In this document: positions 1 to 64,000 of the stretch, in pieces | Numbering within the stretch: position 1 is the stretch's first letter | How the letters are laid out: the number at the start of each line of letters is the position of its first letter | Virus record (IMG/VR): IMGVR_UViG_3300045988_171839 | Location: 1 to 64,000 of that record | Length of the DNA: 64,000 bases | Direction: 5' to 3' (one strand) | Origin: a virus | Program-made: the position numbers and the translations under genes | The notes under the pieces: generated by a model | The model's input: the letters and a program-made list of their open reading frames with translations, nothing else | What the model was told of the DNA's origin: nothing | The model's database searches: none

Positions 1-255
1 CCTCCGAATAAAAGTATTGTTTTATTTGTTGTCTGGGGGCTAATTAACTTAGCCACCCAGACATTAAAAATGAATTAAGTTTTGATTACGTTGACTGAGA
101 GGGCTTATAGCAAAGGCAACCACCGACATAACTGCGCGTATCCGATGTTCCCGATAAGTTTGATGTTAAGTTCCATAATTACTCCTTGTATTTGTCCGCA
201 TACAAAGCCTACGGACGAGCTTGTTATTGATATGTCTAAGTGCTCGATTGTGCAA

Positions 256-1848
256 TTAAAGCTCAAAGTATGCTCCTTTGTCGCTACCTTCACCAATAGC
301 CACGAATTTATTAGCCCCATAAGCTATTCCAAGCCAGTTAATTCTATAAGGCATTGCCATCGTTATCCAATTTATACCATCAATTGAGTATACACCGATG
401 TCACTAATACCTGAAACAGCTAAGTATTTACCATTGCCATATGCTACAGAATGAATAAAACCAAGCGGGATTGTCGTTTTAGTCCAGGATATACCATCAG
501 TAGAATATGCTCCGCCGTCTCTAATTGAAGTTGCTACAAACTTTTCACCATAGGCTATACAATTCCAATCTGCTGTGGTAGGCATACTCATTGTTGTCCA
601 AGTAATGCCATCTAATGAATAAGCTCCAGCAGTGGTCTCGTATCTAACTGCTATGAATTTACCATCTCCATATGCTACACCGCGCCATTGTCCATAGCTA
701 GGCATGTTCATTTCGGTCCAGTTTATACCGTCTACTGAATAAGCACCCACACTTGAACTACCCGAGATTGCGACAAATTTACCGTTGCCATAAGCTATTG
801 ATGTCCAATATTTTGAGGACGGCATATTCATCTCTGCCCAGTTTATACCATCAATTGAGTATACTCCTTTGTCTGTGCCGCTTGCTATTGCAACGAATTT
901 ACCATTTCCATAGGTCACACTGTACCATTGACGCCTTGCTGGCATTGTCATGCTCGTCCAATTTATACCATCGGTTGAATATGCTCCAGATGAACTATCC
1001 AATGCCACCGCAACAAATTTACCGTTTCCATAGGTCACACTATGCCACTCTTTGCTTGCAGACAAAGTAGTTTCTACCCAAGTTATACCATCAGTCGAAT
1101 AAGCACCTTTGTTGCTATCACATGCAACTGCAACAAATTTACCATTTCCATAGGTTACACTGCACCAATCGCCGCTCACTGGCATTGTCGTTGCCGTCCA
1201 AGTTATACCATCCGTTGAATAAGCAGCAGTTGTGCTATATGATACCGCTACAAACTTACCATTGCCGTATGTTACACTTCGCCACGAACGGCTTGCTGGC
1301 ATCGTTGAGTATTTCCAAGTGATACCGTCAGTTGAATAACCACCGTTTGAACTACTATATTCCACCGCAACAAACCTACCGTTGCCGTATGTTACACCGT
1401 ATCTTCTACGCTGCATAGATAAAGTACTTTCTTTCCACCCCTCGTCAAGTACATCCCACCCTGTTGTGGGTAAAACACCACTTTGTATTGCACCAGTTTG
1501 TTGAGGGAGAGCAACGGGCACTTGGTTTTCGGTAAGATAATGAGCATCATTTTCTAATTCGCTTACTTTTTTGGGCAACTGATCTGTTCCCACAGCACCG
1601 ATATTAGTTCTCGCCTGTGCCTGTTGATTACTTTCGAGGTCTTGTTTTTGTGAATATAATACAGCGCCGGTCGGAATCTGATTTTCGGCGGCGGCACCTA
1701 TATTTTTCCTTGCCTGTTCTTGTTCTTTTTCTTCGAGATTTTGTGGGGTATACAACACCGCATCAGTGACTTGTGATTGCCCACCATTCTTAATCTGGTT
1801 GAGCAACGCTTGAACTTCTTGCCCCGTTTGGGTTAGTTTATAACTCAT
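256..1848 (-). CDS. Tail fibre / receptor-binding protein with 10 tandem beta-propeller-like repeats
   Basis: Long ORF with GGAG SD before the ATG at 1848. The N-terminus has fibre-type QAR(K/T)NIGA motifs. The C-terminal two thirds are 10 tandem ~35-aa repeats (W.SV.YGNGKFVAV....AYS.DGI.W). These resemble the Asp-box SxDxGxTW but are one residue shorter. Confidence 0.6.
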   Translation of the reverse strand: MSYKLTQTGQEVQALLNQIKNGGQSQVTDAVLYTPQNLEEKEQEQARKNIGAAAENQIPTGAVLYSQKQDLESNQQAQARTNIGAVGTDQLPKKVSELENDAHYLTENQVPVALPQQTGAIQSGVLPTTGWDVLDEGWKESTLSMQRRRYGVTYGNGRFVAVEYSSSNGGYSTDGITWKYSTMPASRSWRSVTYGNGKFVAVSYSTTAAYSTDGITWTATTMPVSGDWCSVTYGNGKFVAVACDSNKGAYSTDGITWVETTLSASKEWHSVTYGNGKFVAVALDSSSGAYSTDGINWTSMTMPARRQWYSVTYGNGKFVAIASGTDKGVYSIDGINWAEMNMPSSKYWTSIAYGNGKFVAISGSSSVGAYSVDGINWTEMNMPSYGQWRGVAYGDGKFIAVRYETTAGAYSLDGITWTTMSMPTTADWNCIAYGEKFVATSIRDGGAYSTDGISWTKTTIPLGFIHSVAYGNGKYLAVSGISDIGVYSIDGINWITMAMPYRINWLGIAYGANKFVAIGEGSDKGAYFEL

Positions 1849-2015
1849 GTTTCACTCCTTCGGGACTAAGCCCCCTAAAGTATTTTGGAAGAGACGTTTT
1901 TTCGAGAACGTCGCTAAAAACTCGTTATCAACCTTCAAATAAAATGAAGATTTTATTATTCCAACACAGAATCCCCTAATAAATGGGGAATCTGTGTGAA
2001 ATAAGTTAAAATACA

Positions 2016-5000
2016 TTAAGAATGTCTTGTGAGATTACGTGCGGCTTGAAGTTGTCGCACAAAGTCATCCATATCAAACCCAGGTTGAGCAACCATATGA
2101 ACATCCAGATGTTCAACATTAAACGATTCGTCGGTTCCGAACCCTGTTGTGTGACTGAACTTGCCATTGATGTCCACAAGTTGTTTAATCAGGTTAGGAG
2201 CAACCTCGCCCAGTTGCCATACGTTGCGCGTAAGGTCGGCGGGAACAACTCCAGACTTAGACGGAAGAGCCGTCAAAGTGCCCTGAGGAGTAATGACGCC
2301 TTCCAGGCCATATTGAGGATCATCGTTGACAAGAGAGAGGCCACCGGCGGTAGATAGAGTGCCTGTTGCGTAGGAGTCACCACGAAATGTTGATTTTTTG
2401 GTTGAATTCCAACCTTCTAACGCCAGTGCGGTCTCTGGATTTGCTGCGTAAGAAGAACTATCATAAAAGGGCAAACCCGTAAATGAATCATCAACCCCTT
2501 GAGTTTTTTGGTAATCATCCTTCCGCAAAGAGGCTTTATATATAATTCCGTCGTAATTCCAAAACAACTGCTTCGTTCCTTTTGTCTCGCCAAAAATTAA
2601 CCCACTGTACTTAGGTTCTCTTAAGTCTTTATTGTGTTCAATATGAAACATACGCGACACGTTCGCCCACTTCCCTCCATTTAAAAGCACATAGGTTTCC
2701 GAAGGTTTTGCAGCCAAAAACCCCGCATCGTTTGTAGAATTTGGTTGCCAAGTGGTATACACACTTGATACATTATTATAGAGCCCATGATCAAACCTTG
2801 CTCCTCGTACAGGCGCCAAACGAACCGTTTCTCGGTTGAGTATTTCATCAAGTTTTTGCACCGCAGTTCCTTTATCGTCTGTTGTAAGCCCCAGTTCTTT
2901 TACCAATTCTTCTTTGGAACCACCAGCTTGTAAATATGCGTCAGCCTGTGTCTTAAATTTCGACAGATTGTCATTGTACGCTGCGACTTGTCGGACGGCG
3001 CCTACTGTATAATCTTGTTGTGATGCTGGTGCTTCAGTAATGCCTGCTTCAAAAGCTCCCTTGGCAGCACCCAAGGCTTCAATGCGTTTGTCCGAGATAT
3101 TTTTTAAATAATCCTCTGTCTTCTTGCCGTCGGAGCCTGTTTGAGTTGTATCAAGGTTTAGTCGTTGAATTTTAGTATAAGCCTCAGCAAAATAATGCAA
3201 CGCCTGTGCCTGTCCGGTGTTACTAATACCTATTTCCTTTTGCCAACTTTCATAAACCTTTTTTAAGCCCTCAAGCTCTTGGGTACTGGCAATGTCCCCA
3301 AGATATTCGCGCTGTGCCTGCAGTTCATCAATTTGAGTTTGTAATTCGTTAATTTTTTTCTCATTGTCCAAATCTTCCAACTCTTTTTGAGCATCTGCGA
3401 TTGCGGCAGTATCTGCTTCGTAAACCCAACCAACGCCTTCTCTCCACACTTTCTTCTTTTCGTTTTGAGCGTTCTCAAGTTTGATTTTAGCCTCAATAAG
3501 TTTATTTTCATATTCCCGTTGACTGTTGATTTGCTCTAGTGCAGATTTTTGTTCTTCTAGTGCGTTAATTTGTTTTTCATAAGATTTATCCAAATACTTG
3601 TTGACACTTTCAAGTTTCTTAGAATTATCTAGCTGTTCAGCTAAAGCTGTAGCTATAGCCTCATGTTTCTGCATACCTTCTATAATCTTGTTTTTTACGG
3701 CATTTAAAACAGCCTCGTTCTCGTCATCGGCGTTGAGCAGGAGCTCGATGCGCTGAAGCATTTGTTCAGGAGTACTAAGTTCGCCAAAATACCTTTTGTC
3801 AGTAAATAAGCCTTCATATTTACCATTTTGGTAACTCTTGAGAAAATCACGTACGTAAATCTCGGCATTTTTTTCGTTTTTTGCCCAATCGTTTAAAGAG
3901 TTTCTTATATGCAACTCTTTCACACCCGCCGTTATTTGGTTAATGTGGTCGACAATCTTACTAGGATCTGAAATGAAATCAACATATTCGGGATAATTAG
4001 AAATAATTTTTTCCTGAGCATCTAAATCTAAATACCCCGTTTCATAATAACTGTCTAGAATGCCGTACAACCCGTTGAGCATTTCACGTAACTGAGAAGA
4101 GGATTTAACCAAATCAGATAATTTAAGCGCCCCCAGTTGCTTCGACATCTCTTCAAGACGCGTCGTTGACACTCCCAAAGCCGACGCGAAAGATTCTATC
4201 ACGTTGGCATTTTTGTCCTTATCCTGTAAAGCCTCAGAAAGCGTTAAAACAGAACCGTGCAGTAGCTCCTGCATTCTGTCAGATTTACGCAATTGATCGG
4301 TGATATACTTTGTGGCCTCGTCTGTTACATTCCCTTTCGAGTCATAAAGAGCAAACGACTTGGGCGTAAGTTCCAATTTTTCAAATTGCGCAGCAACTTG
4401 TTTGATCGCATCGTCAAGATTTGTTTGAGACAATTGACGAAGTGACATTTGTTCAAGACCAGATGTAATAAACGCTTGTTTAATATACTCTTTGTCTAAT
4501 GTCCGCCAATAAACTCTCTGTTCCTCTGCTGACATATTTGATAGCGCTTTGGACTCTTGTGTTGTTTGCACTTTAGCCATACTTTGAGCCAAGTCAAACA
4601 CCTCTTGTGCTTTTTGACGAGTTTTTTCATCAGCAGCAGTCAACAATTCACGAATGCCTTCTATTGTCTGGAAATCTTCGCCCAAGTTCATCTTAACAGC
4701 CGCTTGTTTCAAATAATCATCAAAATCCAGCCCTTGCGCCGACATTTGTTCGTCGATAGAATTAACACTTTCTTTAATAGCTAAAATGGCCTCTGAAGTT
4801 AAATACTCTTTCTCGGTATAATCATGCACTTCATCAAATGTATTGTTTAATGAATTTAAAGCATCCAATTGTTTCTGAGCTGCTTCTGCACGTTGTTTAC
4901 GTTCGTTTTCTTCTTTATCAACCAATTTAGCAAAAACCGGTCCCAATATAGAACCCAAAGTGGAGCCTATAGCCGCACCCATTGGACCAAATAATGCACC

Positions 5001-8000
5001 AACACCTGTCAAAGCACCAGCTGTAATTCCAGCAGTTGCTTTCGCCCCTGCGGAACCTTCTTGGCTAAACCCAGTGGTTAATGCAGAGGTGACGCCGGCG
5101 CCAACCGCGCCTGCTACGTTCCCTTTAATGTGTGTGCCCAAAAGCGCTTTGGTTTGTTGCCGATCTTGGTAAAACATTTGTTTAATGTTTCGCACATCAT
5201 CAGTAGTGATGCTACCATTTCGTAAATCTTGACGAATTTTTGCCCTATTTGGGCGCCTAAAACGAGAACCTTTAGCATATTCGTCTATATTATGCCACTC
5301 GCCGACGTCATGCGAACCAATATACACTAAACGCCTGGGATCTACCACAGGCGTCTTCGATTGTACCGGAGAAGAGGTTGTAGACTGAACCGGTGAGCCT
5401 TTTATAGCACCCGTAAAACCACGTACTGCTATAGAGGCATCGTCCAGCGCCTTGGTGAGTGACGAAAGCGCGGTCTTGGGAGATGTTTTCCCTAGTAGCC
5501 TGTCAACATAAGTTTGGTTACTGCCCTCTTTCTTTTTATAAAATTCCTGTTGCCACTCTTGTCTTCTCAAGGCTTCTTGTTGTGTTTTTTGTGCAAAAAA
5601 TCCCAGAGAAGCCACAGGGGCCGTTTTACGTTGGTTTAAACTATATTTGATTTGTTCTGTTAGTTTAAACGAATTTCGCGCCCATAGCATAGAAGCAAGC
5701 GCGTTAAACCCAGGCACAACCATTTTGACTAGAATATTAGCCAACTTCGTGAAGGCAATAAGTAGTCCACTATCTTGTATTGATTTCGCCAAGCTTTGTA
5801 ATGACGTCTGCAAGTCGGCCTTTGCTGCCATCAATGTCTGTTCATAAGCAGCATATTTTGTGTCGGCAGTACCTCTGGATAAAGACGACACGTCTTCCAA
5901 CTCGTCAGCCCTATCTTTGTTTTCCATTAAAACCAAGAAAGATTCACGTTGACGAACACCAGCCATAGCAGTAGCAATCGCGTTTTTAGTAACAGAATCG
6001 TATTTTTGCCACTTTTCACTCAGTTCATCAATTACGTCTCCGAAATCTCTAAATTCTTGTGCGTTTTCGCGAATGCGTATTCCTACTTTGCCTAAAACTT
6101 TTTCAATATCGTTAACATTTTCTAAATCGGCATCGGAACTTTCTATACCCGTCATATTTGTGAAAGTCCCTGCTTTAACATTACCATAACGCGCTAAAAC
6201 CGTGCGCAAAGCCATACCCATAGAGGAAGGGTCTCGTTGGGTAACTTCAATCATGGTGGACAAGTAGCCAATTGTTTTATCAATGGATAACCCCGCTAGC
6301 TGAGCAGTTGTTGCAACGTTTTGCATTGCTGCAGCAATACCACCAGCGCTAACAGCTGCTTCCATATCGACAGCGGTTAACTTGTCAACAATATTAACTG
6401 CGTCGGCAGCCTCTAATTTGAAGCCCTTGATCATAGACGTCAAATAAGTTGTAGCTTGGCCGGCCTCAATCATACCTAATTTGCTCAAATATGTTGAAGC
6501 TTTGATCAGCTCGTTAGCCTGCCCTGCTTCATAACCTTGTCTAAGCCACTCGTTTGCCGAAGCAGCAATTTGAGTTGTGGTGGTGTGTAATTGTTGAGCA
6601 AGTTTACCATAATCATTAATTAATGATGAAACTTCTTGGCGACTGTCGCCACTGACAACTTGTAAGTTGAACATTGCAACATCAAGTTCATTCACCTGTT
6701 GCACAAGCTGACGCAAACCTTGCGTTATACGATTCAGAATACGATATACACCATTGTAATCGAACATTCTCGTAATGGTATTTTTAACACCACTTCCAAT
6801 AACATCTAACCAATTCCCGGCGCCCTTGGCCATTCCAGCAACCTTAAGCCTGTTTAATTCTCTCTTGGTTTGAAGTTGAGCATCAGCTTCGGCGGTTTCT
6901 GCCTGTGTCAATTTATTGTTTTCAACAAGCAGATTACGTTTTTCAACTAACTCTTTAAGTTCAGCCTTTAGTATATCAATTTGTCCTCTATCGGCTTGAA
7001 TTCCTCTTTCGAGTTTACTCGGTGTGGTTCTAGATTGTTTGTCCAAAACCAACATGTCCTTTTCCGTCTTAGCAATCTGATCGTTATAGCGTTTGTACTG
7101 GTTCAATACGGCTTCTCGTTGCTTTTGGGCAAGTAAGCGCTGTTTCTCATCATCTTTGAGAATTTTTTCATACCCAAAGTGTAAATCGCCCATCGCAACA
7201 GAATGATCGACCTCTTTCTTGGCAGAACTTGTGAATTCGTTCACCATGTCACTAGTTAAAGCCAATTCTTTAATTTTTTCTTTTCGAATCTTTTCGAAAG
7301 CTTTAATTTCCTCGACAAGATCTTGGTAGTATTTTGTGAGCTTCTTGAAGACTAACGAGTCATCTCCATATTGCCCTTTGGCCTTATCCAACTGTTCTTT
7401 AAGAGCCTGCTCTTCTGCAAGCTTCTTTTCATAATTAACACTTATCGTCCCAAAATCTTCTGCCCCAAAGGTTTCTCCAGTTGCCTTTTGATATTTCTTC
7501 TGGAAATCGGGACTCATTGTTTGCGTCAATTGCGGAGAGGCTGTAGCAGAATTACTTATGATTTTTTGTTCCTCTGCCGTTAATGACATTCCTTCTACTA
7601 ATTTTTGAGAAATATTTCTAGGAACATCCGCAATATTATAAACTTTGGTTTTCCCTTGATAACTTTGGACAAGTTGCGCACTAACATCCAACGATTGGTG
7701 TAATTGGCGTAATGTGGCTTCCGATAAGAGTGTCTGCTCGGTCATTTTTGTCAAAGCAGCCGTTTCTCCCTCTTTTCGCCATATCTCATCCAAATCTTGT
7801 TTAATGCGACGGTACATTTCAACATAAATCAGAACCTGCTCGATGCTCTTGGCTCCAAGTTTAGCCTCGTTTTTGAAGTCCACCACATTAAACATTTGAT
7901 AGTCGTTACCGTTTTCGGCCATACGCTTGCTTGTGTAGATGGCATCCGTCTTACCTTTTACAATAAAACTGTCTTCGTTTAAGCGTACTTTTTCTTCAGC

Positions 8001-11000
8001 TGCACGATACGCGTCTGTACCTGCAAGTCTGTTATAAGCACCATAATTACGTATAGCATATTCATTGGCAATAAGGGCATATTTTTCAACCTCTTGTTTG
8101 TCAAACAACATCGACATATTCTTTTTGAAGGCCTTCTTTGCCTCCATAAGAATCTCAGGATCATTTTTAATTTTACTTTCGGAAAAGGCGTGCGCGAGAG
8201 TCCCGATTAAAGTACCCACAACACTCTTCCTATCTTCTTTAAATTGCTCCAAATCGGTATAATCGAATTTTTTTGCCTTTTGTTCAAGACTAAGGCTGCC
8301 CCACCTGGTCTTAGAATCTTTAAATCCTATTATTTTCCCCTGCAGATAGCCTGCGGCAGATTCGTCCCCATAATAGGGATTTAAACTTGCCGCGATACCC
8401 GTTGGTGTCATATAGGTTTTTCCATAGCGTTCGTTAAGACCGCCTCGGCCTTGTTTAGCAAGCAAGTCTCGAATTTCTTCTAATATACTAACAATTTTAG
8501 GATCAAATCCTGTTTTGTTGCCCTTTTCCTCTGTAACTGTCAGTTTGTTGATGGCTTTGATAAGTTCTCCAGCTGCCGTGCCCAGTCCTGTTGGGCCGGT
8601 TTCTTCACGGAATCGTCCGTGTGCTTGTTTAGCTTTTGCCAAAAAGTCATCATCTAAATTACCACCAAACGCCTTTAATGTGCCTACACTAAAACCAAAT
8701 TGATTAAAAGCTCCGTTGTTCAGCGCATTAAGTAATAAAGATTTAAACTGGGCTTCATTACCTCTGAAACTTTCCCAATCCCGATATTTATCAATGGTTT
8801 GGGCAATAGCGTCCAAATCAGCTTTGACAATACCAGACTTTTCCAAAGCTTCGTACGCTGAAGCATTTTGGCTCATCGCTAAAGTGCCCAATATTCGTTG
8901 GGAACGCCAGGCCTCTAATTTGTTGTCTTTATAGATTCCTTGTTCCGCACCGGCTTGAATCACATCGTTCACATTTGCTTTATTTTTGTAAACTTCATCA
9001 ATAACTTTGTTAATCGCGATATTAAAAGACTTGTCAAGTTGCTCAGCGAACGTTTGTTCATCAACTTTGTCCAAATCGGAACCAAGCGTGGTTTGCATAT
9101 CTTGGATTGCAACGTCCCAAAGTTTCTTAGAAGAAATCGCATTTTGCTCAGCTTGTTCTAGTGCTTCAAAAACAAACGACCCCTTAATAAAGTCGATAGT
9201 TGAATTCAAATCTCCGCCTACAACAGCACCCGTACCCAACTTTTGTAACTCTAAAACATTTCGAGCACCTTTTGCAACGTTGGACCAGTTACCTGTTTTA
9301 TCTTTCGCCTGGTTTTGATAGGAACGCACTATTGCCATTTGCTTATCGTTTAACACTTGATTTTTCGCCAAATCAAGAATTACCGATGAGTCGGCGTCGG
9401 ATGAGGTAATAGCCGGAATGTTCTTTCCTATAACTCTATATAAAAATTCATTATAACGTTTGACTCTTTCCAAAGTTTCGTCTAACCAGCCAAACTGTTC
9501 GGGAGTAGCGTCGATCAGCTTGGCAGCCTGTCGAAGTTGAACTAACGCGGTGTATAATTTATCACCGTCAAAGTCCCCCATGATCAATTTGTTGAGACCA
9601 CGGTTACTTTCGATTACGTTTGTTCCTAGGCCCTCTTTACCAAAGACCAACCCTCCGTATTGTAAGTTAATGGCTTGGCTATAAGGCTGCCTCCCCAATA
9701 CAGCTTCAACACCGCGACTTAAAATAGGATTCGTGCCGCCATAAAAATTCTGATGTTCTTTGGTTCCCGTGGTAAAAATATTGGTCGCAAAATCGACCAT
9801 TTCGGCAAAATTCTTAAAGTTTTGATTGGCGAGAGCTGATTCGATAGCTTTGTCTTGCCCCTGTTCTGCAAAAAGTTGTAAATATTGAGCCAAGTTTTCT
9901 ACAAAGTCGTCGCTCTTGTAAGCGTTCAACCCAAGTGCGACACTTGCTCTAATATGTTCTTTATCGACATAGGTACCGCTATCCTTCATGCGTTCGCGCA
10001 AGGCGTCAACTTCATTCGCAGTATCTGTCGCTACAATATTGGTATTTTCGCCATAAAACGTAGAGTACGCTAAACGTTTCTTATATCTCTTATCATATCT
10101 CTCTTGAGCCGCTTGTCTTGCTTCTTCTTGGTTATGAGCCATTTTTGCCAAGAATTGCTCATTGACCGCCCCGCCAGTGTTTTCAAAGTTGTAAGCCTCT
10201 GCCTTTAAGACAGCGGTTAGCAAGTCTTTCTTTTCAGATGCTGATGCGCCCGCTTGAACTGCCATAAGCAAGTTTTCCAAGCTTTCGTTATAATCCCCAA
10301 TTTCATCAGTGTATTTGCCCAAATCGAGATATCGCGCTTCTCCCATATCCGCGCCCAAATCAACCAAAATTGTTGCCAGCTTTGCTTGAGTTTGGTCCAT
10401 AGATTGCAACTTCTCATCAAGTTTACCCCAAATGGTTTCATCTCTGTATTCGGGATTACTTTGTCCGTTGTCTAATTTCTCAGTGCGACGAAGTGTGTTT
10501 ATGTCAATAAAGTGTGCTTGATTGCCATACATGTCTCTCGAGCCAACAACGATTGTGTTAACACCCGCATTTCGATTGATATAATCAGGGTTTAACCCCG
10601 CTCGCGAACCTATTAGTTGAGCTTGACGCTCAATATGTTCATTATAGTCTCGTATACGTTTCTTTTTTTCTTCGATATCCTTTGCGGTTGCTCCAAAAGC
10701 GACAAGTTGGACAGTTTGTAAAAAATCACTATTCTCGGGGGTTATTTCCACACCGGCTGCGCGAGCCGAACGTTCAAGATCTTCTACTTCCCAGTTTGTT
10801 GGCAAGCTGGCCGCACCTCTTGGTTCATATTCACCATAACGTGCGCCAACAACATCAGTAAAGCTAGACGCAAGGGCCTTAGTTTGTAATTTCCCATCAA
10901 CAATTTCATATCCATTTTTTCCGCCCGTCAACTCATCTAACAGATATAAGGTTTCACCCGTAAATTTGGTACGAGCCGATACGTTTGAGCCCACGTACTT

Positions 11001-13361
11001 GTCCAAAGCATCGCTAAAGCTCAATTTTTTCAACAAAACGTCAACTAAGGCTTGTCCAATGTTGGTCGACAGGTTTGTGGTATCAAGGTTGTTCACACTG
11101 GCTTCAATTTGACTCTTATCTAGTTCATTTATCGCGTTGTCTATAGCCCGAGTTACAAGTGGTCCGATATTTCTTGAGCTGGTTTCCTCTCTTGCTGATA
11201 TTACCGTCGCCCGCGTCTTGTCGGGCGTTAATTCAACTCCCGTTATTGTCGAAATGGCTTTAATAAGTTCTTGACCTACCTCACGATATACGACACGCAG
11301 GTTGCCGTAGGCACTATTTGCTTTTGTGCCCGTATGTGCCCTTACTAGTTCTCTACCCGTTAAGGTCACATCTCCTGTCTCGGGATCAACATAGAGATCA
11401 ACCTTGCCTTTTGCGGCCTCTCGGCCTTCGGCAGCCAAAAGTTTTTTATAGGCGTCTTGTTTGGTTTGAGCACTTTTCTTTTTCTTACCCTCTAGCCCGT
11501 ATTTTGACAGGTCAGCTTTAGAAATTTTAACCGATACGCCCTCTCGAATTGTATCCAAATTCTCAATTTCATCTTTGGACACCAAGGCCATTCCATCAAC
11601 CAAACCCTCGATTAAGTCACGATTTTTATCAAGGAGTTTCGCCGCGTCTTGTTTCTCCTTGTCTGTGCTCGTAAGCAAATTACCAACTTGTTCAAACAAT
11701 CGGTTGATGTCAACCTCTATATTTTGTACACGTTCGGGTGGACCTTGTTTAGCATAAGCTTGGATATCGCGACCTTGTATTTTACGAGTTACGAGGGCCA
11801 TTTTGTCCTTCATTTCTTTGGCGCCCCACAGTCGATAATGGCCAGAATCTTCTTCGCTCATTGAACCAACAGAAGGTAGCCAAGAAAAGTTTTTATTAAA
11901 TTCTCGCATTACTGCGTCTGAGAGACCGTTTTTCATTTGTTGGTCTCGTAAACTCTTTTGTACGCCAATATCCCGCTCCCCAAATCCAGCAAAGCTAACA
12001 AACATTTTAGAAAACAATCTAACGAGCTCTGCTTCAGTAAGGGTAGAACCTTGCGCTTTCTCAAATTTTGCTAAACGTTTCGCCTCATTCTCAAAACGAG
12101 TTCTGCTTTCAACTAACGCTTTATCTGCGCCAACACCATACAAGTTGTCTTGTCGATCAAACTTTGAGGTTGATTTGTGAACAGTTTCGTCTTTGATGTC
12201 CCCAATACGTTTACGCGCACTTGCGATTGTTTTGGGAGCATGTTGAGACATCTCTACAAATTTTTGCGCCTCAGCATCCGATACTTTTACTCTCTTAGCT
12301 TGATCAACCACATAATCGTCATTTCGCTTATCTAAGCCCCCAACCGCAAAAGAAGCAGTGGCAGCATTTTGACGATTTACCTTTCCCGTTCTATCAAAAG
12401 CATTGACACTATTTTTATCATAAACAATAACTTTAATCTCTTGAGAACCCTTATCTCGAGCAAAACTGACGCCATATCCCGCCTTTTGCATATTAGCAGC
12501 ATATTCTGCTGCTTGTTTGGCACGCTTTTTGCCCTCTTCCGTAATTTTACGGGGATCGAAATATTTAAGAACTATAGCTTCTGCTTCTTTCTGCGTCGAG
12601 AAAGCGTTTTGTTGTATTTTTTCTGCGACCTTTGTTACTCTACGAGCACTACCACTAACGTCCTTGTTGGTTATCGTTGGATTGTAATCGGGATTTTTTT
12701 GTTGTTTGGCCTTTTTTGCCATATCTAAGAATTTGGCAATTTCTCTATTCACCGCTGGCGAGCCACTCGTGGATGAAAAGTCCGCTAAAGTGGTGTTAGC
12801 AAGTGCTTTCTTGGCTTTTTTAAATTGTTCACTGAGGTCAGTAGAATCTTTTAAAACCGATTTGTACTCTTTGTTAATTTGTTCAAAGATGGCTCTATAA
12901 CCAGCAGAATATTTATTTAAGTTATTTAAACCTAAACCCTGATTTATCTTCGCCATAGCCAAGCGGCCAATTTCATCATCGTTTAAGCTACCGATAATTT
13001 TATCCACCAACGGCAACACTAACGTTCGAGTAGCTTCGTGGACTACAGCGGGAGGCAATTTGGCCATCTGTGTTGACAAACTCGAAAAAGTGTCTTTAAG
13101 AGTTTTCCTTAATTCACCAGGAAATTGTTCAAAATTATCTCGAATCCAAGCAAGCGCCTTTTGTTGGGCTTGTGTGATTTTTTGTTGTTGAACTGCAGCC
13201 TCTAACTGTTTATCAGTTGTTGTTTTTAAAGCGTCTGTTAAATATGTGGCTGTCGTCCCTAAATTCTCTGCGGTAAGTTGCGAATCTTCGAGCATCGCAA
13301 TAATTGCACTATCAGCCGAACCAACGCTTGTTAAAATGGGAGTATAGTCCATTCCTTCCAT
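2016..13361 (-). CDS. Giant (3,781 aa) multidomain tail tape-measure protein
   Basis: Single uninterrupted 11.3-kb ORF. aa ~2215-2400 (nt 6162-6719) match the TP901-type tape-measure core as I recall it (LSKLGMIEAGQATTYLTSMIKGFKL...VDKLTAVDMEAAVSAGGIAAAMQ). There are Gly/Ala-rich hydrophobic segments (nt ~4950-5110) and long coiled coils. Extra N-terminal signatures are described in the findings. Confidence 0.85.
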   Translation of the reverse strand: MEGMDYTPILTSVGSADSAIIAMLEDSQLTAENLGTTATYLTDALKTTTDKQLEAAVQQQKITQAQQKALAWIRDNFEQFPGELRKTLKDTFSSLSTQMAKLPPAVVHEATRTLVLPLVDKIIGSLNDDEIGRLAMAKINQGLGLNNLNKYSAGYRAIFEQINKEYKSVLKDSTDLSEQFKKAKKALANTTLADFSSTSGSPAVNREIAKFLDMAKKAKQQKNPDYNPTITNKDVSGSARRVTKVAEKIQQNAFSTQKEAEAIVLKYFDPRKITEEGKKRAKQAAEYAANMQKAGYGVSFARDKGSQEIKVIVYDKNSVNAFDRTGKVNRQNAATASFAVGGLDKRNDDYVVDQAKRVKVSDAEAQKFVEMSQHAPKTIASARKRIGDIKDETVHKSTSKFDRQDNLYGVGADKALVESRTRFENEAKRLAKFEKAQGSTLTEAELVRLFSKMFVSFAGFGERDIGVQKSLRDQQMKNGLSDAVMREFNKNFSWLPSVGSMSEEDSGHYRLWGAKEMKDKMALVTRKIQGRDIQAYAKQGPPERVQNIEVDINRLFEQVGNLLTSTDKEKQDAAKLLDKNRDLIEGLVDGMALVSKDEIENLDTIREGVSVKISKADLSKYGLEGKKKKSAQTKQDAYKKLLAAEGREAAKGKVDLYVDPETGDVTLTGRELVRAHTGTKANSAYGNLRVVYREVGQELIKAISTITGVELTPDKTRATVISAREETSSRNIGPLVTRAIDNAINELDKSQIEASVNNLDTTNLSTNIGQALVDVLLKKLSFSDALDKYVGSNVSARTKFTGETLYLLDELTGGKNGYEIVDGKLQTKALASSFTDVVGARYGEYEPRGAASLPTNWEVEDLERSARAAGVEITPENSDFLQTVQLVAFGATAKDIEEKKKRIRDYNEHIERQAQLIGSRAGLNPDYINRNAGVNTIVVGSRDMYGNQAHFIDINTLRRTEKLDNGQSNPEYRDETIWGKLDEKLQSMDQTQAKLATILVDLGADMGEARYLDLGKYTDEIGDYNESLENLLMAVQAGASASEKKDLLTAVLKAEAYNFENTGGAVNEQFLAKMAHNQEEARQAAQERYDKRYKKRLAYSTFYGENTNIVATDTANEVDALRERMKDSGTYVDKEHIRASVALGLNAYKSDDFVENLAQYLQLFAEQGQDKAIESALANQNFKNFAEMVDFATNIFTTGTKEHQNFYGGTNPILSRGVEAVLGRQPYSQAINLQYGGLVFGKEGLGTNVIESNRGLNKLIMGDFDGDKLYTALVQLRQAAKLIDATPEQFGWLDETLERVKRYNEFLYRVIGKNIPAITSSDADSSVILDLAKNQVLNDKQMAIVRSYQNQAKDKTGNWSNVAKGARNVLELQKLGTGAVVGGDLNSTIDFIKGSFVFEALEQAEQNAISSKKLWDVAIQDMQTTLGSDLDKVDEQTFAEQLDKSFNIAINKVIDEVYKNKANVNDVIQAGAEQGIYKDNKLEAWRSQRILGTLAMSQNASAYEALEKSGIVKADLDAIAQTIDKYRDWESFRGNEAQFKSLLLNALNNGAFNQFGFSVGTLKAFGGNLDDDFLAKAKQAHGRFREETGPTGLGTAAGELIKAINKLTVTEEKGNKTGFDPKIVSILEEIRDLLAKQGRGGLNERYGKTYMTPTGIAASLNPYYGDESAAGYLQGKIIGFKDSKTRWGSLSLEQKAKKFDYTDLEQFKEDRKSVVGTLIGTLAHAFSESKIKNDPEILMEAKKAFKKNMSMLFDKQEVEKYALIANEYAIRNYGAYNRLAGTDAYRAAEEKVRLNEDSFIVKGKTDAIYTSKRMAENGNDYQMFNVVDFKNEAKLGAKSIEQVLIYVEMYRRIKQDLDEIWRKEGETAALTKMTEQTLLSEATLRQLHQSLDVSAQLVQSYQGKTKVYNIADVPRNISQKLVEGMSLTAEEQKIISNSATASPQLTQTMSPDFQKKYQKATGETFGAEDFGTISVNYEKKLAEEQALKEQLDKAKGQYGDDSLVFKKLTKYYQDLVEEIKAFEKIRKEKIKELALTSDMVNEFTSSAKKEVDHSVAMGDLHFGYEKILKDDEKQRLLAQKQREAVLNQYKRYNDQIAKTEKDMLVLDKQSRTTPSKLERGIQADRGQIDILKAELKELVEKRNLLVENNKLTQAETAEADAQLQTKRELNRLKVAGMAKGAGNWLDVIGSGVKNTITRMFDYNGVYRILNRITQGLRQLVQQVNELDVAMFNLQVVSGDSRQEVSSLINDYGKLAQQLHTTTTQIAASANEWLRQGYEAGQANELIKASTYLSKLGMIEAGQATTYLTSMIKGFKLEAADAVNIVDKLTAVDMEAAVSAGGIAAAMQNVATTAQLAGLSIDKTIGYLSTMIEVTQRDPSSMGMALRTVLARYGNVKAGTFTNMTGIESSDADLENVNDIEKVLGKVGIRIRENAQEFRDFGDVIDELSEKWQKYDSVTKNAIATAMAGVRQRESFLVLMENKDRADELEDVSSLSRGTADTKYAAYEQTLMAAKADLQTSLQSLAKSIQDSGLLIAFTKLANILVKMVVPGFNALASMLWARNSFKLTEQIKYSLNQRKTAPVASLGFFAQKTQQEALRRQEWQQEFYKKKEGSNQTYVDRLLGKTSPKTALSSLTKALDDASIAVRGFTGAIKGSPVQSTTSSPVQSKTPVVDPRRLVYIGSHDVGEWHNIDEYAKGSRFRRPNRAKIRQDLRNGSITTDDVRNIKQMFYQDRQQTKALLGTHIKGNVAGAVGAGVTSALTTGFSQEGSAGAKATAGITAGALTGVGALFGPMGAAIGSTLGSILGPVFAKLVDKEENERKQRAEAAQKQLDALNSLNNTFDEVHDYTEKEYLTSEAILAIKESVNSIDEQMSAQGLDFDDYLKQAAVKMNLGEDFQTIEGIRELLTAADEKTRQKAQEVFDLAQSMAKVQTTQESKALSNMSAEEQRVYWRTLDKEYIKQAFITSGLEQMSLRQLSQTNLDDAIKQVAAQFEKLELTPKSFALYDSKGNVTDEATKYITDQLRKSDRMQELLHGSVLTLSEALQDKDKNANVIESFASALGVSTTRLEEMSKQLGALKLSDLVKSSSQLREMLNGLYGILDSYYETGYLDLDAQEKIISNYPEYVDFISDPSKIVDHINQITAGVKELHIRNSLNDWAKNEKNAEIYVRDFLKSYQNGKYEGLFTDKRYFGELSTPEQMLQRIELLLNADDENEAVLNAVKNKIIEGMQKHEAIATALAEQLDNSKKLESVNKYLDKSYEKQINALEEQKSALEQINSQREYENKLIEAKIKLENAQNEKKKVWREGVGWVYEADTAAIADAQKELEDLDNEKKINELQTQIDELQAQREYLGDIASTQELEGLKKVYESWQKEIGISNTGQAQALHYFAEAYTKIQRLNLDTTQTGSDGKKTEDYLKNISDKRIEALGAAKGAFEAGITEAPASQQDYTVGAVRQVAAYNDNLSKFKTQADAYLQAGGSKEELVKELGLTTDDKGTAVQKLDEILNRETVRLAPVRGARFDHGLYNNVSSVYTTWQPNSTNDAGFLAAKPSETYVLLNGGKWANVSRMFHIEHNKDLREPKYSGLIFGETKGTKQLFWNYDGIIYKASLRKDDYQKTQGVDDSFTGLPFYDSSSYAANPETALALEGWNSTKKSTFRGDSYATGTLSTAGGLSLVNDDPQYGLEGVITPQGTLTALPSKSGVVPADLTRNVWQLGEVAPNLIKQLVDINGKFSHTTGFGTDESFNVEHLDVHMVAQPGFDMDDFVRQLQAARNLTRHS

Positions 13362-13414
13362 AATAGCCTCCTCTCTTTATGAATGAGCGCGGGCAATGTG
13401 GTTCCAATCCGCTC

Positions 13415-14071
13415 TTAATCCCGCTTCTCTTCTGTTATAATTTCTTCTTTACTTTGCAAAACTCCATACCTATCCAAAGCATCGGCTACCGCCAATGTCA
13501 CCGGATCGTTAATGTGAGCAATTTTAATCAAGTTTTCAACCACTTCGGGTTGCAATCCTCCCACAGTGTTTTTTAACTCTTTTGTAACTGTTTGTAATTG
13601 CTGCGGGTCAAACGTCGCGATAGAATTAATCAATTCTAACCCAGTCCTAAAGTTCACCGCCCGATCGGCCATCGTGCACAGCCGTTCATAATCTTTCTTA
13701 CAAAAATTTAAAATTTTATCTACAAAACCACACTCATATAATATGTCTACAATCGCCGAGCTTAAAGCCGCCATTTGTAAATCATTTTCAATAGTCGTAT
13801 AGCCCAAGAGACCATATAAAATTAAACAAATTTCAAAATTGGTCATATAATCTATATAAGTCTCGTCTGCTTGTTTATCAAAAGTATACCATACAATTTG
13901 TGCAACTAAGTTTTCTTTTTGGGCCATTGGTAAATAATCTTTTACCAAAATTTGAGGGAAGATTTTGTCAAAGTCTTCCGCTTGCTCGGCGGTCGCTTCC
14001 CCTTTTTGCAACGCTTCGCGATACCGAAGCCATTTTAATACTATAGCTGATAATAAAACCTTGTTTTCCAT
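13415..14071 (-). CDS. Hypothetical protein; tail assembly chaperone only by position upstream of the tape measure
   Basis: Start moved to the ATG at 14071 (MENKV...), which is preceded by GAGGAG. There is no recognisable motif and the call rests on position only. Confidence 0.3.
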   Translation of the reverse strand: MENKVLLSAIVLKWLRYREALQKGEATAEQAEDFDKIFPQILVKDYLPMAQKENLVAQIVWYTFDKQADETYIDYMTNFEICLILYGLLGYTTIENDLQMAALSSAIVDILYECGFVDKILNFCKKDYERLCTMADRAVNFRTGLELINSIATFDPQQLQTVTKELKNTVGGLQPEVVENLIKIAHINDPVTLAVADALDRYGVLQSKEEIITEEKRD

Positions 14072-14073
14072 AA

Positions 14074-15066
14074 TCACTCCTCTTCTTCTCCAACAAAAAA
14101 TTGAGCCCAACGCTCTTCTGTCGGAATATCTGAATATCTCTTGACCATTTCAAGAGAATCCCAAGATTGGATTTCGGCAATAGCCGAATCCGAAATACCT
14201 TCTTTTTGCATATTGGTTGTCCACAAATGTCTCATACAGTGGAAATAAAAAGGCACATTCATCAACGTGCTAATCTTCTCAGCGTATGTATTCATTTGCG
14301 ACACCGTTGCTTGAACAAATTTGCCATCACTGGTAGTAACAAACAGCCATGGCGATTCTATTCCGCGCTCCTCGCGCTGTTTCATCCAAGCATCAAAATA
14401 GGGTTGAAATTTATTTTTTAATACATATTTAGGAATCTGCTTTCCGTTTGAGCCGCGTCCTTTTGTCTTAATGACACCCGTTTTATACATTTTACCATTA
14501 AGAATTAAATGTGCGTCATCAAAAAACTCAACCTTCATCCTGGTCAATTCGGCCTTTCTCATTCCCGACGCAAAACTTAATGCGAGTGCGCAGGCTATTT
14601 GACACTGACCTTGTGCCAAGAGTTTGTCTAAACACTCTTCGACTTGCTCGTCGGTCAACACCGTTTTTTCGCGTACTGGTTCTTTGTGCACCGGTTCAAG
14701 GCTTTTGATTAGATTCCTAAAGTTTGGATATAAATCTTCGTCCAAAACTTCAATACAGTTCGATAGACTGCTGATGGCGGACTTTAAAGAAGCCACCCTA
14801 TTAGAGCTCAAACCGAGCCCGCGCAAATAACCAATGTATCTCACAAAATCTCGCTTTTTGAGATCGATGAAAAACTTGTCTTCATTCTCGGTGTAATTCC
14901 AACAGAAGAAAACTTTCAACTGAGCCTCATACTGCTGGATTGTTTGCGCACTGCGGTCATTCGCTTTGCAATAATCTATAAACTCTTTAACTAATTGTCT
15001 GTTTGGCTTACTGACTGAAGGCCAAGCTTGAGTGAGATTTGCGTTGTAAACTGTTGTTCGTCCCAT
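14074..15066 (-). CDS. int: Tyrosine site-specific recombinase (phage integrase / XerCD family)
   Basis: SAM-like N-terminal domain. Catalytic signature SGMRKAEL (Arg), HCMRHLW (H-x-x-R) and MVKRYSD (Tyr). GGAGGG SD lies 6 nt before the ATG. Confidence 0.8.
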   Translation of the reverse strand: MGRTTVYNANLTQAWPSVSKPNRQLVKEFIDYCKANDRSAQTIQQYEAQLKVFFCWNYTENEDKFFIDLKKRDFVRYIGYLRGLGLSSNRVASLKSAISSLSNCIEVLDEDLYPNFRNLIKSLEPVHKEPVREKTVLTDEQVEECLDKLLAQGQCQIACALALSFASGMRKAELTRMKVEFFDDAHLILNGKMYKTGVIKTKGRGSNGKQIPKYVLKNKFQPYFDAWMKQREERGIESPWLFVTTSDGKFVQATVSQMNTYAEKISTLMNVPFYFHCMRHLWTTNMQKEGISDSAIAEIQSWDSLEMVKRYSDIPTEERWAQFFVGEEEE

Positions 15067-15722
15067 TTGAGTCCCTCCAATCTTTCTATTTCATTATCGA
15101 CATCTTTGATGGCATGATTCGCTGTCAAAGTTTTGCGATGTTTTTTTTCAAGTTTAATTTGGTCATCTATATCTTTATTCCACTTGGCACCTCGAAGACA
15201 GAACCAAAGTGCGATGGCGTCTGATTCGTCGCGCGTAATCGATTCGGGATCGATGTCGTAATATTTACATACCGCCGCACGGATGTCGTCTTTTTGCGGT
15301 TTCTCAATCCCTAAAAGTTTCTTGAAATATGTCTTCACAGAAATCGAATGAATACCGTTGGAATAAGTATAGAGTTTTCTTAAATAAGTGTTGATATTGA
15401 AAACCGCGTGTGCCGCCGCAAGGGCTTGTAACGTTTGAGCCGTTGAGTGCGGTCCGCAGTTAATCGGCAGTTGTTCTTTAATAATAATTAAATCTTCTGC
15501 TTGAAGACTGTACCTATCCAAGAAGTCGTTGACCATCTCATCGAACATTTGATACATTTCGCCGGTAGGCTGATCTGTCGTTCGAGATACGGATATCTGT
15601 TGCACCTCTATGAGGGCATTTGTTGATACATCTAAAAGAGCAAAGCCGCTCTCGTATTGCGCCAAATCGCATACGAGAGCGTACTTATAATCACTTAACC
15701 GTTTGAGGAATTTTGCTTCCAT
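14991..15722 (-). CDS. RuvC-like Holliday junction resolvase
   Basis: N-terminal ALVCDLAQYESGFALLD (first catalytic Asp), IIIKEQLP (Glu) and C-terminal DESDAIALWFC, which resembles the RuvC D-A-x-D-A-h-A motif. AAGGAG SD. The 3' end overlaps the integrase start by 76 nt. Confidence 0.6.
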   Translation of the reverse strand: MEAKFLKRLSDYKYALVCDLAQYESGFALLDVSTNALIEVQQISVSRTTDQPTGEMYQMFDEMVNDFLDRYSLQAEDLIIIKEQLPINCGPHSTAQTLQALAAAHAVFNINTYLRKLYTYSNGIHSISVKTYFKKLLGIEKPQKDDIRAAVCKYYDIDPESITRDESDAIALWFCLRGAKWNKDIDDQIKLEKKHRKTLTANHAIKDVDNEIERLEGLKWDEQQFTTQISLKLGLQSVSQTDN

Positions 15723-15770
15723 TCGTTTCTCCTTGTTTTCCTTGTGTATTACCTTGTGTACTATGTTACC

Positions 15771-17153
15771 TTAGAAGTTGATAATTAACGTATCTCCCGA
15801 AAGTTCGAAGGTGGGTATATCGCTTGCCTTGGCACCGCCAGCTTCGGTCAAAATCTCGCTCGGTGTCCTGTAATATATCCAGCCTGAGCTATCGAATACA
15901 CACACCATTCCTGTTCCCGAACCTTTGTTAGACTTAACCCCTGATTGCAACCAACTGCCTTTTACATATCCGCTTGCGTTTACCGAATATCCGTCAGAAG
16001 TTTGCCCTGTTATTGTTTGCCCTCCTGTGAACGTGTTATTTCCAGCAAGGTTTGCCTTTCCACTTATATCTTGATGACTTGTGAGAAATGTTGAACCTTT
16101 TGTTAAGGTTAATTTTCTGTTTGTAGCGTTGTAAGACGCCGCAGTAACAGCATTACCTGTTCCAGTCACTTCTACACTCGTGGCACCAGTATCAGTAGGG
16201 ATTGTTGGTTTGTTTAACAAATCGTTGTAAGAACCCGTTTTTGCAACTTTGTGTAGATTTATTGTTCCTGACCCTGAAAGAGCTTCACTGGCGCTTGCTG
16301 TCTGCGATGTAGTATTGTTTGTGTTCAGTGTTTTTATACTCTGGTGTGATGTTAAAACAGTTCCAAGGTCGACAACGCAGTCGCCATCGGGTTGTTTGGT
16401 AGAATTATTAATCCTGATAGCGCTAACAAGCCCTAAGTTCTTCGTAGCGACGGCATATATTCTACCACTTGTATCGTCACGTTTTATGCCTAACAAACCC
16501 CCCAAGTTTCCGCTTAACCAGGATGCGTTTATTTCCACATATCCCTGTGTTTTTAAGCTGACAGTGCCATAACCAGAATTTATTGTCTGTTTAGCGGTAA
16601 AGGTGTTTTCAGTATCAAGTTTTGCAAGATTGTTAGAGGATGTTAAAACAGTTCCAAGATCAACAACGCCGCTGGTGCCCTTACTGTTACCGTTCATCTT
16701 GATTTCAGTAATAGTACCTGTTTTCTTCAATCCAGGAAATGCGGTTTCATTAACACCAACATCACTTGCGCTTAATGTAATATCGGCACTTAAAGCCTTA
16801 TTATTAACTTTTCTTGTTTTGGGCACAGCGTTATCTGCTTTTGTGCCTTGTGCTGCGGTAGCAAAGAACCCTACATCTTTTTGAGCCGCAGTGCCTAGTC
16901 CATTGACCGTGCTTTCGAGACTAGTAATCCTGTTGTCATAATCTATAAGGGCAAACGGGAGATTATTGATTGTTCTCGAACCGTCGCCAATTTTGAAACG
17001 AACTGCTTGTGTCTGGACTCCGCTAGTGTTATATTCCGCATCATATATCACAATTTCTCCCTTTTTGGGAATAAAAGTCGTTGCGTTTGCCCAGTTGGCA
17101 GCAGTATCGTGCTTTTGTTGTATTCTAGAAGTTATTTTTTTTTCAGCAGCCAT
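15771..17153 (-). CDS. Tail fibre protein (Mtd/HylP-type N-terminal motif)
   Basis: N-terminus KKITSRIQQKHDTAANW....IPKKGEIVIYD....RFKIGDGSRTINNLPFA is the conserved fibre N-terminal motif. Internal modules are shared with the 19810-21501 fibre. TAAGGAGG SD. Confidence 0.65.
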   Translation of the reverse strand: MAAEKKITSRIQQKHDTAANWANATTFIPKKGEIVIYDAEYNTSGVQTQAVRFKIGDGSRTINNLPFALIDYDNRITSLESTVNGLGTAAQKDVGFFATAAQGTKADNAVPKTRKVNNKALSADITLSASDVGVNETAFPGLKKTGTITEIKMNGNSKGTSGVVDLGTVLTSSNNLAKLDTENTFTAKQTINSGYGTVSLKTQGYVEINASWLSGNLGGLLGIKRDDTSGRIYAVATKNLGLVSAIRINNSTKQPDGDCVVDLGTVLTSHQSIKTLNTNNTTSQTASASEALSGSGTINLHKVAKTGSYNDLLNKPTIPTDTGATSVEVTGTGNAVTAASYNATNRKLTLTKGSTFLTSHQDISGKANLAGNNTFTGGQTITGQTSDGYSVNASGYVKGSWLQSGVKSNKGSGTGMVCVFDSSGWIYYRTPSEILTEAGGAKASDIPTFELSGDTLIINF

Positions 17154-17262
17154 TCGGGCCTCCTTATCGTTTTCAAATTAAGCCGAAAATAAAAGCTTTA
17201 AGATCGTTTTCACTTAAAGCTCGACGGGGGTTGCCACACCCCGTCTATTGTTTAAGTTTATG
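16913..17262 (-). repeat. Direct repeat copy 1: fibre 5' leader, hairpin and first ~80 codons
   Basis: Alignable by eye, with scattered substitutions, to 19448-19797. It includes the SD, a ~65-nt leader and the hairpin GACGGGG-loop-CCCCGTC (17223-17245). Confidence 0.7.
17223..17245 (-). terminator. GC-rich hairpin upstream of the fibre gene (weak terminator or regulatory hairpin)
   Basis: The minus strand reads GACGGGGTGTGGCAACCCCCGTC followed by GAGCTTTAAG. The stem is about 8-9 bp and only a short U tract follows. It is conserved at 19757-19780. Confidence 0.35.
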
Positions 17263-17283
17263 TGTATTTATTGATGTTAATCA

Positions 17284-18918
17284 TTATTTCGGTATATCTC
17301 CATCTGTACAGTGGATTGTATAATTACCTGTGTTGTAGTTCCAATCACTGCCTTTTGTTATTGCATTCCATTGTGCTTTTGTTCCGTTAAATGTTATGCT
17401 CGTAAGACTTGTACAAATTCTGAAGGCATCATCGCAAATGATTGTTACGCTGTTCGGGATTGTAATACTTGTAAGTCCGGTGCAATAATAGAAGGCATCC
17501 TCGCCGATTCCTAACGTTCCTGCTTTTAATACAATCGAGGTGTTGCTGGGCATCGTGCCTTTGTACTCATAAGCGACTTTCCCTGCATACACAAGACCAT
17601 CGGGCTGATTGTTGTACCATACGGTATTATAGAAGGCGCGCTTACCGATGCTTGTCACGCTGTTAGAGATTGTAATGCTGGTAAGCTTGGTGCAATCAAC
17701 GAAAGCAAAGCTACCGACGTTCGTTACGCTGTTTGGAATTGTTATACTCGTAAGTCCGCTGCAACCATCGAAGGCGTAATCGCCGATGCTCGTCACGCTG
17801 TTGGGGATTGTGATGCTCGTAAGACCGCTGCAACCATAGAAGGCATAAGACGGAATGATTTTTACATTGTCTCCTATATTGACTGTTGCAAGATTGGAAC
17901 AGTCTTTGAATATGGGATAACTAAACGAACCTGCACTTGTGCATGCGGTTGCATTCCAATTGACCGTCGTAAGTCCGCTGCAACCATCGAAGGCGTAATC
18001 GCCGATGCTCGTCACGCTGTTGGGGATTGTCACGGCAGTTAATCTGCGGCAACCATAGAAGGCATAATTGCCGATGCTCGTCACACTGCCCCCGATTGTC
18101 ACGCTCGTAAGCCCGGTGCAATTATAGAAGGCCCTGTGGCCTATGTTCGTCACGCTGTTAGGAATGGTTATGCTCTCAAGCGATGAACAACCATCGAAGG
18201 CATCCACTCCGATGCTCGTCACACTATTAGGGATTGTTATGCTCGTAAGTTTGGTGCAATCCTCGAAGGCACTAATGCCGATGCTCGTCACGCTGTTCGG
18301 GATTGTGATACTCGTAAGCCTGTCGCAATAATAGAAGGCTCCGCGGAGAATATTGCCACCTGTCACAGTCACGGATTTCAAAGATGACGGAATGTAATAT
18401 GTTGTAGACGTCGTTGAGGACGTACTGTTTCCATAATAATACTGCTTTGTTGCAACACTGTCGGTATAACTTGACGTGCCAAAGATATATCCAAACGGAT
18501 ATTGATAGGTATCACTGCTTGTGACGCCTGCTTTTGCGCCAACAAACGGAATAGTTATGCTTTCAAGCGATGAACAACCAGAAAACGCAGCATTGCCAAT
18601 ACTCTTCACACTGTTAGGAATAACTACCTCTTTAATTTTGTTTTTGTCCTTAAACGCGTTGGGAGCAATGGCGGTTACAGTTAACCCTTCTATTTGAGCA
18701 GGTATTATTAAAGAAGTAAGCTCTTTATTTTGTACTAACCCTGTAATAGTTATTTTATTATCAGTTACTGTGTATGTAAATGTAAGTATATTATCAATAC
18801 CCCATACACAAACCGTGCCTTGTCCCTGCTCTTTAGCGTAAATTGCTTTAACTACTTTATTATTTCTTATAGCATTTGTGCTAATTTGTTTGTTCCCCTG
18901 GTAAACATAAATAGGCAT
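17284..18918 (-). CDS. Leucine-rich-repeat (BspA / LRR_5-type) receptor-binding protein
   Basis: More than 12 tandem ~23-aa repeats of ITIPNSVTSIG..AF..C..LTS. Near-identical DNA repeat units occur, for example 17765-17810 versus 17985-18030. GAGGTGAG SD. Confidence 0.75.
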   Translation of the reverse strand: MPIYVYQGNKQISTNAIRNNKVVKAIYAKEQGQGTVCVWGIDNILTFTYTVTDNKITITGLVQNKELTSLIIPAQIEGLTVTAIAPNAFKDKNKIKEVVIPNSVKSIGNAAFSGCSSLESITIPFVGAKAGVTSSDTYQYPFGYIFGTSSYTDSVATKQYYYGNSTSSTTSTTYYIPSSLKSVTVTGGNILRGAFYYCDRLTSITIPNSVTSIGISAFEDCTKLTSITIPNSVTSIGVDAFDGCSSLESITIPNSVTNIGHRAFYNCTGLTSVTIGGSVTSIGNYAFYGCRRLTAVTIPNSVTSIGDYAFDGCSGLTTVNWNATACTSAGSFSYPIFKDCSNLATVNIGDNVKIIPSYAFYGCSGLTSITIPNSVTSIGDYAFDGCSGLTSITIPNSVTNVGSFAFVDCTKLTSITISNSVTSIGKRAFYNTVWYNNQPDGLVYAGKVAYEYKGTMPSNTSIVLKAGTLGIGEDAFYYCTGLTSITIPNSVTIICDDAFRICTSLTSITFNGTKAQWNAITKGSDWNYNTGNYTIHCTDGDIPK

Positions 18919-18929
18919 AACTCACCTCG

Positions 18930-19688
18930 TTATTGAACATCAAATGTTGTCGCCTTAACAGTGGTGTTATTAAATTTAACACTTGTATTATCAACGGTGA
19001 GTTTATTGAGTAATGCAATCAACTTGGTTAATTGTTCCTCTGTTAAATTTAACAATGTCAATATGTCTGTTTGTGTTAATTTATCAGTTAAATCATTATA
19101 TGAACCACTAAATATTTTACTATTTATTTCGTCAACAGCACTCTGCAAATTCGTAGCCGTAAGCCCTGAATTAGCATTATTATAAACTATATGATCAGCG
19201 GTAGAAACAAAATTTACTGTTCCTGTTTCGCCTTCAATTAAATATAATTTATCATCTTGCAACGTGCCAGCAAGATACGCTTCGGAAAATTCTGCCTCTG
19301 TCATAACAACAACGTCAGCGAATGTAATAGGTCCCGAACCGCCACCCAAGTTCCCTAAATCAACTTTACCTGTTGCGTCAGGGTTAAAATTTGTTCCATT
19401 GGCTTTCACCGATGTGACAGTACCAACCTTGTCTAAACCAGGCTTGCTCTCAAGAGTAGTGATTCTATTGTTATAATCTATAACAGCAAATGGGAGATTA
19501 TTAACCGTTCTAGTGCCATCACCGATTTTAAATCTAACAGCCTGGGTTTCACTTCCACTTGCATTGTATTCTGCGTCATATATAATAATTTCCCCTTTTT
19601 GAGGAATAAAGTTTGTCGCTTTTGCCCAATTGGCAGCGACGTCATGTTTTTGTTGAATTCGTGAATTTATTTTTTTTTCAGTAGCCAT
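18930..19688 (-). CDS. Tail fibre paralogue (short)
   Basis: Start moved to the ATG at 19688 (MATEKKINSRIQQKHDVAANW...), preceded by AAAGGAGG. The N-terminal ~80 aa are paralogous to the 15771-17153 product. Confidence 0.6.
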   Translation of the reverse strand: MATEKKINSRIQQKHDVAANWAKATNFIPQKGEIIIYDAEYNASGSETQAVRFKIGDGTRTVNNLPFAVIDYNNRITTLESKPGLDKVGTVTSVKANGTNFNPDATGKVDLGNLGGGSGPITFADVVVMTEAEFSEAYLAGTLQDDKLYLIEGETGTVNFVSTADHIVYNNANSGLTATNLQSAVDEINSKIFSGSYNDLTDKLTQTDILTLLNLTEEQLTKLIALLNKLTVDNTSVKFNNTTVKATTFDVQ

Positions 19689-19797
19689 TTGGGCCTCCTT
19701 TATCATTTTCAAATTAAGCCGAAATAGGGCTTTGAGATCTGTTTCACTCAAAGCTCGACGGGGGTTGCTACACCCCCGTCTATTATTTAAGTTTTTG
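19448..19797 (-). repeat. Direct repeat copy 2: fibre 5' leader, hairpin and first ~80 codons
   Basis: Alignable to 16913-17262. The hairpin GACGGGGGTGTAGCAACCCCCGTC lies at 19757-19780. Confidence 0.7.
19757..19780 (-). terminator. GC-rich hairpin upstream of the fibre gene (copy 2)
   Basis: 9-bp stem located immediately after the stop of the 19810-21501 gene. It is conserved with 17223-17245. Confidence 0.35.
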
Positions 19798-19809
19798 AGT
19801 TTAGAAAAA

Positions 19810-21501
19810 TTAGTCGATATTTACCGTAGCTGAACCACAGTCAAACACGAACACTACCGAATCGTCAATTTCTACTACTGGAGCAACATTTTTCGTACCA
19901 GTAATTTTCAGGCCTGTCCCAGCGTTAACGCTAGTAACGGTGCCAACTTTATCAAGACCAGGTTTGCCTTCAAGAGCAGTAATCTTGCTTGCATAACCGT
20001 CATAAGTGCCAACTTTTGCTGCAGTGATACCAGAGTTAACAGCGTCGAGTTGTGTAGTAGAAAGTTTATTTTGTTTACCATTAATAGTGGTTGCATAACC
20101 GTCATAAGTACTGACCTTATCTGCCGTAATACCAGAGTTGACTGCATTAAGTTGTTCAGTGGTCAACTTCTCTTGTAGACCCGTAATGTCTTGGTGAGCG
20201 GTGATAACAGTACCAAGGTCAACAACACCAGAAGCTGGATTCTTTGTTTCACCATTCATCCTAACAGCAGTAACGGTACCGGTTTTATTCAAACCAGGGA
20301 AGGCTGCTTCGGTAACGCCAACATCGCTTGCGCCCAAGTTAATGTCACTTGAAAGTACTTTGTTGTTGATTTTTCTTGTTGTAGGAACATATCCAGAAAG
20401 GTCAATGTCTGTATTGCCGATACGCTCCCACTTATAAATTGACCCAGAATGAACTGTTATGAATTCATCGTAACTATCAGGTTGTCCGTCGCTCGGATTG
20501 TGCGAATGAGCCTTAAGATAAATCTTGCCCATTGTTGCTTGTGCAGCAGTGGGTAGCTCAGTAACAACTTGATATTCAAATTGTTTAACAGCATTTATTG
20601 CGGTATCAACATACTGTTTGGTTGCGGGGTTCATATCTTCCGCCGGAGCTTGAACCGTTACAGCACCTGTAAACGCGCCACCAGCCTTAGGCATTGCATT
20701 GTCAGCTTTTGTACCTTGTGCCGCAGTTGCATAAGCAGAGCTTTCGGTATAAGCCGCACTCTTAAGACCTTTAACAGCAACATTGTCAGTAGCAGTGCCA
20801 TTAACGGTAATCTTTACTGTACCGTTGTTAGTACCGGACTCAAGAGTAACTGTCTGGTGACTCTGAAGAGCAGTGTCAGCTTTACCTAAAGAGGTTTGAA
20901 CAGCTTGTGCTAAATCTGTTTTAGGAATGCCGCCATCAGGTTTTGAATATTTACCTTCTGCTGTAGATTGTGCTGCTTGTGCAGCAGCTGCGGCAGCAGC
21001 AGCGTCATCGACACCTTTCTGAGCTGTGGCAAGCAGCGTAGCCCAGCCTTTAACAACAGCAGGATCACCAACTGCGACACCGTCCTTTTTCAGAACAAGC
21101 GAGCCATCAGCAGCTCCGGTTTCAAGCGTGTATTCAGCTTGTGCTGGAAGAGCCCCAATTTGTTGGTCTGTGTATTTTTTAGCATCAGCCAATGCGGTAG
21201 CCGCAGAACCAGCTTTGTCTGCACCAACTTCACCTGGGGTGTAGGATGGTTTGGTCGCCTCTTTGGCCCATCCATAAACATCGGCAGCAAGACCGCTCGC
21301 CCACGGAAGTTCTCTAAATTTGTGAACACCATCGCCCACTTTTAACAATACCGCAGGAGGCGTGGATTGTTCGGCAGTCTCACTATTCGCCAATGAACAA
21401 ATTGCGACCTCACCCTTTTTAAGGATGAATTCGGAAGCGTTCCAATTGGTTAAAGTATCATATTTTAAAGCAATTCTTGTATTAAGTGTAGTAGTTGCCA
21501 T
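19810..21501 (-). CDS. Tail fibre protein
   Basis: Fibre N-terminal motif (RIALKYDTLTNWNASEFILKKGEVA...LLKVGDGVHKFRELPWA). Ala-rich coiled segment. Modules are shared with both neighbouring fibres (MPKAGGAFTGAVTVQAPAEDMNPATKQYVD; ...FPGLNKTGTVTAV...). Confidence 0.65.
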   Translation of the reverse strand: MATTTLNTRIALKYDTLTNWNASEFILKKGEVAICSLANSETAEQSTPPAVLLKVGDGVHKFRELPWASGLAADVYGWAKEATKPSYTPGEVGADKAGSAATALADAKKYTDQQIGALPAQAEYTLETGAADGSLVLKKDGVAVGDPAVVKGWATLLATAQKGVDDAAAAAAAAQAAQSTAEGKYSKPDGGIPKTDLAQAVQTSLGKADTALQSHQTVTLESGTNNGTVKITVNGTATDNVAVKGLKSAAYTESSAYATAAQGTKADNAMPKAGGAFTGAVTVQAPAEDMNPATKQYVDTAINAVKQFEYQVVTELPTAAQATMGKIYLKAHSHNPSDGQPDSYDEFITVHSGSIYKWERIGNTDIDLSGYVPTTRKINNKVLSSDINLGASDVGVTEAAFPGLNKTGTVTAVRMNGETKNPASGVVDLGTVITAHQDITGLQEKLTTEQLNAVNSGITADKVSTYDGYATTINGKQNKLSTTQLDAVNSGITAAKVGTYDGYASKITALEGKPGLDKVGTVTSVNAGTGLKITGTKNVAPVVEIDDSVVFVFDCGSATVNID

Positions 21502-21522
21502 TGCTTTTATTCCTCCAAATTA

Positions 21523-23220
21523 TTAGGCGTTTGCAGTGCCGCCATTAAGAATGAGCTCATCTCCGTCCGTCTGGACAAGCTTGTTCACATTCAAGGCACT
21601 AATTTTTGCGTCAGTCACTTGACCATCCCCAATCATCGCCGTCAACACGCCACCGGGGGCAATTGAGAACTCGCGTTGCTCATTGATGGCAAGACCACCG
21701 TTAGCAAGGGCATTATACGTAAGGGGTTCAGGTACAGGAACCGTAACATAAGCTTTCCCTTCTTCGTCCAACACAACCGCGTGTTCGTTTCCGCCTTCCG
21801 TGTGTCCAAGTTTGATGCCACCAAGAGCATCGGTTGTGGCTTGTGGGATCTCGGTCAGTGCGCCAAGATCAGCAGCAGTAATTTCAACAGCTTCAGAGCC
21901 GTTATAGGTTTTACCGCCGGCCGTTAGAATGTTTTTAACCGAATCAGCAACACCCGCGTTCGCTACGGCTCCTTCAATCAACGCACCACTCAATTTGTGG
22001 TCAGCGTCGATAATAGATTGTTTTTTATTAATCTCGCCTTCGAGTTCAGCCTTCGCTCCGCTAACCGCTGTGCCGATTTCACTCGTGACATCTGCTGATT
22101 TAGCATAACCATCAAGAGCTGCCCCAGTAATGTATGCAGAATTGTCGACTTCATAACCGTCAGCAGTTTTCTTAACAAGACCAGTACCAGTTATAGCGTT
22201 TAACTTATCGAGATTTGCGTTAGCAGCCTGTTTGCCTGCCAATGCGTCCGCTAACCCTTCAACCTGAGCTTGAGTGATTGCAATATCTTGAAGTTCAACT
22301 GTAACCTTACCGTTTTCTTGTTTAATAGCCTTTAGTGTCTTACCAGCCCCAACAGCTACTTGTGCAAGAGTCAGCTTATTGATTTCTGCTGTAAGTTCGT
22401 CATTAGTTACATAAGAAGACAGATCAATATCTGTGTTACCAATCTTTTCAAACTTATCGGTTACCCAAATATATTCATCATATATGTCGCCCGTTCCGTG
22501 TGCATGCGCTACAAGATATATAATACCCTTTTTGCCAGTCTGAGGAAGTTCATTAACAACGCTGAATTCAAATTCGGTTATACCGCTAATAGCATCATCA
22601 ACGTATTTCTTCGTTGCGGGGTTCATATCTTCCGCCGGAGCTTGAATTGTTATAGCGCCAGTGAAAGCACCACCTGCTTTAGGCATTGCAGCGTCTGCAA
22701 TGGCTTGCACAGCCTCAACTTCCGTAGTCTTAGCATAGGAACTCAAATCGATGTTTACTTTTTTGTCGACTATTTCAACATCAACGCCGTCGACCTTAAC
22801 ACCTTCAAGAACGTTAACTTGTGCGCCAGCAGCAATACCGTCAAGTTTTGCTTTGTCTTCTTTCGACAAGAAACCATCTTTTTCCGTTGTCGCAAGAATG
22901 AGTTTACCTTCGATATTCGTGCAGCGTGCTTCAAGTGCGCTAACTTTAGTTGCAAGTTCGTCTGCGCTAGAAGCTTGACCAAACTTCGTAAGGGTTTTAC
23001 CTGCATTGATTTGATAAAGACCAACACCTTCGGTGGTATCCTTAACGATCAATAATTGACCAATATAATATGCACTATCTGCACTGCCTACTTCTGCGGC
23101 ACCCGCAGCAGCAGTGACAGCGTCATTATAATTCTCAAAATAGCTATTAGCATCCAGTGGGAAAGCAGAAGTCCTATTAAAGCCAACAGCAAAATTTAAT
23201 TTACCAAAATCCATTGACAT
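21523..23220 (-). CDS. Tail fibre protein
   Basis: Shares the MPKAGGAFTGAITIQAPAEDMNPATKKYVD...IGNTDIDLSSYV module with the 19810-21501 product. GGGAGG SD. Confidence 0.6.
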   Translation of the reverse strand: MSMDFGKLNFAVGFNRTSAFPLDANSYFENYNDAVTAAAGAAEVGSADSAYYIGQLLIVKDTTEGVGLYQINAGKTLTKFGQASSADELATKVSALEARCTNIEGKLILATTEKDGFLSKEDKAKLDGIAAGAQVNVLEGVKVDGVDVEIVDKKVNIDLSSYAKTTEVEAVQAIADAAMPKAGGAFTGAITIQAPAEDMNPATKKYVDDAISGITEFEFSVVNELPQTGKKGIIYLVAHAHGTGDIYDEYIWVTDKFEKIGNTDIDLSSYVTNDELTAEINKLTLAQVAVGAGKTLKAIKQENGKVTVELQDIAITQAQVEGLADALAGKQAANANLDKLNAITGTGLVKKTADGYEVDNSAYITGAALDGYAKSADVTSEIGTAVSGAKAELEGEINKKQSIIDADHKLSGALIEGAVANAGVADSVKNILTAGGKTYNGSEAVEITAADLGALTEIPQATTDALGGIKLGHTEGGNEHAVVLDEEGKAYVTVPVPEPLTYNALANGGLAINEQREFSIAPGGVLTAMIGDGQVTDAKISALNVNKLVQTDGDELILNGGTANA

Positions 23221-23238
23221 AGTATATACCTCCCTCTA

Positions 23239-24504
23239 TTATGCTACGGTGAAATGCCACTTATTCGCTTTGTCACAAGCTGCAGCATTATCTTTGTAAT
23301 ATACGTTATACGACTTAGCCTCATAGCCGTTCGCGCCTTCTACATCCACAGTAACATGGGTAAATGCGCTGAACGCTTCTGCGTTCAGTCCGTTAACGTC
23401 TTTGATTGAATTGATGGTTCTCGGTGCAGGAACGGCTATGATAACACGCATATCACCAACGTTCTCTTGAGCATCGCCCGTATTACCCGCAGAGATTGCA
23501 CCATTTTTCTTACCAGCCAAACCTCTAATAATCGCACTTGTGGGAGTGCCTTCTTTAGAGTTGACACCACCCCAGAAACTGTTCCTATAACCAGTAACAG
23601 CACCCGAAGTAGCATTCTTTGTGCCAGCAGCAATTTTACCAGCTACACCCTCAGTCGCGCCAAGGTTGTTTTTAGGATCGGCACCGGCCGTGTGCGTAGC
23701 AACAACACTGACCTTATAATTGGTGCTGTCACCAACTGTAAACTTGGCAAACGAACCCGTGGCCGTAGTAGCCGTGTGCGAATCCGTATCACTAACCGCA
23801 TAGGTTGCCGTAATACCCGTATCAGGGCCATATTGATAACTACCTTTGTTAAAACTTACCGAATATGCAGGAGTGAATTCGCTACCAACTTCTTTTGCTC
23901 CAGCTCCAGTCAAACTGATTGAAACCGACGGTTGTTTCACCGTGGGAGTATTATTAGCCTTTGCGAGCGCTCCTTTTAAGAATTCTTCTACAGACTTACC
24001 GCTTGCAGGCAACACAACCGAACCGGATGCGTCAGGAGCATAAATACCAAACGCTGTAGTTGCTGTGATATTATCTTTAAAATAGACATTACCTGCGTCG
24101 TAATTGCCATCCATGGCTTCCCAGTTGGTCTCGCCGCGTACATATGCGGTATACTGATATTTTCCACCAACCAACGCTTCCCTGATGATCGCAATGTCAC
24201 CTTTTACAGGTGCTGTAATTTCAGCAAGCGCTGCCGCTTTGTCACCACCCAACGCGATGTCTTTCTGATAAACATCGGTTGTGTGCAAATTTTTGGTAGC
24301 ATCACCGATTGCTTTTTCGACGGCTGCCAAATCCACAAATGAAATGGTAATTTCGCTCCAAGTTTTGGTGCCATCTCCAACCTTGAAAATGTGTAAATCG
24401 GTATCATAACCAACTTCACCTTTTTTCAAAACAAGCTTGGAAGCAGCCCAATTGGTGCTGGTGTCATTACGTAAAATTAAAGTAGTACGTATTTGTTTCT
24501 CCAT
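23239..24504 (-). CDS. Tail fibre / receptor-binding protein
   Basis: Start moved to the ATG at 24504 (MEKQIRTTLILRNDTSTNWAASKLVLKKGEVGYDTD..FKVGDGTKTWSEI), preceded by AAAGGAG. Fibre N-terminal motif is present. Confidence 0.55.
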   Translation of the reverse strand: MEKQIRTTLILRNDTSTNWAASKLVLKKGEVGYDTDLHIFKVGDGTKTWSEITISFVDLAAVEKAIGDATKNLHTTDVYQKDIALGGDKAAALAEITAPVKGDIAIIREALVGGKYQYTAYVRGETNWEAMDGNYDAGNVYFKDNITATTAFGIYAPDASGSVVLPASGKSVEEFLKGALAKANNTPTVKQPSVSISLTGAGAKEVGSEFTPAYSVSFNKGSYQYGPDTGITATYAVSDTDSHTATTATGSFAKFTVGDSTNYKVSVVATHTAGADPKNNLGATEGVAGKIAAGTKNATSGAVTGYRNSFWGGVNSKEGTPTSAIIRGLAGKKNGAISAGNTGDAQENVGDMRVIIAVPAPRTINSIKDVNGLNAEAFSAFTHVTVDVEGANGYEAKSYNVYYKDNAAACDKANKWHFTVA

Positions 24505-24530
24505 AAACTCTCCTTTTTGAAATAAGTTTG

Positions 24531-25001
24531 TCATTCATTCAACGCGTCTCCGCCATTGAAAATAAAATGCTCGTAATTTTGTCCCATGCTTTTATAAGAT
24601 TTTTCTTCCTTATCCCAGCAATAGGTTGCTTGTTCTGATAATACAAAGTACACACCACCAACATCGCCAACAGTGGGTAGTTGTTCGCGTGTACTCACTT
24701 GAACAGCCCCTGCGGTAACGCCCGAAGCAGAAATAACGTTATTTTCGTCAATTGTAATTCCAGAACCAGCTGTTAATTTTTGTTGATACTTTTGTAGTTC
24801 CTCGGTTGAATCCAAGGCTATCCAATTAGAACCATCTGAACGATATAGACCGTTGTGTTCTAATTTCTCCGTTGTGGCACCAAGATGATGATAGATTTTA
24901 TTATCGCTTGCGTCCTTCGGAGAAAAAGAACTCAGATCTTTGTTCTCAATTGGAGTGTTAAGCAGCTGATTGTAATCAGCAATCATAATTCTTTGAATCA
25001 T
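24531..25001 (-). CDS. Hypothetical tail-associated protein
   Basis: ORF with GAGGG SD. The call rests only on position at the head of the fibre cluster. Confidence 0.35.
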   Translation of the reverse strand: MIQRIMIADYNQLLNTPIENKDLSSFSPKDASDNKIYHHLGATTEKLEHNGLYRSDGSNWIALDSTEELQKYQQKLTAGSGITIDENNVISASGVTAGAVQVSTREQLPTVGDVGGVYFVLSEQATYCWDKEEKSYKSMGQNYEHFIFNGGDALNE

Positions 25002-25004
25002 CTT

Positions 25005-25325
25005 TTAACCCTCTGTAATTATATAGTAAGCGTTTTGAACATATTTTTCCGTGGTCGGTCCCACATACTTAACAAATTTGCCAAAAAACTCACTCACATT
25101 CAGCTTGTTCATTTCTTCTTCGGTTTTGGCTATAATGGGGTTTTCGATCGAACCAAGTTCTCCAGTACCATTAATTACCTTTCCATACGAATCGTAAGCT
25201 GAATAACCCTTTAAAACCTTGGCCGCATCTGCCTGATTGCCAAGAGGGGTTAATACATAATCTCCTGTTGGACTATAATTATCATTAGTTTGGATAATTA
25301 GCGTCCCCTCGTATTTTTGTCCCAT
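25005..25325 (-). CDS. Hypothetical protein (tandem paralogue A)
   Basis: Start moved to the ATG at 25325 after CAGGAGGAG. The N-terminal MGQKYEGTLIIQTNDNYSPTG is identical to the next gene. Confidence 0.4.
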   Translation of the reverse strand: MGQKYEGTLIIQTNDNYSPTGDYVLTPLGNQADAAKVLKGYSAYDSYGKVINGTGELGSIENPIIAKTEEEMNKLNVSEFFGKFVKYVGPTTEKYVQNAYYIITEG

Positions 25326-25385
25326 ATTCTCTCCTCCTGCCAAATCACCCATAACCAACATTGTGGATGCTTTTGCGATAGTTGT

Positions 25386-25592
25386 TTACGCCGCAGGTTC
25401 AGGTTCAGGATCTTTCTCCGGTGCGACATAAGACCCGTTCAATACCACGCCCTGTGCTCCATAAGCTTTTTTACCTTTCAGGATGTCTTCTTCGGACGCC
25501 AGATTAGGTATCGATTCCAAACGATATTCACCCGTAGGACTATAATTATCGTTGGTTTGAATAATCAGTGTGCCTTCATATTTTTGTCCCAT
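25386..25592 (-). CDS. Hypothetical protein (tandem paralogue B)
   Basis: Begins MGQKYEGTLIIQTNDNYSPTGEY..., paralogous to 25005-25325. Confidence 0.4.
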   Translation of the reverse strand: MGQKYEGTLIIQTNDNYSPTGEYRLESIPNLASEEDILKGKKAYGAQGVVLNGSYVAPEKDPEPEPAA

Positions 25593-25602
25593 AATTTTCC
25601 CC

Positions 25603-25929
25603 TCACTTCTTATTTACTTTTTTTGAAAAATCAATAATGAATTCGATTGCGTCGGAAATTTGATCAACCTCATATTGAATGCCTAATTCCTTCGCACAAG
25701 AATCCACAGCTGCCATAACAATTTCTTTTTTTTCTGCCCCAGATTGTCCAGTAGCTTCAGCATCTGCCATAGCCCGTAAAATCATAGGATAAAGTTTTTT
25801 CCAATTGCCATCTTTTGCTAATTCGCCAAACTTCTTTTTCAGTTTTGTAAACATTGCAACCATAGCAGTAATCGCAGCAACGACAACACTAACAAGTGAG
25901 ACGATTAATCCAATATTTACATTACTCAT
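25603..25929 (-). CDS. Holin-like membrane protein (LL-H-type architecture)
   Basis: Start moved to the ATG at 25929 after GAGGTGA. There is one N-terminal transmembrane helix (IGLIVSLVSVVVAAITAMVAMF) followed by a charged soluble tail, ~108 aa in total. Confidence 0.4.
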   Translation of the reverse strand: MSNVNIGLIVSLVSVVVAAITAMVAMFTKLKKKFGELAKDGNWKKLYPMILRAMADAEATGQSGAEKKEIVMAAVDSCAKELGIQYEVDQISDAIEFIIDFSKKVNKK

Positions 25930-26021
25930 GGATTTCACCTCTTAAAATAAAATGATATTTTTATTTGCACCCGTAAAATACGGGATTGTTTTCATAGTTG
26001 GGATAGACACGTGTCTATTTG

Positions 26022-26061
26022 TAAAAGAGAAAATTGGGGCCATACATAAATGTACGACCCC
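26022..26061 (-). terminator. Intrinsic terminator
   Basis: The minus strand reads GGGGTCGTACAT-TT-ATGTATGGCCCC (12-bp stem) followed by AATTTTCTCTTTT. Confidence 0.55.
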
Positions 26062-26075
26062 AAAGATCCTTAAAA

Positions 26076-26261
26076 TCAATTTGCCGACTGAAAGTTTTTA
26101 CAATTGTCTTTACAATTTATAGAAACCCAGCGTTTTTCGTTGTGACAATAACGCTGAAAAGGACAAACGGGGTTATCTTTTTGCTCTTTCATCAAAATCG
26201 AGCATTTAAAACACTCCAACCCGCTCCCTTGAGCATTAACACAATTGTGATACTGGTTCAT
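26076..26261 (-). CDS. Small Cys-rich hypothetical protein
   Basis: 61-aa ORF with 8 Cys. The SD is weak. Confidence 0.3.
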   Translation of the reverse strand: MNQYHNCVNAQGSGLECFKCSILMKEQKDNPVCPFQRYCHNEKRWVSINCKDNCKNFQSAN

Positions 26262-26263
26262 AA

Positions 26264-27274
26264 TTATTGCGCTGCTATGGTGATTTCGCTCGAGTCTTTG
26301 CCGCCGAATGACGCTTTCAAAGTGCCTGCTTTTAGTTTGCCATCCTCTACCGCCGTACCCGTCAACGAGGGCTTGCTAATGACCGCAATTGCTTTATCGC
26401 TATACAACGCATATACAACAACATCGTTCACAGACGCGCCGACTTTAGCGGTCGCTTCGTCGATCAAGACAGATTGAACTTCTCTATTGTCAATAACCTC
26501 GATCATACGGAAGAGCTTGCCGCTGTTTGCGTCGCAGCCTTCGGTCATGACCATAGCAGTACCATTGAGACTCATCGTCGCATTGGAACTCATATTGAAG
26601 GTGAATTCTTGTCCACCATCGAGTTGGAATCTCGGAACTTCGAACGTAAGCGTGCCAGCTTTGCTTCCCTTAGAAGCCGCACAAGCATCACCTGCGAAAA
26701 TCGGAACAGTGATGATGAGCATAAGCTCTTGAGGGATCATATCACTCTTAACAACTGCTTCAAGCGCCTTGTCGTTATTCGCAAGATAACGCACGCAATA
26801 GGTTTTGCCATCTTCGATACCACTGTCTGTAAGCACTGAGCCAGCTGCTATTTGTACTGCAGTATAGTTATCTTGCCCTTCTTCGCTGTACCAAGCAATA
26901 ATGCCAGAGCCATCACTACACTTCAACATAGACAAAGACACAGGTGCTTTGCTGAGGGTCAATTCGCCCGCTTTGGCTGCTGTGATGGTTTCACTTTCAT
27001 ATGCTGCAGCATTTGCCGTGAAGTTTGTGCCAAGTTGTGCCTCGACATAGCCTTCTTTGAAAAGAATGTCAGTAAGCGTAATTGCCACTGCAGGATCGTG
27101 GAAGAAGTTGGTCACGACAGGTGCGCCAGTACCACCACGAAGTTCGTCTTTCGTGATCGTGACAGAAATCGAAGAGTCCGTCAAAGTCTTTGCGACGAAA
27201 GCCATTTTCGGTTGGCCATTCACCATACGGAAAGCTTCAGCGCTACCAACGGAGCCTAAAAAATATTTTGCCAT
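26264..27274 (-). CDS. Major tail (tube) protein candidate
   Basis: AAGGAG SD. The call rests on a 336-aa size and position at the end of the head-tail joining block, not on motifs. Confidence 0.4.
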   Translation of the reverse strand: MAKYFLGSVGSAEAFRMVNGQPKMAFVAKTLTDSSISVTITKDELRGGTGAPVVTNFFHDPAVAITLTDILFKEGYVEAQLGTNFTANAAAYESETITAAKAGELTLSKAPVSLSMLKCSDGSGIIAWYSEEGQDNYTAVQIAAGSVLTDSGIEDGKTYCVRYLANNDKALEAVVKSDMIPQELMLIITVPIFAGDACAASKGSKAGTLTFEVPRFQLDGGQEFTFNMSSNATMSLNGTAMVMTEGCDANSGKLFRMIEVIDNREVQSVLIDEATAKVGASVNDVVVYALYSDKAIAVISKPSLTGTAVEDGKLKAGTLKASFGGKDSSEITIAAQ

Positions 27275-27307
27275 ATTAGTTTCTCCTTATATAATTAAAT
27301 TATGTTT

Positions 27308-28231
27308 TTAGATTTGAGACATCTGGCCCTTGAATTCATCAAGAGTCTTATAAGCGTCACCCAAAACATCTGTCTCTTTTTTATATATCCAATGTTCAGG
27401 CGGTTCTTTCATTGAAACCATTCCGGTCATCATACCAACACGAGTGGCCTCATATTGGATTACATCATCAACCGTCGTTAACAACATCAAGAACTTTCGG
27501 ATGGGCATATCATACAGCTCGCTCAGCTTATAGCTGGTTTTAGCCGAAACACATACCATCTTTTTCTCAGTGGTCGCTTTTCCACTCTTTTGGCTTTTGA
27601 TTCTGATACGTTCTGCGTAGTCAGCCTTCAAGTCAGGATCAATCTTGCTGTCATCATAATAATCAGGTAAATTCTGATACATTACAATTTGCCTTAAACG
27701 CTCAAACGCCGCAGCGTCGATTGAATGTCCCGCTACGACTAACTTATACTTCTTCGTTTCCGGATCTGCAACATACCGTATCATTGCCTCAAGTTGTGTT
27801 GAACCACACTTGGGACAAGCCACCAACTTTTCCTCTTCTGGTTTTTCCTGAGTGAGAATTTCTCTGTGTTGAGTTATAAACTCGGCGTAAGTCATTGTGT
27901 TGCCGCATTGAGGGCACCACACCCCATCTTTTAAATGGAAAATCAACTCAAACAATTTACTCAAGCGAAGAGTCCAAAGTTGCCCTTCTTCTTGATCATT
28001 AAGTTTTCCGATCAAAAAATCTAGATGAGTTTGTTTAAGGCCTTCAAGGGTTTCGTTTTTATTCAACGTTAAACACGGATTTACCAACATAAAATCGTTG
28101 TAATTCCGCATTGATATTGGATAAATTTGTAACCCACAAAAGGGAACGGGTTCGTCATAGGTAAAATACGTAGCCTCATACTGTTGAATTTCGTTGGCTA
28201 TTTTTTCGCTCAAACACCCATATCTGTCCAT
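27308..28231 (-). CDS. Hypothetical structural protein with zinc-ribbon motifs
   Basis: AAGGAGG SD. Contains CPQCGN...CPKCGS. Confidence 0.4.
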   Translation of the reverse strand: MDRYGCLSEKIANEIQQYEATYFTYDEPVPFCGLQIYPISMRNYNDFMLVNPCLTLNKNETLEGLKQTHLDFLIGKLNDQEEGQLWTLRLSKLFELIFHLKDGVWCPQCGNTMTYAEFITQHREILTQEKPEEEKLVACPKCGSTQLEAMIRYVADPETKKYKLVVAGHSIDAAAFERLRQIVMYQNLPDYYDDSKIDPDLKADYAERIRIKSQKSGKATTEKKMVCVSAKTSYKLSELYDMPIRKFLMLLTTVDDVIQYEATRVGMMTGMVSMKEPPEHWIYKKETDVLGDAYKTLDEFKGQMSQI

Positions 28232-28304
28232 TCTATCCTCCTTCTCATCCTTATATTTCAGTAGCTATTAATATATTGCGCTCATTTTAAGCTATTGAAA
28301 TCCT

Positions 28305-28997
28305 TTAGAAATTGCTATTCGGTCCTTCCGCTAATCCTGATACCAACATTGCCATCTTGGTAACGTGGCCCAGATAGGTTCGACCATTCCACAAATTTTG
28401 TTGTGAGTTGTTATAATAATTTGTTTTTTGGTTAAATTGGAAGTACCCAATTCCATCCAAATACAAACCATTCAACTCTGCAATCACGCTCTTTAACAGA
28501 ACGCTCTCGCGATTTTTATATAAAACCACCGCTTCTCCTTTTTTATCCGAATCGTTGGGATTCGGATTGGGAAGTAAGGGGTTTATATCTTGTGCGTCGG
28601 CATCTCCCATAATTTTAATAATCTTGCTGTGTGAAATTGTTTCTAACGCAATATTAACTACAGCGACCTCGTGGTTAGTCGGGAAAATGCCGTCTATATA
28701 AATATGGAGATGTGCACACTGTTCGGTCCACGCGTCGTCAACATATCTGGATAAAAACACTCTTTTATTTGTTTCTTGACCATCTTCAGTGTCGATTAGA
28801 GCATAACGCTCTTCGAGTGAAACATTGTCTTTAAACAAACAATCCATGGTTGGATACTTTAAGATTTTCCAAATATTTTGAGCATTTTTCGTTTGACTAT
28901 ACAACAAATGGGATATGATTTTCCACTCGATGCTGTCAAGATTGGTAAACCTATTGTAGTTGCTCATCTCATCATAACTACCTTGATATCCTGCCAT
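28305..28997 (-). CDS. Hypothetical structural protein
   Basis: ORF packed inside the morphogenesis operon. Confidence 0.4.
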   Translation of the reverse strand: MAGYQGSYDEMSNYNRFTNLDSIEWKIISHLLYSQTKNAQNIWKILKYPTMDCLFKDNVSLEERYALIDTEDGQETNKRVFLSRYVDDAWTEQCAHLHIYIDGIFPTNHEVAVVNIALETISHSKIIKIMGDADAQDINPLLPNPNPNDSDKKGEAVVLYKNRESVLLKSVIAELNGLYLDGIGYFQFNQKTNYYNNSQQNLWNGRTYLGHVTKMAMLVSGLAEGPNSNF

Positions 28998-29003
28998 AAT
29001 ACC

Positions 29004-30146
29004 TTATAACCCCCTTAGTGAAATATTAAATTTATATGTCACGTCCACACCTTCAAGAATTGCCTTGCAGGTAACTTCTAAATTTCCCGCCGGATAGAAT
29101 TTTAATTTTTGCAACGAAAAGCTATTACCTTCCAATTGCTCAAATTTGACATATTTGTCTCTAACTGAATCATCAACGGGTTGTGGTGGACTAGAGGCAT
29201 TCATAAGCTGATACGTGGTTACAACCGGCGTATCGGTGGATACACCAGAAGCATATACCACAGGCTTAAATATCAACGGCTCATTTGAAAGCGTTTCGGG
29301 AATAACAGATGGTTCGTCTAATCGGATTTGATAATCCGTTTCTGTTCCAGTTTCTTCAACAACAACGCTTTCTTTTTGGTTATACGCAATGCGCGTTTGA
29401 AAATTATCGTATTCAGATTTTTGGACAACTTCAAAATACAGAATAATTGTTCCTAAATCATCATCCACAAATGTGCGATTTGAAGCAAATTTACTAATTG
29501 CTTGTATACGATAAACTTGGTCATATCCAACAATAAACCGTTGGTTGACATAATATTTACGCGTAAACTCATTGTGCTGCACAATTACGGTTAAATCCGA
29601 TGATTGGCTTACCGCCGTCTGATTATACACTATGTTAACGCCAGCAAGCTCTTTTGTTTGAACTGCAGGCTCATAATGATAACGTGTTATACCTTGAGCG
29701 TCTAAGTATTCGCTACCCAAAGTACCGTTGCATCGCGCAATAATGGCGCTTGCGGTTGCGTCACCGGTATTACGGTTGGTCGTTAACCAAACACTCTTGT
29801 TTTCCTCTGGCTCATCAATATCATATTGGAATGAAAATTTAAATTTTAATCCCAAGGGACATTGATAGTGCACATCGCGAAATACCACACGACGCCAGTC
29901 GTCAGAAATCGGAACGCCTTTATCGGTTTTAACTGTTTGTAAAACGACCTCCAAGGGGACGAACTGGTTTGTCCCAATTGCCGTCTCTTGTTCAATCAAT
30001 GCACGATTGGGACGGTAATCCCAATCGGCATCTACCTTATCTTGAATTTCTTTTAGCCAATAATTTTGAGGTACGTAATTGCGTGGAGTTTGTGAAATCA
30101 AATTATAAGGATTTGGTCTGTTTGTAGTATCATAAACTTTACCCAT
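29004..30146 (-). CDS. Hypothetical structural protein
   Basis: Start moved to the ATG at 30146 (MGKVYD...), 8 nt after GAGGAGG. Confidence 0.4.
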   Translation of the reverse strand: MGKVYDTTNRPNPYNLISQTPRNYVPQNYWLKEIQDKVDADWDYRPNRALIEQETAIGTNQFVPLEVVLQTVKTDKGVPISDDWRRVVFRDVHYQCPLGLKFKFSFQYDIDEPEENKSVWLTTNRNTGDATASAIIARCNGTLGSEYLDAQGITRYHYEPAVQTKELAGVNIVYNQTAVSQSSDLTVIVQHNEFTRKYYVNQRFIVGYDQVYRIQAISKFASNRTFVDDDLGTIILYFEVVQKSEYDNFQTRIAYNQKESVVVEETGTETDYQIRLDEPSVIPETLSNEPLIFKPVVYASGVSTDTPVVTTYQLMNASSPPQPVDDSVRDKYVKFEQLEGNSFSLQKLKFYPAGNLEVTCKAILEGVDVTYKFNISLRGL

Positions 30147-30165
30147 TCGCACCACCTCCTCATTA

Positions 30166-30489
30166 TCACAAGCTTTTTAACAAATGATCGATAATGCCTT
30201 TGGTTTCAAAAATTTGTTTCCGCACCAACGAATAAGGGAGATTTTTATAATCTCGAATACCGTTTAATTTTACAATTACATCAACTAAAGCACCATCAAA
30301 TAAAATATTGGCCGAATTCACCTCAAACAACTGGCTTACAATATAATCATCCGCAGTGATTCTATGTTCATCTTGAACAGTGTTTTTAGTTTCATCTTCA
30401 ATAAGATACAGAATTTTTATACATCGCTTACTCAGTTTGTGAAGGTAATCTTTTTTTGCCTCTAAGGGTAGTATTAACTTATTTGCCAA
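30166..30489 (-). CDS. Hypothetical protein
   Basis: The ORF has no ATG. The TTG at 30489 lies 8 nt after GGAGG, but the start is uncertain. Confidence 0.35.
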   Translation of the reverse strand: MANKLILPLEAKKDYLHKLSKRCIKILYLIEDETKNTVQDEHRITADDYIVSQLFEVNSANILFDGALVDVIVKLNGIRDYKNLPYSLVRKQIFETKGIIDHLLKSL

Positions 30490-31171
30490 TTTGTTTACCT
30501 CCAATTGCTCCGGACCATAAATCCCATGATAACTTCTGTGTCAAATCATTTAAACCTTCACGGATATTTTGGTACCACTCGGTTTTTGCTCTTACAGAAT
30601 TGGCCGGCGAATGTAATTTAAAATCTGTATCAGTTAAAATATTGCGAATATCCAACATGAAGTTCTTTTCATTCTCAGCCCACCCCAAAAGCAAACAGTG
30701 TGCTAAAATATCTTTCGTACGCGATTCTATAAACGCAGACGAAATGTTTGACGAAAACCCTGTGAAATCTGCCGAAAACTCGCCAGCATAATACCACTCA
30801 GCCGAACAAGGTGTTCCGTTTGGCACGTCGTGCGAGAATGTCACGACTTTGGTTTCGGGATTGTACTCCGCCAGTGGATCTGGTGTTTTTCCAATGAAAA
30901 AACTCATTACCGCATTATCCAGCGGAGTCGTAGACAAAGTATAACTAGCGCCACCGTTGCCGTCAAAAACCTCTAACCTTCCTTGAGCTTCTGTATAATT
31001 AGAAAACCTTGAGGAAACTGTTGTGGGATTTGCAAACATCCCTAAGCCGTTAATCAAGTATGGTCTCATTGTTTTTGAAAATTCAACGGGGTTGAGTTCA
31101 TAAGCACGTAAAATATCGGGGTCATCGAACAAATTCACCGCGCGATTAAAAATATCTTCAAATAGAATCAT
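30479..31171 (-). CDS. Hypothetical head-tail joining candidate
   Basis: ORF in the morphogenesis operon. The call rests on position only. Confidence 0.4.
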   Translation of the reverse strand: MILFEDIFNRAVNLFDDPDILRAYELNPVEFSKTMRPYLINGLGMFANPTTVSSRFSNYTEAQGRLEVFDGNGGASYTLSTTPLDNAVMSFFIGKTPDPLAEYNPETKVVTFSHDVPNGTPCSAEWYYAGEFSADFTGFSSNISSAFIESRTKDILAHCLLLGWAENEKNFMLDIRNILTDTDFKLHSPANSVRAKTEWYQNIREGLNDLTQKLSWDLWSGAIGGKQIGK

Positions 31172-31190
31172 AACGACCCCCTATTAAAAA

Positions 31191-31883
31191 TTATTTGTTA
31201 GTAGTTAGCTCGAGGATTTCGTACTCGAACGCGTTGTTGGTAAAACCATTAAGAATCTGCAACTTTTTCAAATCTCTGAATTCGGGTGCTTTTTCAATGA
31301 ATTTACGCTTCCAGTAACTTACAATGAAATCTTTTTGACCATCGCAAACTTTTTCGTAAATATCCTGCACTTCATTCATGGGAAGTGTGCCAAGTTTGCG
31401 AATAAACTCAGAGTTTATCAACGACTCAGACGCCATTTTAAGATTGTTACGACGTGCATAGTATTCCGAACCAGCACCGACAGCAATAATACCACGGTCA
31501 AACCAAGAACGATATTTACCAACAAGTTCTTCAAATTGTTGAACTGTCAAAGTACGCATTTCGCCAAATGCCACCATATCGATGGAATAGTTTGACAGCT
31601 GTATGTGAGTGGTGATTCCAGGTGCATTATCAAACAGGTGTACAATAGTAACCTCATCGTTACGATCGTAGCTTTTATTTTGAGCCGTGGGCATCCCCAT
31701 ATTGTTTTTCAACTCTGCAAATTGAGCCATTAAAGACTTTATCGAATCTTCGAGTTGTGCGTTTTGATTACGCAAAAAATCTATTTCTTCCTGCTTATTG
31801 TCAGGTTTAATTTCAGTTTTTACAACCTTTTCTTCTTTGATTGCCTTTTCTACCGTCTGGGTAGCTTCCTTGTTATTTGCCAT
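31191..31883 (-). CDS. Hypothetical protein with coiled-coil N-terminus
   Basis: AAGGAG SD. Sits immediately downstream of the capsid gene terminator. Confidence 0.4.
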   Translation of the reverse strand: MANNKEATQTVEKAIKEEKVVKTEIKPDNKQEEIDFLRNQNAQLEDSIKSLMAQFAELKNNMGMPTAQNKSYDRNDEVTIVHLFDNAPGITTHIQLSNYSIDMVAFGEMRTLTVQQFEELVGKYRSWFDRGIIAVGAGSEYYARRNNLKMASESLINSEFIRKLGTLPMNEVQDIYEKVCDGQKDFIVSYWKRKFIEKAPEFRDLKKLQILNGFTNNAFEYEILELTTNK

Positions 31884-31919
31884 AATAAGTCTCCTTGTGA
31901 ACTAAAAATCTAAGATAAT

Positions 31920-31951
31920 AAGTCTCAACAAGGGCCTCCAAAAGGAGGCCC
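31920..31951 (-). terminator. Intrinsic terminator or attenuator after the capsid gene
   Basis: The minus strand reads GGGCCTCC-TTTT-GGAGGCCC followed by TTGTTGAGACTTATT. Confidence 0.55.
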
Positions 31952-31970
31952 GAATTAGACTTTAAATTAA

Positions 31971-33068
31971 TTATTGAAGATCGATACGACCAAATTTCGA
32001 ACCAACGATCGCCGAAACACCAACCCTCATTTGGATACGGATGCCGTATCTCTTATCGGTGGTTTCTTCGGGGATTCTTTCAACCGTCATCGAAGTGCCT
32101 TCGAAAACGATCTTGACAGGTTTGTACGAATCTGCCGCAACCAGATAAATCTTGTTATCGGGAACTGCGAGGTCAGCCGTCGTATTGATGGTTGTCGGAA
32201 CGAGAGCGGGATCAACGGGAATCATTCTCGCACCAAGGAATTTATCAAGATAACCCTTGGAGAGATAATCTTCGCCAACAAAATATTGAAGGCCAAGGCC
32301 GTTAGCACCCGTGGTGTTGACTTTCATCAACGCACCAAGCGAACCAATTGCATAAACGGGAGCGCCACCGTTTGCCGCCGAAACTTTCTGAACAAGGTGA
32401 GTCCAGTTGTCGGGGGTGTAGCCGTTAGCAATATAACCAGCGCCCATCATGTCGCCCGTGACCGAAGTCATAGCAGCAATAACTTTCAGGAAGATATATG
32501 CTTCGAACGAACGGCCAGCACGGAGACCGAAGTCACCCCAATCGAACACACCAGCTGCGACTGCATACCAGTCAATAGCCGTTGCGATTTCGATCGGCGA
32601 GGGGTTAACCGTAACTTCGTTATCGAAGATGGGTTGCAATACACCACGGTTTACACCTTCTGCGATTTCGTTGACTTTGAAGAGTTCGTTAGAACGGATA
32701 ATGAAACGACCAGTGTCGCCCCAACCGATTTGACGAACTTCAGCAAGGAATCTCGAATAATCCGCACTGGTGACCGACGGAGCGATCGCATTGACTACTT
32801 CAGCGATAACAGCTTCGAAGTTGCTGCGAACGGTTTCGTTTTTCGTGATTTGAGGATTCCTCATGCAAGCAAGGCCTTCCTGCTCGAATTTAGCTTCGAA
32901 ACGGGTGCCTTCAAGCGCGTATTTAACGATTGCTTCGTTTTGGAGTCTGAGGTCGTCTTTCGAGGGCTCAGATTTTGCTTCATAATGAGCTTGAGCACTT
33001 TCAACGATCGAGTTGATGATTGCGTTGAAATTGTCGTCTTGACTATTAAAATTGAAATGTTCCATCAT
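31971..33068 (-). CDS. Major capsid protein candidate
   Basis: GGGAGG SD and 365 aa. It follows the protease/scaffold and decoration-like genes and is followed by a terminator. The call rests on position and size. Confidence 0.5.
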   Translation of the reverse strand: MMEHFNFNSQDDNFNAIINSIVESAQAHYEAKSEPSKDDLRLQNEAIVKYALEGTRFEAKFEQEGLACMRNPQITKNETVRSNFEAVIAEVVNAIAPSVTSADYSRFLAEVRQIGWGDTGRFIIRSNELFKVNEIAEGVNRGVLQPIFDNEVTVNPSPIEIATAIDWYAVAAGVFDWGDFGLRAGRSFEAYIFLKVIAAMTSVTGDMMGAGYIANGYTPDNWTHLVQKVSAANGGAPVYAIGSLGALMKVNTTGANGLGLQYFVGEDYLSKGYLDKFLGARMIPVDPALVPTTINTTADLAVPDNKIYLVAADSYKPVKIVFEGTSMTVERIPEETTDKRYGIRIQMRVGVSAIVGSKFGRIDLQ

Positions 33069-33087
33069 TGCTGTAGTCCTCCCTTAA

Positions 33088-33648
33088 TTAAAGTCCAACG
33101 ACTTCGCAAAGATAGAGTTTGCCATTGGCCGACTGACCATAGTTGAAATCTTTGCCGAGGTGAATTTTGACATTGAGTTGACCCTCAGTGATAGTTTTTG
33201 CACCACTGTCTTTAAGGGTCGTTTTGTTTGCTTCAAGACCTGCGATGTTGCCAACGACAACAGCACCATTGAAGTTGCCTTCGCCAAGCCAGAATCTGTC
33301 ATGGAGAGCAAGTCTGCGAGCACGAACAGGACGGCCAGCAGGTGCTACAAGGTCAAAAAGTTTGACGCCAATTCTATAAGAGTTACCAGAGATAGCTCCT
33401 TCAGAAACGCCAGGATAATCGATAACAACAACTTCGTCGGTCACAGCGGCCGGCGCAGCAGCGAGATAAACGTTGTAATCTTTATCGCCAGCTGCAACAT
33501 AAGTTTTATCGTCTTTGAGTTCGCCAAGTTTAACAAACGCGCCGTCTTCGATAGGAGCGTCGACGCCGTCAGCTTGGTATTGGCAGGAAATTACATAGGA
33601 CTGAACGTCTTCCGACATCATTTCAGCCGCTCTAAACACTTTTGCCAT
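33088..33648 (-). CDS. Capsid decoration / auxiliary head protein candidate
   Basis: AAAGGAG SD. Sits between the scaffold and capsid genes. Confidence 0.35.
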   Translation of the reverse strand: MAKVFRAAEMMSEDVQSYVISCQYQADGVDAPIEDGAFVKLGELKDDKTYVAAGDKDYNVYLAAAPAAVTDEVVVIDYPGVSEGAISGNSYRIGVKLFDLVAPAGRPVRARRLALHDRFWLGEGNFNGAVVVGNIAGLEANKTTLKDSGAKTITEGQLNVKIHLGKDFNYGQSANGKLYLCEVVGL

Positions 33649-33703
33649 AATAAGTTTTCTCCTTTATATAATTAAATAAAATGTATTATTTTTCGTATGC
33701 TGA

Positions 33704-35188
33704 TTATTCTCTTCCAACATACAGTTTTAGTTTGTCCATAGCACTCATATTCTTCTCAGATTTGATTTCTACGGGTTTTGCGATAGGTGTGGTAAACGTC
33801 TCTTTTTTGTGAGTTTTACTGCCCTTGTTCGCGTTAAAGACTGCCAATGCTACTTCTGCACGCAATGCGTCAGACGAAGCATACTCGCCACGTGCGCACT
33901 TATCGAAAATCGCATCACATTGCTCTTTATTGACGTTTTCGTCGTCCAAAAGCTCGTGCGCTTCTGCCACACGCTTCTCGCACTCAATAGCAAATAGCGC
34001 TTGGTTGGCTTTAGCGAGTTGTTCTTTGATCTCGTCATAATCGAAATATTTAGAATAAGCTTCTTCTTTTTCGGCCATCTTACACTCAAGCTCTTCAATG
34101 CGTTTCATTAGTTCGCAATTTTTTGCTTCGAGTTCGCCGCATTTCATCAAAAGCTCTTCTTCTGGATTGGGAGCAGGTTCGCCTTCGCCTTCGGGTTCTC
34201 CCGAATAAGCAGGTTCTGCGCCTTCTTCACCAGAGGGACATTCCGAATATGCAGGTTCAGGATTATCGGAACCTTTGTCGTCATCTGAATCGTCATCATC
34301 TTGATCGTCATCTTGATCGTCGTCTTTATCGTCGTCGTTATCGTCGTCGTTATCGTCGTCCATATGGCAATCTTGACACTGAGCGTCTTCTTGTTCCGGT
34401 GCAACTGGGCACTCTTCTTGCGCCACTTCACCTTCACTACAGTTAACGACTTGGGCTTCTTCCTGTAAAGTCAATTCATTGTCCAACTGCTCGCTATCCT
34501 CCTTGTTAGATTTTTCGACTTCCACTGCGTCGCCATCCAATTCTTTGTAAGCAAAACACAATGCCGTCTTCTGTCTGTTGAAAACCTCATTATCGATGAT
34601 ATCCAAGACTGACGCCGATGCACCCTCGATACCTTCCGTAACTGGTTTCCCGTTTTTCGAACCTAATATAGTGATGCCCAGAAGTTCAAACTTATTGATA
34701 TATCTGATACCATCCCTATCCTCGTAGTCCTTTATATCGATCTCAACAGAGACTTTCTTTTTCTTATCTTTAAGCAACCTTTTAATTTGAGGCAAAGCGT
34801 ATTGTACCCACAGAGCGCATGTAAGTACAATCCAATTTTTCCCCTTATTATCGGGCTCTATAGAGATAGAATCAGACTCTCTGATCAATCCTAATATTCT
34901 CTCACCGTTGGGCATAGTTGTGTCCCAATAAGGTGTGTCGGTCTCGGAATCTCTTTTCCAAGTGCCGTTGTGAGATTCAAAATCTTGCTCTTTTGTATTA
35001 AAATATCCCAAAATTGGTTTGTTTCTAAAACTGGGAAGAGCACCCTGCATCGCTTCCAAAGAGAAGCTACTGTGATTACGATTTTCGCCTTCTGAAATAG
35101 CTTTCATCTCAAGTTGTAAGAAATTACCGCCAAGGATTTTCTTTAACTTGATTCTATCAGCCTCAAGGCTAAACACCATTGGATTCAT
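33704..35188 (-). CDS. Prohead protease / scaffold fusion candidate
   Basis: The N-terminal region (...ISEGENRNHSSFSLEAMQGALPSFRNKPILGYFN...) resembles prohead-protease families. A long poly-Asp tract and a coiled-coil C-terminus follow. Located upstream of the capsid gene. Confidence 0.45.
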   Translation of the reverse strand: MNPMVFSLEADRIKLKKILGGNFLQLEMKAISEGENRNHSSFSLEAMQGALPSFRNKPILGYFNTKEQDFESHNGTWKRDSETDTPYWDTTMPNGERILGLIRESDSISIEPDNKGKNWIVLTCALWVQYALPQIKRLLKDKKKKVSVEIDIKDYEDRDGIRYINKFELLGITILGSKNGKPVTEGIEGASASVLDIIDNEVFNRQKTALCFAYKELDGDAVEVEKSNKEDSEQLDNELTLQEEAQVVNCSEGEVAQEECPVAPEQEDAQCQDCHMDDDNDDDNDDDKDDDQDDDQDDDDSDDDKGSDNPEPAYSECPSGEEGAEPAYSGEPEGEGEPAPNPEEELLMKCGELEAKNCELMKRIEELECKMAEKEEAYSKYFDYDEIKEQLAKANQALFAIECEKRVAEAHELLDDENVNKEQCDAIFDKCARGEYASSDALRAEVALAVFNANKGSKTHKKETFTTPIAKPVEIKSEKNMSAMDKLKLYVGRE

Positions 35189-35203
35189 ACAATTTAATCC
35201 CCC

Positions 35204-35917
35204 CTACTCTATTTGTTGTTCAACATGAGAAAATTGAAGGGCTCCGGAAATGCGTTGAGCTTTTTTACTCAAGCATATTTTTAGAGCTTCTTTATCCTCA
35301 GGCGTTTTCGCATTAAATTCAGCCGCAATGAACCCTAATACAACATTGGAAACGTTGTCCACTAAGGCTTTGAAATAAATAGCATCGCTACCCCAACACT
35401 TTAAAAAGTGATAACTACCAGGGTTTTTATTTTTTAGCGACTCAATATCATCAATATAACATTCGCCTCTTGTGGCTAACTCATTATCCAACTCAATAAA
35501 CAAAGCCCGCTGGACATTTTGGTAGTCCATCAGAAATGGTCTTGTTTGATTGTCAACAGCTTCTGCCACAATACTACATTTAGAAAAATTACGCGCATTT
35601 AAATATGTGCCACCATTATGATATGCTACACAAAAGGCACGATTTGCGCCATTCTCCTGAACGATTGCGGTTAACTGAGATTTAATATAAGTCGTAACTT
35701 TACGATTCTCAGCCTCTTCTGTTGGGCTATGTTTTTTAGAATCGTGTATTGCTAATTTAATGCTCGAATCGATAAGAGCTGTTAATCGTTTCTCCTGTTC
35801 TTCTGCGGCCCGATTTTGCCGTTTTTGCATAGCTAAAAGCAACCATAAAAGAATTCCCATAAGAACAGGATAAATACCATATTCAATAATTGATTCTACA
35901 ATTTCTCCCGGACCCAT
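35204..35917 (-). CDS. Membrane-anchored hypothetical protein
   Basis: N-terminal hydrophobic helix YPVLMGILLWLLLAM. GAGGTGA SD. Confidence 0.4.
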   Translation of the reverse strand: MGPGEIVESIIEYGIYPVLMGILLWLLLAMQKRQNRAAEEQEKRLTALIDSSIKLAIHDSKKHSPTEEAENRKVTTYIKSQLTAIVQENGANRAFCVAYHNGGTYLNARNFSKCSIVAEAVDNQTRPFLMDYQNVQRALFIELDNELATRGECYIDDIESLKNKNPGSYHFLKCWGSDAIYFKALVDNVSNVVLGFIAAEFNAKTPEDKEALKICLSKKAQRISGALQFSHVEQQIE

Positions 35918-35925
35918 ACTTCACC

Positions 35926-36429
35926 TCATTCTACAATGGGAATGAAGTGCGTATAATCGCTAAAGTGAATATCAAAATGGTACGCCGGTACGGTTTTTGC
36001 AACCTGAAGCCACTCGTCCGATTGTTTTACATAATTCAACAACACGCCATTAAGCAAATTTTCTCCAAAAATTCTGATGTCCACATCGTCCAGCATGTCC
36101 GCCAAATCTACGATTTCCTTACACTTCTCAAAAACCTTATTAACAGCAGCCGAATTGACGGCCATCATTAGTTGCAGATTGTCATATTCTTCATTTGCCC
36201 CATCCACGGGTAGCCTAATTGGTCTAGCGTTTAATTTGAGCATTTCGTCGCTAATCATATCTGCTACTTGGCCCCAAGCGTGTGCATAACTATGATGGAA
36301 TAACTCTGCTGAATGATTATAATATAGATTGGCCATATTATAATATATGTTATCCGCAACAGCATTCATCTCAAAACACATCTTAGCCAGCTCATTTAAC
36401 GCGTTGTAAGTTTCTTCATGAATTTTCAT
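35926..36429 (-). CDS. Hypothetical helical protein
   Basis: AAGGAGG SD. No secure motif. Confidence 0.4.
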   Translation of the reverse strand: MKIHEETYNALNELAKMCFEMNAVADNIYYNMANLYYNHSAELFHHSYAHAWGQVADMISDEMLKLNARPIRLPVDGANEEYDNLQLMMAVNSAAVNKVFEKCKEIVDLADMLDDVDIRIFGENLLNGVLLNYVKQSDEWLQVAKTVPAYHFDIHFSDYTHFIPIVE

Positions 36430-36448
36430 GCGTGATCCTCCTTAAAAT

Positions 36449-38401
36449 TTAACTGTGTTGCTCAACATACGTCTCTCGACACTCATCACACAGAATGTCT
36501 TCGTCGTCATCTAATTCTTCCCCGCAAATTGCACACCGTTTTGCGGCATATATATCTTTGTTCTCGCTCGTGTTTTCGCCTTTTTCGCGTGACGCAGCAG
36601 TTTCATCAGACTCTATATCTTCGTCTTCTAATGCAGGACGGCCAACTTTCTTAGCTGAACCATCTTCGTTAGTGTTTGAGTCGGCTGACTTTTCTTGTTG
36701 TGTATTTAACTTTGAGGCCGCAACTTGAGTGAGCGTTGTTAAATTGTCATAGAATCCAATTGAGTCTAAATACAATTCTGCTGCTTTAGAGTCTTTAACA
36801 GTTATATCCTCGTAAGCAAGAAGTTTAGGAACCAAACCTTTCATACCTGCGGTAACCAGTTCTTTCAAATACTTTTTCTGATTTTGTTCAGAGAAAATAT
36901 CCCCAAAGATGTCCACTTTCCATTTATAGTCGGCACCTATACATTCTTGGACAATATTGTTAAGTGCTGATTTAAACTGTTTCACCACAAAATCATATTG
37001 AGCCGCCGAAAGCATATTGGCAGTTTTTACCTGCGCAATACTTGGTTTTTCGGTAGCGATAATATTACCGCCTTCACCCGCGCCACTAATAAAGTTTGAA
37101 AGTGCTTTAGTCTTGATTTCACTACTGTTGGGAACGTTGTTGAGACTTTGCAATTTCAAATTCTTCAACGGCGCAAAGAACGCTTCCGTATTGGTGCTCG
37201 TCATACTGTTAAACAGGTTTTGGAATTTTAAAACCGTTTCAGGGTTCATTGCCGTCTGATCACGACCGGTTGATGGATTAGGGATCAGCTCAATTTCACC
37301 CGTCAGCAACGACGTCAAGGGCGTACTAGCAATAAGCCCTGCTAGTACCGAGTAATCCGTCAATTCTTGCAAATCCATAAATAGACCTGCGGTATCAGGC
37401 GCTGCGGTAGCTGTAGAGGTATCGCTACAGAAAGTATAACACAAATCTTGAGGTAATTGGACCCAGAACATATATGTCCTTTTTTCAGTCCTCTCCAGCA
37501 ATGTATCATAAGAATTGCCGTCCTCATCGACGAACGCGTAGTTAGCCGCTTTTGCAACATCCAATCTGTATGACTTTTTCTTAGGATCGAAGATTGCAAT
37601 TTTATTATTGATCATATCACTCCATACTCTTTGAATAAAAGCAGGGTATTGATCAGGAACAAATGCTGGATTCATAAAGACCATTAAATTAAAACTTGCT
37701 ACAAAACCATGTTCCCCAATTGCCGTAAGTTTGACAAATTGTGGCGGGAGTTTTTGCAACGCCGCATAATCTACAATCTTTTTACCACCTTTTTTTGTCA
37801 CATGACTACGCAACAAATAACTCGGCTTACCTTCGCGTTTCACTTCAATCGCAATGCGTTTAAAAGTGTTCACTATATCGAATTTTTCGAGCCACTCGTC
37901 CACAAAGTCGTCATCTTTTTTGAATTTTTCCGTTTTATATTCAGATGCTTCCAACAAAGGCGGATATTTAACATACTTCATTAGAGGGATATCACCCGCT
38001 TGACGAAGTATTTTATAATACAAATACTGACTTGACGACAATGAAGCCGCTGCCCCACGAATATCTTCCTCGTGGAATTGAGGATTTTTTAACGCATTGA
38101 TAATACCATCTTTGCTCATCTCAATTGGCAGACCCGCCAACGTCTTCAATCGTGTGTTTTGTAAAAATGGATTATATTGATTTAAATTATAAATACCTTG
38201 ACCAAGAACACTGTTGGAATCAACATTTCCTAAAAACCGATTAAAGAAATCCGTGCAGCCTTGCAACACATCTTTAACTTCGGTCCCAGCGCCTCCTGTC
38301 GTCATCAACAACTTGGAGTCTTGCGGTTGTTCTTGTTCGGTAATGGGAATTTGTTTCTTTGGACGGCCACCTTTGTTTGTGGTCTTATTGGCTTCACCCA
38401 T
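36449..38401 (-). CDS. Portal protein candidate
   Basis: 650 aa and located downstream of the large terminase. AAAGGAGG SD. The acidic C-terminus carries CAICGE...CDEC. Confidence 0.55.
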   Translation of the reverse strand: MGEANKTTNKGGRPKKQIPITEQEQPQDSKLLMTTGGAGTEVKDVLQGCTDFFNRFLGNVDSNSVLGQGIYNLNQYNPFLQNTRLKTLAGLPIEMSKDGIINALKNPQFHEEDIRGAAASLSSSQYLYYKILRQAGDIPLMKYVKYPPLLEASEYKTEKFKKDDDFVDEWLEKFDIVNTFKRIAIEVKREGKPSYLLRSHVTKKGGKKIVDYAALQKLPPQFVKLTAIGEHGFVASFNLMVFMNPAFVPDQYPAFIQRVWSDMINNKIAIFDPKKKSYRLDVAKAANYAFVDEDGNSYDTLLERTEKRTYMFWVQLPQDLCYTFCSDTSTATAAPDTAGLFMDLQELTDYSVLAGLIASTPLTSLLTGEIELIPNPSTGRDQTAMNPETVLKFQNLFNSMTSTNTEAFFAPLKNLKLQSLNNVPNSSEIKTKALSNFISGAGEGGNIIATEKPSIAQVKTANMLSAAQYDFVVKQFKSALNNIVQECIGADYKWKVDIFGDIFSEQNQKKYLKELVTAGMKGLVPKLLAYEDITVKDSKAAELYLDSIGFYDNLTTLTQVAASKLNTQQEKSADSNTNEDGSAKKVGRPALEDEDIESDETAASREKGENTSENKDIYAAKRCAICGEELDDDEDILCDECRETYVEQHS

Positions 38402-38807
38402 TGGTGCAATCCTCCTTTTGATGTTTCGGTACTGCGATTAATTGGCCGGAAGCCAAGGCTTGGGCTAACTCAAGTTTAAGTGCCTCGATTTCCATTTTCT
38501 TCCGATATTTCTCGCTATTTAATTCATCTATCGCCCGTTTGGTCGCAAGATTAGTAAAATACTCACGCGCCCAATCAGCAACGTATCCGCCCTCATTACA
38601 AAGACCGTCTTCTGTAATCTCCAAAATTACACAATCCGACACGCCACTGCGTTTGATAGCAGATTTTAATTTTTGTTTAGAACACTCTCCCAGTGTTTGG
38701 AAATAAATTACTCCTTTTATTAGCATAAAAGAGCCCATTTTCCCAATTTTCTCTAAGAGATTTTCTATATCAATCCCAGTATGATCGAAAATTATTTTAC
38801 AGATCAT
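38394..38807 (-). CDS. Hypothetical protein
   Basis: AAAGGAGG SD. Confidence 0.4.
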   Translation of the reverse strand: MICKIIFDHTGIDIENLLEKIGKMGSFMLIKGVIYFQTLGECSKQKLKSAIKRSGVSDCVILEITEDGLCNEGGYVADWAREYFTNLATKRAIDELNSEKYRKKMEIEALKLELAQALASGQLIAVPKHQKEDCTNG

Positions 38808-38827
38808 CCTTCTGCCTCCTTTTGCTT

Positions 38828-39022
38828 CTATCTTCTCCGCCCAAATGGATTAGTGAATCCACTAAACGGATTGGTGCTTTGTCTTTGCTTGAATTCTTGA
38901 GCAATTCGATTGCTAAACAAAACATCCATATTTGTAGTTGGTTCAGCCGAACCTAAAATTTCGTCTCTGCGCAATTGTGCCAAGTGATGGGCTGCCAACA
39001 CACAGGTGTAGCATCTGTCATC
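38828..39022 (-). CDS. terL: Large terminase, exon 2
   Basis: Begins DDRCYTCVLAAHHL. After splicing this restores the nuclease-domain H-DDR...hA motif (..KMH|DDR..). It is in frame with exon 1. Confidence 0.7.
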   Translation of the reverse strand, partial: DDRCYTCVLAAHHLAQLRRDEILGSAEPTTNMDVLFSNRIAQEFKQRQSTNPFSGFTNPFGRRR

Positions 39023-39261
39023 CATTCTGTTACTTTAAGACTTATTTCTAAGCGGAGGGGCTCTTCATCCCCTCTCTCGCGTTTCTGTTGTTATATCGCG
39101 AGTTCAGACTATCGCACACCCGCTAACGCGGGTTCTCGTCATTTAGTCGTTCACGGTGTCATTGACTTCCGCCTTGTTATCCACTTCTGGACCTCCAAGT
39201 CAATTAGACAAGATTTAATCGAGCGGTTTATGTATTATGCCGCAAGTGCACAATGTTGTTC
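39023..39261 (-). ncRNA. Group I self-splicing intron (ORF-less, ~239 nt)
   Basis: Read on the minus strand. P1 pairs exon UGCAU with the internal guide GUGCA (39247-39251), giving U.G at the splice site. P10 pairs CAUU (39252-39255) with the exon 2 start GAUG. P7 strands are GACUAAAU (39141-39148) and GAUAGUC (39107-39113), as in Tetrahymena-type cores. The terminal G is at 39023. Confidence 0.75.
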
Positions 39262-40938
39262 ATGCATTTTACGAGACTTATCGGGTGGTAATCCGTATTT
39301 TACGTCACCACTCGGTGTCTTCGTTTTCACAATTGCTACAAGCTCTTCTTTCATCAGATCAATTTCAAGCAATGCTCTCAATTCCTCTTTTGAAAGTTCA
39401 AGTTTTTCCCCATCTTTTTCCCAAACCCCACGTTTAGGCACAGGCATCGGGAATATCAAATAATCATTTATGATCATTTCTGCACATTCGCCAAACATTG
39501 TCGTGCGCCATTTGCGCGGTTCGATAATACGACAAATGTCTTTTGACTGTCTGAACTTTTCAGCCTGCTCTTTTGCAGTATCGTCAGTTAAATCAATAAT
39601 TCCTGCGTGTTCAATACCGTCGCGATCTGTCCACGGAAGCATTAGATTGTCTGCATAACTACGACCACCACCACCAGAACCAGCATCAACGTAAAACATC
39701 ACGTTTTCATATTCAGGCGCTTTGCCATTATAAGCAACAATTAGCTTACGAATCCACTCTAATTGTTCAGGAGAACGCAAAGGTTTTTTATCGCCATTCG
39801 GTAGTTTTTCAATCAAGTTAATACCATTAACAATTTTGCCCATCCAACCGCGCTTTTTGTCTTTCCAATATTCTACAATAAGCACAAAGCTATTATCTTG
39901 TTGAAGAGCGGGGTCGTAGAATAAGCCATAATGATGTTCTGGACCTTCAGATTTAAATATAGGGAGATAATCTCGTTCGTTCCGTAGAATGTCCTGACGC
40001 TTAACAAGGGCATCGGTGCCCCCTGTATTATCAAATATATTGTAATATTCGCGCATAGCGCGTGCCTCATTGGTTTTTAAGGCATCGTCAATTTCACTCT
40101 GTTTAAGAAGTGGACGCATCGCCTTACCATTAATTTTTGGAGCAAGAGGAATATCACAGTTGATATCAGCACAAAAATACCCAGGAACGCCCATCATCAT
40201 TTTTTTTGCGCACATTTTATACACTTCCCACAAATGACTGTCGACATCTTCGGCTGATGACGCATAAATACATTGGGTGGGAATATCCTTGGGATAAACC
40301 GAAGCGTCAAAATTTCCGCCCGTTTTAAAGTCCGTATTTTGTGTTGTAAAAGGTTCGGTTAGTGCATAAAACTCTTTTGGGATTTTGCCTGCCTCGTCGT
40401 AAAAGTTCACATGAGAACGTTCGCCGACAACCGTCGTTGGTTTACCAATGATTGCTTTAATTTTAGAACCATTGTATAATTCACAAGTATGTCCTTTTTG
40501 GTCATGAGCAAATCCATCAGTATTAGCATTGCTTTTTACTAATTCGTCAAAAAAGACATCGCTCGCCCCTATCAATGAGGGGATGTTTTTTTTAGCGATG
40601 TTTTCCATCTTAGCAAAGGTCTCAAAAGATTGTTTGCCCGATACGTTCATAATTTTAATTTCTAATTTGGGGAACAATAAAGCCCTCGTCATTAGATAAA
40701 TCGCCCCCATAAACGTTTTACCCGCGTTTCGAGAACATACCCACACTGCTTTTTCAGCAGTCCACGTGTTTAAAATTATCCACTTTTGATAATCAAGCAA
40801 ATCTATTTTAAAAACTTTTTCAATAAATCTAGTAGGGTGCTTACGTCCCCATTGGATCAAACGATTGTATCGCTCAAAAATCTCTTGTTTACGAATATTT
40901 ACCTCATTATCGATGAGATTATGATAAACAGAAATCAT
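39262..40938 (-). CDS. terL: Large terminase, exon 1
   Basis: Walker A-like VCSRNAGKTF. The size and position are typical for TerL. The unspliced frame runs into a stop 8 codons inside the intron. Confidence 0.85.
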
Positions 40939-42110
40939 AACTTACCCCCTTTTAATTCAGGAGTTATCAATTCTTCAATCTCTACAGTAGACAGTCCTTT
41001 TCGCTTATATTCTTGAACGAGATCAACGATTAATTCTTGTCTGCGTAAATATTCTTTACACACTCTCAATGCTTCTTCCGCTTTTTTACGAGCGGCAATT
41101 TCTTGGCGAACTACGATTGCTTGTTCTTCAACCATTTCGGCATAATCAGAGTCGGATAACTTTAGTTGTGTAGAAATAGACTTGGCACTAATATCAGAAC
41201 ATTGCTGTATACTTGTGCTGGTCTCTATGTCATACAGATTAACCACACCTTCATCATAGTCATTATCTTCCATGTCACGCATAATGCCTGATAACGTACC
41301 AGCGCCTCTACTCTTTGAGTTAGCGTACTTTGCAGATAATCCGTGGTCTTTACACAACATTGATATGTTTTTGTTAACATCTGATTTCATCTTACGCAAC
41401 GTTTCTAAATCTTTCGCGTTTTTTACAATGTCGTCAGGTGTCAAAGAAAGTTTTGCAATCGCCAAATCCAATCGGTCAATTTCCTCATAGTTAGTAACTA
41501 TTTCAATTGCCGCTCTTTGACGCACTAGGTCGTTATTTAAAGTCGGATCAATCATCTGGCTGAGCGAACGATACAACATTGAGCGTTGCGATATAGGTTT
41601 GGATTCAAACGGATCGTAACCAAAACTTTTTTTAATATCGTTACAATTTTGTTTGTCGTCTTCCGTAAGCTCGTCTTCACCCTCTTTGAAACTAGCCATC
41701 TTAATAAATACTGACCGGCTTAACTGTTTGCAAAAAGATTTATTACAATATTCTTCGTTTGTAAAAATAATCTCTAGATATCTGTCTGGCATTATTTCAG
41801 TCGCATCCAATGATGTTGCCACACTTGACGCAAGTAAATCATCATAATACCAGTCATTAATTGCGCAGAGTTGGAAAAGTGCCTCAAGATGGTCATTTTC
41901 ACATTCTGCTAATATTTTATTATATAATGCACGAGTACATTCTTTACATAATAAAGATTTGTGCTCTTTATCTTTCACAGTTCGAAGTGCAGATATTGTC
42001 CCATTACTGCCCCAAAACTCTTCGGGGTCCAAACTGGTCTTGCATCCTACACAATATAACTTTTGGGCTATTGTGCCAAAAGCTGATAAAATCTTCCTTT
42101 CAGTGGCCAT
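40935..42110 (-). CDS. Small terminase candidate (zinc-ribbon N-terminus)
   Basis: Start moved to the ATG at 42110 after AAGGAGGG. Contains CVGC...CKEC. It is immediately upstream of terL and its stop overlaps the terL start. The call rests on position. Confidence 0.4.
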   Translation of the reverse strand: MATERKILSAFGTIAQKLYCVGCKTSLDPEEFWGSNGTISALRTVKDKEHKSLLCKECTRALYNKILAECENDHLEALFQLCAINDWYYDDLLASSVATSLDATEIMPDRYLEIIFTNEEYCNKSFCKQLSRSVFIKMASFKEGEDELTEDDKQNCNDIKKSFGYDPFESKPISQRSMLYRSLSQMIDPTLNNDLVRQRAAIEIVTNYEEIDRLDLAIAKLSLTPDDIVKNAKDLETLRKMKSDVNKNISMLCKDHGLSAKYANSKSRGAGTLSGIMRDMEDNDYDEGVVNLYDIETSTSIQQCSDISAKSISTQLKLSDSDYAEMVEEQAIVVRQEIAARKKAEEALRVCKEYLRRQELIVDLVQEYKRKGLSTVEIEELITPELKGGKL

Positions 42111-42191
42111 AAGCCCTCCTTGTGATCTACACACAACCACTCAAAAAAGCCCCCGCAACAGCGGAGGCTCTTTGAATAGTATACCCTTGAA

Positions 42192-43427
42192 CTACTCTTG
42201 AATATCTAAGTTAATACTATGATGCAACACGTTGTCACCATCAAAGATTAACAAGGTTTGGCTTGGTTTGCCAAACAAACGTTTGCTAAACGCATATTGA
42301 TCTACGCCAACAATACTACCATTTACATAAACTTTGAAATTGTTGAACGTTTTAAGTTTTTCACAATGATAATGGCCGACAAAAGCATAATCTACCACTA
42401 TCCCAGTGTAAGCAGTCATATTTTGGAAAAGCGTTGTAATATTATCATGGTGTCCATGAACAAATACGCCGGTCTTCCCGTTTTGGAAATTAATCATACC
42501 AATTTCCTGATCGAGAACATTTTCCTCAAAAGTAATGTTAGTATCTCTCAACCTTTCTTTTAAATAGAAAGTAATAAGCTTGCCATAATTTTCAGCCTCA
42601 ATACTTTCTTTAAGAGAAGGTGTCATTCGTGAATGATTATCGGTAACAGAATAATATCTCACATCTGGTGCAGCAGCCTGTAGTTGATTGAGCGTGTCTG
42701 CAATAATCTCGGATGCAACCATGATTTGTTCAACAACGTCGATTTGTTGCTCCAATCTTGCACTTGTGTGAATATGCCCTTGGCAATAATCGCCAAGTCC
42801 TAAAATATTTAATCTTTGGACATTGTTGTTTACACAATATCTAATTACATCTTGGATTAGTTTATTCACTCTTTTACGAGCGATGGTAATATTATATTTA
42901 TTATAATAATTATCAATCTCTACCCCAATATGTAAGTCCGACAACATTAAAACCGCTTCTGTGTAAGTATTTCCAACAGGATGATACACAACTTTGGGAA
43001 GTTTGGTAATATCCACAACCAACTCTTTCATCAAAGCTTTAAAATCATCCAAACGCGCTTCTTCTCTCATCATTCTTCGATAAGCATTTAAAGAATCGCG
43101 TGTTTTAACTTGTTGCTTATATAAATCTTGAATTTGTCCTTGGATTTCATCTTCCATTTCTTGGGTGGACAAATCTTCAACTGTTTTGTTGGATAATAAT
43201 TTTGAGTTTCTAGGCAATTCGCCGGAGCGTGCAAGTTTTTGCTTTACCCAACAACGATAATTTTCACCTGTCGTAAAAGGCATCCCCAACATCTCATTCA
43301 GGGCACTCCAGTTTTTTACTCCTAATGGTAACTCTTTGTGGGTTACCCCTATTTCAAACAAATCGTCCTCAGTTAAGTTTTCTTCATTAAACTTTTTGAG
43401 GAACTCTAAAAAGTCGGTTTGAGTCAT
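42192..43427 (-). CDS. Calcineurin-like metallophosphoesterase
   Basis: Motifs LSDLHIG, GLGDYCQGH, VHGHHD and GHYH appear in canonical order. Confidence 0.7.
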   Translation of the reverse strand: MTQTDFLEFLKKFNEENLTEDDLFEIGVTHKELPLGVKNWSALNEMLGMPFTTGENYRCWVKQKLARSGELPRNSKLLSNKTVEDLSTQEMEDEIQGQIQDLYKQQVKTRDSLNAYRRMMREEARLDDFKALMKELVVDITKLPKVVYHPVGNTYTEAVLMLSDLHIGVEIDNYYNKYNITIARKRVNKLIQDVIRYCVNNNVQRLNILGLGDYCQGHIHTSARLEQQIDVVEQIMVASEIIADTLNQLQAAAPDVRYYSVTDNHSRMTPSLKESIEAENYGKLITFYLKERLRDTNITFEENVLDQEIGMINFQNGKTGVFVHGHHDNITTLFQNMTAYTGIVVDYAFVGHYHCEKLKTFNNFKVYVNGSIVGVDQYAFSKRLFGKPSQTLLIFDGDNVLHHSINLDIQE

Positions 43428-43457
43428 GTATTTCTCCTTGTGCTTCTAGATAGTTTA

Positions 43458-43486
43458 ATACTATCACAATCTCTATTTTTTGTCAA
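43458..43486 (-). promoter_or_regulatory. Sigma70-type promoter
   Basis: The minus strand reads TTGACA, 17 nt, TAGTAT, upstream of the 42192-43427 gene. Confidence 0.45.
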
Positions 43487-43599
43487 ATTTTAGTGACATC
43501 CCAATTCTCTAATGAAGAGCAAAAAACCAACTATAAAACTATTATTTTACTCTTTCCATAGAATATTAGAACACCGTACCTTTCGACATCTACCCTAAA

Positions 43600-44352
43600 T
43601 CAGGTTTTTTTGGCCTGTCGAGAACGCCGTTTTAACTCGTTTTTGCGCTGTGTTAATTCGGTTTTATAACAATCGGGGCATAAATCCTTATATTTCTTTT
43701 TCCCCACGATAAACCTCTTACCACACGACCTACAAGTACCACTATATTCGCTAAATTGGAAATCTGTCTTAACCGTCCCTTTATTGTCAAAAAAATTTAA
43801 TTCGATTACATTCCCGTAAACAGGTTTCCCGTCTCTGAAATAGGCTTTCTGGTGCATAGTATATAAGTTGTATTGGACATTCCACTTGTCCATTTGTGCA
43901 ACTCTATATGGGCGGCGCTGGCGGCGGGTACCTTTAATCAACCCTTCCCAAACTTCCTGGCTACAAAAAAATCCATCTGCTCGTCCAAAAGAGCGTTGGC
44001 ACTCAACTAAAATTCGCAAAAACTCTTTGTATTCTTTGTCTACATCTAAACCTTCAATAAAATTATATTCTTTTGCTGTTAGCCCATAAATATATTTTCT
44101 ATTAAAGCCGTAATGTAACGCCTTCTCCCAAAACTTGTCAAAATACTCACGAGTTTCTTCTTCACTAAAACACCCTACAACTTGCGGTGACTCTAGTTCC
44201 ACCCAAATCTTATAGGCGGTCTCTTTAGTCACCCCTTGTTCTTGCCAATATTGACAAAGGTGTGTTTGTTCAGTGTTAATACTACGTCGTGTGTTATAAT
44301 ACCCTTGTTTTAACACCGCTTCTGAATTTTTATTCCAGTCCAAAATTAACAT
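43600..44352 (-). CDS. Hypothetical protein with C-terminal zinc ribbon
   Basis: AAGGAG SD. Contains CRSCGK...CPDC followed by a basic tail. Confidence 0.4.
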   Translation of the reverse strand: MLILDWNKNSEAVLKQGYYNTRRSINTEQTHLCQYWQEQGVTKETAYKIWVELESPQVVGCFSEEETREYFDKFWEKALHYGFNRKYIYGLTAKEYNFIEGLDVDKEYKEFLRILVECQRSFGRADGFFCSQEVWEGLIKGTRRQRRPYRVAQMDKWNVQYNLYTMHQKAYFRDGKPVYGNVIELNFFDNKGTVKTDFQFSEYSGTCRSCGKRFIVGKKKYKDLCPDCYKTELTQRKNELKRRSRQAKKT

Positions 44353-44355
44353 AGA

Positions 44356-44937
44356 TTAACTCCTTGTCATCACCGATGTGCGCAGTACAGCTAAGAATTC
44401 TTGTAAGGAATAATCAAGAGCGAACAGCTCATCTTCATTTTCTCGCACGAACACCGGGAGTTTAAAACATAAGATCGGATTTTTACTACCAACCACCCTA
44501 AATTCTAATTTAAGCTTCACGGCCTGATGCACCAATTCTAAAAACTTCTTATGATCCTTCATCCCCAACAATTGCATAATTTGTGGTTCGTCATATTTGA
44601 TCCACCCTGAGTCGTGCCAATTTGTTTTAGCCACATATATTAACACCCCAAACAAAGCTCGAACTTCCTCATTACTAATATTTAATAAAAAGTTCCATTC
44701 GTCCTCGTAAACCACGAAAGTTGTTAATGTATTTTTGGTATCAAGAGGGGCTTTTAATAAACAGTCCACAATTTGTTCAAAACATTGGTTATTTAATTCA
44801 AACCCGCGTTCACACTCAAGGAGAAATTCTCGTATAGAGCCGTCGGTCATGCCTTCGGCTCTTAACGAATTAATGATTTTTACAACGCTGCTGCCTTTCT
44901 CGATCGATTTGTTACAAATTTGTTCTTCAACTGTCAT
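44356..44937 (-). CDS. Hypothetical protein
   Basis: Start moved to the ATG at 44937 after GGAGGAG. Confidence 0.4.
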   Translation of the reverse strand: MTVEEQICNKSIEKGSSVVKIINSLRAEGMTDGSIREFLLECERGFELNNQCFEQIVDCLLKAPLDTKNTLTTFVVYEDEWNFLLNISNEEVRALFGVLIYVAKTNWHDSGWIKYDEPQIMQLLGMKDHKKFLELVHQAVKLKLEFRVVGSKNPILCFKLPVFVRENEDELFALDYSLQEFLAVLRTSVMTRS

Positions 44938-47809
44938 AGTCACAATCTCCTCCAAATAAGTTATCAGCATCGAAGTCAAAATCTAAATCTTGCCCCAAAA
45001 TTTCTTCCCACGCCGCTTGATTCCAATCGTCATCATCACACAACTCGCTGACTCGATCTTCGTGAATTACTTGTAAAGTGTATCGATTACCAAGGTATTC
45101 AAATCCAACTTCGTTTTTCACGGGAATTTGGACAATTCCACGAGGGATTAAATCCAACACGCTTTCGTCTAAAATGTCCCAAGCAAAATCCCAATTAAAC
45201 TGTTTGTATTCTTTTGATAAACAATGGCAGTAGTAAAGCAATTCTTTGCCACTGAACGACGCAGACTCAATCGCCTCTTGAATTTCCGTTCTGATAAATG
45301 TCATTGCTCCGAATCTAATCTCATCATATTCGTCACGATTCGGTAAATCAATATTATCAACAATGCTCTCCAAGGTTTTTACTTGTTTACGCGCTGTATA
45401 TTTGCGATACAAATCTTTAACAATAGCAAACCGTTCTTGATCAAATTCAAAACAATCCTCAAAGGTGGGTAACATACTTACCGCGTTTTTGTTGAAATTA
45501 ATATCAAAATCGACATTTTCAAATTCCTTACACAATATATTCATTATGCACGGTGCGGTGATTAGTGGCGAATACTTTTGATAACGGCGTACCAAATTCA
45601 TCTCGTCTTCTGACTTATTGGGTTTGGTTAAAAGTTTTTTAAATTTAATACCAAACATATTTTTGGACGCCATATTGTAACTGTTTTCGTATTGCTTGAA
45701 CTGTTGGTTTAACTCTGGATATAAGTATCTAAAGAAATATGGTTTTTTAGAAATAACCATCGAGTTTCTTTTATATTTATCCGCCTTAACCGCATCAGTG
45801 TCATCATCATTAATTCGGATGAATTTCTTCCACTCTTTCGGCAACTCCGGCGCGGCTGTTCCTTTAATGCGATCAATTTCTTGACCAACAATTTCTCGAA
45901 GTAATTTAATACGCAAAGTGAGTTCGTCTCTTTGTTCTTTTTGGGTGTCTTTTTGGAAAATTCCCTTCATTGCGTGCATTATTGTTGCGCAGTTAGAAAA
46001 ACCTCCAACCCCAGTTCCCAAACCGCGAATATCGGTCGCGATTGAATTCTTTAAACAAATTTTCTGAACCGGCACCGCACCTTTCTCATATGTAATGACA
46101 TTATGCCATTTTTGCGCACCCTTGATAAAGATTTTATTGTCCGTGGACATTACTACGTCGCCGTCAAAATCACTGTCAGAATGTCGTAATGTTGAAGTAT
46201 CATATATACTGTAAATGATTCCACTCTTAATATATTGATACCAATAGTCCATATCTTCGGACGATACTACTTTACAAGGGTTGTGTTCGTGCGAGTCAAT
46301 CATCGGACTGCGGCACAGGTCAACACAATCCACGTTTCTCTGCCTCCAAAAATTTGAATACACTTGGTCGGGCCCAAGTAACCCTACCGGTTCCAACCCA
46401 AGCGCCGATTGACACTGTGCTACGGGATCAGAAATCATAAAACTATAATTTCCTCTCACCCATATCTTACCAATCTTCGCCTTGTTTATCGTCTCAGCAA
46501 TATTGCGATATATTTTCTTCTGTACATGAGCGTCTTCCAACATTATCGGGTTTTTAATAATCGCCCTCAACGCCGTGCTTTGCGCCCCATTATACAATTC
46601 TTTAAAACTGACTTGTTCACCCTTGCAACCCAACATATACAACATTGTATACAATTGGTCACCTGAGCAAATCTTTTTAATCCAATCAATCGTCGGTTGA
46701 ATCAATTCCAGAATATCATCCTTATTGATATCCAACACTTGCAGATATTGATAATTGGCCAGCACATATTCGTCATCGTACTTTTTATTATATCTCGCAA
46801 CTCCCCACTGAATACCAGCCGCATCTACATACTTTTGATATTCATACCAAGATACATAATATTTATACATCTTGAATTGAGATTCACTCAATATAACATC
46901 AATATCCTCCAACCTGTGTGAGATTCCCCACCGGTCACGAATTGAGTCAATACCGTGTGCAGCTCCAAATTCTCGAAAATCAAACGGAACCAAGCACCCC
47001 TTCACAAAAACGCTACGGACAACGAACGACGACGGCGTATATGATAAATTCATATCTTCTGCCCACAGAGCCGCAAACTTAGGATCTATCAATCCCTGTC
47101 CATCAGCGCAGTTTAACTCGATATCCATTATTCTTTCTTTAATCTGTTTTTTCCCAGTCTCGGGATTGGGGCAAATCCAATCAACCGATTGATCCTTCAC
47201 CACATTAAAGAAATCCTTAACCACGCATACTCTCGGGGTTCGCACCCACATAACACTTGAAAACGCCAACGCAAAATACGCATGATATTTCGCCAAATTC
47301 ATTTCTGAAATTTTGGTGTCCAACCCGCACATCAGGTTTTTGTACAAGGTGTCATAAAGAGCTTCGTTAATAAAGGTAATAGTGTTGCGCCTCATTTGTC
47401 CCGAGCCGCAACAAAACCTCACATAATGAATACCGTTAACGTCAAAACCATTCTTGGCTAATTCTTTATATTCTTTCTTGGTCACGACTTCAACGTTAAT
47501 AATATCTTTAACAAACAACGCATCTGTCAAAAACCGATTAAGAATACCAGCTTCCTTGGTTCGTCCCTCTCTCTTCGCTGCTCTTATAGCGCGACGAAAT
47601 TGTTGGACATCGTTAAAAATCTCTCGATGACTTCTGGTATCATTATAATATTTTCTGATTTGCTGAAAAACCAGATTATCACCAATTGATACCAGCGCCC
47701 CATCGCGAGCTGCCTTAGATTTTGAATAATTAACTATATTTAAGTTGTTCTCTACAATAAAACTAGATTTAAGTTTAAAAACTTGATATAGGTTTTGTAA
47801 ATTAGGCAC
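44927..47809 (-). CDS. Single-subunit two-barrel polymerase candidate (YonO / cellular-RdRP-like)
   Basis: 960 aa with a GTG start after GAGGAAG. Signatures: DSDFDGDVV (nt 46157-46171), CRSPMIDSHEH ~50 aa upstream (compare NRAPTLH...NADFDGD in beta-prime), and YVRFCCGSGQMRRNTITF (compare F.xFSxSQLR....W.F of RdRPs). Confidence 0.55.
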   Translation of the reverse strand: MPNLQNLYQVFKLKSSFIVENNLNIVNYSKSKAARDGALVSIGDNLVFQQIRKYYNDTRSHREIFNDVQQFRRAIRAAKREGRTKEAGILNRFLTDALFVKDIINVEVVTKKEYKELAKNGFDVNGIHYVRFCCGSGQMRRNTITFINEALYDTLYKNLMCGLDTKISEMNLAKYHAYFALAFSSVMWVRTPRVCVVKDFFNVVKDQSVDWICPNPETGKKQIKERIMDIELNCADGQGLIDPKFAALWAEDMNLSYTPSSFVVRSVFVKGCLVPFDFREFGAAHGIDSIRDRWGISHRLEDIDVILSESQFKMYKYYVSWYEYQKYVDAAGIQWGVARYNKKYDDEYVLANYQYLQVLDINKDDILELIQPTIDWIKKICSGDQLYTMLYMLGCKGEQVSFKELYNGAQSTALRAIIKNPIMLEDAHVQKKIYRNIAETINKAKIGKIWVRGNYSFMISDPVAQCQSALGLEPVGLLGPDQVYSNFWRQRNVDCVDLCRSPMIDSHEHNPCKVVSSEDMDYWYQYIKSGIIYSIYDTSTLRHSDSDFDGDVVMSTDNKIFIKGAQKWHNVITYEKGAVPVQKICLKNSIATDIRGLGTGVGGFSNCATIMHAMKGIFQKDTQKEQRDELTLRIKLLREIVGQEIDRIKGTAAPELPKEWKKFIRINDDDTDAVKADKYKRNSMVISKKPYFFRYLYPELNQQFKQYENSYNMASKNMFGIKFKKLLTKPNKSEDEMNLVRRYQKYSPLITAPCIMNILCKEFENVDFDINFNKNAVSMLPTFEDCFEFDQERFAIVKDLYRKYTARKQVKTLESIVDNIDLPNRDEYDEIRFGAMTFIRTEIQEAIESASFSGKELLYYCHCLSKEYKQFNWDFAWDILDESVLDLIPRGIVQIPVKNEVGFEYLGNRYTLQVIHEDRVSELCDDDDWNQAAWEEILGQDLDFDFDADNLFGGDCDYDS

Positions 47810-47811
47810 TC

Positions 47812-48360
47812 TTAATCTTCCTCTTTTTCGCGTTTAATAATATCTAGCAAATCATTCACCGTTTGTGTCAAATCTAAATTTGTCAAAACGTATTTATTTT
47901 TATATTCCTTCTCGAACTCACAGAACTGTGCGTCTTCCGCAGCCATTCTCTTCTGGACAATTTCAACATCATCGCCCCGTTTCGTCAAGAATCCACGTTG
48001 TACATCCGTAGGTACAGAAATCAAAACAGCCACAATTTTTAATGGATGCTTTTCAAAGTTCCAATACTTCCACAAATCTCCAAGTCCTTTAGGATCGATT
48101 ATATAAAAATCACTATTTAACACTTGCGTAACTGTAGCAAAATATTCCACATCTCCAATTACAGTCTGCGCAATAATATCATCTTTATATTTATCCACAT
48201 CCTCAGGTCGAATAAAAATGTGAGTGTCACCTTCGTTAACTCTCTTAGGACGTGTGGTATAAGAACACACTTTCTTCATTCCTGTCAGTTGGCACACACG
48301 ATCGACGACCGTATCTTTCCCGGCGCCACTTCTGCCAAGTACACAAAATAATGTTTTCAT
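47812..48360 (-). CDS. Guanylate kinase-like nucleoside monophosphate kinase
   Basis: P-loop GRSGAGKDT and SYTTRPKRVNEGDTHIF (the guanylate kinase S.TTR.pR..E..G motif). Confidence 0.7.
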   Translation of the reverse strand: MKTLFCVLGRSGAGKDTVVDRVCQLTGMKKVCSYTTRPKRVNEGDTHIFIRPEDVDKYKDDIIAQTVIGDVEYFATVTQVLNSDFYIIDPKGLGDLWKYWNFEKHPLKIVAVLISVPTDVQRGFLTKRGDDVEIVQKRMAAEDAQFCEFEKEYKNKYVLTNLDLTQTVNDLLDIIKREKEED

Positions 48361-48361
48361 C

Positions 48362-48931
48362 TTATTCCTCGATAATCGACGAAGGGTTCCCTACAAGTTC
48401 AGGGTAATCGGCATAAAACTTCACCAACGCTTCTAAGTCGTTAAAGTTATGTATGATATAAAAATCTTCCTCATTACCTTCAACACGGTTACGCTGATGT
48501 TCAACATCGCCAGTAAATAATACGACCATATCAGCTAAATAATTAGCGCACATACGGTAATCGCTGCCTATATATATAACCGAGTCTCCAAAAAGACGAA
48601 TCTTTTCTATATCCGCTGCGGTTGCCGTTCTATAAGCTTCAGCATAGCTTTCAATCTCGATAGTGAGCTTGCAGTTCTCCGCAAGTTCTGTGATGGTATC
48701 AAGAAAATCTTCCGCGCCCTCTCGAATCCACAAATCAGGTACATTCAGACTTTTGATACAATTAATGATTTCGAAATCATGATCTTGACCACAGACCGTT
48801 TGGAATTTGTTTTCGTAAAAATCGATTACAGAATAATTAGTGTTGTATTTTTCATTAAGTTTTTTGGTTATTGTCTCCGCACAATTAAAAATTACATTGT
48901 CTTCTACAATTAGGTGTAAGTGTTTGCTCAT
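48362..48931 (-). CDS. Hypothetical protein (first gene of the leftward operon)
   Basis: AAGGAAC SD. No motif recognised. Confidence 0.4.
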   Translation of the reverse strand: MSKHLHLIVEDNVIFNCAETITKKLNEKYNTNYSVIDFYENKFQTVCGQDHDFEIINCIKSLNVPDLWIREGAEDFLDTITELAENCKLTIEIESYAEAYRTATAADIEKIRLFGDSVIYIGSDYRMCANYLADMVVLFTGDVEHQRNRVEGNEEDFYIIHNFNDLEALVKFYADYPELVGNPSSIIEE

Positions 48932-49005
48932 AATAATGTAGTTCCTTAGAAGTTATATAGATTCCTAAAGAAAGAGGATATTCTCTTTCTTCTTATTCTG
49001 TTTAT

Positions 49006-49034
49006 ATTATAACACATATCATCTTTAATATCAA
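49006..49034 (-). promoter_or_regulatory. Sigma70 consensus-like promoter (leftward)
   Basis: The minus strand reads TTGATA, 17 nt, TATAAT. Confidence 0.6.
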
Positions 49035-49092
49035 CATATGATGACATTTTTGTAAAGTTTTAAAAATTTTTTTATTTTTGTGTCATTGTAGG

Positions 49093-49121
49093 TTGACTTT
49101 TCTTTTCAAAGTTGTTATAAT
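49093..49121 (+). promoter_or_regulatory. Sigma70 consensus promoter P1 (rightward)
   Basis: TTGACT (49093-49098), 17 nt, TATAAT (49116-49121). Confidence 0.65.
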
Positions 49122-49123
49122 TT

Positions 49124-49387
49124 GGGTGGTGGGCGGGTATAGATAAGAAGATCTTTCTTATTTATATATAAATATATAATAATTATAAATATTAATATAA
49201 ATAATATTAATTATAATTAATATTGTTATATATTAAAAAATTAATAATATATTAAAATATAATTAAATATATATAACATATTATCATATAACATATATTC
49301 TATCATTATAACATATAATATGTTAAATATATATTAAAATATAATATAATAAAAAATAGTGATCTCATTCTCCCGACCACCCACCCC
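49124..49387. other. A/T island bounded by an imperfect G-rich/C-rich inverted repeat; candidate origin / DNA-unwinding element
   Basis: GGGTGGTGGGCGGG (49124-49137) faces CCCGACCACCCACCCC (49372-49387). By my count there are 9 G/C in the 200 nt 49161-49360. TATAACATAT occurs three times (49272, 49287, 49307). The palindrome AACATATAATATGTT lies at 49310-49324. Confidence 0.5.
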
Positions 49388-49517
49388 TATTATACACAGA
49401 AAAATACCATTTGTCAACTACCAATGACAGAAAATACAAAAAAAATAACAAATATTTTTCCCAAAGAAAAACTACCACACATACTCACAGAATCTTAAAG
49501 AATTATGTCATCTACAG

Positions 49518-49546
49518 TTGACTTTTAGAATCAAATAGTGTATAAT
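49518..49546 (+). promoter_or_regulatory. Sigma70 consensus promoter P2 (rightward)
   Basis: TTGACT (49518-49523), 17 nt, TATAAT (49541-49546). Confidence 0.65.
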
Positions 49547-49647
49547 ATTAATATATAAGATATAAAGGAGTATAGTGATGTAATAATCCTAATTAAATAT
49601 AGCAACCCCTCTCAATTCAACACACAACTATTCTACAACGAGGCTAC

Positions 49648-49845
49648 ATGACACGCAAATCTAATCCTACAACGACGACAGCAACCCCACAACCACAAAA
49701 ACCACCAAAATCCCAAACTCCGAATCCTCAACCTCCGACGACTCGACAATTGCCCCGCGCAATTATCCACAAAAAGAAGAAACCCAAAAATCTTCCGCCG
49801 GAGCCAATAACCGAAGATTCTTACATAGATCAAGTTATGAGTTAA
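49648..49845 (+). CDS. Questionable Pro/Thr/Gln-rich low-complexity ORF
   Basis: 65-aa ORF with GAGG 6 nt upstream. Its composition may simply reflect the C/A-rich leader. Confidence 0.25.
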   Translation: MTRKSNPTTTTATPQPQKPPKSQTPNPQPPTTRQLPRAIIHKKKKPKNLPPEPITEDSYIDQVMS

Positions 49846-49870
49846 ACAACCAATCCCAAGGAGCAACCCA

Positions 49871-50239
49871 ATGTGCATTCTTCAAAAAACACTTCCTTAT
49901 ACTAACAAAACCCGCCAACGTCTCTCAAGGTATCCAACCATTTATATTATTTGTTATTGGGCTCGCGTTAGTTACTTATCTTTCCCTTTCACCGGGAAGT
50001 ACGATAATAAAGGTTTTCCCCTTGTGTACCAGTTCGACGATCACGACGGTCTTTATCCTGAATACTGCTTACGCAATGTTAATGAGGTTACCTCCGCTCA
50101 TATTTGTGAATGGACGACGAACGCTGACGACGTACAACGACTCATAACCAAATGGCAAACCAAATACGACGAACATCGCGCCGAAATGATTAAAACTTAC
50201 GAGGAAAACTTACAAGCTCATGAGAATAACTCTAACTAA
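49871..50239 (+). CDS. Hypothetical protein (paralogue 1 of the pair flanking the methyltransferase)
   Basis: AAGGAG SD. MCILQKTLPYTNKT...VYQFDDHDGLYPEYCLR is paralogous to the 50951-51382 product. Confidence 0.6.
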   Translation: MCILQKTLPYTNKTRQRLSRYPTIYIICYWARVSYLSFPFTGKYDNKGFPLVYQFDDHDGLYPEYCLRNVNEVTSAHICEWTTNADDVQRLITKWQTKYDEHRAEMIKTYEENLQAHENNSN

Positions 50240-50945
50240 CCAAAGTTGTTTTGACTTTCTCAAAACCACACCAGACAAATCAGTAGACTTGGTTCTCATC
50301 GATCCGCCCTACGAGGTTTCTAGAGATACAAATTTCCAATCAGGGGAACCCAAAGGCGCCGACACCGACCGCTTTCGAGTGTCGATGGATTTCGGCGAGT
50401 GGGATAATAATTTCACGGGGTTGGATTTGGTAATCAAAGAGTGCTACAGACTTTTAAAAGACGGCGGAACTTTAATATGCTTTTACGATCTATGGAAGCT
50501 CACAACCTTAAAAGAATATTTCGAGCTCGCGAATTTTAAACAGCTCCGTTTCATCGAATGGGTGAAAACAAATCCGGTCCCGCTTAATAGCAAGACAAAC
50601 TATCTCACGAATTCCAGAGAGATAGCCATCGTGGGTGTGAAAAAAGGGAAGCCGACATTCAATTCGGAGTACGACAATGGCGTTTATAATTATCCCATAT
50701 GTCACGACAAGAACAGGTTTCACCCCACTCAAAAACCCGTGGCTTTGCTTGAAGACTTGATTCTCAAACATTCGCACGAGAACGACACTGTCCTCGATTG
50801 TTTCGCCGGGAGCGGTTCGACCGCTGTCGCTGCCCACAACACAAATAGGAACTTCATTGGATGTGAACTATCGAAAGAATATTTTGATAAAACATTAGAT
50901 CGATTCCATAGTTTGGGTATCGAGTTTATAAACAATAAGGAGTAA
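50220..50945 (+). CDS. DNA methyltransferase, beta class (N6-adenine or N4-cytosine)
   Basis: Motif IV DLVLIDPPYE precedes motif I VLDCFAGSGSTAVAA. Confidence 0.85.
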   Translation: MRITLTNQSCFDFLKTTPDKSVDLVLIDPPYEVSRDTNFQSGEPKGADTDRFRVSMDFGEWDNNFTGLDLVIKECYRLLKDGGTLICFYDLWKLTTLKEYFELANFKQLRFIEWVKTNPVPLNSKTNYLTNSREIAIVGVKKGKPTFNSEYDNGVYNYPICHDKNRFHPTQKPVALLEDLILKHSHENDTVLDCFAGSGSTAVAAHNTNRNFIGCELSKEYFDKTLDRFHSLGIEFINNKE

Positions 50946-50950
50946 TCGCC

Positions 50951-51382
50951 ATGTGTATAGTAAGAAAACATTTACCCTACAATCAAAAAACTAAAGACAA
51001 ACTCGCTAAACTGCCAAAGATTTACCTCGTGGCCTGTTGGGCAAGTTATGGCACCCTCGAGTTTCCATTCCCGATAAAGTATAAAAAGGTCAAAGACAAA
51101 GATACTAAAATTGTCCGATATATTCCGCTGGTTTACGACTTCGATGATCACAACGGCGTTTACCCCGAGTACGTCCTCAGACCAATAACGTCAACGACTA
51201 CAGGATTGATCAAAGGATGGTTTTATACCAAACAACAAGCGAAGGATGTCGCTGATGTCTACGAGCGCTGTCGACGTCAGAAAGTGAGGGAGTATGCCTC
51301 ACGCACGGATGCTGAGTTTAGACATATGAGCCAAATTGAAAAAGAAAAATCCGATACCGACCAGGCAGGTGTGGGTGAATAA
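50951..51382 (+). CDS. Hypothetical protein (paralogue 2)
   Basis: TAAGGAG SD. MCIVRKHLPYNQKT...VYDFDDHNGVYPEYVLR. Confidence 0.6.
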   Translation: MCIVRKHLPYNQKTKDKLAKLPKIYLVACWASYGTLEFPFPIKYKKVKDKDTKIVRYIPLVYDFDDHNGVYPEYVLRPITSTTTGLIKGWFYTKQQAKDVADVYERCRRQKVREYASRTDAEFRHMSQIEKEKSDTDQAGVGE

Positions 51383-51451
51383 TCCCGTCAGCAGAGAACG
51401 ATGGGAAATATAAATTAGAGCGAAGATAAGGAACGCTCAAAGGAGTACAAT

Positions 51452-51757
51452 ATGAAATATTACAGTGAGATGACCGACAAGGTCTATGAAACAAAAGAAG
51501 AGTGCGAAAAAGCCGAAGAGGCTATTGTCGCAAAAAAGAAAGCCGAAGAAGAGAAACAGCTGGCTCTTAAAAACGAACGCGAGACGAGGTCGAAGGCTGT
51601 CGTCGACGCCTTTAAAAAGGCGCGAGAGGCTGAGACCGAAGCACAACGGCTGCTGAAGGAGTTCGTCAAGGACTACGGCTCTTTCCATATAAGTTATAAT
51701 GGGAAGAGTTCGATGCCGTCGATGTTCGATGTCTTGAATGACTTTTTCTGGTTTTGA
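51452..51757 (+). CDS. Hypothetical charged helical protein
   Basis: AAAGGAG SD. Followed by tandem terminators. Confidence 0.55.
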   Translation: MKYYSEMTDKVYETKEECEKAEEAIVAKKKAEEEKQLALKNERETRSKAVVDAFKKAREAETEAQRLLKEFVKDYGSFHISYNGKSSMPSMFDVLNDFFWF

Positions 51758-51761
51758 TTAA

Positions 51762-51792
51762 AAAGAGGAGTGCCTGGCTCCTCTTTTTTTTT
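51762..51792 (+). terminator. Intrinsic terminator
   Basis: AGAGGAG-tgcctgg-CTCCTCT followed by T9. Confidence 0.75.
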
Positions 51793-51810
51793 ATGTGTGA
51801 GGTGAGATGA

Positions 51811-51842
51811 GCGCTGACTACGGATGTCGGCGCCTTTTTTTT
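51811..51842 (+). terminator. Intrinsic terminator (second of a tandem pair)
   Basis: GCGCTGAC-tacggat-GTCGGCGC followed by CTTTTTTTT. Confidence 0.7.
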
Positions 51843-51912
51843 ATGGGGGAATTGGGAGGTGGGGTGGGGAAATGGGTTTATGAATATTTTTGTCCTGAAA
51901 TTGTATTTTCGA

Positions 51913-51941
51913 TTGAAAATATATTTCAAAAAGTGTAAATT
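51913..51941 (+). promoter_or_regulatory. Possible sigma70-type promoter for the large RNA
   Basis: TTGAAA, 17 nt, TAAATT. Confidence 0.35.
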
Positions 51942-51944
51942 TCA

Positions 51945-52856
51945 CTTTCAGCTTGCCTTTTTTAAAGGTGAAGACTGTAGTGAATTGCGCTTTGCTTGGA
52001 AATATGACGCTCTGCCGTCAACAATTGAAGAACAATTTCCGTGTCGAGTTTGTACTCGGCACGTTAAACATATAGTTCCTTGTGGCCTTCTCGATTGGCT
52101 CTCGAGAATAGGAAGAATTACCAAATTTATTTGGCAATACTTCCGGGATGAAATCTTACCATCCACAAGGAACTCCCGCCTGTTTCCTTTCGGGGGAACA
52201 GAGGCCAACCACTGGCGTTATAAGTGGGCTACCCAGATGAAGGGGCCTCAAACGAGGTAAGTAGTCTAGCCAACGAAAAATTCATCAGTTCCCGTAACAC
52301 GTATGGAGCTAAAGGGAAAGCCGTACGTGTTAGCGTTGGTGTGTTTTCACACCAAATTGGAAGCCCGACACTGCATTCAGGTGTGTTGGGCTGCACATAA
52401 AATGAATGAGCTGGTCGCTCAGGATAATAAACTGACCTGTAGAGGAGTCTACAGTAGAGAAATCTACATTAAATAACCTCCGAGCCAAGCGGAAACAGCA
52501 TTGGTGTGTTAACACCAATTTGGCATTAGTATCTGGGAGTACTAACCCCAGGCGCAGAGACAACTGCGTGTGTCCCACTTACAAAGAGGGCACAAGAGGG
52601 TGCAAACCCATCTCGGCAAGCCTGATTGTCGATATCCCTAAACGTGCCAGGGTGCGAAACCTGGTGAAGCGACATTCGTCGTCAGCGGAAACGCGGAGCC
52701 CCCTGAAAAGAGCAAAGGGCATCGTTGAAAGGATGGTTGCTGATTGTCTAACAACAGCAATGGAGGTAGCCAAAGGGATAGAAGTAATGGAGCTCAGTGC
52801 TGACGTGCTCGTCGTGGCTCTGCATCATCGAAAGGTGAACCAACAGCACAAAAACA
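51945..52856 (+). ncRNA. Large (~0.9 kb) structured non-coding RNA candidate, unclassified (GOLLD/ROOL-like context)
   Basis: No ORF with an SD, and GC is visibly higher than in flanking genes. Many perfect helices are present. One is an 11-bp long-range pair, GTTCCTTGTGG (52075-85) with CCACAAGGAAC (52163-73), that encloses nested hairpins. Others include TTGGTGTG/CACACCAA (52336-55), ATTGGTGT/ACACCAAT (52500-19) and a 12-bp stem TAACACGTATGG/CCGTACGTGTTA. Confidence 0.55.
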
Positions 52857-52857
52857 T

Positions 52858-52886
52858 CTCCTAGCTCCCAGGGAAAAGGGAAAAGG
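52858..52886 (+). promoter_or_regulatory. SD-proximal conserved box CTCCTAGCTCCCAGGGAAAAGGGAAAAGG (copy 0)
   Basis: The identical 29-mer recurs at 53053-53081. A variant lies at 53612-53638. Each copy ends 6-8 nt before an ATG. Confidence 0.5.
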
Positions 52887-52892
52887 AAAAAA

Positions 52893-53000
52893 ATGCAAAA
52901 CGAATTTGCAATCGGATTGTATGTCCCTGGTGTCTACAGTCCAGCCGAAGAAGATTTGCAAGATCTTCTCGACTGCTTTGAATACGCAGCCGCAATTTAA
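52893..53000 (+). CDS. Small ORF (35 aa), hypothetical
   Basis: The ATG follows the conserved SD-proximal box. It falls below the ORF-track size cutoff. Confidence 0.3.
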   Translation: MQNEFAIGLYVPGVYSPAEEDLQDLLDCFEYAAAI

Positions 53001-53008
53001 CAACTCAA

Positions 53009-53081
53009 CGCTACTGGCGGGACAAGCGCAAAAATGCCCTCAACCAATATAACTCCTAGCTCCCAGGGAAAAGGGAAAAGG
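53009..53081 (+). promoter_or_regulatory. Conserved leader element: 33-nt box plus SD-proximal box (copy 1)
   Basis: CGCTACTGGCGGGACAAGCGCAAAAATGCCCTC (53009-53041) is identical to 53569-53601. Confidence 0.5.
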
Positions 53082-53088
53082 CAAACTT

Positions 53089-53385
53089 ATGCTAAATCAA
53101 AACAATAACCCCGTGCTTATCAACGATACAATCGCTGATATTTTGTATCACAAAATCCAAACCCAATATAAAACGTTTGGAAAACCCGTGATTCATATCA
53201 CGGACTTCGAAGTGTTCCAAGCGGCATTAGAAAGCCGCAATCCAGCGAACATTTGGTTCTATAACTCTGAGTTAGTCGCGCAATCCCTCAATAAAATCAA
53301 AGGAGTAACTGCCAGTTACTTCTGCGAGGATGAAGACGAACATGACGGCGAAATCACCGTCGTCCTGACCGAATCTATCAATTAG
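53089..53385 (+). CDS. Hypothetical protein
   Basis: ORF directly after the conserved leader box. Confidence 0.55.
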   Translation: MLNQNNNPVLINDTIADILYHKIQTQYKTFGKPVIHITDFEVFQAALESRNPANIWFYNSELVAQSLNKIKGVTASYFCEDEDEHDGEITVVLTESIN

Positions 53386-53397
53386 GAGGGCAACCTA

Positions 53398-53562
53398 ATG
53401 AAAATTTATATTATTCAATATGTCGCTTACGGCGACAGGTCAAAGACCCTTCAGGTCTTTAATAATTTCTTTTGCACTAGAAAGAGTGCAGAAGAAACTG
53501 CAAAACAACTACGTGCTTGTGGGCACACAGCTGTTAAAATTATACCTTTGGTACAAGAATAA
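53398..53562 (+). CDS. Small hypothetical protein (54 aa)
   Basis: TAGGAGGG SD 7 nt before the ATG. It falls below the ORF-track cutoff and I translated it by hand (MKIYIIQYVAYGDRSKTLQVF...). Confidence 0.5.
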   Translation: MKIYIIQYVAYGDRSKTLQVFNNFFCTRKSAEETAKQLRACGHTAVKIIPLVQE

Positions 53563-53568
53563 CAGCTA

Positions 53569-53638
53569 CGCTACTGGCGGGACAAGCGCAAAAATGCCCT
53601 CCCCAACGTTTCCTCGCTCCCAGGGATAAGGGAAAAGG
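53569..53638 (+). promoter_or_regulatory. Conserved leader element: 33-nt box plus SD-proximal box (copy 2)
   Basis: The same 33-mer as copy 1, followed by CTCGCTCCCAGGGATAAGGGAAAAGG. Confidence 0.5.
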
Positions 53639-53646
53639 ATAAGTTT

Positions 53647-53907
53647 ATGAAAGACTTAGTTAAAATTTTGTACAGTAAACCCACATTGCTCTACGCCGCG
53701 GAAGCGGTGGTTGAGATCTACGGTTCGTCCTTAGTTGGGGGTATCCCCGCTAGGGACAATGGGTGGCATGTCCATCCGCGGCTTGCGCGGGACAGAAAAC
53801 CCTATTCCACTCATGCCATGTACGCCCCAAGCGTAGAGGCCCTGAAAAATAATATCGCTGCTCGATATAACGAGCAAGATTACATCATCGAATACATAGA
53901 GGTTTAA
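53647..53907 (+). CDS. Hypothetical protein
   Basis: ORF directly after the conserved leader box. Confidence 0.55.
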   Translation: MKDLVKILYSKPTLLYAAEAVVEIYGSSLVGGIPARDNGWHVHPRLARDRKPYSTHAMYAPSVEALKNNIAARYNEQDYIIEYIEV

Positions 53908-53931
53908 TCCTCTATGTATTCTCTTAAGCAA

Positions 53932-53986
53932 GATGGTCGTCACGGTAAGAGTCCGTGGCCTGATGAAGGCATGAGCCGAAACCATC
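53932..53986 (+). ncRNA. Hammerhead ribozyme, type III (copy 1)
   Basis: GAUGGUC^GUCACGG-UAAGAGU-CCGUGGC-CUGAUGA-A-GGC-AUGA-GCC-GAAA-CCAUC. Stem III is 6 bp, stem I is 7 bp and stem II is 3 bp. The core CUGAUGA...GAAA is intact and the GUC cleavage site lies after 53938. Confidence 0.85.
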
Positions 53987-54069
53987 AGCAATGGCAGCAA
54001 TGCCCGATGCCTATTCTTCGTGAGTGAATGGAAGCACCGCTAACGGAACAAAAAAGGAGGTCAACAAAT

Positions 54070-54471
54070 ATGTTTAATCTCAATAAAGAGATTGCCAGGC
54101 ACATTTGTCTGGCACAAACCGCGTCAGACGCAGGGAAAGGATTAAATATCCTTTCCCTTGAAGGCGATAAACGCGCAAAACTTTGGGGGTATTCCCTCAA
54201 AGATAAAGAAATAATTAAGGCCATAAGCCTTATTAATTCTTCAAAAATAACGGAATGCCAATTCCGTTATTATGTGGCAGAAATGCCTGATCAAAACGGG
54301 AACAAATCCCGCGTAGTGTATTTTTATAATACACAAGAAAAGATACAAATATCTTTTCACACTTTTTGTGGTGAAATAAAAAACCACAAAAATAAAGGTG
54401 TCCCAATGCAATGGGACAAACGCAATTCTCGCGAGAATTGCCAAAAACTTATAGAAATTTTTAATCTATAA
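54070..54471 (+). CDS. Hypothetical protein (133 aa) inside the hammerhead-bounded cassette
   Basis: Start moved to the ATG at 54070 after AAAAGGAGG. Confidence 0.6.
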   Translation: MFNLNKEIARHICLAQTASDAGKGLNILSLEGDKRAKLWGYSLKDKEIIKAISLINSSKITECQFRYYVAEMPDQNGNKSRVVYFYNTQEKIQISFHTFCGEIKNHKNKGVPMQWDKRNSRENCQKLIEIFNL

Positions 54472-54699
54472 GTTGTCGTGGGATATGGTCCCACAATTGC
54501 TCTCTTACCGCTTTAAGAGAGATAGGTTACCCCTCCGAAGGGGAAGAGGAACGTTTATTCAACTGCTCACAAGCGAGTGAGTGGGAACAATTCTCTTATT
54601 AAGGAGCCGTGAAATACAATACACCCAAGCGGGGGTGGGGAGGTTAAATATGTAAAAACAATACAATGTCCCGAGTAAGATTAACCCTTGCTCGGGATA

Positions 54700-54754
54700 G
54701 ATGGTCGTCACGGTAAGAGTCCGTGGCCTGATGAAGGCATGAGCCGAAACCATC
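54700..54754 (+). ncRNA. Hammerhead ribozyme, type III (copy 2)
   Basis: The 60 nt 54699-54758 are identical to 53931-53990. Predicted cleavage is after 54706. Confidence 0.85.
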
Positions 54755-54795
54755 AGCACAAACAAAAAAATCTATACAAAAAAGGAGGTGATAAA

Positions 54796-55314
54796 ATGTT
54801 TGCAGATGAACTCGCCATCATTAAGGACGACGAAATCCGTGCGACCACGGCTCGTCTACTTAATGGTGCACCCGAGTACTTCTGGCATGTCGCTGCCAGC
54901 AGCTCGGGGAAATATCATCCTGCTTACGCTCTTGGCGAAGGCGGTTTAGTCCGTCACGTCAAGGCGGCGGTGAAATTTGCGAATCACTTATTTGTGATTA
55001 ATAATTTCACCGATAAAGAGCAGGATTATATTATCTCCGCTCTGCTGCTTCACGACATCCTGAAGCACGGAAAAGACGGCGACGAAGGACACACGGTGTT
55101 TGAACACCCGATCCTGGCTGCCGACTATATCCGTGAAAACGCTACGGGTGAATACGCCGATGTGGTTGCGTCTCTTGTGTCTACACACATGGGACAATGG
55201 ACTACGTCGAAGTATTCCTCCGTAGTGCTTCAGGCGCCAGTAACGGAACTGCAGAAGTTCGTTCACGAATGCGATTATCTCGCGTCGCGAAAGGACATCG
55301 ATGTTCTGTTCTGA
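54796..55314 (+). CDS. HD-domain phosphohydrolase
   Basis: Start moved to the ATG at 54796 after AAAGGAGGTG. Contains ...SSGKYHP..., LLLHDILKHG (HD dyad) and later His/Asp residues. Confidence 0.75.
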   Translation: MFADELAIIKDDEIRATTARLLNGAPEYFWHVAASSSGKYHPAYALGEGGLVRHVKAAVKFANHLFVINNFTDKEQDYIISALLLHDILKHGKDGDEGHTVFEHPILAADYIRENATGEYADVVASLVSTHMGQWTTSKYSSVVLQAPVTELQKFVHECDYLASRKDIDVLF

Positions 55315-55670
55315 CGGTCAGAAGTCGCCGGTGCAATCTGACTAAGACTCGGAGCATACACTGCTTGGCAACAGAAACGTGTCGACCTGTTTATCAAGGT
55401 GATACTTGGTGAAACAGAATGTAACTTTATTGGCGTCCAGAGCAAGACGTTAAATTGCTCTGCGTAAAACCACCACCGAAAGGTGTCCGTAGGTCAAGTC
55501 GGGATAAAGGTTGAGACCGCATAATCACAAAAGCCTCCCAAACTGGGGGGTGAGGTCAGCAAGCGACCGAGCAGCTAGTAAAGCTTGCCTGCAACTCGTT
55601 GAGGATACAACGAGCTCACAAGGGGTTTTCATAGGCCCAAAACGCCTAGGCACAGAAGTGCGGGCGTACC
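55315..55670 (+). ncRNA. Long structured leader or ncRNA candidate (~360 nt)
   Basis: ORF-free and GC-enriched. Hairpins include GTCAGA...TCTGAC, CACC-GAAA-GGTG (55474-85) and CAACTCGTTG-aggataca-ACGAGCT. It shares a GUCCG..GUA(A)GGUCAAG string with 56078-56095. Confidence 0.35.
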
Positions 55671-55685
55671 GAAGGAGGTAATATT

Positions 55686-56054
55686 ATGACACAAGAACAA
55701 TTCGAAGACCAACTCACCTTCGCAAAGTTGAGAGGGGAAGAAGAGGGAAGACGCGACGAACAATTACATATGCTATGTAAAATTGCCGACGCCCTCTCGA
55801 ACGAACAGTTTAACTTCCCTGGATTTACAGGAGAGAACCTTGAATGGGTTTTCCACGAACTCGGATTACAAATTAATAACAAACAAAAAGGCCAAAGATT
55901 TATTGTTACCGAAGAAGATTCGGGAAAATACCGTTTTAACCAATACGATCGTCCAGTAGTTGGCGACACAGTCGAAATTATTTGCCCTTCTATTCGAGCA
56001 ATACTAGACGGGAAACCAGTAACAATAGTTAAACCTTATATCAAAAAGGTTTAA
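55686..56054 (+). CDS. Hypothetical protein (tandem paralogue 1)
   Basis: GAAGGAGG SD. Shares ...FPGFTGENLE...GKYRFNQYDRP.VGD.VEI....KPYIKK with the next gene. Confidence 0.6.
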   Translation: MTQEQFEDQLTFAKLRGEEEGRRDEQLHMLCKIADALSNEQFNFPGFTGENLEWVFHELGLQINNKQKGQRFIVTEEDSGKYRFNQYDRPVVGDTVEIICPSIRAILDGKPVTIVKPYIKKV

Positions 56055-56105
56055 TCACCAAAGGACTGGTAGACACAGTCCGCCGTAAGGTCAAGAGCCA
56101 TTCTT

Positions 56106-56180
56106 CCCCACAGGTTCCCGCCAGACGGTTCTGGCGCTGTGGGGGTTATGGGCTCAAGAGGTTCGACTCCTTAAGAGCCC
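56106..56180 (+). ncRNA. tRNA-like module: long hairpin plus T-loop minihelix (copy 1)
   Basis: CCCCACAG[GTTCC CGCCAGA-CGGT-TCTGGCG]CTGTGGGG, then GGGCTCAAGAGG-TTCGACT-CCTTAAGAGCCC. The second part is a 12-position helix capped by a TTCGA T-loop. Confidence 0.5.
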
Positions 56181-56205
56181 AAAATAAAAAAAAGGAGAAA
56201 TTCCA

Positions 56206-56571
56206 ATGATTAATTCAGAAATTGAAGATCAAACATTGATACAAGAAGAAGCAATAAAAAGCGAAGCCCGAGCCGAAGGGCAAATTGACATGCTTTTAAA
56301 AATTGCAGAAATTATGTCCGATGAAAAAATCGGATTTCCTGGATTTACAGGAAACAATCTCGAGCTCGCCTTAAATGAGCTTGGTTTAAGATTCGGACGA
56401 ATTCGTTGCAAACAATTTGTTCTTACCAACGAGGACGATGGCAAATATCGCTTTAATCAATATGACCGTCCCAAAGTTGGCGACAAAGTTGAAATTGTTT
56501 ATCCCGCAATTCAAACCATAATTAGCGGGAAAATAATAACAATAATTAAACCTTATATAAAAAAGATTTAA
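56206..56571 (+). CDS. Hypothetical protein (tandem paralogue 2)
   Basis: AAAGGAG SD. Paralogous to the 55686-56054 product. Confidence 0.6.
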   Translation: MINSEIEDQTLIQEEAIKSEARAEGQIDMLLKIAEIMSDEKIGFPGFTGNNLELALNELGLRFGRIRCKQFVLTNEDDGKYRFNQYDRPKVGDKVEIVYPAIQTIISGKIITIIKPYIKKI

Positions 56572-56590
56572 TCAGGAAAGGAGAAAGACT

Positions 56591-56956
56591 ATGAACTTTG
56601 AACAACTTGTTGAAAAAGTGAAGTTTTACGAGGCAGTAAAACTGAGAGCCGCCACGGCAGAAACGGAGATCGATGCAGCAAACGCAAAGATCGATGCGGC
56701 AAAGCTGGAGCTTGGCGCGGTAATAACGGAACTTGACGCGGCAAGAGAGGTATACCGCTGCGCAAGAGACGCAGAAAGCTTCATTCCTGCAAAATCGAGA
56801 CTCATCGCAGCACAAGCTAAGGTTCGCGCAGCAGACTCAAAAGTCTATGCGGCGAGAGTAGAACTTCTCAAGGCTATGGACAAAGCTATTAATTCAAGAA
56901 GGAGAGCCGATAGAGCAAAAAGGGAAATCGAGTCCGCCCTTGGAATAATTGATTAA
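56591..56956 (+). CDS. Hypothetical coiled-coil protein
   Basis: AAAGGAG SD. Ala/Glu/Lys-rich heptad-like sequence. Confidence 0.55.
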   Translation: MNFEQLVEKVKFYEAVKLRAATAETEIDAANAKIDAAKLELGAVITELDAAREVYRCARDAESFIPAKSRLIAAQAKVRAADSKVYAARVELLKAMDKAINSRRRADRAKREIESALGIID

Positions 56957-56962
56957 CACATC

Positions 56963-57037
56963 CCCCACAGGTTCCTGTCAGACGGTTCTGGCACTGTGGG
57001 GATTATGGGCTTAAGAGGTTCAACTCCTCGAGGGCTC
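56963..57037 (+). ncRNA. tRNA-like module: long hairpin plus T-loop minihelix (copy 2)
   Basis: Same architecture as copy 1. The inner stem TGTCAGA/TCTGGCA versus CGCCAGA/TCTGGCG shows a compensatory C-G to U-A change. The T-loop is TTCAACT. Confidence 0.5.
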
Positions 57038-57124
57038 AACAGCCGCTTCATAGTGCGGCAACCCGTAAAAACAAATTTTCTTAATGGCGAATCGGGTTCC
57101 ACAGTCAGGAAAAGGAGAAATACT

Positions 57125-57547
57125 ATGAAAAAACAATTTATAATTAAAACCACCATCGGCGACATCGTCGTCAGCGCCACTCGCGGAAATGTCCGCAAAG
57201 TAGCGGAAGCCATGTTAAAAGAATGGACGTCACGTCCAGTTGCTTACAAAATATTCCCTCTAGGGAATAAAATTAACAAACTCAAAAAGGAGAATGCCAA
57301 AACTTTGGCGTCGCTCCGACAAGGAGACCAAATTGGTCTCTTCCCCCAATACTATATTGGATCCCCACAGGGGAATACAATTGATAAACTAATTGTGTGG
57401 TGGCATGATGCCCCAATGGAGGAAGATGGCGAAGGCAATCTCATTTATACAGGTCACGATGACCTTTTTTACTATACTGGTAAAAATTACGGTCGCAGAC
57501 GTTGTGATGCCCATGTTAATCAATTAAAAGTTTGGGGAAACATTTAA
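57125..57547 (+). CDS. Hypothetical protein
   Basis: Start moved to the ATG at 57125 after AAAAGGAG. Confidence 0.55.
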   Translation: MKKQFIIKTTIGDIVVSATRGNVRKVAEAMLKEWTSRPVAYKIFPLGNKINKLKKENAKTLASLRQGDQIGLFPQYYIGSPQGNTIDKLIVWWHDAPMEEDGEGNLIYTGHDDLFYYTGKNYGRRRCDAHVNQLKVWGNI

Positions 57548-57567
57548 CCCAAACAAAGGAGGCCAGT

Positions 57568-57810
57568 ATGAAAAATTATACACCAGAGCAAATAGCCGCA
57601 ATTGTCAGCTTTGTTAATGATTTTGTCACCTGGGTAAACACCCAACTCGATAAAGAAATGTCAAATATAACCGAAATTTCCTTCGCGGTTAAGCCCGAAT
57701 ACAGGGCAAAAGTCGAAGGTAAAACGGCGGCCTATAGCCAATGTGTTAACCACTTGGCGGGCGTAGCAAAGCAAATAGTCGCTGAAGGGTTCAGTGAAAT
57801 ACTAAAATAA
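57568..57810 (+). CDS. Hypothetical protein
   Basis: Start moved to the ATG at 57568 after AAAGGAGG. Confidence 0.55.
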   Translation: MKNYTPEQIAAIVSFVNDFVTWVNTQLDKEMSNITEISFAVKPEYRAKVEGKTAAYSQCVNHLAGVAKQIVAEGFSEILK

Positions 57811-57883
57811 CACCGCAAGGCCCATCCCATCCAGGGATGATCGGTGCAAGTCCGATGCGTAGAAATACGCGGCGCTCATGGTG
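57811..57883 (+). promoter_or_regulatory. Four-way-junction leader RNA with T-loop-like hairpin (copy 1)
   Basis: CACCGCAAGGCC, three hairpins, then GGCGCTCATGGTG. The hairpins are CATCCC/GGGATG, ATCGG-TGCAAGT-CCGAT and GCGTA-GAAA-TACGC. A further hairpin and the SD follow up to 57955. Confidence 0.45.
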
Positions 57884-57955
57884 GGCATAACGACATCATC
57901 CCCGAAAACCATTAATATTGCTAGGGGTCCCATGGCAGGGAAAGGAGAAACCGTT

Positions 57956-58366
57956 ATGACAAATGTAGCAAAAAACACTATCAACGAACTGGCCAAAGAG
58001 GCTCGCACCCTCGACCTTAATTACAATGACCAAATGGTCGTTGTTAAAGTAGTCAAAGCAATCTACGCGGGCGACAATGCTCTCGCGTTTGCGTTACTGA
58101 TAACAAACGAAAAACTTCTCCCATTACTTGGGATTTGGAGTCAGGCTACGGCCGAAGATAAACCACGTAAACTAAAATTAACGCGTGAACAATTTATGGC
58201 TCGTATTGCTAAAGCAACTCGTCAATTACATCTCAATCGCGACGAGCGAATAATTGCCGCAAATGCGCTTAACGCGGTCTGCGCAGGGGACACATTATCT
58301 GCTCTACACCTATTGAACACCAATGACACACTACGTTCACTGGTGTGGGATTGGCACATCATGTAA
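57956..58366 (+). CDS. Hypothetical protein with an internal duplication
   Basis: Start moved to the ATG at 57956 after GAAAGGAG. The two halves share A..AGD..A...LL.TN..L..L..W. Confidence 0.55.
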   Translation: MTNVAKNTINELAKEARTLDLNYNDQMVVVKVVKAIYAGDNALAFALLITNEKLLPLLGIWSQATAEDKPRKLKLTREQFMARIAKATRQLHLNRDERIIAANALNAVCAGDTLSALHLLNTNDTLRSLVWDWHIM

Positions 58367-58381
58367 TACGGAGGTGATAAT

Positions 58382-58648
58382 ATGAAGAATATTATCATTA
58401 TAGACCAAGAATACCGCGCAGCGCGCGCAGAGTATCTCAACCATATTTCAGCGGGGGTGGGTTCCATCCCCGTCGAAATATATGACAAGACAAGAGTCGT
58501 CTTACACAATAAGGCATTTAATTTGCTACGCGAGTTAAATACCGCTTATACGATCAAATACGGCAAAACACTCCTCTCTAAAGATGAGTTGCAAAAGCAA
58601 AATAAAGAACTAGTACTCTGGTTCAAAGGCGCACCAAGAAGAAAATAA
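58382..58648 (+). CDS. Hypothetical protein
   Basis: GGAGGTG SD. Confidence 0.5.
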   Translation: MKNIIIIDQEYRAARAEYLNHISAGVGSIPVEIYDKTRVVLHNKAFNLLRELNTAYTIKYGKTLLSKDELQKQNKELVLWFKGAPRRK

Positions 58649-58667
58649 AACATGGAGGACTAATCAA

Positions 58668-59111
58668 ATGAAAACAATTTATATTGCAAAAATTGATTAC
58701 TACACAGACGACGATAAAAGTTGGAATCTGACTTATTGCATATTCGACGACAAAGACCAAGCGGTTGAGTGGATTAAATACCACCGCAATCTTCTTGAAG
58801 AAGATTTATATCTTTGCGAGGAAATGCACCATATCTTATGGTCAACTGCCTCCGCAAGAGAAAGGAACAAAGGCTACATAAGTCACAAAAATGTGACTGA
58901 TTACGTAAAATCATATGAAAAATATCGACTGTCGCCATTTGGCCGTATTGATGTCCGTGGATACGATTATTGGATCCTTGCATATGAAATCGGCAAAGCA
59001 AAGGGAACTGCTGGTTCCTATCGTGAGTTTGGCGAGCCCGTTATCGATATCGATCGGGTGGAACAAAAATTAAACGAATATAAACAACACAGAGAGGAGA
59101 TAAGAAAATGA
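58668..59111 (+). CDS. Hypothetical protein
   Basis: TGGAGG SD. Confidence 0.5.
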   Translation: MKTIYIAKIDYYTDDDKSWNLTYCIFDDKDQAVEWIKYHRNLLEEDLYLCEEMHHILWSTASARERNKGYISHKNVTDYVKSYEKYRLSPFGRIDVRGYDYWILAYEIGKAKGTAGSYREFGEPVIDIDRVEQKLNEYKQHREEIRK

Positions 59112-59662
59112 AGATAACTTACAAAGAATACATCAAATATGCCGAACCAAACATATTTGATGAAGTGTTTGAAGATAAAAGCTTCAAACAAGCGGCCAAA
59201 GCTGCTCAAAAAGCGAAAGAACTCAATGAAAAACGTGCTTTGAAAAAAGCGCGTAAAATTGTTGAGACCCTGCATAATCAATATTGTTATGCAGGAAGCT
59301 CTTACGCAACCGATGATAGTATCGATTACTATCCCGTGTGTGACGCAAACACTGGTGAAATCGCCCTCGAGGTCGAAAATCTCGAGCCAGATATCAAACA
59401 AAAAGTTATTAATCTTTTAATAACTAATAAACAATTTGATACAGACAACGGGTGGTTCATCCGTGACGACAACGGCACACTCACGTGCGTTATCGAAAAC
59501 ACAAACAGAGAAGTTTGTATTGCAACCATTGATTTAAATGAGTATAAATTTCATAAGAAATTATCACTCAATGATGAAAAACGCTGGAAAGAGTTATGTG
59601 AACTCTATCCAACCGCACCAACGTTTATTAAAACAAGGAGGAATCAAAATGAAACATTATAG
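59108..59662 (+). CDS. Hypothetical protein
   Basis: GAGGAG SD. ATGA overlap with the upstream gene. Confidence 0.5.
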   Translation: MKITYKEYIKYAEPNIFDEVFEDKSFKQAAKAAQKAKELNEKRALKKARKIVETLHNQYCYAGSSYATDDSIDYYPVCDANTGEIALEVENLEPDIKQKVINLLITNKQFDTDNGWFIRDDNGTLTCVIENTNREVCIATIDLNEYKFHKKLSLNDEKRWKELCELYPTAPTFIKTRRNQNETL

Positions 59663-59825
59663 TTTTGTTTTCAGCAACAACAACGGCGTCACCGTCGCAA
59701 CGATGACGCTGGCAACGCCCGTCAAACTTGACGTCTTCGAACTTGGAGATGATCTTTCGATGGCGCTCATTCATCAATTGGGTATAAATATTAACACAAA
59801 AGTCACAGTCGACACGATCGATTAA
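59649..59825 (+). CDS. Small hypothetical protein
   Basis: Start moved to the ATG at 59649 after AAGGAGG. Confidence 0.45.
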   Translation: MKHYSFVFSNNNGVTVATMTLATPVKLDVFELGDDLSMALIHQLGININTKVTVDTID

Positions 59826-59839
59826 CAAGGAGGTATAAT

Positions 59840-60181
59840 ATGGAAAAATATCAAAATTTCATCAATCAGATCAAACAACTGCAGGAAACCTGTCAACACA
59901 AGGACAACTGGAACAACTATGAAGCTTTGCGCATTAATTGGATCATTGATGCCCTCAAAGACGATAATTTGGCATATGCCAGATATCTTGCTGCACGCTC
60001 TAATTATCACGAAGAATATCTTAAAATTCTTGGCGTCAGTCGCCAATTTACAAACGAACAAAAACAAGCAATTGCTTTATTTGTGAAAGATTTGTGGAGT
60101 CTATTTGACAATAAACAAGTTAACGATTATCATGTGACACCATTCCTTAAAACCTATGGCATAAAGGAGATTAAAGTATGA
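59840..60181 (+). CDS. Hypothetical protein
   Basis: AAGGAGG SD. Confidence 0.5.
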   Translation: MEKYQNFINQIKQLQETCQHKDNWNNYEALRINWIIDALKDDNLAYARYLAARSNYHEEYLKILGVSRQFTNEQKQAIALFVKDLWSLFDNKQVNDYHVTPFLKTYGIKEIKV

Positions 60182-60342
60182 TAATTTATACTCTTTTTAT
60201 CAATAATAAGCCGAAAAACTACAAAAGCCGCCGCCGCGCCTATGCGGTGGCGAAACTATTCCATGCGGTGGTTTTTACCCATGAACGATATATCTACACC
60301 TTGGAGGAGGTGTTAAATATAAAAAACAAAATTTTATCATAG
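60178..60342 (+). CDS. Small hypothetical protein (54 aa)
   Basis: ATGA overlap with the upstream stop, with AAGGAG 11 nt upstream. It falls below the ORF-track cutoff and I translated it by hand. Confidence 0.35.
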   Translation: MIIYTLFINNKPKNYKSRRRAYAVAKLFHAVVFTHERYIYTLEEVLNIKNKILS

Positions 60343-60354
60343 GAGGTCATGATT

Positions 60355-60681
60355 ATGACAAAAACCGAATTTTTAACCAACATCAACAAACTTTTGCCTA
60401 ATGGCGCTGAAATTCTCACGCGAGACGAGATTGAACAACAGCGCCAAGAGGTTGCCGATCTGAAGGAGCACATCAAAGCACTCGACGAACAATTGAGCGA
60501 TTTATACCACATAGGGTATGAGTCGTGGGATAGCGGCGCTGAGTGGGCACTGCAAATTATCAAATGTTTATTGTTACAAGAACATTGCAACAACAACACT
60601 ATCACATTAACCCGCGATGAGTTAATGCGTGATGTTGTTGGGTATGTTAAAAACATACTCAATAATCGTTATAGGGGGTGA
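60355..60681 (+). CDS. Hypothetical protein
   Basis: The second ATG (60355) has better spacing from TAGGAGG than the first (60349). Confidence 0.5.
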   Translation: MTKTEFLTNINKLLPNGAEILTRDEIEQQRQEVADLKEHIKALDEQLSDLYHIGYESWDSGAEWALQIIKCLLLQEHCNNNTITLTRDELMRDVVGYVKNILNNRYRG

Positions 60682-60685
60682 ACTA

Positions 60686-60814
60686 ATGGCGTACAAGCAA
60701 ATCACCATCGAGGAATATCTCGAAGAATATGAAACAACTATTAACGACGATCCGTGCAAAGACTGCACAAATCACTCGTGCGAGTGGGGAATCTGCTCGC
60801 AAGCAAAAACATAA
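60686..60814 (+). CDS. Small Cys-containing hypothetical protein (42 aa)
   Basis: Start moved to the ATG at 60686 after AGGGGGTG. Contains CKDC..HSCEWGIC. Confidence 0.4.
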   Translation: MAYKQITIEEYLEEYETTINDDPCKDCTNHSCEWGICSQAKT

Positions 60815-60827
60815 AGGAGGTGTCGCA

Positions 60828-61223
60828 ATGCTTATCCACGACCTAACAGAATATATCAACGAACACAAAGACGACAACATCAAAGTCGTCGTAAAACAGC
60901 ACCCACTCAGTGGTGTTGAAAACTCTCAGGTCTTGCTTACCTTTAAACAGCAAAAGGTAAAAATATCCTTAGCACAGTTTTCACCGGAAGGATATATGTA
61001 TCTTTGTATTATAGCAAAGAAAACCCCGAGCGGGCTGCCAGCGGGAAGCAAACTCTCAGGAGGAACCTATAACTGGACTGAAGTTTATTGCAGTCCATTT
61101 TGCAACAAACTCGATCAGATTTATACTCTGATCACCCGAATGGCTGATCACACCGATCGATTCTATGATAGGTCAATGCCTATCGGAATCAAAACGGCTT
61201 GTGAAAGAGTCGTCAACATTTAA
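60828..61223 (+). CDS. Hypothetical protein
   Basis: Start moved to the ATG at 60828 after AAAGGAGG. Confidence 0.5.
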   Translation: MLIHDLTEYINEHKDDNIKVVVKQHPLSGVENSQVLLTFKQQKVKISLAQFSPEGYMYLCIIAKKTPSGLPAGSKLSGGTYNWTEVYCSPFCNKLDQIYTLITRMADHTDRFYDRSMPIGIKTACERVVNI

Positions 61224-61255
61224 TTAAAAAAATATTATTAAAGGAGGACATATAT

Positions 61256-61747
61256 ATGTCAATTAAAATCAACAAAACTGAAGCAACCAAAAACATCATC
61301 AACGCCCTCGACGCAATGAAAGCGGACGAGAATATCAACCTCGGCATCGAAGAAATTGAATTTCCCGATGGAAGCAAAGAAAAGTTCTATTACAATGGTG
61401 AGGCCGACAAGCAAGCTGCTGTGCATTTCGCACAGATTTGTATCGATGTTTGCGCCGGCGACAGTGACAAAGCCAAACGCATGATGGCGTCTTGTTTTGT
61501 ATTGCTGACCAATGGGTACAATGTTGACGAAATTGTACCCTCTGCGGAAAGTGAAATCGACACCGAAACTTATATTGATTATAAGAAAGGTGTTTTGCTC
61601 ACGCCGTACGCGTCGGTTGTCGCGTCTCTCACCGAAGACGAACTCAAAGCAACAAAGGGTAAAAAGAATGCCCTGACTAAATCACTCTTGCTCGAAAGAG
61701 CAAGAACTGATTATTTAGAGGACGCTCTCGAATCTTACGAGAGTTAA
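61256..61747 (+). CDS. Hypothetical protein
   Basis: AAAGGAGG SD. Confidence 0.5.
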   Translation: MSIKINKTEATKNIINALDAMKADENINLGIEEIEFPDGSKEKFYYNGEADKQAAVHFAQICIDVCAGDSDKAKRMMASCFVLLTNGYNVDEIVPSAESEIDTETYIDYKKGVLLTPYASVVASLTEDELKATKGKKNALTKSLLLERARTDYLEDALESYES

Positions 61748-61748
61748 T

Positions 61749-61820
61749 CACCGCAAGGCCCGCACGAAAGTGTGAACGGTGCAAGCCCGTTGCCCTCTTA
61801 GGAGGGTGGCGCTTATGGTG
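61749..61820 (+). promoter_or_regulatory. Four-way-junction leader RNA with T-loop-like hairpin (copy 2)
   Basis: CACCGCAAGGCC, three hairpins, then GGCGCTTATGGTG. The hairpins are CGCAC-GAAA-GTGTG, AACGG-TGCAAGC-CCGTT and GCCCTC-TTAG-GAGGGT. The outer hairpins differ in sequence from copy 1 but keep their pairing. Confidence 0.45.
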
Positions 61821-61894
61821 TTCATAATGGCATCATCTTCGTAAAATAAAAATCTTGCTAACCGAAGACTAATGGCATAGAAAGGAGAATCATT

Positions 61895-62488
61895 ATGAAA
61901 AATTATATTATAGCAACAGTCAAAGCTACGTTCTACAATGTAGAAAAACAAGTTCCAGTTGCCCCGACCCATCCGATGGATCAAGAAGAATGGGACGAGA
62001 ACGTTGTCACAGAAACGGTGTTTCAAAATGTGGTAGAAGAATTCCACTCATTACCGCGTAGAAACACTACTGCAGCAATGGAAGAAGCCAAGTGGTTGGC
62101 ACTTCGTAAAGGTTGGTCAATGCAACGCAATGACTATGAGATCGAAATCGAAGAACTGCCTACCAAAGCGGTGTCAGTTTATGAAGAAGAAGACCTTATC
62201 AAATTATATCAAGGTAACAAAGTTGAAAAATTCGCTTTGTTGCAAAATCTTGTCCCTGGACAAGAAATCAAATCATATACCAAACGTTATTGGATGTTAA
62301 ATCCTCAAACGTTTGAACCCGTCCGTACGACGGTGACGATGTACAAAGAAGGGAATATCAACCCCGACTTCGAAAACGAAGAGGGTACCGGGAAATGGTA
62401 CTACTTAAATGAAGAGGAGTGCCTCTTCACCGGCGACGAGAGCTGCCGCAAACATATAAATAAACACCGAAATATTTGGTTGTTTTAA
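61895..62488 (+). CDS. Hypothetical protein
   Basis: GAAAGGAG SD. Confidence 0.5.
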   Translation: MKNYIIATVKATFYNVEKQVPVAPTHPMDQEEWDENVVTETVFQNVVEEFHSLPRRNTTAAMEEAKWLALRKGWSMQRNDYEIEIEELPTKAVSVYEEEDLIKLYQGNKVEKFALLQNLVPGQEIKSYTKRYWMLNPQTFEPVRTTVTMYKEGNINPDFENEEGTGKWYYLNEEECLFTGDESCRKHINKHRNIWLF

Positions 62489-62515
62489 AATATAAAAATA
62501 AAAGGAGAAAGAAAA

Positions 62516-63460
62516 ATGAGAGATATTACGAAAATCATTAAAAACATTGTAGCAAAAGAGCCCACCCCCGATGAAAGATATACGCCAAAAATCATCTTAC
62601 ATTGGTCGACAAAAACAGAAGGTCAGATTTATCATGATTTGTCAACCGGCAAAAGATTGTCATACGATGAAAGCGAAACACTGCTGAAATGGGAGAATTT
62701 ATCTTCCCTATATTTACAATATTCCGCAGGCGCGACCCCGCGATTGACGTATATCAAATACCATCGCAAACAAAACGTGATGGAATTGGCATATGTGAAT
62801 ATTCCAATGAATCGCGCTAAACCTGGCGAAATTCGTACATTTGAATATAACAAGAATTGGTCGGGCAATACCGAGAGGTATTTTGTTGATTTGTCACAAT
62901 ATCCTCGCCGACTGTTTAGGAGCGATGGTATGCTCGCAGCAATAGAGACTGTCCACAATATTTTGCGAGATACAAGTATGCACAGAAGAGTTCAAATTTA
63001 CAACGAACTGTTCCCCGACGATAAAATTGAGTATGCGAATTTTTCGTGGACAAAAATTGATTATGTGACAAAATATCTCACATATCAGCGACAACTTACG
63101 ATTCAAACATCCAAAACTGCTAAAGCAGCGTTGATTGCCAAAGGAAATGACTTGCTCTCCCAAGCACCTACAGTATTTCCAGATAATACTCTCAATGTGG
63201 GTATTGTTAGGAATTTCCATGGCATATCTATTGTAGAAGCAAAGGCATTGTATGACATTTGCGTCAAAGAGACGAAAATGAACGACTATCCCGAATACTT
63301 TGATAAAGACGGGAATTTCAAAGACGACGAATACGGTGATGTATTCGTTTGTGATGAGTTTGTCGGGCCAGAAGGCGAATCGTTTTCGTTTTATGAAGAT
63401 GGATGGTATAAACAAGAGCACTATACCGTGTATTGGCGCGAACTTGAAGTGCTCGAATAG
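62516..63460 (+). CDS. Hypothetical protein
   Basis: AAAAGGAG SD. 314 aa. Confidence 0.55.
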   Translation: MRDITKIIKNIVAKEPTPDERYTPKIILHWSTKTEGQIYHDLSTGKRLSYDESETLLKWENLSSLYLQYSAGATPRLTYIKYHRKQNVMELAYVNIPMNRAKPGEIRTFEYNKNWSGNTERYFVDLSQYPRRLFRSDGMLAAIETVHNILRDTSMHRRVQIYNELFPDDKIEYANFSWTKIDYVTKYLTYQRQLTIQTSKTAKAALIAKGNDLLSQAPTVFPDNTLNVGIVRNFHGISIVEAKALYDICVKETKMNDYPEYFDKDGNFKDDEYGDVFVCDEFVGPEGESFSFYEDGWYKQEHYTVYWRELEVLE

Positions 63461-63519
63461 GCGTAAGCCGCACTAAACCGCCCGCCCGTGGGCATTGTAC
63501 GCGGGAAAAGGAGTAAAAA

Positions 63520-63864
63520 ATGAGATTTATTTTTAAGACAAGCGCGACAATGAAAGACTACAACAGGGACAAATGGTGGATTGACCACACAATAATCGGG
63601 GAAAAGATTATTGTCGCCGACAGCACCGCCGAAGCCCTCGATATATACGTAAAATTGGTTGAGAGAGATGATTATACAACAATAACCAAAAACGCGATAA
63701 AGAAAAAAGAGGCAATGTATATCGACAACAAAAGCGGCGAAGCGGAACAATGCGGATATGTTATAACAGCGTCGCAAGATTTTCAAGATGAGGACGGCAA
63801 ATTGAGCAAGCAATATATCGATTTATGGATAACTATTCTTACAGTAGTGCCGACGAAATTTTAA
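63520..63864 (+). CDS. Hypothetical protein
   Basis: AAAAGGAG SD. Confidence 0.5.
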   Translation: MRFIFKTSATMKDYNRDKWWIDHTIIGEKIIVADSTAEALDIYVKLVERDDYTTITKNAIKKKEAMYIDNKSGEAEQCGYVITASQDFQDEDGKLSKQYIDLWITILTVVPTKF

Positions 63865-63877
63865 GGAGGGCAAAAAA

Positions 63878-64000
63878 ATGACATATCAACAAGGAAAAGA
63901 ACGGGCGCGAGATTGCGCTATCGAGTGGCAACTTGACTTTGAAAATCACAATTATAGTTATGGCGAACTTGCCGAGTTTGGCGAATATTTCCATCGCCTT
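63878..64000 (+). CDS. Hypothetical protein (5' partial, runs off the window)
   Basis: AAGGAGGG SD 7 nt before the ATG at 63878. The frame stays open to the window end. Confidence 0.45.
   Translation, partial: MTYQQGKERARDCAIEWQLDFENHNYSYGELAEFGEYFHRL

What the first reader, a model, noticed from the sequence alone, without database searches (positions are those of the whole stretch)
2016..13361. Tape-measure protein fused to an RNA-polymerase-like double-psi-barrel signature and a RecB/Cas4-like nuclease signature
The 3,781-aa ORF has a recognisable TP901-type tape-measure core only at aa ~2215-2400 (nt 6162-6719). Upstream of that core, aa 1263-1267 read DFDGD (nt 9561-9575). This is the metal-binding signature of multisubunit RNAP beta-prime (NADFDGD) and of the YonO, crAss-like virion RNAP and QDE-1 two-barrel polymerase family. 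It is preceded ~40 aa earlier by LGRQPYS (compare NRAPTLH) and ~590 aa earlier by GRELVRAHTGTKA (nt 11319-11342; compare the beta-subunit GRHGNKG loop). By rough composition, a chance DFDGD in a protein of this size is improbable, and the window contains a second one in an unrelated ORF. Further on, aa ~1715-1855 (nt 7797-8219) read GTLAHAF...E..h....GKTDAIY...VVDFKNE...QVLIY. This follows the order of RecB/Cas4 PD-(D/E)xK motifs (G.hD, hhD.K, Q...Y). Tape measures are ejected with the DNA. An ejected tape measure carrying polymerase and nuclease modules would therefore parallel N4 vRNAP or crAss-like gp66 in a new architectural context.
Basis: partly seen in the sequence, partly recalled or inferred. 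Interest (0 to 1): 0.85.

Follow-up and report, generated by a model that had tools for sequence, protein, structure and literature searches.

The report
Tape measure with nuclease, possible polymerase
A giant phage tail tape-measure protein carries a 1,950-residue enzyme-like N-terminal extension with a well-supported DNA-nuclease domain and a strongly conserved DFDGD block that may be an injected RNA polymerase, an arrangement already shown in Thermus phage P23-45 but not proven here.

Summary
All motifs are invariant in 12 homologues down to 34% identity.

- **Tape measure:** certain (TIGR01760 and PF10145, aa 2212-2548).
- **PD-(D/E)xK nuclease, aa ~1715-1855:** well supported. The orthologous domain in P0016 passes Pfam PDDEXK_1. 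It is not Cas4 proper, because the protein has no cysteine.
- **RNA-polymerase reading:** plausible but unproven.
  - For: R-x-P lies 39 aa upstream of DFDGD, as in all nine bona fide two-barrel polymerases compared. This block is the most conserved stretch of the N-terminal extension. The flanks score p≈0.01.
  - Against or missing: no profile match, no identifiable second barrel, and two AlphaFold runs failed on the core.
- **The "unrelated" second DFDGD ORF (44927-47809):** a genuine YonO-type RNA polymerase.
- **Novelty:** the architecture is not new. P23-45 gp96 (Nat Commun 2024) is a tape measure fused to a virion polymerase, found through the same motif, in a phage that also has a second polymerase.

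If real, this would be a sequence-orphan second lineage in SPbeta-like phages, with an added nuclease.

The parts
2016..13361 (-). Giant tape-measure gene, 3,781 aa, one uninterrupted ORF with no cysteine
   Evidence: PHROG tape-measure families cover aa ~1930-3500
7512..13361 (-). N-terminal extension, aa 1-1950. It is conserved along its whole length but is a sequence orphan
   Evidence: Only 14 clusters in the 5.8-billion-protein set. Only 3 representatives among 1.84 billion for aa 560-1700. No Pfam, PHROG or NCBIfam hit in this region
9540..9722 (-). Candidate catalytic block, aa 1214-1274: VEAVLG-RQP-(36 aa)-DFDGD-KLYTALV. Putative second half of a beta-prime-type double-psi barrel
   Evidence: Most conserved 45-aa window of the extension. 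R.P lies at -39, as in 9 bona fide polymerases where it lies at -35 to -47. Flank position-specific score p≈0.009. The fold is not confirmed
9561..9575 (-). DFDGD, aa 1263-1267, candidate metal-binding triad
   Evidence: invariant in all homologues
11289..11357 (-). Conserved block GxELVxAxxGTKxNSxxxNLRxV, aa 669-691. Unassigned
   Evidence: G-T-K is invariant but H676 is not. No K-G strand signature as in the known second barrels. The adjacent aa 604-673 fold as a small alpha/beta unit at pLDDT 70-86
7797..8219 (-). PD-(D/E)xK nuclease domain, aa 1715-1855: GTLAHAxxE / GKxDAxY / D-x-K / QxxxY
   Evidence: Motif residues are invariant. The P0016 orthologous domain hits PF12705 PDDEXK_1 with E 2.2e-8. 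The window's own copy is sub-threshold to DUF2800, E 0.012
5718..6728 (-). TP901-type tape-measure core, aa 2212-2548
   Evidence: TIGR01760 E 2e-27; PF10145 aa 2253-2468, E 2e-26
6543..6554 (-). Codons NEWL (aa 2270-2273). In relatives a group I intron is inserted here. The window carries the intron-less allele
   Evidence: Rfam RF00028, 83 bits, in L014 at 10896-11180. Exon junction alignment. Most homologues' called ORFs end '...ANEWLN*'
4920..5771 (-). Hydrophobic and glycine-rich membrane-like segments of the tape-measure part, aa 2531-2561 and 2760-2814
   Evidence: Hydropathy scan
44927..47809 (-). Separate YonO-type single-subunit two-barrel RNA polymerase, 960 aa, DFDGD at aa 547. Candidate non-virion polymerase of the same phage
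   Evidence: Pfam RdRP PF05183 E 1e-11. tblastn to SPbeta yonO, 28% identity, E 6e-32. 771 homologues

Best explanation
The ORF is the tail tape-measure protein of a roughly 110-140 kb SPbeta-like siphophage, probably of gut Firmicutes.

Its C-terminal half (aa ~1950-3781) is the ordinary ruler and membrane-channel part. Its N-terminal 1,950 aa is an enzymatic cargo that leaves the tail with the tape measure at infection.

That cargo contains two elements:
- A Mg-dependent PD-(D/E)xK nuclease at aa ~1715-1855. This is shown at the sequence-family level.
- About 450 aa upstream, a catalytic-looking centre (hhhh-R-x-P, 36 aa, G-DFDGD-KLYTAL). I infer this is most likely the beta-prime-type barrel of a very divergent single-chain two-barrel RNA polymerase, analogous to the N-terminal virion polymerase of Thermus phage P23-45 gp96.

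On this model the injected polymerase would transcribe the first-entering genes at the entry pore. The separately encoded YonO-type polymerase would take over later.

Shown: tape-measure identity, nuclease motifs, motif conservation, presence of a second polymerase. Inferred: polymerase fold and activity, ejection, timing.
For: **Tape measure.**
- TIGR01760 and PF10145 and PHROG tape-measure families.
- The relative's locus has a YomU_Tube gene upstream in the same module.

**Nuclease.**
- PDDEXK_1 passes the Pfam cut-off in orthologue P0016.
- G-T-L-A-H, G-K-x-D, D-x-K and Q-x-x-x-Y are invariant.

**Polymerase.**
- DFDGD is invariant down to 34% identity.
- aa 1224-1268 is the most conserved window of the extension.
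- Each of nine bona fide polymerases from five families (gp96, gp64, beta-prime, phi14:2 gp66, YonO) has exactly one R.P 35-47 aa upstream of the triad. The tape measure has RQP at -39, preceded by a hydrophobic strand-like run and followed by K-h-h-h-h, as in gp66 and YonO.
- A flank position-specific score that excludes the triad gives z≈2.6: p≈0.009 against natural sequence and 0.028 against shuffled flanks. This is better than all four held-out YonO proteins.

**Precedent.** P23-45 gp96 was found through DFDGD alone, has no other detectable similarity to polymerases, is N-terminal in a tape measure, and is active. That phage also has a second polymerase (PMC10770324).

**Same genome.** It encodes a YonO-type polymerase.

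**Control.** Profile-profile comparison of two proven polymerase families (YonO against gp96) also finds nothing, so the negative profile results carry little weight.
Against: - No profile hit to any polymerase: Pfam, PHROGs and NCBIfam, PDB sequence profiles, hhalign against the YonO and gp96 families.
- Two AlphaFold2 runs gave pLDDT 22-44 over aa 1211-1263 and no barrel. The flanks were predicted helical at pLDDT 63-80.
- The flank score (z 2.1-2.7) is well below held-out gp96, gp64, gp66 and beta-prime (z 4-6).
- No conserved K-G strand of a second barrel, bridge helix or trigger loop could be assigned. An apparent GTGxVGGxxN match to the YonO bridge-helix region is not conserved in P0012 or P0016.
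- Canonical sigma-70-type promoters (12/12 and 11/12 matches) face both ways in the 48.9-49.9 kb intergenic region upstream of the early genes and of the YonO operon. An injected polymerase is therefore not obviously needed.
- The window's own nuclease copy does not itself reach a Pfam cut-off.
Confidence: 0.5

Rival explanations
1. The DFDGD block is the metal- or ligand-binding centre of some other ejected enzyme or module, not a nucleotide polymerase. Candidates are a second nuclease or phosphoesterase, a Toprim- or HAD-like acidic loop, a Ca-binding loop, or an ACT-like strand-turn-strand. It would work together with the PD-(D/E)xK nuclease to process host or phage DNA at entry, or to counter host defence.
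For: - No polymerase profile or fold hit.
- AlphaFold puts a helix directly after DFDGD at pLDDT 63-80.
- The best, non-significant PDB sequence match of the block in two searches is the small protein Atu0741 (1zhv). It aligns 50 residues including FDGD-hLL, with E 0.1.
- No second barrel was found.
- Host-type promoters precede the early genes.
Against: - No family of this kind was hit either. Pfam finds nothing at E<10 on the block.
- The candidate Toprim glutamate (E1216) is not conserved in P0012.
- HAD needs DxDG-T, and an EF-hand needs G at position 6 and E at position 12. Neither is present (sequence).
- R-x-P at -39 together with the strand-like flanks is specific to two-barrel polymerases in all nine controls.
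Confidence: 0.35
2. The N-terminal 1,950 aa is only extra ruler or structural tape-measure length, and both motif sets are chance or historical remnants without activity.
For: - The composition resembles the rest of the tape measure.
- AlphaFold predicts mostly helices at low confidence.
- In P23-45 the whole protein length matches the tail length (PMC10770324).
Against: - The expected chance DFDGD count is 0.0024.
- The motifs are invariant at 34% overall identity and sit in the most conserved blocks.
- An orthologue passes the Pfam PDDEXK_1 cut-off with all catalytic residues intact.
Confidence: 0.07
3. The ORF is an assembly or annotation artefact, for example two genes fused, or a frameshift-joined tape measure and upstream enzyme gene.
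For: Most database homologues are called as ~2,270-aa proteins, not 3,780 aa.
Against: - The truncations are explained by a group I intron (RF00028, 83 bits), or another inserted ORF, inside the tape-measure domain downstream of the extension.
- In all relatives the N-terminal extension and the start of the tape-measure domain lie in one ORF.
- P0015 is a 3,782-aa full-length homologue.
Confidence: 0.02

Closest known systems
Thermus phage P23-45 gp96 (tape measure fused to virion RNA polymerase; Chaban et al., Nat Commun 2024, PMC10770324)
   Same: - Giant tape measure: 5,002 aa there, 3,781 aa here.
- The enzyme part is N-terminal to the tape-measure part.
- DFDGD with R-x-P 38-39 aa upstream.
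- Otherwise no detectable similarity to polymerases.
- The same genome encodes a second, separate two-barrel polymerase.
   Different: - No detectable sequence relationship to gp96 (hhalign E 0.03 over 38 columns; no tblastn cross-hit).
- DFDGD sits at aa 1263, not 779.
- A PD-(D/E)xK nuclease domain is present, while gp96's metallopeptidase was not found here.
- The second polymerase is YonO-type rather than gp64-type.
- The host is inferred to be a mesophilic Firmicute.
- Activity and fold are unproven here.
crAss-like phage phi14:2 gp66 and N4 gp50 (virion polymerases embedded in large ejected proteins)
   Same: Both are polymerases carried in the virion as part of a very large protein. gp66 has R-I-P at -39 and K-M-Y-V-M-L after its DFDID triad, which is very like RQP at -39 and K-L-Y-T-A-L here.
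   Different: They are internal proteins of podovirus-type virions, not tape measures. N4 gp50 is T7-like rather than two-barrel (from established knowledge). There is no sequence similarity to either.
YonO of Bacillus prophage SPbeta (single-subunit two-barrel polymerase)
   Same: The window's other DFDGD ORF (44927-47809) is a true member. The tape-measure block shares only the RxP...DFDGD signature with it.
   Different: hhalign of the tape-measure extension against the YonO family aligns only 11-12 columns around DFDGD, with probability <4%. RxP spacing is 43-47 in YonO and 39 here.
PD-(D/E)xK nucleases of the PDDEXK_1 / DUF2800 / RecB-AddB-Cas4 group
   Same: Motif order is G..H..E, G.xD, hhD.K, Q...Y. 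The orthologue is above the Pfam cut-off.
   Different: It is embedded inside a tape measure. It has no Fe-S cysteine cluster, and indeed no cysteine at all. The window's own copy is too divergent to reach a cut-off.
Tape measures with enzymatic add-ons (lysozyme, peptidase or Rpf-type motifs; from established knowledge)
   Same: The principle is the same: a tape measure carrying catalytic modules that act at entry.
   Different: Those known add-ons act on the cell wall. This one would act on nucleic acid.

Membership tests
Phage tail tape-measure protein (TP901 / PhageMin_Tail type) | Match to the family profile above the curated cut-off | tested here: met
   TIGR01760, 96 bits against cut-off 28.8, aa 2212-2548. 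PF10145, 93.6 bits against cut-off 33.2.
Phage tail tape-measure protein (TP901 / PhageMin_Tail type) | Located in the tail module of a long-tailed phage | tested here: met
   Terminase, portal and fibre-like genes lie upstream on the same strand. The relative L006 has YomU_Tube in the same module.
Phage tail tape-measure protein (TP901 / PhageMin_Tail type) | Protein length sets tail length | not testable with these tools
   Needs electron microscopy of virions.
Two-barrel RNA polymerase | DxDGD metal-binding triad, conserved | tested here: met
   DFDGD aa 1263-1267 is invariant in 13 sequences.
Two-barrel RNA polymerase | R-x-P 35-47 aa upstream of the triad, after a hydrophobic strand | tested here: met
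   VEAVLG-RQP at -39. All 9 controls have exactly one R.P at -35 to -47.
Two-barrel RNA polymerase | Double-psi beta-barrel fold around the triad | tested here: inconclusive
   Two AlphaFold2 runs gave pLDDT 22-44 in the core. Foldseek was uninformative.
Two-barrel RNA polymerase | Second (beta-like) barrel with a K-G strand, upstream in the same chain | tested here: inconclusive
   No conserved K-G-hhhh strand could be assigned. The candidates at aa 304, 589-612 and 669-691 fit only partly.
Two-barrel RNA polymerase | Bridge helix and trigger loop downstream of the triad | tested here: inconclusive
   Conserved blocks at aa 1349-1415 exist, but none matches the known motifs. The GTGxVGG resemblance to YonO is not conserved in the family.
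Two-barrel RNA polymerase | Profile similarity to a known polymerase family | tested here: not met
   Searches found none. The control pair YonO against gp96 also fails, so the feature is not discriminating.
Two-barrel RNA polymerase | Template-dependent RNA synthesis | not testable with these tools
   Needs biochemistry.
Tape-measure-fused virion polymerase system (P23-45 type) | Polymerase module N-terminal in the tape measure, plus a separate non-virion polymerase gene | tested here: inconclusive
   The candidate module is N-terminal and a YonO-type gene is present. The module's identity is unproven.
Tape-measure-fused virion polymerase system (P23-45 type) | A dedicated promoter class on the first-entering genes | tested here: inconclusive
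   Only host-type sigma-70-like promoters and an AT-rich repeat tract were seen at 48.9-49.9 kb. The window covers about half of the genome.
PD-(D/E)xK nuclease (PDDEXK_1 / RecB-like) | Ordered motifs G..H..E, G.xD, hhD.K, Q...Y with conserved catalytic D, D and K | tested here: met
   H1724, E1728, D1806, D1828, K1830, Q1842 and Y1846 are invariant.
PD-(D/E)xK nuclease (PDDEXK_1 / RecB-like) | Profile match above the curated cut-off | tested here: inconclusive
   Orthologue P0016 scores 30 bits against cut-off 22, E 2.2e-8 for the domain alone. The window's own domain has only DUF2800 at E 0.012, 15.3 bits against cut-off 21. No PDB sequence hit.
Cas4 proper | Four-cysteine Fe-S cluster | tested here: not met
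   There are no cysteines in the 3,781 aa.

The most novel reading that the evidence does not exclude
The N-terminal extension is an active, virion-delivered two-barrel RNA polymerase of a new, sequence-orphan family. It would have been fused to a tape measure independently of the Thermus phage lineage and coupled in the same chain to a PD-(D/E)xK nuclease. SPbeta-like gut phages would then inject both a transcription and a DNA-cutting activity through the tail, alongside an encoded YonO-type second polymerase.
Probability: 0.4. Interest if true: 0.75.

Novelty: new variant of a known kind. Interest (0 to 1): 0.58.

Why it matters
If the DFDGD block is a polymerase, tape-measure-fused virion polymerases are not a peculiarity of thermophilic Oshimavirus phages. 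They would be a recurrent solution that arose, or diverged beyond recognition, in mesophilic Firmicute phages of the gut.

That would add a further orphan family to the two-barrel polymerases. It would also give a tractable case of two polymerases dividing labour in one phage.

The nuclease in a tape measure stands on firmer evidence and is itself unusual. Known tape-measure add-ons attack the cell wall, not nucleic acid. It suggests DNA processing, or attack on host or defence DNA, right at the entry pore.

Tried and rejected
**Searches with no useful result**
1. megablast and tblastn of the extension against 50,697 phage records found no match.
2. BLASTP of aa 560-1700 against the window's YonO-type ORF found nothing.
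3. PDB sequence-profile searches with aa 560-1700, aa 1150-1320 and the nuclease domain found no polymerase or nuclease chain. The only recurrent weak hit was Atu0741/1zhv, E 0.1.
4. hhalign against the YonO family and the gp96 family aligned only the DFDGD neighbourhood.
5. AlphaFold2 on aa 600-1480 and on aa 1150-1320 both failed in the core.
6. A word-indexed search with the nuclease domain alone found one fragment.
7. A scan of GTDB genomes for a prophage copy found none.

**Ideas tested and dropped**
8. Bridge helix: LGTGAVVGGDLN against YonO LGTGVGGFSN has the same G-4-G-4-N spacing. I rejected it because G1382 and N1386 are not conserved in P0012 or P0016.
9. DG-x-A-LVS at aa 589 as the RdRP 'DGxGxIS' motif: rejected, because it is not conserved in P0016.
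10. Toprim, HAD and EF-hand readings of DFDGD: rejected on missing partner residues.
11. tRNA cluster idea for the repeats at 52.8-57 kb: ARAGORN finds no tRNA.
12. A group I intron in L006 at its split point: no Rfam hit there, unlike in L014.
Full report
**1. The observation**

The minus-strand ORF 2016..13361 encodes 3,781 aa.
- DFDGD: aa 1263-1267, nt 9561-9575.
- LGRQPYS: aa 1222-1228.
- GRELVRAHTGTKA: aa 669-681, nt 11319-11357.
- Four nuclease-like motifs at aa 1720, 1803, 1826 and 1842.

From the ORF's own composition the expected number of DFDGD is 0.0024. The six-frame translation of the window holds only one other DFDGD, at nt 46157-46171.

**2. What the ORF is**

Pfam PF10145 (aa 2253-2468, E 2e-26), NCBIfam TIGR01760 tape_meas_TP901 (aa 2212-2548) and eight PHROG tape-measure families covering aa ~1930-3500 show that the C-terminal half is a tape measure. 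That half also has hydrophobic, glycine-rich segments typical of such proteins.

The gene lies at the end of a leftward structural block. The block runs terminase 39235-40938, portal 36449-38401, six fibre-like genes, a tyrosine-recombinase-like gene, then this ORF. In a relative's contig the same module starts with a YomU_Tube protein, the SPbeta tail tube. IMG/VR relatives sit on 85-141 kb contigs, and none was found in GTDB genomes.

**3. The N-terminal 1,950 aa is a sequence orphan but strongly constrained**

- A search of 5.8 billion clusters found only 14 relatives.
- An exhaustive profile search of aa 560-1700 against 1.84 billion representatives found only three: P0015 (about the same sequence), P0012 at 53% and P0016 at 34%.
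- No Pfam, PHROG or NCBIfam family hits this part.
- tblastn against 50,697 phage records finds nothing.

Even so, the region aligns end to end in all relatives, with many invariant blocks.

Most relatives are called as ~2,270-aa proteins. This is not a different architecture. In L014 a group I intron (Rfam RF00028, 83 bits, E 4.5e-21) carrying a 538-aa ORF interrupts the gene right after ...ANEWL, and the exon resumes at GYEAG. In L006 a 335-aa ORF splits the gene further on. The window carries an intron-less allele.

**4. The nuclease**

The residues G1720-T-L-A-H1724...E1728, G1803-K-x-D1806, D1828-x-K1830 and Q1842...Y1846 are invariant in all 13 sequences.

In P0016 the same domain reads GTLAHAAQE / GKIDALY / VGDYKTG / QAQMY. 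It hits Pfam PDDEXK_1 at 30 bits against a cut-off of 22, and E 2.2e-8 when scanned alone. The window's own copy reaches only a sub-threshold match to DUF2800, E 0.012. DUF2800 is, to my knowledge, a phage PD-(D/E)xK family. PDB sequence profiles gave nothing.

The protein has no cysteine, so the Fe-S cluster of Cas4 is absent. I file the domain as a PD-(D/E)xK nuclease of the RecB/PDDEXK_1 kind, not as Cas4. I rate this about 0.85 likely.

**5. The polymerase question: negative or uninformative results**

- BLASTP against the window's own YonO-type protein found nothing.
- hhalign of the family profile against a 13-sequence YonO alignment aligned only 11-12 columns around DFDGD, probability <4%.
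- hhalign against a gp96-family alignment aligned 38 columns, E 0.03.
- PDB sequence profiles found no polymerase.
- Pfam on the isolated block found nothing.
- AlphaFold2 on aa 600-1480 gave mean pLDDT 47.5, with the core at 22-25. On aa 1150-1320 it gave mean 57, with the core at 28-44. Neither model shows a barrel, and the flanks are helical at pLDDT 63-80.

With only about three independent sequences in the alignment, these failures say little. As a control, the two proven polymerase families YonO and gp96 also show no hhalign similarity at all.

**6. The polymerase question: positive evidence**

I extracted the region around the triad from nine bona fide two-barrel polymerases of five families: P23-45 gp96 and TSP4 gp96, P23-45 gp64, E. 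coli beta-prime, phi14:2 gp66, and four YonO-type proteins.

- Each has exactly one R.P 35-47 residues upstream of the triad. The tape measure has RQP at -39, where gp66 has -39 and gp96 and gp64 have -38.
- The R is preceded by a hydrophobic run: VEAVLG here, against DIAFTF, PVLLN and RVIFN.
- At -15 to -11 there is a strand-like N-V-I-E-S, against N-A-V-V-V, D-S-V-I-A, D-T-I-V-A and K-A-I-Q-L.
- The triad is followed by K-L-Y-T-A-L, against K-M-Y-V-M-L in gp66 and K-A-L-I-I in YonO.

A position-specific score of these flanks, with the triad columns left out, puts the tape measure at z≈2.6. That is p≈0.009 against 13,545 natural positions in the window's ORFs, and 0.028 against 20,000 shuffles of its own flanks. 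In leave-one-family-out tests gp96, gp64, gp66 and beta-prime reach z 4-6, while the four YonO proteins reach only z 0.3-2.1. The tape measure therefore scores within the range of true polymerases, but at its weak end.

The 45-aa window aa 1224-1268 is the most conserved of the whole extension: 62% invariant columns against 21% overall, and 67% identity to P0016 against 32.5% overall. That is what one expects of an active site.

**7. What is missing for the polymerase reading**

I could not locate a second barrel. The structure-based alignment of Chaban et al. shows a K-G-hhhh strand in every known second barrel. The tape-measure family has no conserved counterpart at a credible distance.

It lies 580 aa upstream of DFDGD, where known enzymes have 200-310 aa. 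Candidate bridge-helix and trigger-loop matches did not survive the conservation check.

The intergenic region 48.9-49.9 kb, upstream of both the rightward early genes and the leftward operon that holds the YonO-type gene, contains canonical sigma-70-type promoters: 12/12 and 11/12 matches, 17-nt spacers. The host polymerase could therefore start the programme, as I recall it does in SPbeta.

**8. Comparison with what is known**

P23-45 gp96, a 5,002-aa tape measure, carries an active two-barrel virion polymerase at aa 327-1124. It was found only through DFDGD (aa 779-783) and has no other detectable similarity. It transcribes pre-early genes, including the gene for a second, non-virion polymerase, gp64 (PMC10770324).

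The present case parallels it in four respects: N-terminal placement, the same motif with the same R-x-P spacing, orphan sequence, and a second polymerase gene in the genome. The second DFDGD ORF at 44927-47809 matches Pfam RdRP at E 1e-11 and is 28% identical to SPbeta YonO, E 6e-32, with 771 homologues.

It differs in having no detectable relationship to gp96, a nuclease domain, a YonO-type partner, and a mesophilic, probably Firmicute host. The host is suggested by the nearest YonO-type hits, which come from Enterocloster, Thomasclavelia, Clostridium and Bacillus phages and human faecal samples. The survey table of that paper lists no tape-measure-type entry for such phages.

**9. Verdict**

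| Element | Assessment |
|---|---|
| Observation | Confirmed |
| Tape measure | Certain |
| Nuclease | About 0.85 |
| Polymerase | About 0.45-0.5, resting on motif-level evidence plus a strong precedent |
| Main rival | A different metal-dependent module, about 0.35 |

Novelty: a new variant of a known kind. Interest is moderate to high, because a single primer-extension assay or a confident structure would decide whether tape-measure-fused polymerases are widespread.

Noticed in passing
window 44927-47809 (-): The 960-aa ORF with the window's second DFDGD is a genuine YonO-type single-subunit two-barrel RNA polymerase (Pfam RdRP; 28% identity to SPbeta yonO; 771 homologues). It lies just downstream of a guanylate-kinase-like gene (47812-48360), near the start of the long leftward block of ORFs.
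   Followed up: yes
window 6543-6554 (-); L014 10896-13022; L006 17189-18460: Relatives carry a group I intron (RF00028, 83 bits) with a 538-aa ORF inserted in the tape-measure gene right after codons ...ANEWL. Another relative has a 335-aa ORF inserted about 120 codons further on, with no Rfam intron hit. The window has the uninterrupted allele.
   Followed up: yes
window 57808-57888 (+), 61746-61825 (+), 55461-55521 (+): Two strong twister-sister ribozyme matches (61.5 and 70.5 bits against a cut-off of 34) lie among the small rightward early genes. There is also a sub-threshold twister-P1-like match (30.6 bits, E 0.003).
   Followed up: partly
window 52848-57039 (+): Several unexplained repeated elements lie in the GC-richer early region. 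A 60-nt sequence repeats exactly at 53931 and 54699. A 34-nt sequence repeats exactly at 53008 and 53568. A 43-nt element occurs three times from 52848. A 77-nt hairpin-rich element sits at 56106 and 56963. No tRNA and no Rfam family was found for them.
   Followed up: partly
window 14074-15066 (-): A tyrosine-recombinase-like gene (Pfam Phage_integrase, E 1.5e-16) sits inside the tail module, between the fibre-like genes and the tape measure. It is conserved at the same place in relatives L006 and L014. Its role there is unknown. No long inverted repeats were seen between the fibre genes.
   Followed up: partly
window 15771-24534 (-): Five of the six fibre-like genes match tail or fibre PHROGs. 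Four of them share an N-terminal module (phrog_19976) and the paralogues contain direct-repeat blocks. The sixth, ORF 17284-18918, instead contains a run of 69-nt (23-aa) tandem repeats.
   Followed up: no
window 48932-49870: The divergent intergenic region has perfect or near-perfect sigma-70-type promoters in both directions. It also has an extremely AT-rich ~200-bp tract (49150-49350) made of degenerate repeats of TGTTAAATATATATTAAAATATAATA-like units. This could be a regulatory or replication element.
   Followed up: partly
window 2016-13361 (-): The 3,781-aa protein contains no cysteine at all.
   Followed up: yes
window aa 1612-1656 of the ORF (nt ~8394-8528, -): The second most conserved block of the extension is IVSILEEIRDLLxKQGRGxLNxxxGKxYxxPTGI, 53% invariant. 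It lies between the DFDGD block and the nuclease and has no recognisable family.
   Followed up: no

What the first reader, a model, noticed from the sequence alone, without database searches (positions are those of the whole stretch)
44927..47809. Second DFDGD protein: a 960-aa YonO / cellular-RdRP-like single-subunit polymerase candidate in the early leftward operon
Three spaced signatures occur in the right order. YVRFCCGSGQMRRNTITF (aa ~129-146) matches F..FS.SQLR.....W.F of the RdRP family. CRSPMIDSHEHNPCKVV matches the R-x-P...H element that precedes the catalytic loop. SDSDFDGDVVM lies at aa 547-551 (nt 46157-46171). The gene sits three genes downstream of a consensus sigma70 promoter (49006-49034). 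This fits a T7-like logic in which host RNAP makes a phage polymerase that then transcribes middle or late genes. The long structural arm has few sigma70-like promoters visible. No DNA polymerase is visible in the window. An alternative role as a primer-synthesising or RNA-dependent enzyme is possible.
Basis: partly seen in the sequence, partly recalled or inferred. Interest (0 to 1): 0.75.

Follow-up and report, generated by a model that had tools for sequence, protein, structure and literature searches.

The report
YonO-type phage RNA polymerase gene
This 960-residue phage protein is a real single-chain RNA polymerase of the YonO / cellular-RdRP "two-barrel" kind, a family that is already known, so the call is correct but not a new kind of thing.

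Summary
It passes Pfam RdRP (PF05183, 44.7 bits against a cutoff of 23.8) and matches SPbeta YonO (tblastn E 6e-32). The catalytic residues D236-G237, R265, K270-G271, R500-x-P502 and D547/D549/D551 are invariant across 70 homologues, including the YonO branch. A confident AlphaFold model (pLDDT 86) matches RDR2 and QDE-1 (E 1e-18 to 1e-12), then the crAss-like virion RNAP.

It is the third gene behind a conserved sigmaA-type promoter. It sits at the head of an SPbeta-like packaging and structural arm, as yonO does.

This is a new member of a known family; relatives are already labelled "RNA-dependent RNA polymerase".

Which genes it transcribes is only inferred. A conserved sigmaA-type promoter heads the structural arm. 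The 3781-aa tape-measure protein carries its own invariant R-x-P...GDFDGDK block, which recalls the tape-measure-fused virion RNAP of Thermus phage P23-45. That second polymerase is not proven.

In relatives, a group-I-like intron splits the Phe codon of DFDGD.

The parts
44927..47809 (-). CDS of the 960-aa YonO-type single-subunit two-barrel RNA polymerase
   Evidence: ORF. Pfam PF05183 above cutoff. tblastn to YonO and phage relatives. AF2 pLDDT 86. Foldseek matches RDR2 and QDE-1 at E 1e-18 to 1e-12.
47372..47425 (-). YVRFCCGSGQMRRNTITF (aa 129-146), N-terminal conserved element of the RdRP/YonO family
   Evidence: G137 and R140 invariant, Y129, Q138 and F146 nearly invariant in 70 sequences. 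Lies inside the Pfam match.
46985..47251 (-). First (beta-like) barrel region, aa about 187-275, with ADGQG (D236-G237) and R265...K270-G271
   Evidence: D236, G237, G239, R265, K270 and G271 invariant, including in YonO. Beta-strands E194-275 in the model. The barrel assignment is by analogy with the invariant residues listed in PMC2919709.
46265..46315 (-). CRSPMIDSHEHNPCKVV (aa 499-515): the R-x-P element of the second (beta'-like) barrel
   Evidence: R500, P502 and E508 invariant, H509 nearly invariant.
46157..46171 (-). DFDGD (aa 547-551), catalytic metal-binding aspartate triad
   Evidence: D547, D549, G550 and D551 invariant. The homologous triad is essential in YonO (PMC5467207). In relatives, an intron-like insertion sits in the Phe codon at nt 46167.
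45983..46018 (-). GTGVGGFSNCAT (aa 598-609), conserved motif after the catalytic loop
   Evidence: G602, S605, N606 and T609 invariant in 70 sequences.
44930..45055 (-). Acidic, disordered C-terminal tail (aa 919-960), specific to this lineage
   Evidence: pLDDT below 50. Acidic tails are present in close relatives but absent from YonO, BUCT082, PMBT24 and TR-TP1.
49006..49046 (-). SigmaA-type promoter nearest the operon: TTGATA-17-TATAAT with TRTG, preceded by a TGTCA half-site
   Evidence: 11 of 12 plus TG. Conserved in L008, L009, L015 and L014. Palindrome with one mismatch.
49389..49429 (-). Upstream consensus sigmaA-type promoter (TTGACA-17-TATAAT, 12 of 12) with TGTCA-N8-TGACA
47812..48931 (-). 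Two genes ahead of the polymerase in the same operon: a 189-aa ORF and a 182-aa guanylate/dNMP-kinase-like ORF
   Evidence: The same order occurs in L006. PMBT24 has a dNMP kinase gene close upstream of its polymerase gene, on the opposite strand.
43600..44979 (-). Two small genes directly after the polymerase (207 aa, overlapping its 3' end, and 250 aa with a C-terminal CxxC...CxxC). Function unknown; possible accessory factors.
   Evidence: No Pfam, PHROG or NCBIfam hit. No BLASTP similarity to the small genes that follow the polymerase in SPbeta-like phages. Conserved in close relatives.
43458..43498 (-). Conserved promoter at the head of the structural arm: TGTCA-N8-TGACA overlapping TTGACA, 17-bp spacer with TGTG, then TAGTAT
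   Evidence: It is the only conserved island in the intergenic DNA. It is unique in the window and occurs once per close relative. It belongs to the same class as the control-region promoters. It is the only intergenic sense-strand sigmaA-like site in the 43-kb arm.
42192..43427 (-). Metallophosphoesterase/exonuclease, first gene of the packaging and structural arm, and the synteny anchor to SPbeta-like phages
   Evidence: PHROG 284 at E 2e-57. 35% identity to the BUCT082 metallophosphoesterase, E 2e-57, and 34% to the TR-TP1 exonuclease.
2016..13361 (-). 3781-aa tape-measure protein whose N-terminal extension carries the other DFDGD (nt 9561-9575) 39 residues after an R-x-P (nt 9684-9692). 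Possible virion polymerase, not proven.
   Evidence: Tape-measure domains lie at aa about 1930-3500. The motif block is invariant down to 41% identity, and only 3 clusters exist among 1.84 billion proteins. AF2 was poor, Foldseek found nothing and hhalign was weak.

Best explanation
The gene encodes a catalytically competent, single-polypeptide, two-barrel RNA polymerase of the YonO / cellular-RdRP lineage. It has a beta-like barrel (D236, R265, K270) followed by a beta'-like barrel (R500-x-P502, D547-F-D-G-D551). Host sigmaA RNA polymerase makes its mRNA from conserved, near-consensus promoters in the divergent control region; the polymerase is the third gene of that leftward operon. By homology with YonO of SPbeta, the enzyme is a processive DNA-dependent RNA polymerase that transcribes long polycistronic phage units. 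The most likely target is the 43-kb packaging, head and tail arm that starts immediately downstream. What is shown here: family membership, conserved catalytic residues, predicted fold, gene order and promoter conservation. What is inferred: DNA template use, which genes are transcribed, and the timing.
For: Pfam RdRP passes its cutoff. tblastn to YonO gives E 6e-32, to BUCT082 E 2e-113 over 95% of the length, and to phage proteins annotated as RdRP in PMBT24 and TR-TP1. Invariant catalytic residues across 20 and 70 sequences match the invariant set defined for two-barrel RNAPs (PMC2919709). The AF2 model has pLDDT 86 and pTM 0.81. The top 21 Foldseek PDB hits are RDR2 and QDE-1 at probability 1.00, followed by crAss phi14:2 gp66 at E 2e-4. 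The gene order of polymerase, small genes, metallophosphoesterase, terminase and portal mirrors SPbeta, BUCT082, PMBT24 and TR-TP1. It persists in a relative whose polymerase is only 40% identical. YonO is a strict DNA-dependent RNAP that transcribes the SPbeta late cluster as one operon (PMC5467207; PMC8270828). The promoters upstream of the operon are conserved in relatives. The structural arm has no internal intergenic sigmaA-like promoters, so a processive enzyme would be useful. In intron-bearing relatives both exons stay intact, at 83-99% identity, which shows purifying selection on the catalytic site.
Against: No activity, template or promoter data exist for this protein or its close relatives. 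The promoter recognised by YonO is unknown, so no target promoter can be assigned by sequence. The only conserved element between the polymerase module and the structural arm is a sigmaA-type promoter of the same class as those in the control region. No terminator-like site was found on the transcribed strand in that intergenic gap. Host RNAP could therefore serve the arm. Motif discovery found no recurrent non-sigmaA promoter candidate. The giant tape-measure protein may carry a second polymerase, which would allow a different division of labour.
Confidence: 0.72

Rival explanations
1. A two-polymerase relay like that of Thermus phage P23-45. [quoted passage not shown] The 960-aa enzyme would be the non-virion polymerase for early or middle genes. 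Host sigmaA RNAP would transcribe the structural arm from the promoter at 43498-43458.
For: The block R-x-PYSQ...ESNRG...GDFDGDKL in the 3781-aa tape-measure protein is invariant in relatives down to 41% identity and is the best-conserved stretch there. Its R-x-P to DFDGD spacing of 39 residues resembles beta'. There are weak collinear hhalign matches, DFDGD to DFDGD at E 0.027 and LGTGAVVGGDLNST to LGTGVGGFSNCAT. In the P23-45 precedent, gp96 has a DFDGD in its tape-measure N-terminus with no other detectable similarity, a second non-virion two-barrel RNAP, and late genes read by host RNAP (PMC10770324). A conserved sigmaA-type promoter heads the structural arm.
Against: The fold is not confirmed. 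The AF2 model has pLDDT 61, with the motif region near 26. Foldseek gave no match. There is no Pfam or PHROG hit. The hhalign probability is 1.8%. Four near-consensus, conserved sigmaA promoters in the control region suggest that host RNAP starts the programme without a virion enzyme.
Confidence: 0.2
2. The enzyme works on RNA or single-stranded templates. It could be an RNA-dependent RNA polymerase, or a primer or R-loop maker for replication at the nearby A+T-only region, rather than a transcriptase.
For: The Pfam family and the best structural matches are RNA-dependent enzymes, and solved QDE-1 complexes include DNA templates as well. This lineage scores on the RdRP profile where YonO itself does not. 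A pure A+T stretch of about 230 bp, flanked by convergent promoters, lies about 1.3 kb upstream.
Against: The closest characterised homologue, YonO, strongly prefers DNA templates and NTPs. The gene's conserved position at the head of the structural module matches the transcriptase role seen in SPbeta. The promoters flanking the A+T region are host-type.
Confidence: 0.05
3. The gene is a decaying or catalytically dead relic with no polymerase role.
For: Many database entries for this protein are 549-, 556- or 407-aa fragments.
Against: Those fragments arise from gene calling across an intron-like insertion. Precise removal of the insertion restores 957-960-aa ORFs. All catalytic residues are invariant in hundreds of relatives.
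Confidence: 0.02

Closest known systems
YonO of Bacillus prophage SPbeta (single-subunit DNA-dependent RNAP; Forrest et al. 2017, PMC5467207)
   Same: Significant sequence homology (E 6e-32, 25-28% identity over aa 65-609). Same order of the two barrels in one chain. Same invariant D, R/K, R-x-P and aspartate-triad positions. Same genomic position upstream of a metallophosphoesterase, terminase, portal and tail arm in a large siphovirus-like genome, including an integrase-like gene ahead of a giant tape-measure protein.
   Different: 960 aa against 839 aa. DFDGD instead of DNDGD. An acidic disordered tail replaces YonO's C-terminal CxxC...CxxC. It reaches the Pfam RdRP cutoff, whereas YonO does not. 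There is no HU gene and no 1.5-kb non-coding leader before the late genes; instead there is a 172-bp gap containing a sigmaA-type promoter. The host is probably a gut Clostridia member, not Bacillus.
YonO-like proteins of BUCT082, Enterocloster phages PMBT24/CB473P1, Thomasclavelia phages TR-TP1/2 and Clostridium phage c-st
   Same: These are the closest relatives from cultured phages: 28% identity over 95% of the length for BUCT082, and 25-31% for the others. Most share DFDGD. Gene neighbourhoods are similar.
   Different: None is biochemically characterised. Identity is at or below 36%. The small genes downstream are unrelated. In c-st, the region matching this protein is annotated as several separate ORFs.
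Eukaryotic cellular RdRPs (QDE-1, RDR2; Pfam PF05183)
   Same: Best structural matches over nearly the full length (E 1e-18 to 1e-12, TM 0.40-0.47). The protein passes the Pfam gathering score.
   Different: 11-14% identity. Those enzymes copy RNA or single-stranded DNA for RNA silencing. This one is in a dsDNA phage, in the genomic position of a transcriptase.
P23-45 gp64 (non-virion) and gp96 (tape-measure-fused virion) two-barrel RNAPs (Chaban et al. 2024, PMC10770324)
   Same: A phage with a giant tape-measure protein bearing a conserved DFDGD in its N-terminal part, plus a separate free-standing two-barrel RNAP. Late genes there are read by host RNAP.
   Different: No sequence similarity to either P23-45 protein was tested or found here. 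The virion polymerase in this window is unproven. The free-standing enzyme belongs to the YonO/RdRP lineage. The control region has host-type consensus promoters.
crAss-like phage phi14:2 gp66 virion RNAP (PDB 6vr4)
   Same: A two-barrel single-subunit phage RNAP, recovered by fold search (E 2e-4, probability 1.00).
   Different: It is much larger (about 2170 residues in the solved chain) and virion-packaged, with low TM scores (0.21 and 0.11). It is a more distant branch.

Membership tests
Two-barrel (double-psi beta-barrel) RNA polymerases | Metal-binding DxDGD loop in the beta'-like barrel | tested here: met
   DFDGD at aa 547-551. D547, D549, G550 and D551 are invariant in 70 homologues.
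Two-barrel (double-psi beta-barrel) RNA polymerases | Invariant R-x-P upstream of the aspartate loop (Rpb1 R446/P448 equivalent) | tested here: met
   R500-S-P502, 47 residues before D547, invariant. Feature list from PMC2919709.
Two-barrel (double-psi beta-barrel) RNA polymerases | Beta-like barrel with an invariant Asp and two basic residues (Rpb2 D837, K979, K987 equivalents) | tested here: met
   D236-G237, R265 and K270-G271 are invariant, including in YonO. The one-to-one mapping onto Rpb2 residues is inferred, not superposed.
Two-barrel (double-psi beta-barrel) RNA polymerases | Overall fold with two barrels forming the active site | tested here: met
   AF2 pLDDT 86. Foldseek top hits are exclusively RDR2 and QDE-1, then crAss gp66, then weak beta' chains. 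This rests on a predicted structure, not an experimental one.
Pfam RdRP (PF05183) | Score at or above the curated gathering threshold | tested here: met
   44.7 bits against 23.8, E 1e-11, aa 107-575 onto profile positions 51-465 of 582.
YonO-like phage/bacterial single-subunit RNAPs | Significant sequence homology to YonO in a single polypeptide, with the beta-like barrel N-terminal to the beta'-like barrel | tested here: met
   tblastn E 6e-32 to SPBc2 yonO. Alignment with YonO keeps all catalytic columns.
YonO-like phage/bacterial single-subunit RNAPs | DNA-templated, NTP-dependent RNA synthesis that depends on the aspartate triad | not testable with these tools
   Shown for YonO only (PMC5467207).
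YonO-like phage/bacterial single-subunit RNAPs | Transcribes the phage late or structural operon | tested here: inconclusive
   Gene order matches SPbeta. However, the only conserved element ahead of the structural arm is a sigmaA-type promoter, and the YonO promoter is unknown.
Named subfamilies of the Koonin/Sokolova classification (YonO, Cyano_RUMTOR_01356, CAC1139, CPE1103) | Best profile match to one of the 23 family alignments | not testable with these tools
   The family alignments are not held as text. In that paper's table of phage genomes with two RNAP hits, the rows read here give DFDGD for Cyano_RUMTOR_01356 entries and DNDGD for YonO entries, which hints at the former.
Tape-measure-fused virion RNAP (P23-45 gp96 type), for the other DFDGD protein | [quoted passage not shown] | tested here: inconclusive
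   The R-x-P...GDFDGDK block is invariant, but the AF2 model is poor, Foldseek gave no hit and hhalign was weak.

The most novel reading that the evidence does not exclude
This gut Clostridia phage lineage may run a three-polymerase programme. A virion polymerase fused to the tape-measure protein would belong to an almost orphan family (three 50%-identity clusters among 1.84 billion proteins). The YonO/RdRP-type enzyme would be the second polymerase. Host sigmaA RNAP would act at a set of five promoters sharing one operator. That would be an independent, mesophilic counterpart of the Thermus P23-45 system, built from unrelated polymerase lineages.
Probability: 0.2. Interest if true: 0.75.

Novelty: new member of a known kind. 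Interest (0 to 1): 0.4.

Why it matters
YonO-type polymerases are minimal relatives of the cellular transcription enzyme, and only YonO itself has been studied. Its promoter, and any factors it needs, are still unknown.

This lineage is abundant: several hundred metagenomic relatives were found, and the exact protein's 90% cluster alone has 570 members. It keeps more similarity to eukaryotic RdRPs than YonO does. It also sits in a compact layout, with a 172-bp gap and one conserved promoter-like element between the polymerase module and a 43-kb structural operon. That makes it a convenient system for asking what a YonO-type enzyme recognises.

If the tape-measure protein also proves to be a polymerase, the phage would broaden the P23-45 finding beyond thermophiles.

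Tried and rejected
Sequence searches of the PDB gave only chance hits. The single protein hit transthyretin at E about 0.03. The 70-sequence profile hit a phage portal over 60 residues. Only fold comparison linked the protein to solved RNAPs.

NCBIfam has no model that accepts this protein, nor one that accepts YonO itself.

A look-up of the exact protein's contig found nothing on record. A close relative supplied the context instead.

BLASTP of the 960-aa protein against the tape-measure N-terminus showed no similarity beyond the pentapeptide, so the two DFDGD proteins are not recent paralogues.

BLASTP of the two small downstream ORFs against the small genes that follow the polymerase in SPbeta, BUCT082, PMBT24, TR-TP1 and c-st found nothing. 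My idea that the 250-aa zinc-ribbon protein corresponds to YonO's C-terminal zinc ribbon is therefore unsupported.

k-mer motif discovery in the intergenic regions found only ribosome-binding sites and one GC-rich motif. That motif was not explained by extra Rfam ribozyme hits.

My first search for the late-promoter element used a spacer that was one base too long and missed the site. The corrected search found it.

Rfam did not recognise the insertion at the DFDGD codon, even at E up to 1. I call it group-I-like from other features, listed under the side observations.

The mapped SPbeta YonO start site (position 2225998 of the B. subtilis 168 genome) could not be transferred to the phage record without the host genome. 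No promoter comparison with SPbeta was therefore possible.
Full report
**Observation.** The window holds an uninterrupted 960-codon ORF at 44927-47809 on the minus strand. YVRFCCGSGQMRRNTITF is aa 129-146. CRSPMIDSHEHNPCKVV is aa 499-515. DFDGD is aa 547-551, at nt 46157-46171. A six-frame scan finds only one other D-x-D-G-D in the window, at nt 9561-9575 inside a 3781-aa ORF. That is the "first" DFDGD protein implied by the finding's title.

**What it is.**
- Pfam's RdRP family (PF05183) matches aa 107-575 at 44.7 bits, above its 23.8-bit cutoff, with E 1e-11.
- PHROGs places the protein in families of unknown function.
- tblastn against deposited phages finds 41 records, all at or below 36% identity. 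They include SPbeta yonO (E 6e-32), Bacillus phage BUCT082 (28% identity over 95% of the length, E 2e-113), Enterocloster phages, Thomasclavelia phages and Clostridium phage c-st. Several of these genes are annotated "RNA-dependent RNA polymerase" or "DNA-directed RNA polymerase".
- The large protein collection holds the exact protein and several hundred relatives. Most already carry PF05183, and one is named "MAG TPA: RNA-dependent RNA polymerase [Caudoviricetes sp.]".
- In an alignment of 70 sequences spanning this lineage and the YonO branch (25-29% identity between the two), these residues are invariant: D236, G237, G239, R265, K270, G271, R500, P502, D547, D549, G550 and D551. They correspond to the small invariant set that defines two-barrel RNAPs (PMC2919709).
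- An AlphaFold2 model from that alignment is confident, with mean pLDDT 86 and pTM 0.81. Only a loop at 808-814 and an acidic tail at 919-960 are disordered.
- Against the PDB, its top 21 Foldseek matches are all cellular RdRPs (maize and Arabidopsis RDR2, QDE-1; E 1e-18 to 1e-12, probability 1.00, about 900 aligned columns). Next comes the virion RNAP of crAss-like phage phi14:2 (E 2e-4), and then weak matches to beta' chains of multisubunit RNAPs.
- The viral structure library gives phage "RNA-dependent RNA polymerase" entries.
- Sequence-only searches of the PDB found nothing meaningful.

**A nuance.** YonO itself, BUCT082 and PMBT24 do not reach the Pfam RdRP model. This protein and TR-TP1 do. 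So this lineage sits nearer to the eukaryotic RdRP profile than the founding member of the phage group does. NCBIfam has no model for any of them.

**Context.** Downstream of the divergent control region, the minus strand reads as follows:
- a 189-aa ORF
- a guanylate/dNMP-kinase-like ORF
- the polymerase
- a 207-aa ORF
- a 250-aa ORF with a CxxC...CxxC
- a 172-bp gap
- a metallophosphoesterase/exonuclease
- a 401-aa ORF
- the terminase large subunit
- the portal
- head and tail genes
- an integrase-like gene
- the 3781-aa tape-measure protein

The exonuclease is 35% identical to the metallophosphoesterase that follows the YonO-type gene in BUCT082, and 34% identical to that of TR-TP1. The order polymerase, small genes, exonuclease or terminase, portal recurs in SPbeta, BUCT082, PMBT24 and TR-TP1. 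It also recurs in a 167-kb viral contig whose polymerase is only 40% identical.

More distant relatives lie in genomes of gut Clostridia: Lachnospiraceae, Roseburia and Oscillospiraceae. One fragment, 100% identical over aa 1-542, was binned with an uncultured Clostridia MAG. No close DNA match exists among deposited phages.

**Promoters.** It is one of four near-consensus sites in the 940-bp control region. The others are 49417-49389 (12 of 12) on the minus strand, and 49093-49121 and 49518-49546 on the plus strand. All are conserved in relatives whose genes are only about 75% identical at the DNA level.

Each one carries TGTCA seven bases upstream of its -35 hexamer. This forms the inverted repeat TGTCA-N8-TGACA, which overlaps the -35. 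The pattern TGTC-N8-TTGAC occurs 6 times in the window against 0.45 expected, and none of 100 shuffles reached 6.

A fifth promoter of exactly this class lies at 43498-43458, just upstream of the exonuclease gene. It reads TTGACA, a 17-bp spacer containing TGTG, then TAGTAT (TATGCT in relatives). It is the only conserved island in that intergenic DNA. It is unique in the window and occurs once in each close relative. It is also the only intergenic sense-strand sigmaA-like site in the whole 43-kb structural arm.

But the arm's head carries a host-type promoter co-regulated with the promoters that drive the polymerase gene. The scan found no terminator-like site on the transcribed strand in the gap between the polymerase module and the arm.

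**Mechanism.** YonO is a processive, strictly DNA-dependent RNAP whose aspartate triad is essential. It transcribes the SPbeta late cluster as a single operon. Its promoter sequence is still undetermined (PMC5467207; PMC8270828).

By homology and synteny, the most likely reading has three steps:
1. Host sigmaA RNAP transcribes the leftward operon that includes this gene.
2. The protein is a DNA-dependent RNAP.
3. It takes over transcription of long phage units, most probably the structural arm.

Membership, catalytic conservation, fold and layout are shown here. Template, targets and timing are inferred. The sigmaA-type promoter at the arm's head lowers my confidence in the target assignment to roughly even odds, although the identity of the enzyme is nearly certain.

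One comparison is worth noting. SPbeta and BUCT082 share 94% DNA identity across the 1.5-kb leader between yonN and yonK, while their polymerases are only 25% identical. Promoter use in this family may therefore not be tightly tied to polymerase sequence.

**The other DFDGD protein.** The C-terminal half of the 3781-aa ORF is a tape-measure protein. Its N-terminal 1900 residues or so match nothing in Pfam or PHROGs. That part contains LGRQPYSQAINLQYGGLVFGKEGLGTNVIESNRGLNKLIMGDFDGDKL, an R-x-P 39 residues before the DFDGD, as in beta'.

An exhaustive HMMER search of 1.84 billion representatives found only three clusters, at 94%, 52% and 41% identity. The whole block is invariant in all of them.

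There is a direct precedent. [quoted passage not shown] It was recognised only by its DFDGD. It transcribes pre-early genes, including the gene for a second, non-virion two-barrel RNAP, and late genes are read by host RNAP (PMC10770324).

My tests were inconclusive:
- The AF2 model from 10 sequences is poor, with pLDDT 61 overall and about 26 at the motif.
- Foldseek found nothing.
- hhalign against the YonO-like family gave only weak, though collinear, local matches.

I keep this as the main rival and the most novel reading. In the part of that paper's table of phages with two RNAP hits that I read, the non-jumbo phages pair members of the known families YonO, Cyano_RUMTOR_01356, CAC1139 and CPE1103. 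No combination with a tape-measure-fused enzyme appeared there.

**Side finding on the catalytic site.** In at least six relatives, an insertion sits at window nt 46167, inside the Phe codon of DFDGD. It is 313-314 nt long in L010-L013 and L015. It is 1040 nt long, with a GIY-YIG-type ORF, in L014.
- Removing it restores intact 957-960-aa ORFs, 83-99% identical to the window protein. Leaving it in stops translation at aa 549 or 556.
- Fragments of exactly those sizes dominate the protein's 90% cluster: the 549-aa form is on 68 contigs, against 22 for the commonest full-length form.
- The insertion follows a U and ends in G.
- It has stops in all three frames.
- It shows compensatory changes between copies, including an R/S-like pairing: ACGAUUA with UAAUC in the short copies, against ACGACUA with UAGUC in L014.
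- Its 34-nt 3' segment occurs in at least 120 viral contigs, in many different coding contexts.
- It behaves like a group I intron family, yet no Rfam model matches it at E up to 1.

The window's allele has no intron. Homing of a mobile intron into this codon is consistent with the site being essential.

**Verdict.** This is a new member of a known family that databases already label as such, so the finding is of moderate rather than high interest. The open questions are which genes it reads, and whether the tape-measure protein is a second polymerase. Those are where any novelty lies.

Noticed in passing
window 2016-13361 (-), especially nt 9561-9692: The N-terminal extension (about 1900 aa) of the 3781-aa tape-measure protein carries an invariant R-x-P...GDFDGDK block. 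The region is almost an orphan, with 3 clusters among 1.84 billion proteins. It recalls the tape-measure-fused virion RNAP of Thermus phage P23-45. In relatives the ORF is only about 2260-2395 aa.
   Followed up: partly
window nt 46167 (site empty here); L010:3012-3325, L014:11644-12683, also L011, L012, L013, L015: A group-I-like intron splits the Phe codon of DFDGD in relatives. It is 313-314 nt long, or 1040 nt with a GIY-YIG ORF. Removing it restores the full ORF. Its 3' 34-mer occurs in at least 120 IMG/VR contigs, in many different genes. No Rfam model matches it.
   Followed up: partly
window 49429-49389, 49046-49006, 43498-43458 (-); 49081-49121, 49506-49546 (+): Five sigmaA-type promoters share an inverted repeat, TGTCA-N8-TGACA, that overlaps the -35 hexamer. 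This looks like a common operator for a dimeric regulator. It links the control region to the head of the structural arm. The regulator was not identified.
   Followed up: partly
window 49093-49417: Two strong promoters, 49417-49389 (-) and 49093-49121 (+), face each other. Each is followed by a G-rich leader, and the two leaders are inverted repeats of one another (49388-49370 and 49122-49137). Between them lie about 230 bp of pure A+T. This could be a transcription-activated origin or an antisense RNA pair. It is conserved in relatives and remains unexplained.
   Followed up: no
window 57808-57888 and 61746-61825 (+): Two twister-sister self-cleaving ribozymes (61.5 and 70.5 bits) lie between small genes of the rightward arm. 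Relatives L014 and L015 carry them too. They probably process long polycistronic transcripts.
   Followed up: no
L011:4541-4753, L012:4514-4726 (insertion point = window 44938); L014:8004-8217: HEARO RNAs (the RNA partner of IscB) are inserted at the 3' end of the polymerase gene in close relatives. L011 has a 1.5-kb insertion at that point. The window lacks them.
   Followed up: no
window 39029-39259; L007, L009 and L006 at the equivalent site; L015:18399-18730: The gap after the terminase gene is a hot spot for mobile elements. The window has about 230 extra bases there. L007 and L009 have a 1056-nt insertion, and L006 has a LAGLIDADG gene at the equivalent site. L015 has a group I intron inside the terminase gene, and L006 has a GIY-YIG gene before the exonuclease gene.
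   Followed up: no
L001:6012-7545 against L003:7447-8996: SPbeta and BUCT082 share 94% DNA identity over the 1.5-kb non-coding leader between yonN and yonK. Yet their YonO-type polymerases are only 25% identical. This looks like a polymerase swap with the late leader kept intact.
   Followed up: partly
window 17154-17283, 19752-19809, 53908-54027, 59663-59839, 61748-61894: A GC-rich motif (GCAAC[G/C]CCCGTC and variants) recurs in five intergenic gaps on both arms. One of these gaps overlaps a twister-sister ribozyme. The others have no Rfam match.
   Followed up: partly
window 14074-15066 (-): An integrase-like tyrosine recombinase gene (PHROG 1, E 1e-30) lies inside the structural arm, just upstream of the tape-measure gene.
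   Followed up: no

What the first reader, a model, noticed from the sequence alone, without database searches (positions are those of the whole stretch)
51945..52856. About 0.9 kb ORF-free, GC-enriched, helix-dense region: a large structured RNA of unknown class
Two strong terminators (51762-51842) are followed by a possible promoter (51913-51941). The next ~900 nt have no SD-preceded ORF; the two ORF-track entries there are Trp/Cys/Arg-rich and lack an SD. The region is packed with long perfect helices. One is an 11-bp long-range pairing (52075-85 with 52163-73) that encloses nested hairpins. Others are a 12-bp stem (TAACACGTATGG/CCGTACGTGTTA) and two near-duplicate hairpins TTGGTGTG..CACACCAA (52336-55 and 52500-19). 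Several hairpins have GNRA-like loops. Large ornate RNAs such as GOLLD and ROOL are known to reside in phages and prophages of Firmicutes. The size and context fit, but I cannot assign the class from memory, so it may be a new one.
Basis: partly seen in the sequence, partly recalled or inferred. Interest (0 to 1): 0.75.

Follow-up and report, generated by a model that had tools for sequence, protein, structure and literature searches.

The report
New large structured gut-phage RNA
The ORF-free stretch is a real non-coding RNA gene of about 0.9 kb, elaborately folded, carried as an optional cassette by a group of uncultured human-gut phages; it matches no described RNA family, which makes it one of the few very large structured RNAs known outside ribosomes and introns.

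Summary
Window 51943 to about 52850 (+) has no conserved or SD-preceded ORF in any frame. It folds far better than shuffles (z = -7.6). I found 13 further distinct homologues, 726-1111 nt long, in 125-146 kb uncultured phage contigs, nearly all from human gut. All three parts of the RNA show strong compensatory base-pair changes:
- 5' domain: 25 of 51 pairs, against 2-6 when partners are slid.
- Core: 23 of 72 pairs, against 2-5.
- 3' domain: 18 of 32 pairs, against 2-5.

One pseudoknot also covaries, and there are invariant unpaired runs.

Rfam 15 gives nothing, even at E <= 10. That covers GOLLD, ROOL, OLE, raiA, HEARO and group I/II introns.

The RNA starts directly after a conserved promoter that follows two terminators. 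No terminator follows it, and the first small ORF differs between phages. Phages with an identical upstream gene may lack the RNA: homology breaks at 51948. Variants are mosaics that keep the same architecture.

I read it as an autonomous, accessory, probably trans-acting ornate RNA. It is analogous to GOLLD and ROOL but not homologous to them. Its function is unknown.

The parts
51760..51843 (+). Two intrinsic terminators that close the upstream operon (methylase and small genes). They isolate the RNA's transcription unit from read-through.
   Evidence: stems 51760-88 and 51811-33, each followed by a T run; sequence.
51872..51941 (+). Conserved promoter region. It comprises an invariant ATGGGTTTATGAATATTTTTGTCC box (51872-95), TTGAAA (51913-18) and AAAAAGTGTAAATT (51928-41, containing TAAATT). 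It is unique in the window and conserved in all related phages, with or without the RNA.
   Evidence: alignments.
51943..52070 (+). 5' domain. H1 is the 5'-terminal hairpin (51943-82), followed by H1b (51998-52040) and H1c (52040-63). The window copy lacks two further hairpins (H1d, H1e) that most homologues have.
   Evidence: CM R2 alignment of 14 sequences: 94.8% canonical pairs, 25/51 pairs compensatory against 2-6 when slid. Per-sequence folds.
52074..52174 (+). Three-way junction closed by the long-range helix H2 (52074-85 with 52163-74). It encloses H3 (52088-108), a window-specific inserted hairpin (52111-44) and H4 (52146-64).
   Evidence: H2 has 4 of 10 pairs with both-side changes (e.g. 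G-C to U-A), and H3 has 2 of 6.
52095..52099 (+). H3 loop UUGGC, the 5' strand of a pseudoknot with GCCAA at 52269-73.
   Evidence: All 5 pairs are canonical in all sequences. The only variable position covaries, C-G to U-A, in 4 of 10. L047 has U-A changed to U-G.
52180..52201 (+). H5 hairpin CUGUUUCC...GGGAACAG, conserved in sequence.
   Evidence: helix 4: 100% paired; U-A to U-G changes only.
52232..52289 (+). Conserved core. It holds two small hairpins, Pd (CCC/GGG, becoming GCC/GGC) and Pc (CCUC/GAGG, becoming CCUU/AAGG), then a nearly invariant, mostly unpaired run GGUAAGUAGUCUA-GCCAA-CGAAAAAUUCAUCAGU (52256-89).
   Evidence: helices 6 and 7 covary. The run is invariant except for one R in 13 sequences and differs at two bases in L047.
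52292..52399 (+). H7 (the 12-14 bp stem, 52292-336), H8 (52336-55; clade A only) and H9 (52363-91).
   Evidence: H7 has 5 of 14 pairs compensatory and H9 has 8 of 9. H7 in the window against L002 shows C-G changed to A-U.
52400..52532 (+). Variable middle region of short hairpins, including the second UUGGUGUG hairpin at 52501-18. It is the site of large insertions and deletions between homologues.
   Evidence: Alignments. No consistent covariation was established here.
52533..52850 (+). 3' domain. Helices: Ha (52533-51), Hb (52552-69), Hc (52570-93), Hd (52596-614), He (52614-31), the long-range Hf (52633-39 with 52774-80) enclosing Hg, Hh and Hj with the conserved loop AAAGAGCAA(A/G)G (52707-18), then Hk (52789-95 with 52816-22) and the terminal helix Hl (52797-802 with 52844-49).
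   Evidence: Sequence-only alignment A3: 90.5% paired, 18/32 pairs compensatory against 2-5 when slid. Coordinates.
52848..52890 (+). Junction and ribosome-binding element (..CCTAGCTCCCAGGGAAAAGGGAAAAGG..), repeated at 53043-85 and 53600-42, each time just upstream of a small ORF. It marks the 3' edge of the RNA cassette in clade A.

Best explanation
Window 51943 to about 52850 (+) is the gene for a previously undescribed large, multi-domain structured non-coding RNA. The family is 726-1111 nt long.

Shown:
- It is non-coding.
- It has a 5' domain of 3-5 hairpins, a core built on a three-way junction with a loop-to-single-strand pseudoknot and invariant unpaired runs, a variable middle, and a 3' domain closed by long-range helices. 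All of these except the variable middle are maintained by compensatory substitutions across 14 distinct sequences.
- It sits immediately after a conserved promoter that follows two terminators.
- It is an optional, recombining cassette. It is present in some phages and absent from others whose flanks are identical up to 51948, and different first ORFs follow it.

Inferred:
- It is transcribed, probably early and by host RNA polymerase, as the 5'-proximal ~0.9 kb of a polycistronic transcript.
- It folds into a compact tertiary structure and acts through that structure rather than through the gene that follows it. In other words it is an autonomous, probably trans-acting accessory RNA: a scaffold, decoy or self-assembling particle that acts on a host or phage macromolecule during infection.
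- This makes it functionally analogous to the phage-borne ornate RNAs GOLLD and ROOL, without being related to them.
- It may stay attached as a 5' leader or be released by host RNases.

My confidence that it is a selected structured RNA is about 0.95. My confidence in the trans-acting accessory role is about 0.45.
For: - Non-coding.
- Thermodynamics: z = -7.56 on the + strand, less extreme on the - strand.
- Homologues.
- Covariation: core 97.2% paired with 23/72 compensatory pairs against 2-5 when slid, 0/500 shuffles (10-sequence version). 5' domain 25/51 against 2-6. 3' domain on a sequence-only alignment 18/32 against 2-5.
- Strand: many G-U pairs that would be A-C on the other strand, e.g. 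UA:7/UG:7 and CG:5/UG:5/UA:4, point to the + strand.
- Pseudoknot covariation.
- No Rfam family.
- Promoter and terminators.
- Cassette behaviour: relatives without the RNA go from the same promoter straight to an SD plus 52-aa ORF. Phages with the identical 101-aa upstream protein split 6 with the RNA and 4 without, and homology to those without it ends at 51948.
- Independence from the downstream gene: a 35-aa ORF follows in the window, the 52-aa MKFY ORF in clade C, and other ORFs elsewhere.
- Mosaic variants that keep the architecture.
Against: - There is no expression data, so no transcript ends or abundance are known.
- No terminator or recognised processing site follows the RNA, so a purely cis role as a 5' leader is not excluded.
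- The sigma-70 hexamers predict +1 near 51947-50, but covarying H1 pairs start at 51943. The start site, and perhaps the promoter type, is therefore unresolved.
- The family is narrow: one phage lineage and 14 distinct sequences in about 3 clades plus mosaics. Covariation events are fewer than the cell counts suggest, and two of the three pair counts were made on alignments fitted to the model.
- No partner protein, ligand, antisense target or multimerisation signal was established.
Confidence: 0.6

Rival explanations
1. It is a cis-acting 5' leader. The structured ~0.9 kb is simply the untranslated 5' end of the early polycistronic mRNA. Its job would be to protect the message from 5' exonucleases or RNases, or to tune translation or antitermination of the genes behind it.
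For: It lies between the promoter and the first ORF with no terminator after it. A stable hairpin sits at the very 5' end in all homologues. Relatives without the RNA also have a shorter leader, sometimes with a hairpin.
Against: - Different first ORFs and different ribosome-binding contexts follow it in different phages, so it is not tied to one gene.
- Its 3'-most helix closes 10-40 nt before the SD and does not sequester it.
- Simple stabilisation would not need 730-1100 nt with pseudoknots and invariant unpaired runs.
- Closely related phages do without it.
Confidence: 0.22
2. It is a large ribozyme or self-processing RNA. The fold would be catalytic, for example cleaving itself out of the transcript or acting on another RNA. 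This would fit an operon that is rich in self-cleaving ribozymes.
For: The same transcription unit holds two twister-sister ribozymes, a weak twister-like match and two hammerhead-like repeats. The RNA has invariant unpaired nucleotides in a pseudoknotted core. No terminator defines its 3' end.
Against: No ribozyme family matches. There is no conserved sequence at the 3' boundary across clades. Nothing here tests catalysis.
Confidence: 0.08
3. It is a highly divergent member of GOLLD or ROOL, or of another known large RNA such as OLE, raiA, HEARO or a group I/II intron, that the covariance models miss.
For: Size and phage context resemble GOLLD (>800 nt) and ROOL (~600-660 nt), which are encoded in phages and prophages (PMC12286853).
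Against: cmscan on 1.4 kb with permissive filters lists no hit to any of these families even at E <= 10. There is nothing at gathering score in the whole window. No tRNA genes are nearby. There are no intron-encoded proteins or exons, since a promoter lies directly upstream.
Confidence: 0.03
4. It is not a functional RNA. It would be a decayed protein-coding region or recombination debris that happens to be hairpin-rich.
For: It is dispensable in close relatives and lies in a mosaic cassette region. The middle part is poorly conserved.
Against: Compensatory changes maintain more than 60 base pairs across three domains, far above slid and shuffled controls. Runs of 13-34 nt stay invariant in sequences that are otherwise only 50-60% identical. 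All six frames carry many stops in all homologues.
Confidence: 0.02

Closest known systems
GOLLD RNA (Rfam RF01998)
   Same: A very large (>800 nt) multi-domain ncRNA encoded by phages and prophages. It has conserved pseudoknotted parts plus a variable part, no known protein partner, and unknown function (PMC12286853).
   Different: - No covariance-model match, even at E <= 10.
- Not next to tRNA genes.
- It sits directly behind a promoter at the head of an operon of small ORFs.
- The most conserved part is central (52232-52289), not a 3' half.
- Multimer or cage formation is untested.
ROOL RNA (Rfam RF03087)
   Same: A phage or prophage-borne ornate RNA with multiple pseudoknots and a poorly conserved internal linker. 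It is non-essential and accessory, and abundant where measured (PMC12286853).
   Different: No model match. This RNA is longer (726-1111 nt against about 600-660 nt), has different conserved sequences, and has no tRNA-island context. So far it is restricted to one lineage of human-gut phages.
OLE, raiA and HEARO, other large bacterial structured RNAs
   Same: Large size, extensive covariation-supported structure, and conserved unpaired nucleotides.
   Different: No model match. This RNA is phage-encoded and lacks the associated genes: there are no oapA/B/C-like, IscB or TnpB genes nearby.
Structured 5' leaders of phage and bacterial operons (riboswitches, attenuators, stabilising 5' hairpins)
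   Same: Its position between promoter and first cistron, a 5'-terminal hairpin, and co-transcription with downstream genes.
   Different: It is five to ten times larger than typical leaders. It has no terminator/antiterminator or SD-sequestering platform. It is independent of the identity of the downstream gene.

Membership tests
GOLLD (RF01998) | Match to the family covariance model | tested here: not met
   No hit at gathering score in the window. No hit at E <= 10 on 51700-53100 with permissive filters.
GOLLD (RF01998) | Phage or prophage location, often next to tRNA genes | tested here: inconclusive
   Phage context is met: portal, terminase and tail genes are present. ARAGORN finds no tRNA in the 64 kb. 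Adjacency to tRNAs is frequent in the family but not obligatory.
ROOL (RF03087) | Match to the family covariance model | tested here: not met
   No hit.
GOLLD and ROOL | Homo-oligomeric nanocage assembly (PMC12286853) | not testable with these tools
   This needs native gels, SEC-MALS or cryo-EM. The only hint is a 4-nt palindrome in the H7 loop that changes between variants (AGCU, GCGC, CUAG), which is close to chance expectation.
Group I and group II introns | Match to intron models; flanking exons; intron-encoded protein | tested here: not met
   No Rfam hit. A promoter, not an exon, lies upstream. There is no ORF inside.
OLE, raiA, HEARO, RNase P, tmRNA, 6S, SRP and rRNA | Match to the family covariance model | tested here: not met
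   None is listed. The best hit in the region is RUF4 at 21.5 bits, E = 0.17, far below its gathering score of 55.
Large ornate structured ncRNA (descriptive category) | More than about 500 nt, non-coding, many helices supported by covariation, pseudoknot(s), conserved unpaired nucleotides | tested here: met
   non-coding; covariation in three domains; pseudoknot; invariant runs.
Riboswitch or attenuator-type cis leader | Expression platform: alternative pairing with a terminator or with the SD of the regulated gene; linkage to one gene family | tested here: not met
   There is no + strand terminator after the RNA. The last helix ends before the SD. Downstream ORFs differ between homologues.

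The most novel reading that the evidence does not exclude
The RNA is the founding member of a third, unrelated class of phage-borne ornate RNAs. It would work as an RNA-only machine: either a self-assembling multimeric particle like ROOL and GOLLD, or a structured decoy or ribozyme that neutralises a host factor early in infection. It would be traded among gut phages as a counter-defence or host-takeover cassette.
Probability: 0.2. Interest if true: 0.9.

Novelty: new variant of a known kind. Interest (0 to 1): 0.78.

Why it matters
Structured RNAs longer than about 500 nt are very rare outside rRNA, RNase P and self-splicing introns. The few known bacterial and phage classes (OLE, GOLLD, ROOL, raiA, HEARO) have each revealed unexpected biology, most recently RNA-only nanocages.

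A further class of 0.7-1.1 kb would give an independent case for asking why phages invest in giant RNAs. This one is supported by covariation across its length, resides in human-gut phages, is placed at the head of an operon of small ORFs, and behaves as a swappable cassette.

Natural isogenic phages with and without the RNA already exist in metagenomes. That makes comparative and, eventually, experimental tests unusually direct.

Tried and rejected
- Known RNA family. Rfam at gathering score on the whole window and at E <= 10 on the region gave nothing relevant.
- Similar DNA in cultured phages. blastn in distant mode found no match. TerL is only about 25% identical to Bacillus and Clostridium phage terminases.
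- Protein-coding. The two ORF-track entries have no Pfam or PHROG match. No ORF is conserved, no SD-preceded ORF is longer than 9 aa, and every frame is interrupted.
- Stop-codon recoding. I considered and rejected this because the neighbouring genes, including a 3781-aa ORF, read through in the standard code.
- Antisense regulator of phage genes. Complementarity to the rest of the window is at chance level: 24 matches of 11-12 nt against about 28 expected.
- More distant homologues. A second invariant motif found the same three IMG/VR contigs. CM R1 found nothing in 30-odd related loci that lack the RNA.
- Alternative cargo in the same slot. More distant relatives have a 320-aa KTI12/AAA_33 kinase gene after the 101-aa gene. 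Those loci lack the promoter motif and are organised differently, so I do not treat the kinase as occupying the same slot.
- Published catalogue. The IMG/VR csRNA set (PMC10690425) holds only motifs of 29-151 nt, and its supplements were not available.
- Literature. Searches for a newly described ornate phage RNA returned only GOLLD, ROOL and OLE work.
- Structure-aware MAFFT (Q-INS-i and X-INS-i) was not installed, so structure-aware alignments were made with covariance models instead.

Full report
**The observation**

- Two intrinsic terminators (51760-98, 51811-43) end the upstream + strand operon. A sigma-70-like promoter (TTGAAA-17-TAAATT, 51913-41) follows.
- Over the next ~900 nt the only ORFs are short, start with GTG or TTG, and lack an SD. 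The two longest (133 and 114 aa) have no Pfam or PHROG match.
- The named helices are at the stated places.
- GC is 0.477, against 0.411 for the window (profile).
- Folded as RNA, 51945-52870 has an MFE of -326.9 kcal/mol against -272.7 +/- 7.2 for dinucleotide shuffles. That gives z = -7.56; the opposite strand gives -5.69.

**Not a known RNA**

cmscan against all 4227 Rfam 15 families finds only two twister-sister ribozymes elsewhere in the window. On 51700-53100 with permissive filters, nothing better than 21.5 bits appears (RUF4, E = 0.17), and no hit to GOLLD, ROOL, OLE, raiA, HEARO or introns appears at E <= 10. ARAGORN finds no tRNA or tmRNA in the 64 kb. blastn against 50,697 phage records finds nothing.

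**Homologues**

I collected homologues by three routes.
- The 101-aa protein encoded just upstream retrieved 15 related IMG/VR loci from 42-141 kb viral contigs. Three of them carry DNA homologous to the region.
- An invariant 23-nt motif retrieved one contig binned as a Treponema MAG, probably a mis-binned phage contig, and six metagenome contigs, at least three of them labelled human gut. A second motif added nothing new in IMG/VR.
- Exact-protein look-ups of the upstream gene and its relatives, followed by a covariance-model search, added four more distinct variants. They also turned up two contigs whose core domain (and upstream gene) match the window exactly.

In all there are 14 distinct sequences of 726-1111 nt. 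Pairwise identity runs from 49% to 96%. They fall into three clades plus mosaics. L047 has clade-C ends and a clade-A middle. L026 and L023 carry clade-B/C-like H3 and H4. The window shares 3' insertions with L023-25.

**Non-coding**

Across homologues the indels are large and not multiples of three. All six frames carry 4-25 stops. The longest ORFs differ in position and strand. No SD-preceded ORF exceeds 9 aa.

**Structure and covariation**

Per-clade RNAalifold and per-segment folds show the same order of helices in all clades despite different sequences. I tested three domains.

| Domain | Window coordinates | Alignment | Canonical pairs | Pairs with both-side changes | Same, partners slid 1-3 columns | Covariation score (slid) | Calls |
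|---|---|---|---|---|---|---|---|
| Core | 52071-52399 | CM R1 built from the window and L002 with a hand-drawn structure; 14 sequences | 97.2% | 23 of 72 | 2-5 | 0.262 (0.045-0.061) | 44-46, 81, 82; 10-sequence version 48, 49 |
| 5' domain | 51927-52085 | CM R2 built from three clade-A sequences; clades B and C matched at 31-40 bits | 94.8% | 25 of 51 | 2-6 | 0.341 (0.032-0.049) | 86-91 |
| 3' domain | about 52533-52850 | Plain MAFFT alignment A3, not fitted to any structure; 6 helices | 90.5% | 18 of 32 | 2-5 | 0.474 (0.065-0.124) | 25, 58 |

- In every domain, 0 of 500 shuffles reached the observed percentage paired, number of compensatory pairs or covariation score.
- In the 5' domain, the extra pair types also exceeded every shuffle.
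- The 3' domain test covers the long-range Hf (52633-39 with 52774-80; 5 of 6 pairs compensatory) and the terminal Hl (52797-802 with 52844-49).

The 12-bp stem (H7) shows C-G changed to A-U between the window and L002, and its outer part is fully re-coded in clades B and C.

A pseudoknot joins the H3 loop UUGGY (52095-99) and RCCAA (52269-73). It is canonical in every sequence, and its only variable position covaries C-G to U-A. L047 has U-A changed to U-G.

Frequent G-U pairs and the promoter direction identify the + strand as functional.

Caveats:
- The sequences are related, so one event can be counted several times.
- Two of the three counts use model-fitted alignments.
- The middle part (52400-52532) is variable and unproven.

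**Conserved unpaired sequence**

Three runs are invariant or nearly so among sequences that are otherwise 50-60% identical: GGUAAGUAGUCUA (52256-68), CGAAAAAUUCAUCAGU (52274-89) and AAAGAGCAA(A/G)G (52707-18). This suggests tertiary contacts or a binding or active site.

**Genomic context**

The window is part of an uncultured tailed phage.
- It has portal, large terminase and tail proteins on the - strand.
- TerL is about 25% identical to terminases of Bacillus and Clostridium phages. SD sequences are strong, AAGGAGG-like. Together these suggest a Firmicutes host, which is an inference.
- The 960-aa ORF at 44927-47809 (-) is recorded as PF05183, the fold of the SPbeta YonO RNA polymerase (gene tables).

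The RNA opens a + strand unit of many small ORFs. This unit also holds two twister-sister ribozymes, hammerhead-like repeats and tRNA-like repeats.

In relatives that lack the RNA, the same promoter is followed after 50-100 nt by an SD and a 52-aa ORF. In clade C that same ORF follows the RNA. In the window a 35-aa ORF follows.

Of the ten places shown for contigs encoding exactly the window's 101-aa protein, six carry the RNA and four do not. Homology between the window and those without the RNA ends at 51948 and resumes in different downstream cassettes. None of ten loci with the commonest protein variant (P0005) has the RNA.

The RNA is therefore a discrete, optional cassette. Its 5' edge is the transcription start. 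In clade A its 3' edge is the repeated ribosome-binding junction element at 52848-90.

**How it most likely works**

Shown: it is a selected RNA structure spanning about 900 nt, placed to be transcribed from a conserved promoter, and independent of the gene that follows.

Inferred: it acts through its fold as an autonomous accessory RNA, probably in trans. It could be a scaffold, a decoy or a self-assembling particle. It would be made from the start of the transcription unit, probably early and by host polymerase. Its 5'-terminal hairpin and compact domains would make it stable.

I found no antisense targets in the window; matches are at chance level. I found no partner gene.

The main rival is a cis-acting stabilising or regulatory leader, at about 0.2. 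It is favoured by the lack of a terminator. It is disfavoured by the RNA's size, its pseudoknotted invariant core, the absence of an expression platform and the variable downstream genes. A catalytic role is possible but untested.

The start site is unresolved. The hexamers predict +1 near 51947-50, but covarying H1 pairs begin at 51943.

**Comparison with known families**

It works like, or at least looks like, GOLLD and ROOL. Those are very large, ornate, phage-borne, accessory RNAs of unknown function, and both form RNA-only nanocages (PMC12286853). It is not a member of either: it fails their covariance models and lacks the tRNA context. Published IMG/VR structured-RNA candidates are 29-151 nt (PMC10690425), and no paper retrieved describes this RNA.

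**Verdict**

This is a genuine, previously undescribed family of large structured phage RNA. It is new as a family, and it belongs to a known descriptive kind, the ornate phage ncRNAs. Interest is high for RNA biologists. It is limited by the narrow distribution and the unknown function.

Noticed in passing
window 57808-57888 (+), 61746-61825 (+), 55461-55521 (+): Two confident twister-sister self-cleaving ribozymes (70.5 and 61.5 bits; gathering score 34) lie between small ORFs of the same + strand unit as the large RNA. There is also a weak type-P1 twister-like match (30.6 bits, E = 0.003, below the gathering score).
   Followed up: partly
window 53931-53990 and 54699-54758 (+); also in L004, L040-L045: Two 100% identical 60-nt repeats have the full layout of a type III hammerhead: stem III GAUGG/CCAUC, a GUC site, stem I GUCACGG/CCGUGGC, CUGAUGA, stem II GGC/GCC, and GAAA. 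Even so, Rfam gives no hammerhead hit at E <= 10 on 91 nt. This may be a variant hammerhead.
   Followed up: partly
window 56106-56182 and 56963-57039 (+); L004 about 7330-7400: 77-nt repeats (87% identical) end in a tRNA-like T-arm and acceptor minihelix (GGGCUC..GGUUCGACUCC..GAGCCCA), preceded by a long hairpin. ARAGORN calls no tRNA, and Rfam gives only a weak tRNA-Sec-like match (18 bits). In L004 this element directly follows the hammerhead-like element.
   Followed up: partly
window 52848-52890, 53043-53085, 53600-53642; 53008-53041 and 53568-53601: Repeated junction elements sit upstream of small ORFs. One is CCTAGCTCCCAGGGA(A/T)AAGGGAAAAGG, placed 6-10 nt before each ATG, an unusual purine-rich ribosome-binding region. 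The other is an identical 34-nt element, ACGCTACTGGCGGGACAAGCGCAAAAATGCCCTC. These appear to be the seams at which early-gene cassettes are shuffled between phages.
   Followed up: partly
window 44927-47809 (-): In the gene tables of identical contigs, the 960-aa ORF is recorded with PF05183 (the 'RdRP' fold). This is the family of the SPbeta YonO single-subunit RNA polymerase, so the phage probably brings its own RNA polymerase.
   Followed up: no
window 2016-13361 (-): A single 3781-aa ORF lies in the structural (tail) gene block.
   Followed up: no
window about 49050-49500: An extremely AT-rich stretch (GC 0.13-0.18) with short AT repeats lies between the divergent - strand structural block and the + strand block. 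It may be a divergent promoter region or an origin.
   Followed up: no
window 52282-52289 compared with 53964-53971 and 54732-54739, and 52236-52241: The invariant UUCAUCAG of the large RNA is the exact complement of the CUGAUGAA core of the hammerhead-like repeats. It is also largely complementary to the RNA's own Pd loop GAUGAA: 6 bp, with one mismatch in clade C. This could be coincidence, an internal pseudoknot, or a trans interaction.
   Followed up: partly
window 52307-52312 (H7 apical loop) and the same place in L024, L026, L023: The loop carries a 4-nt palindrome that differs between variants (AGCU, GCGC, CUAG). This recalls the covarying symmetric kissing loops of GOLLD and OLE, but the chance expectation is high and clades B and C have a different hairpin here.
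   Followed up: partly
L004 6481-6990, L008 and L048 (same promoter, no large RNA): In these relatives the promoter is followed by a terminator-like hairpin with a T run, then three to four TTTCAATTGA(T/A)TC repeats and about 400 nt without an SD-preceded ORF. This is a different, unexamined leader or ncRNA at the same site.
   Followed up: no
L050-L055, L060-L062 (more distant relatives): A 320-aa KTI12/AAA_33 P-loop kinase gene, possibly polynucleotide-kinase-like, follows the 101-aa gene. These loci lack the conserved promoter motif, so it is not the same slot.
   Followed up: partly
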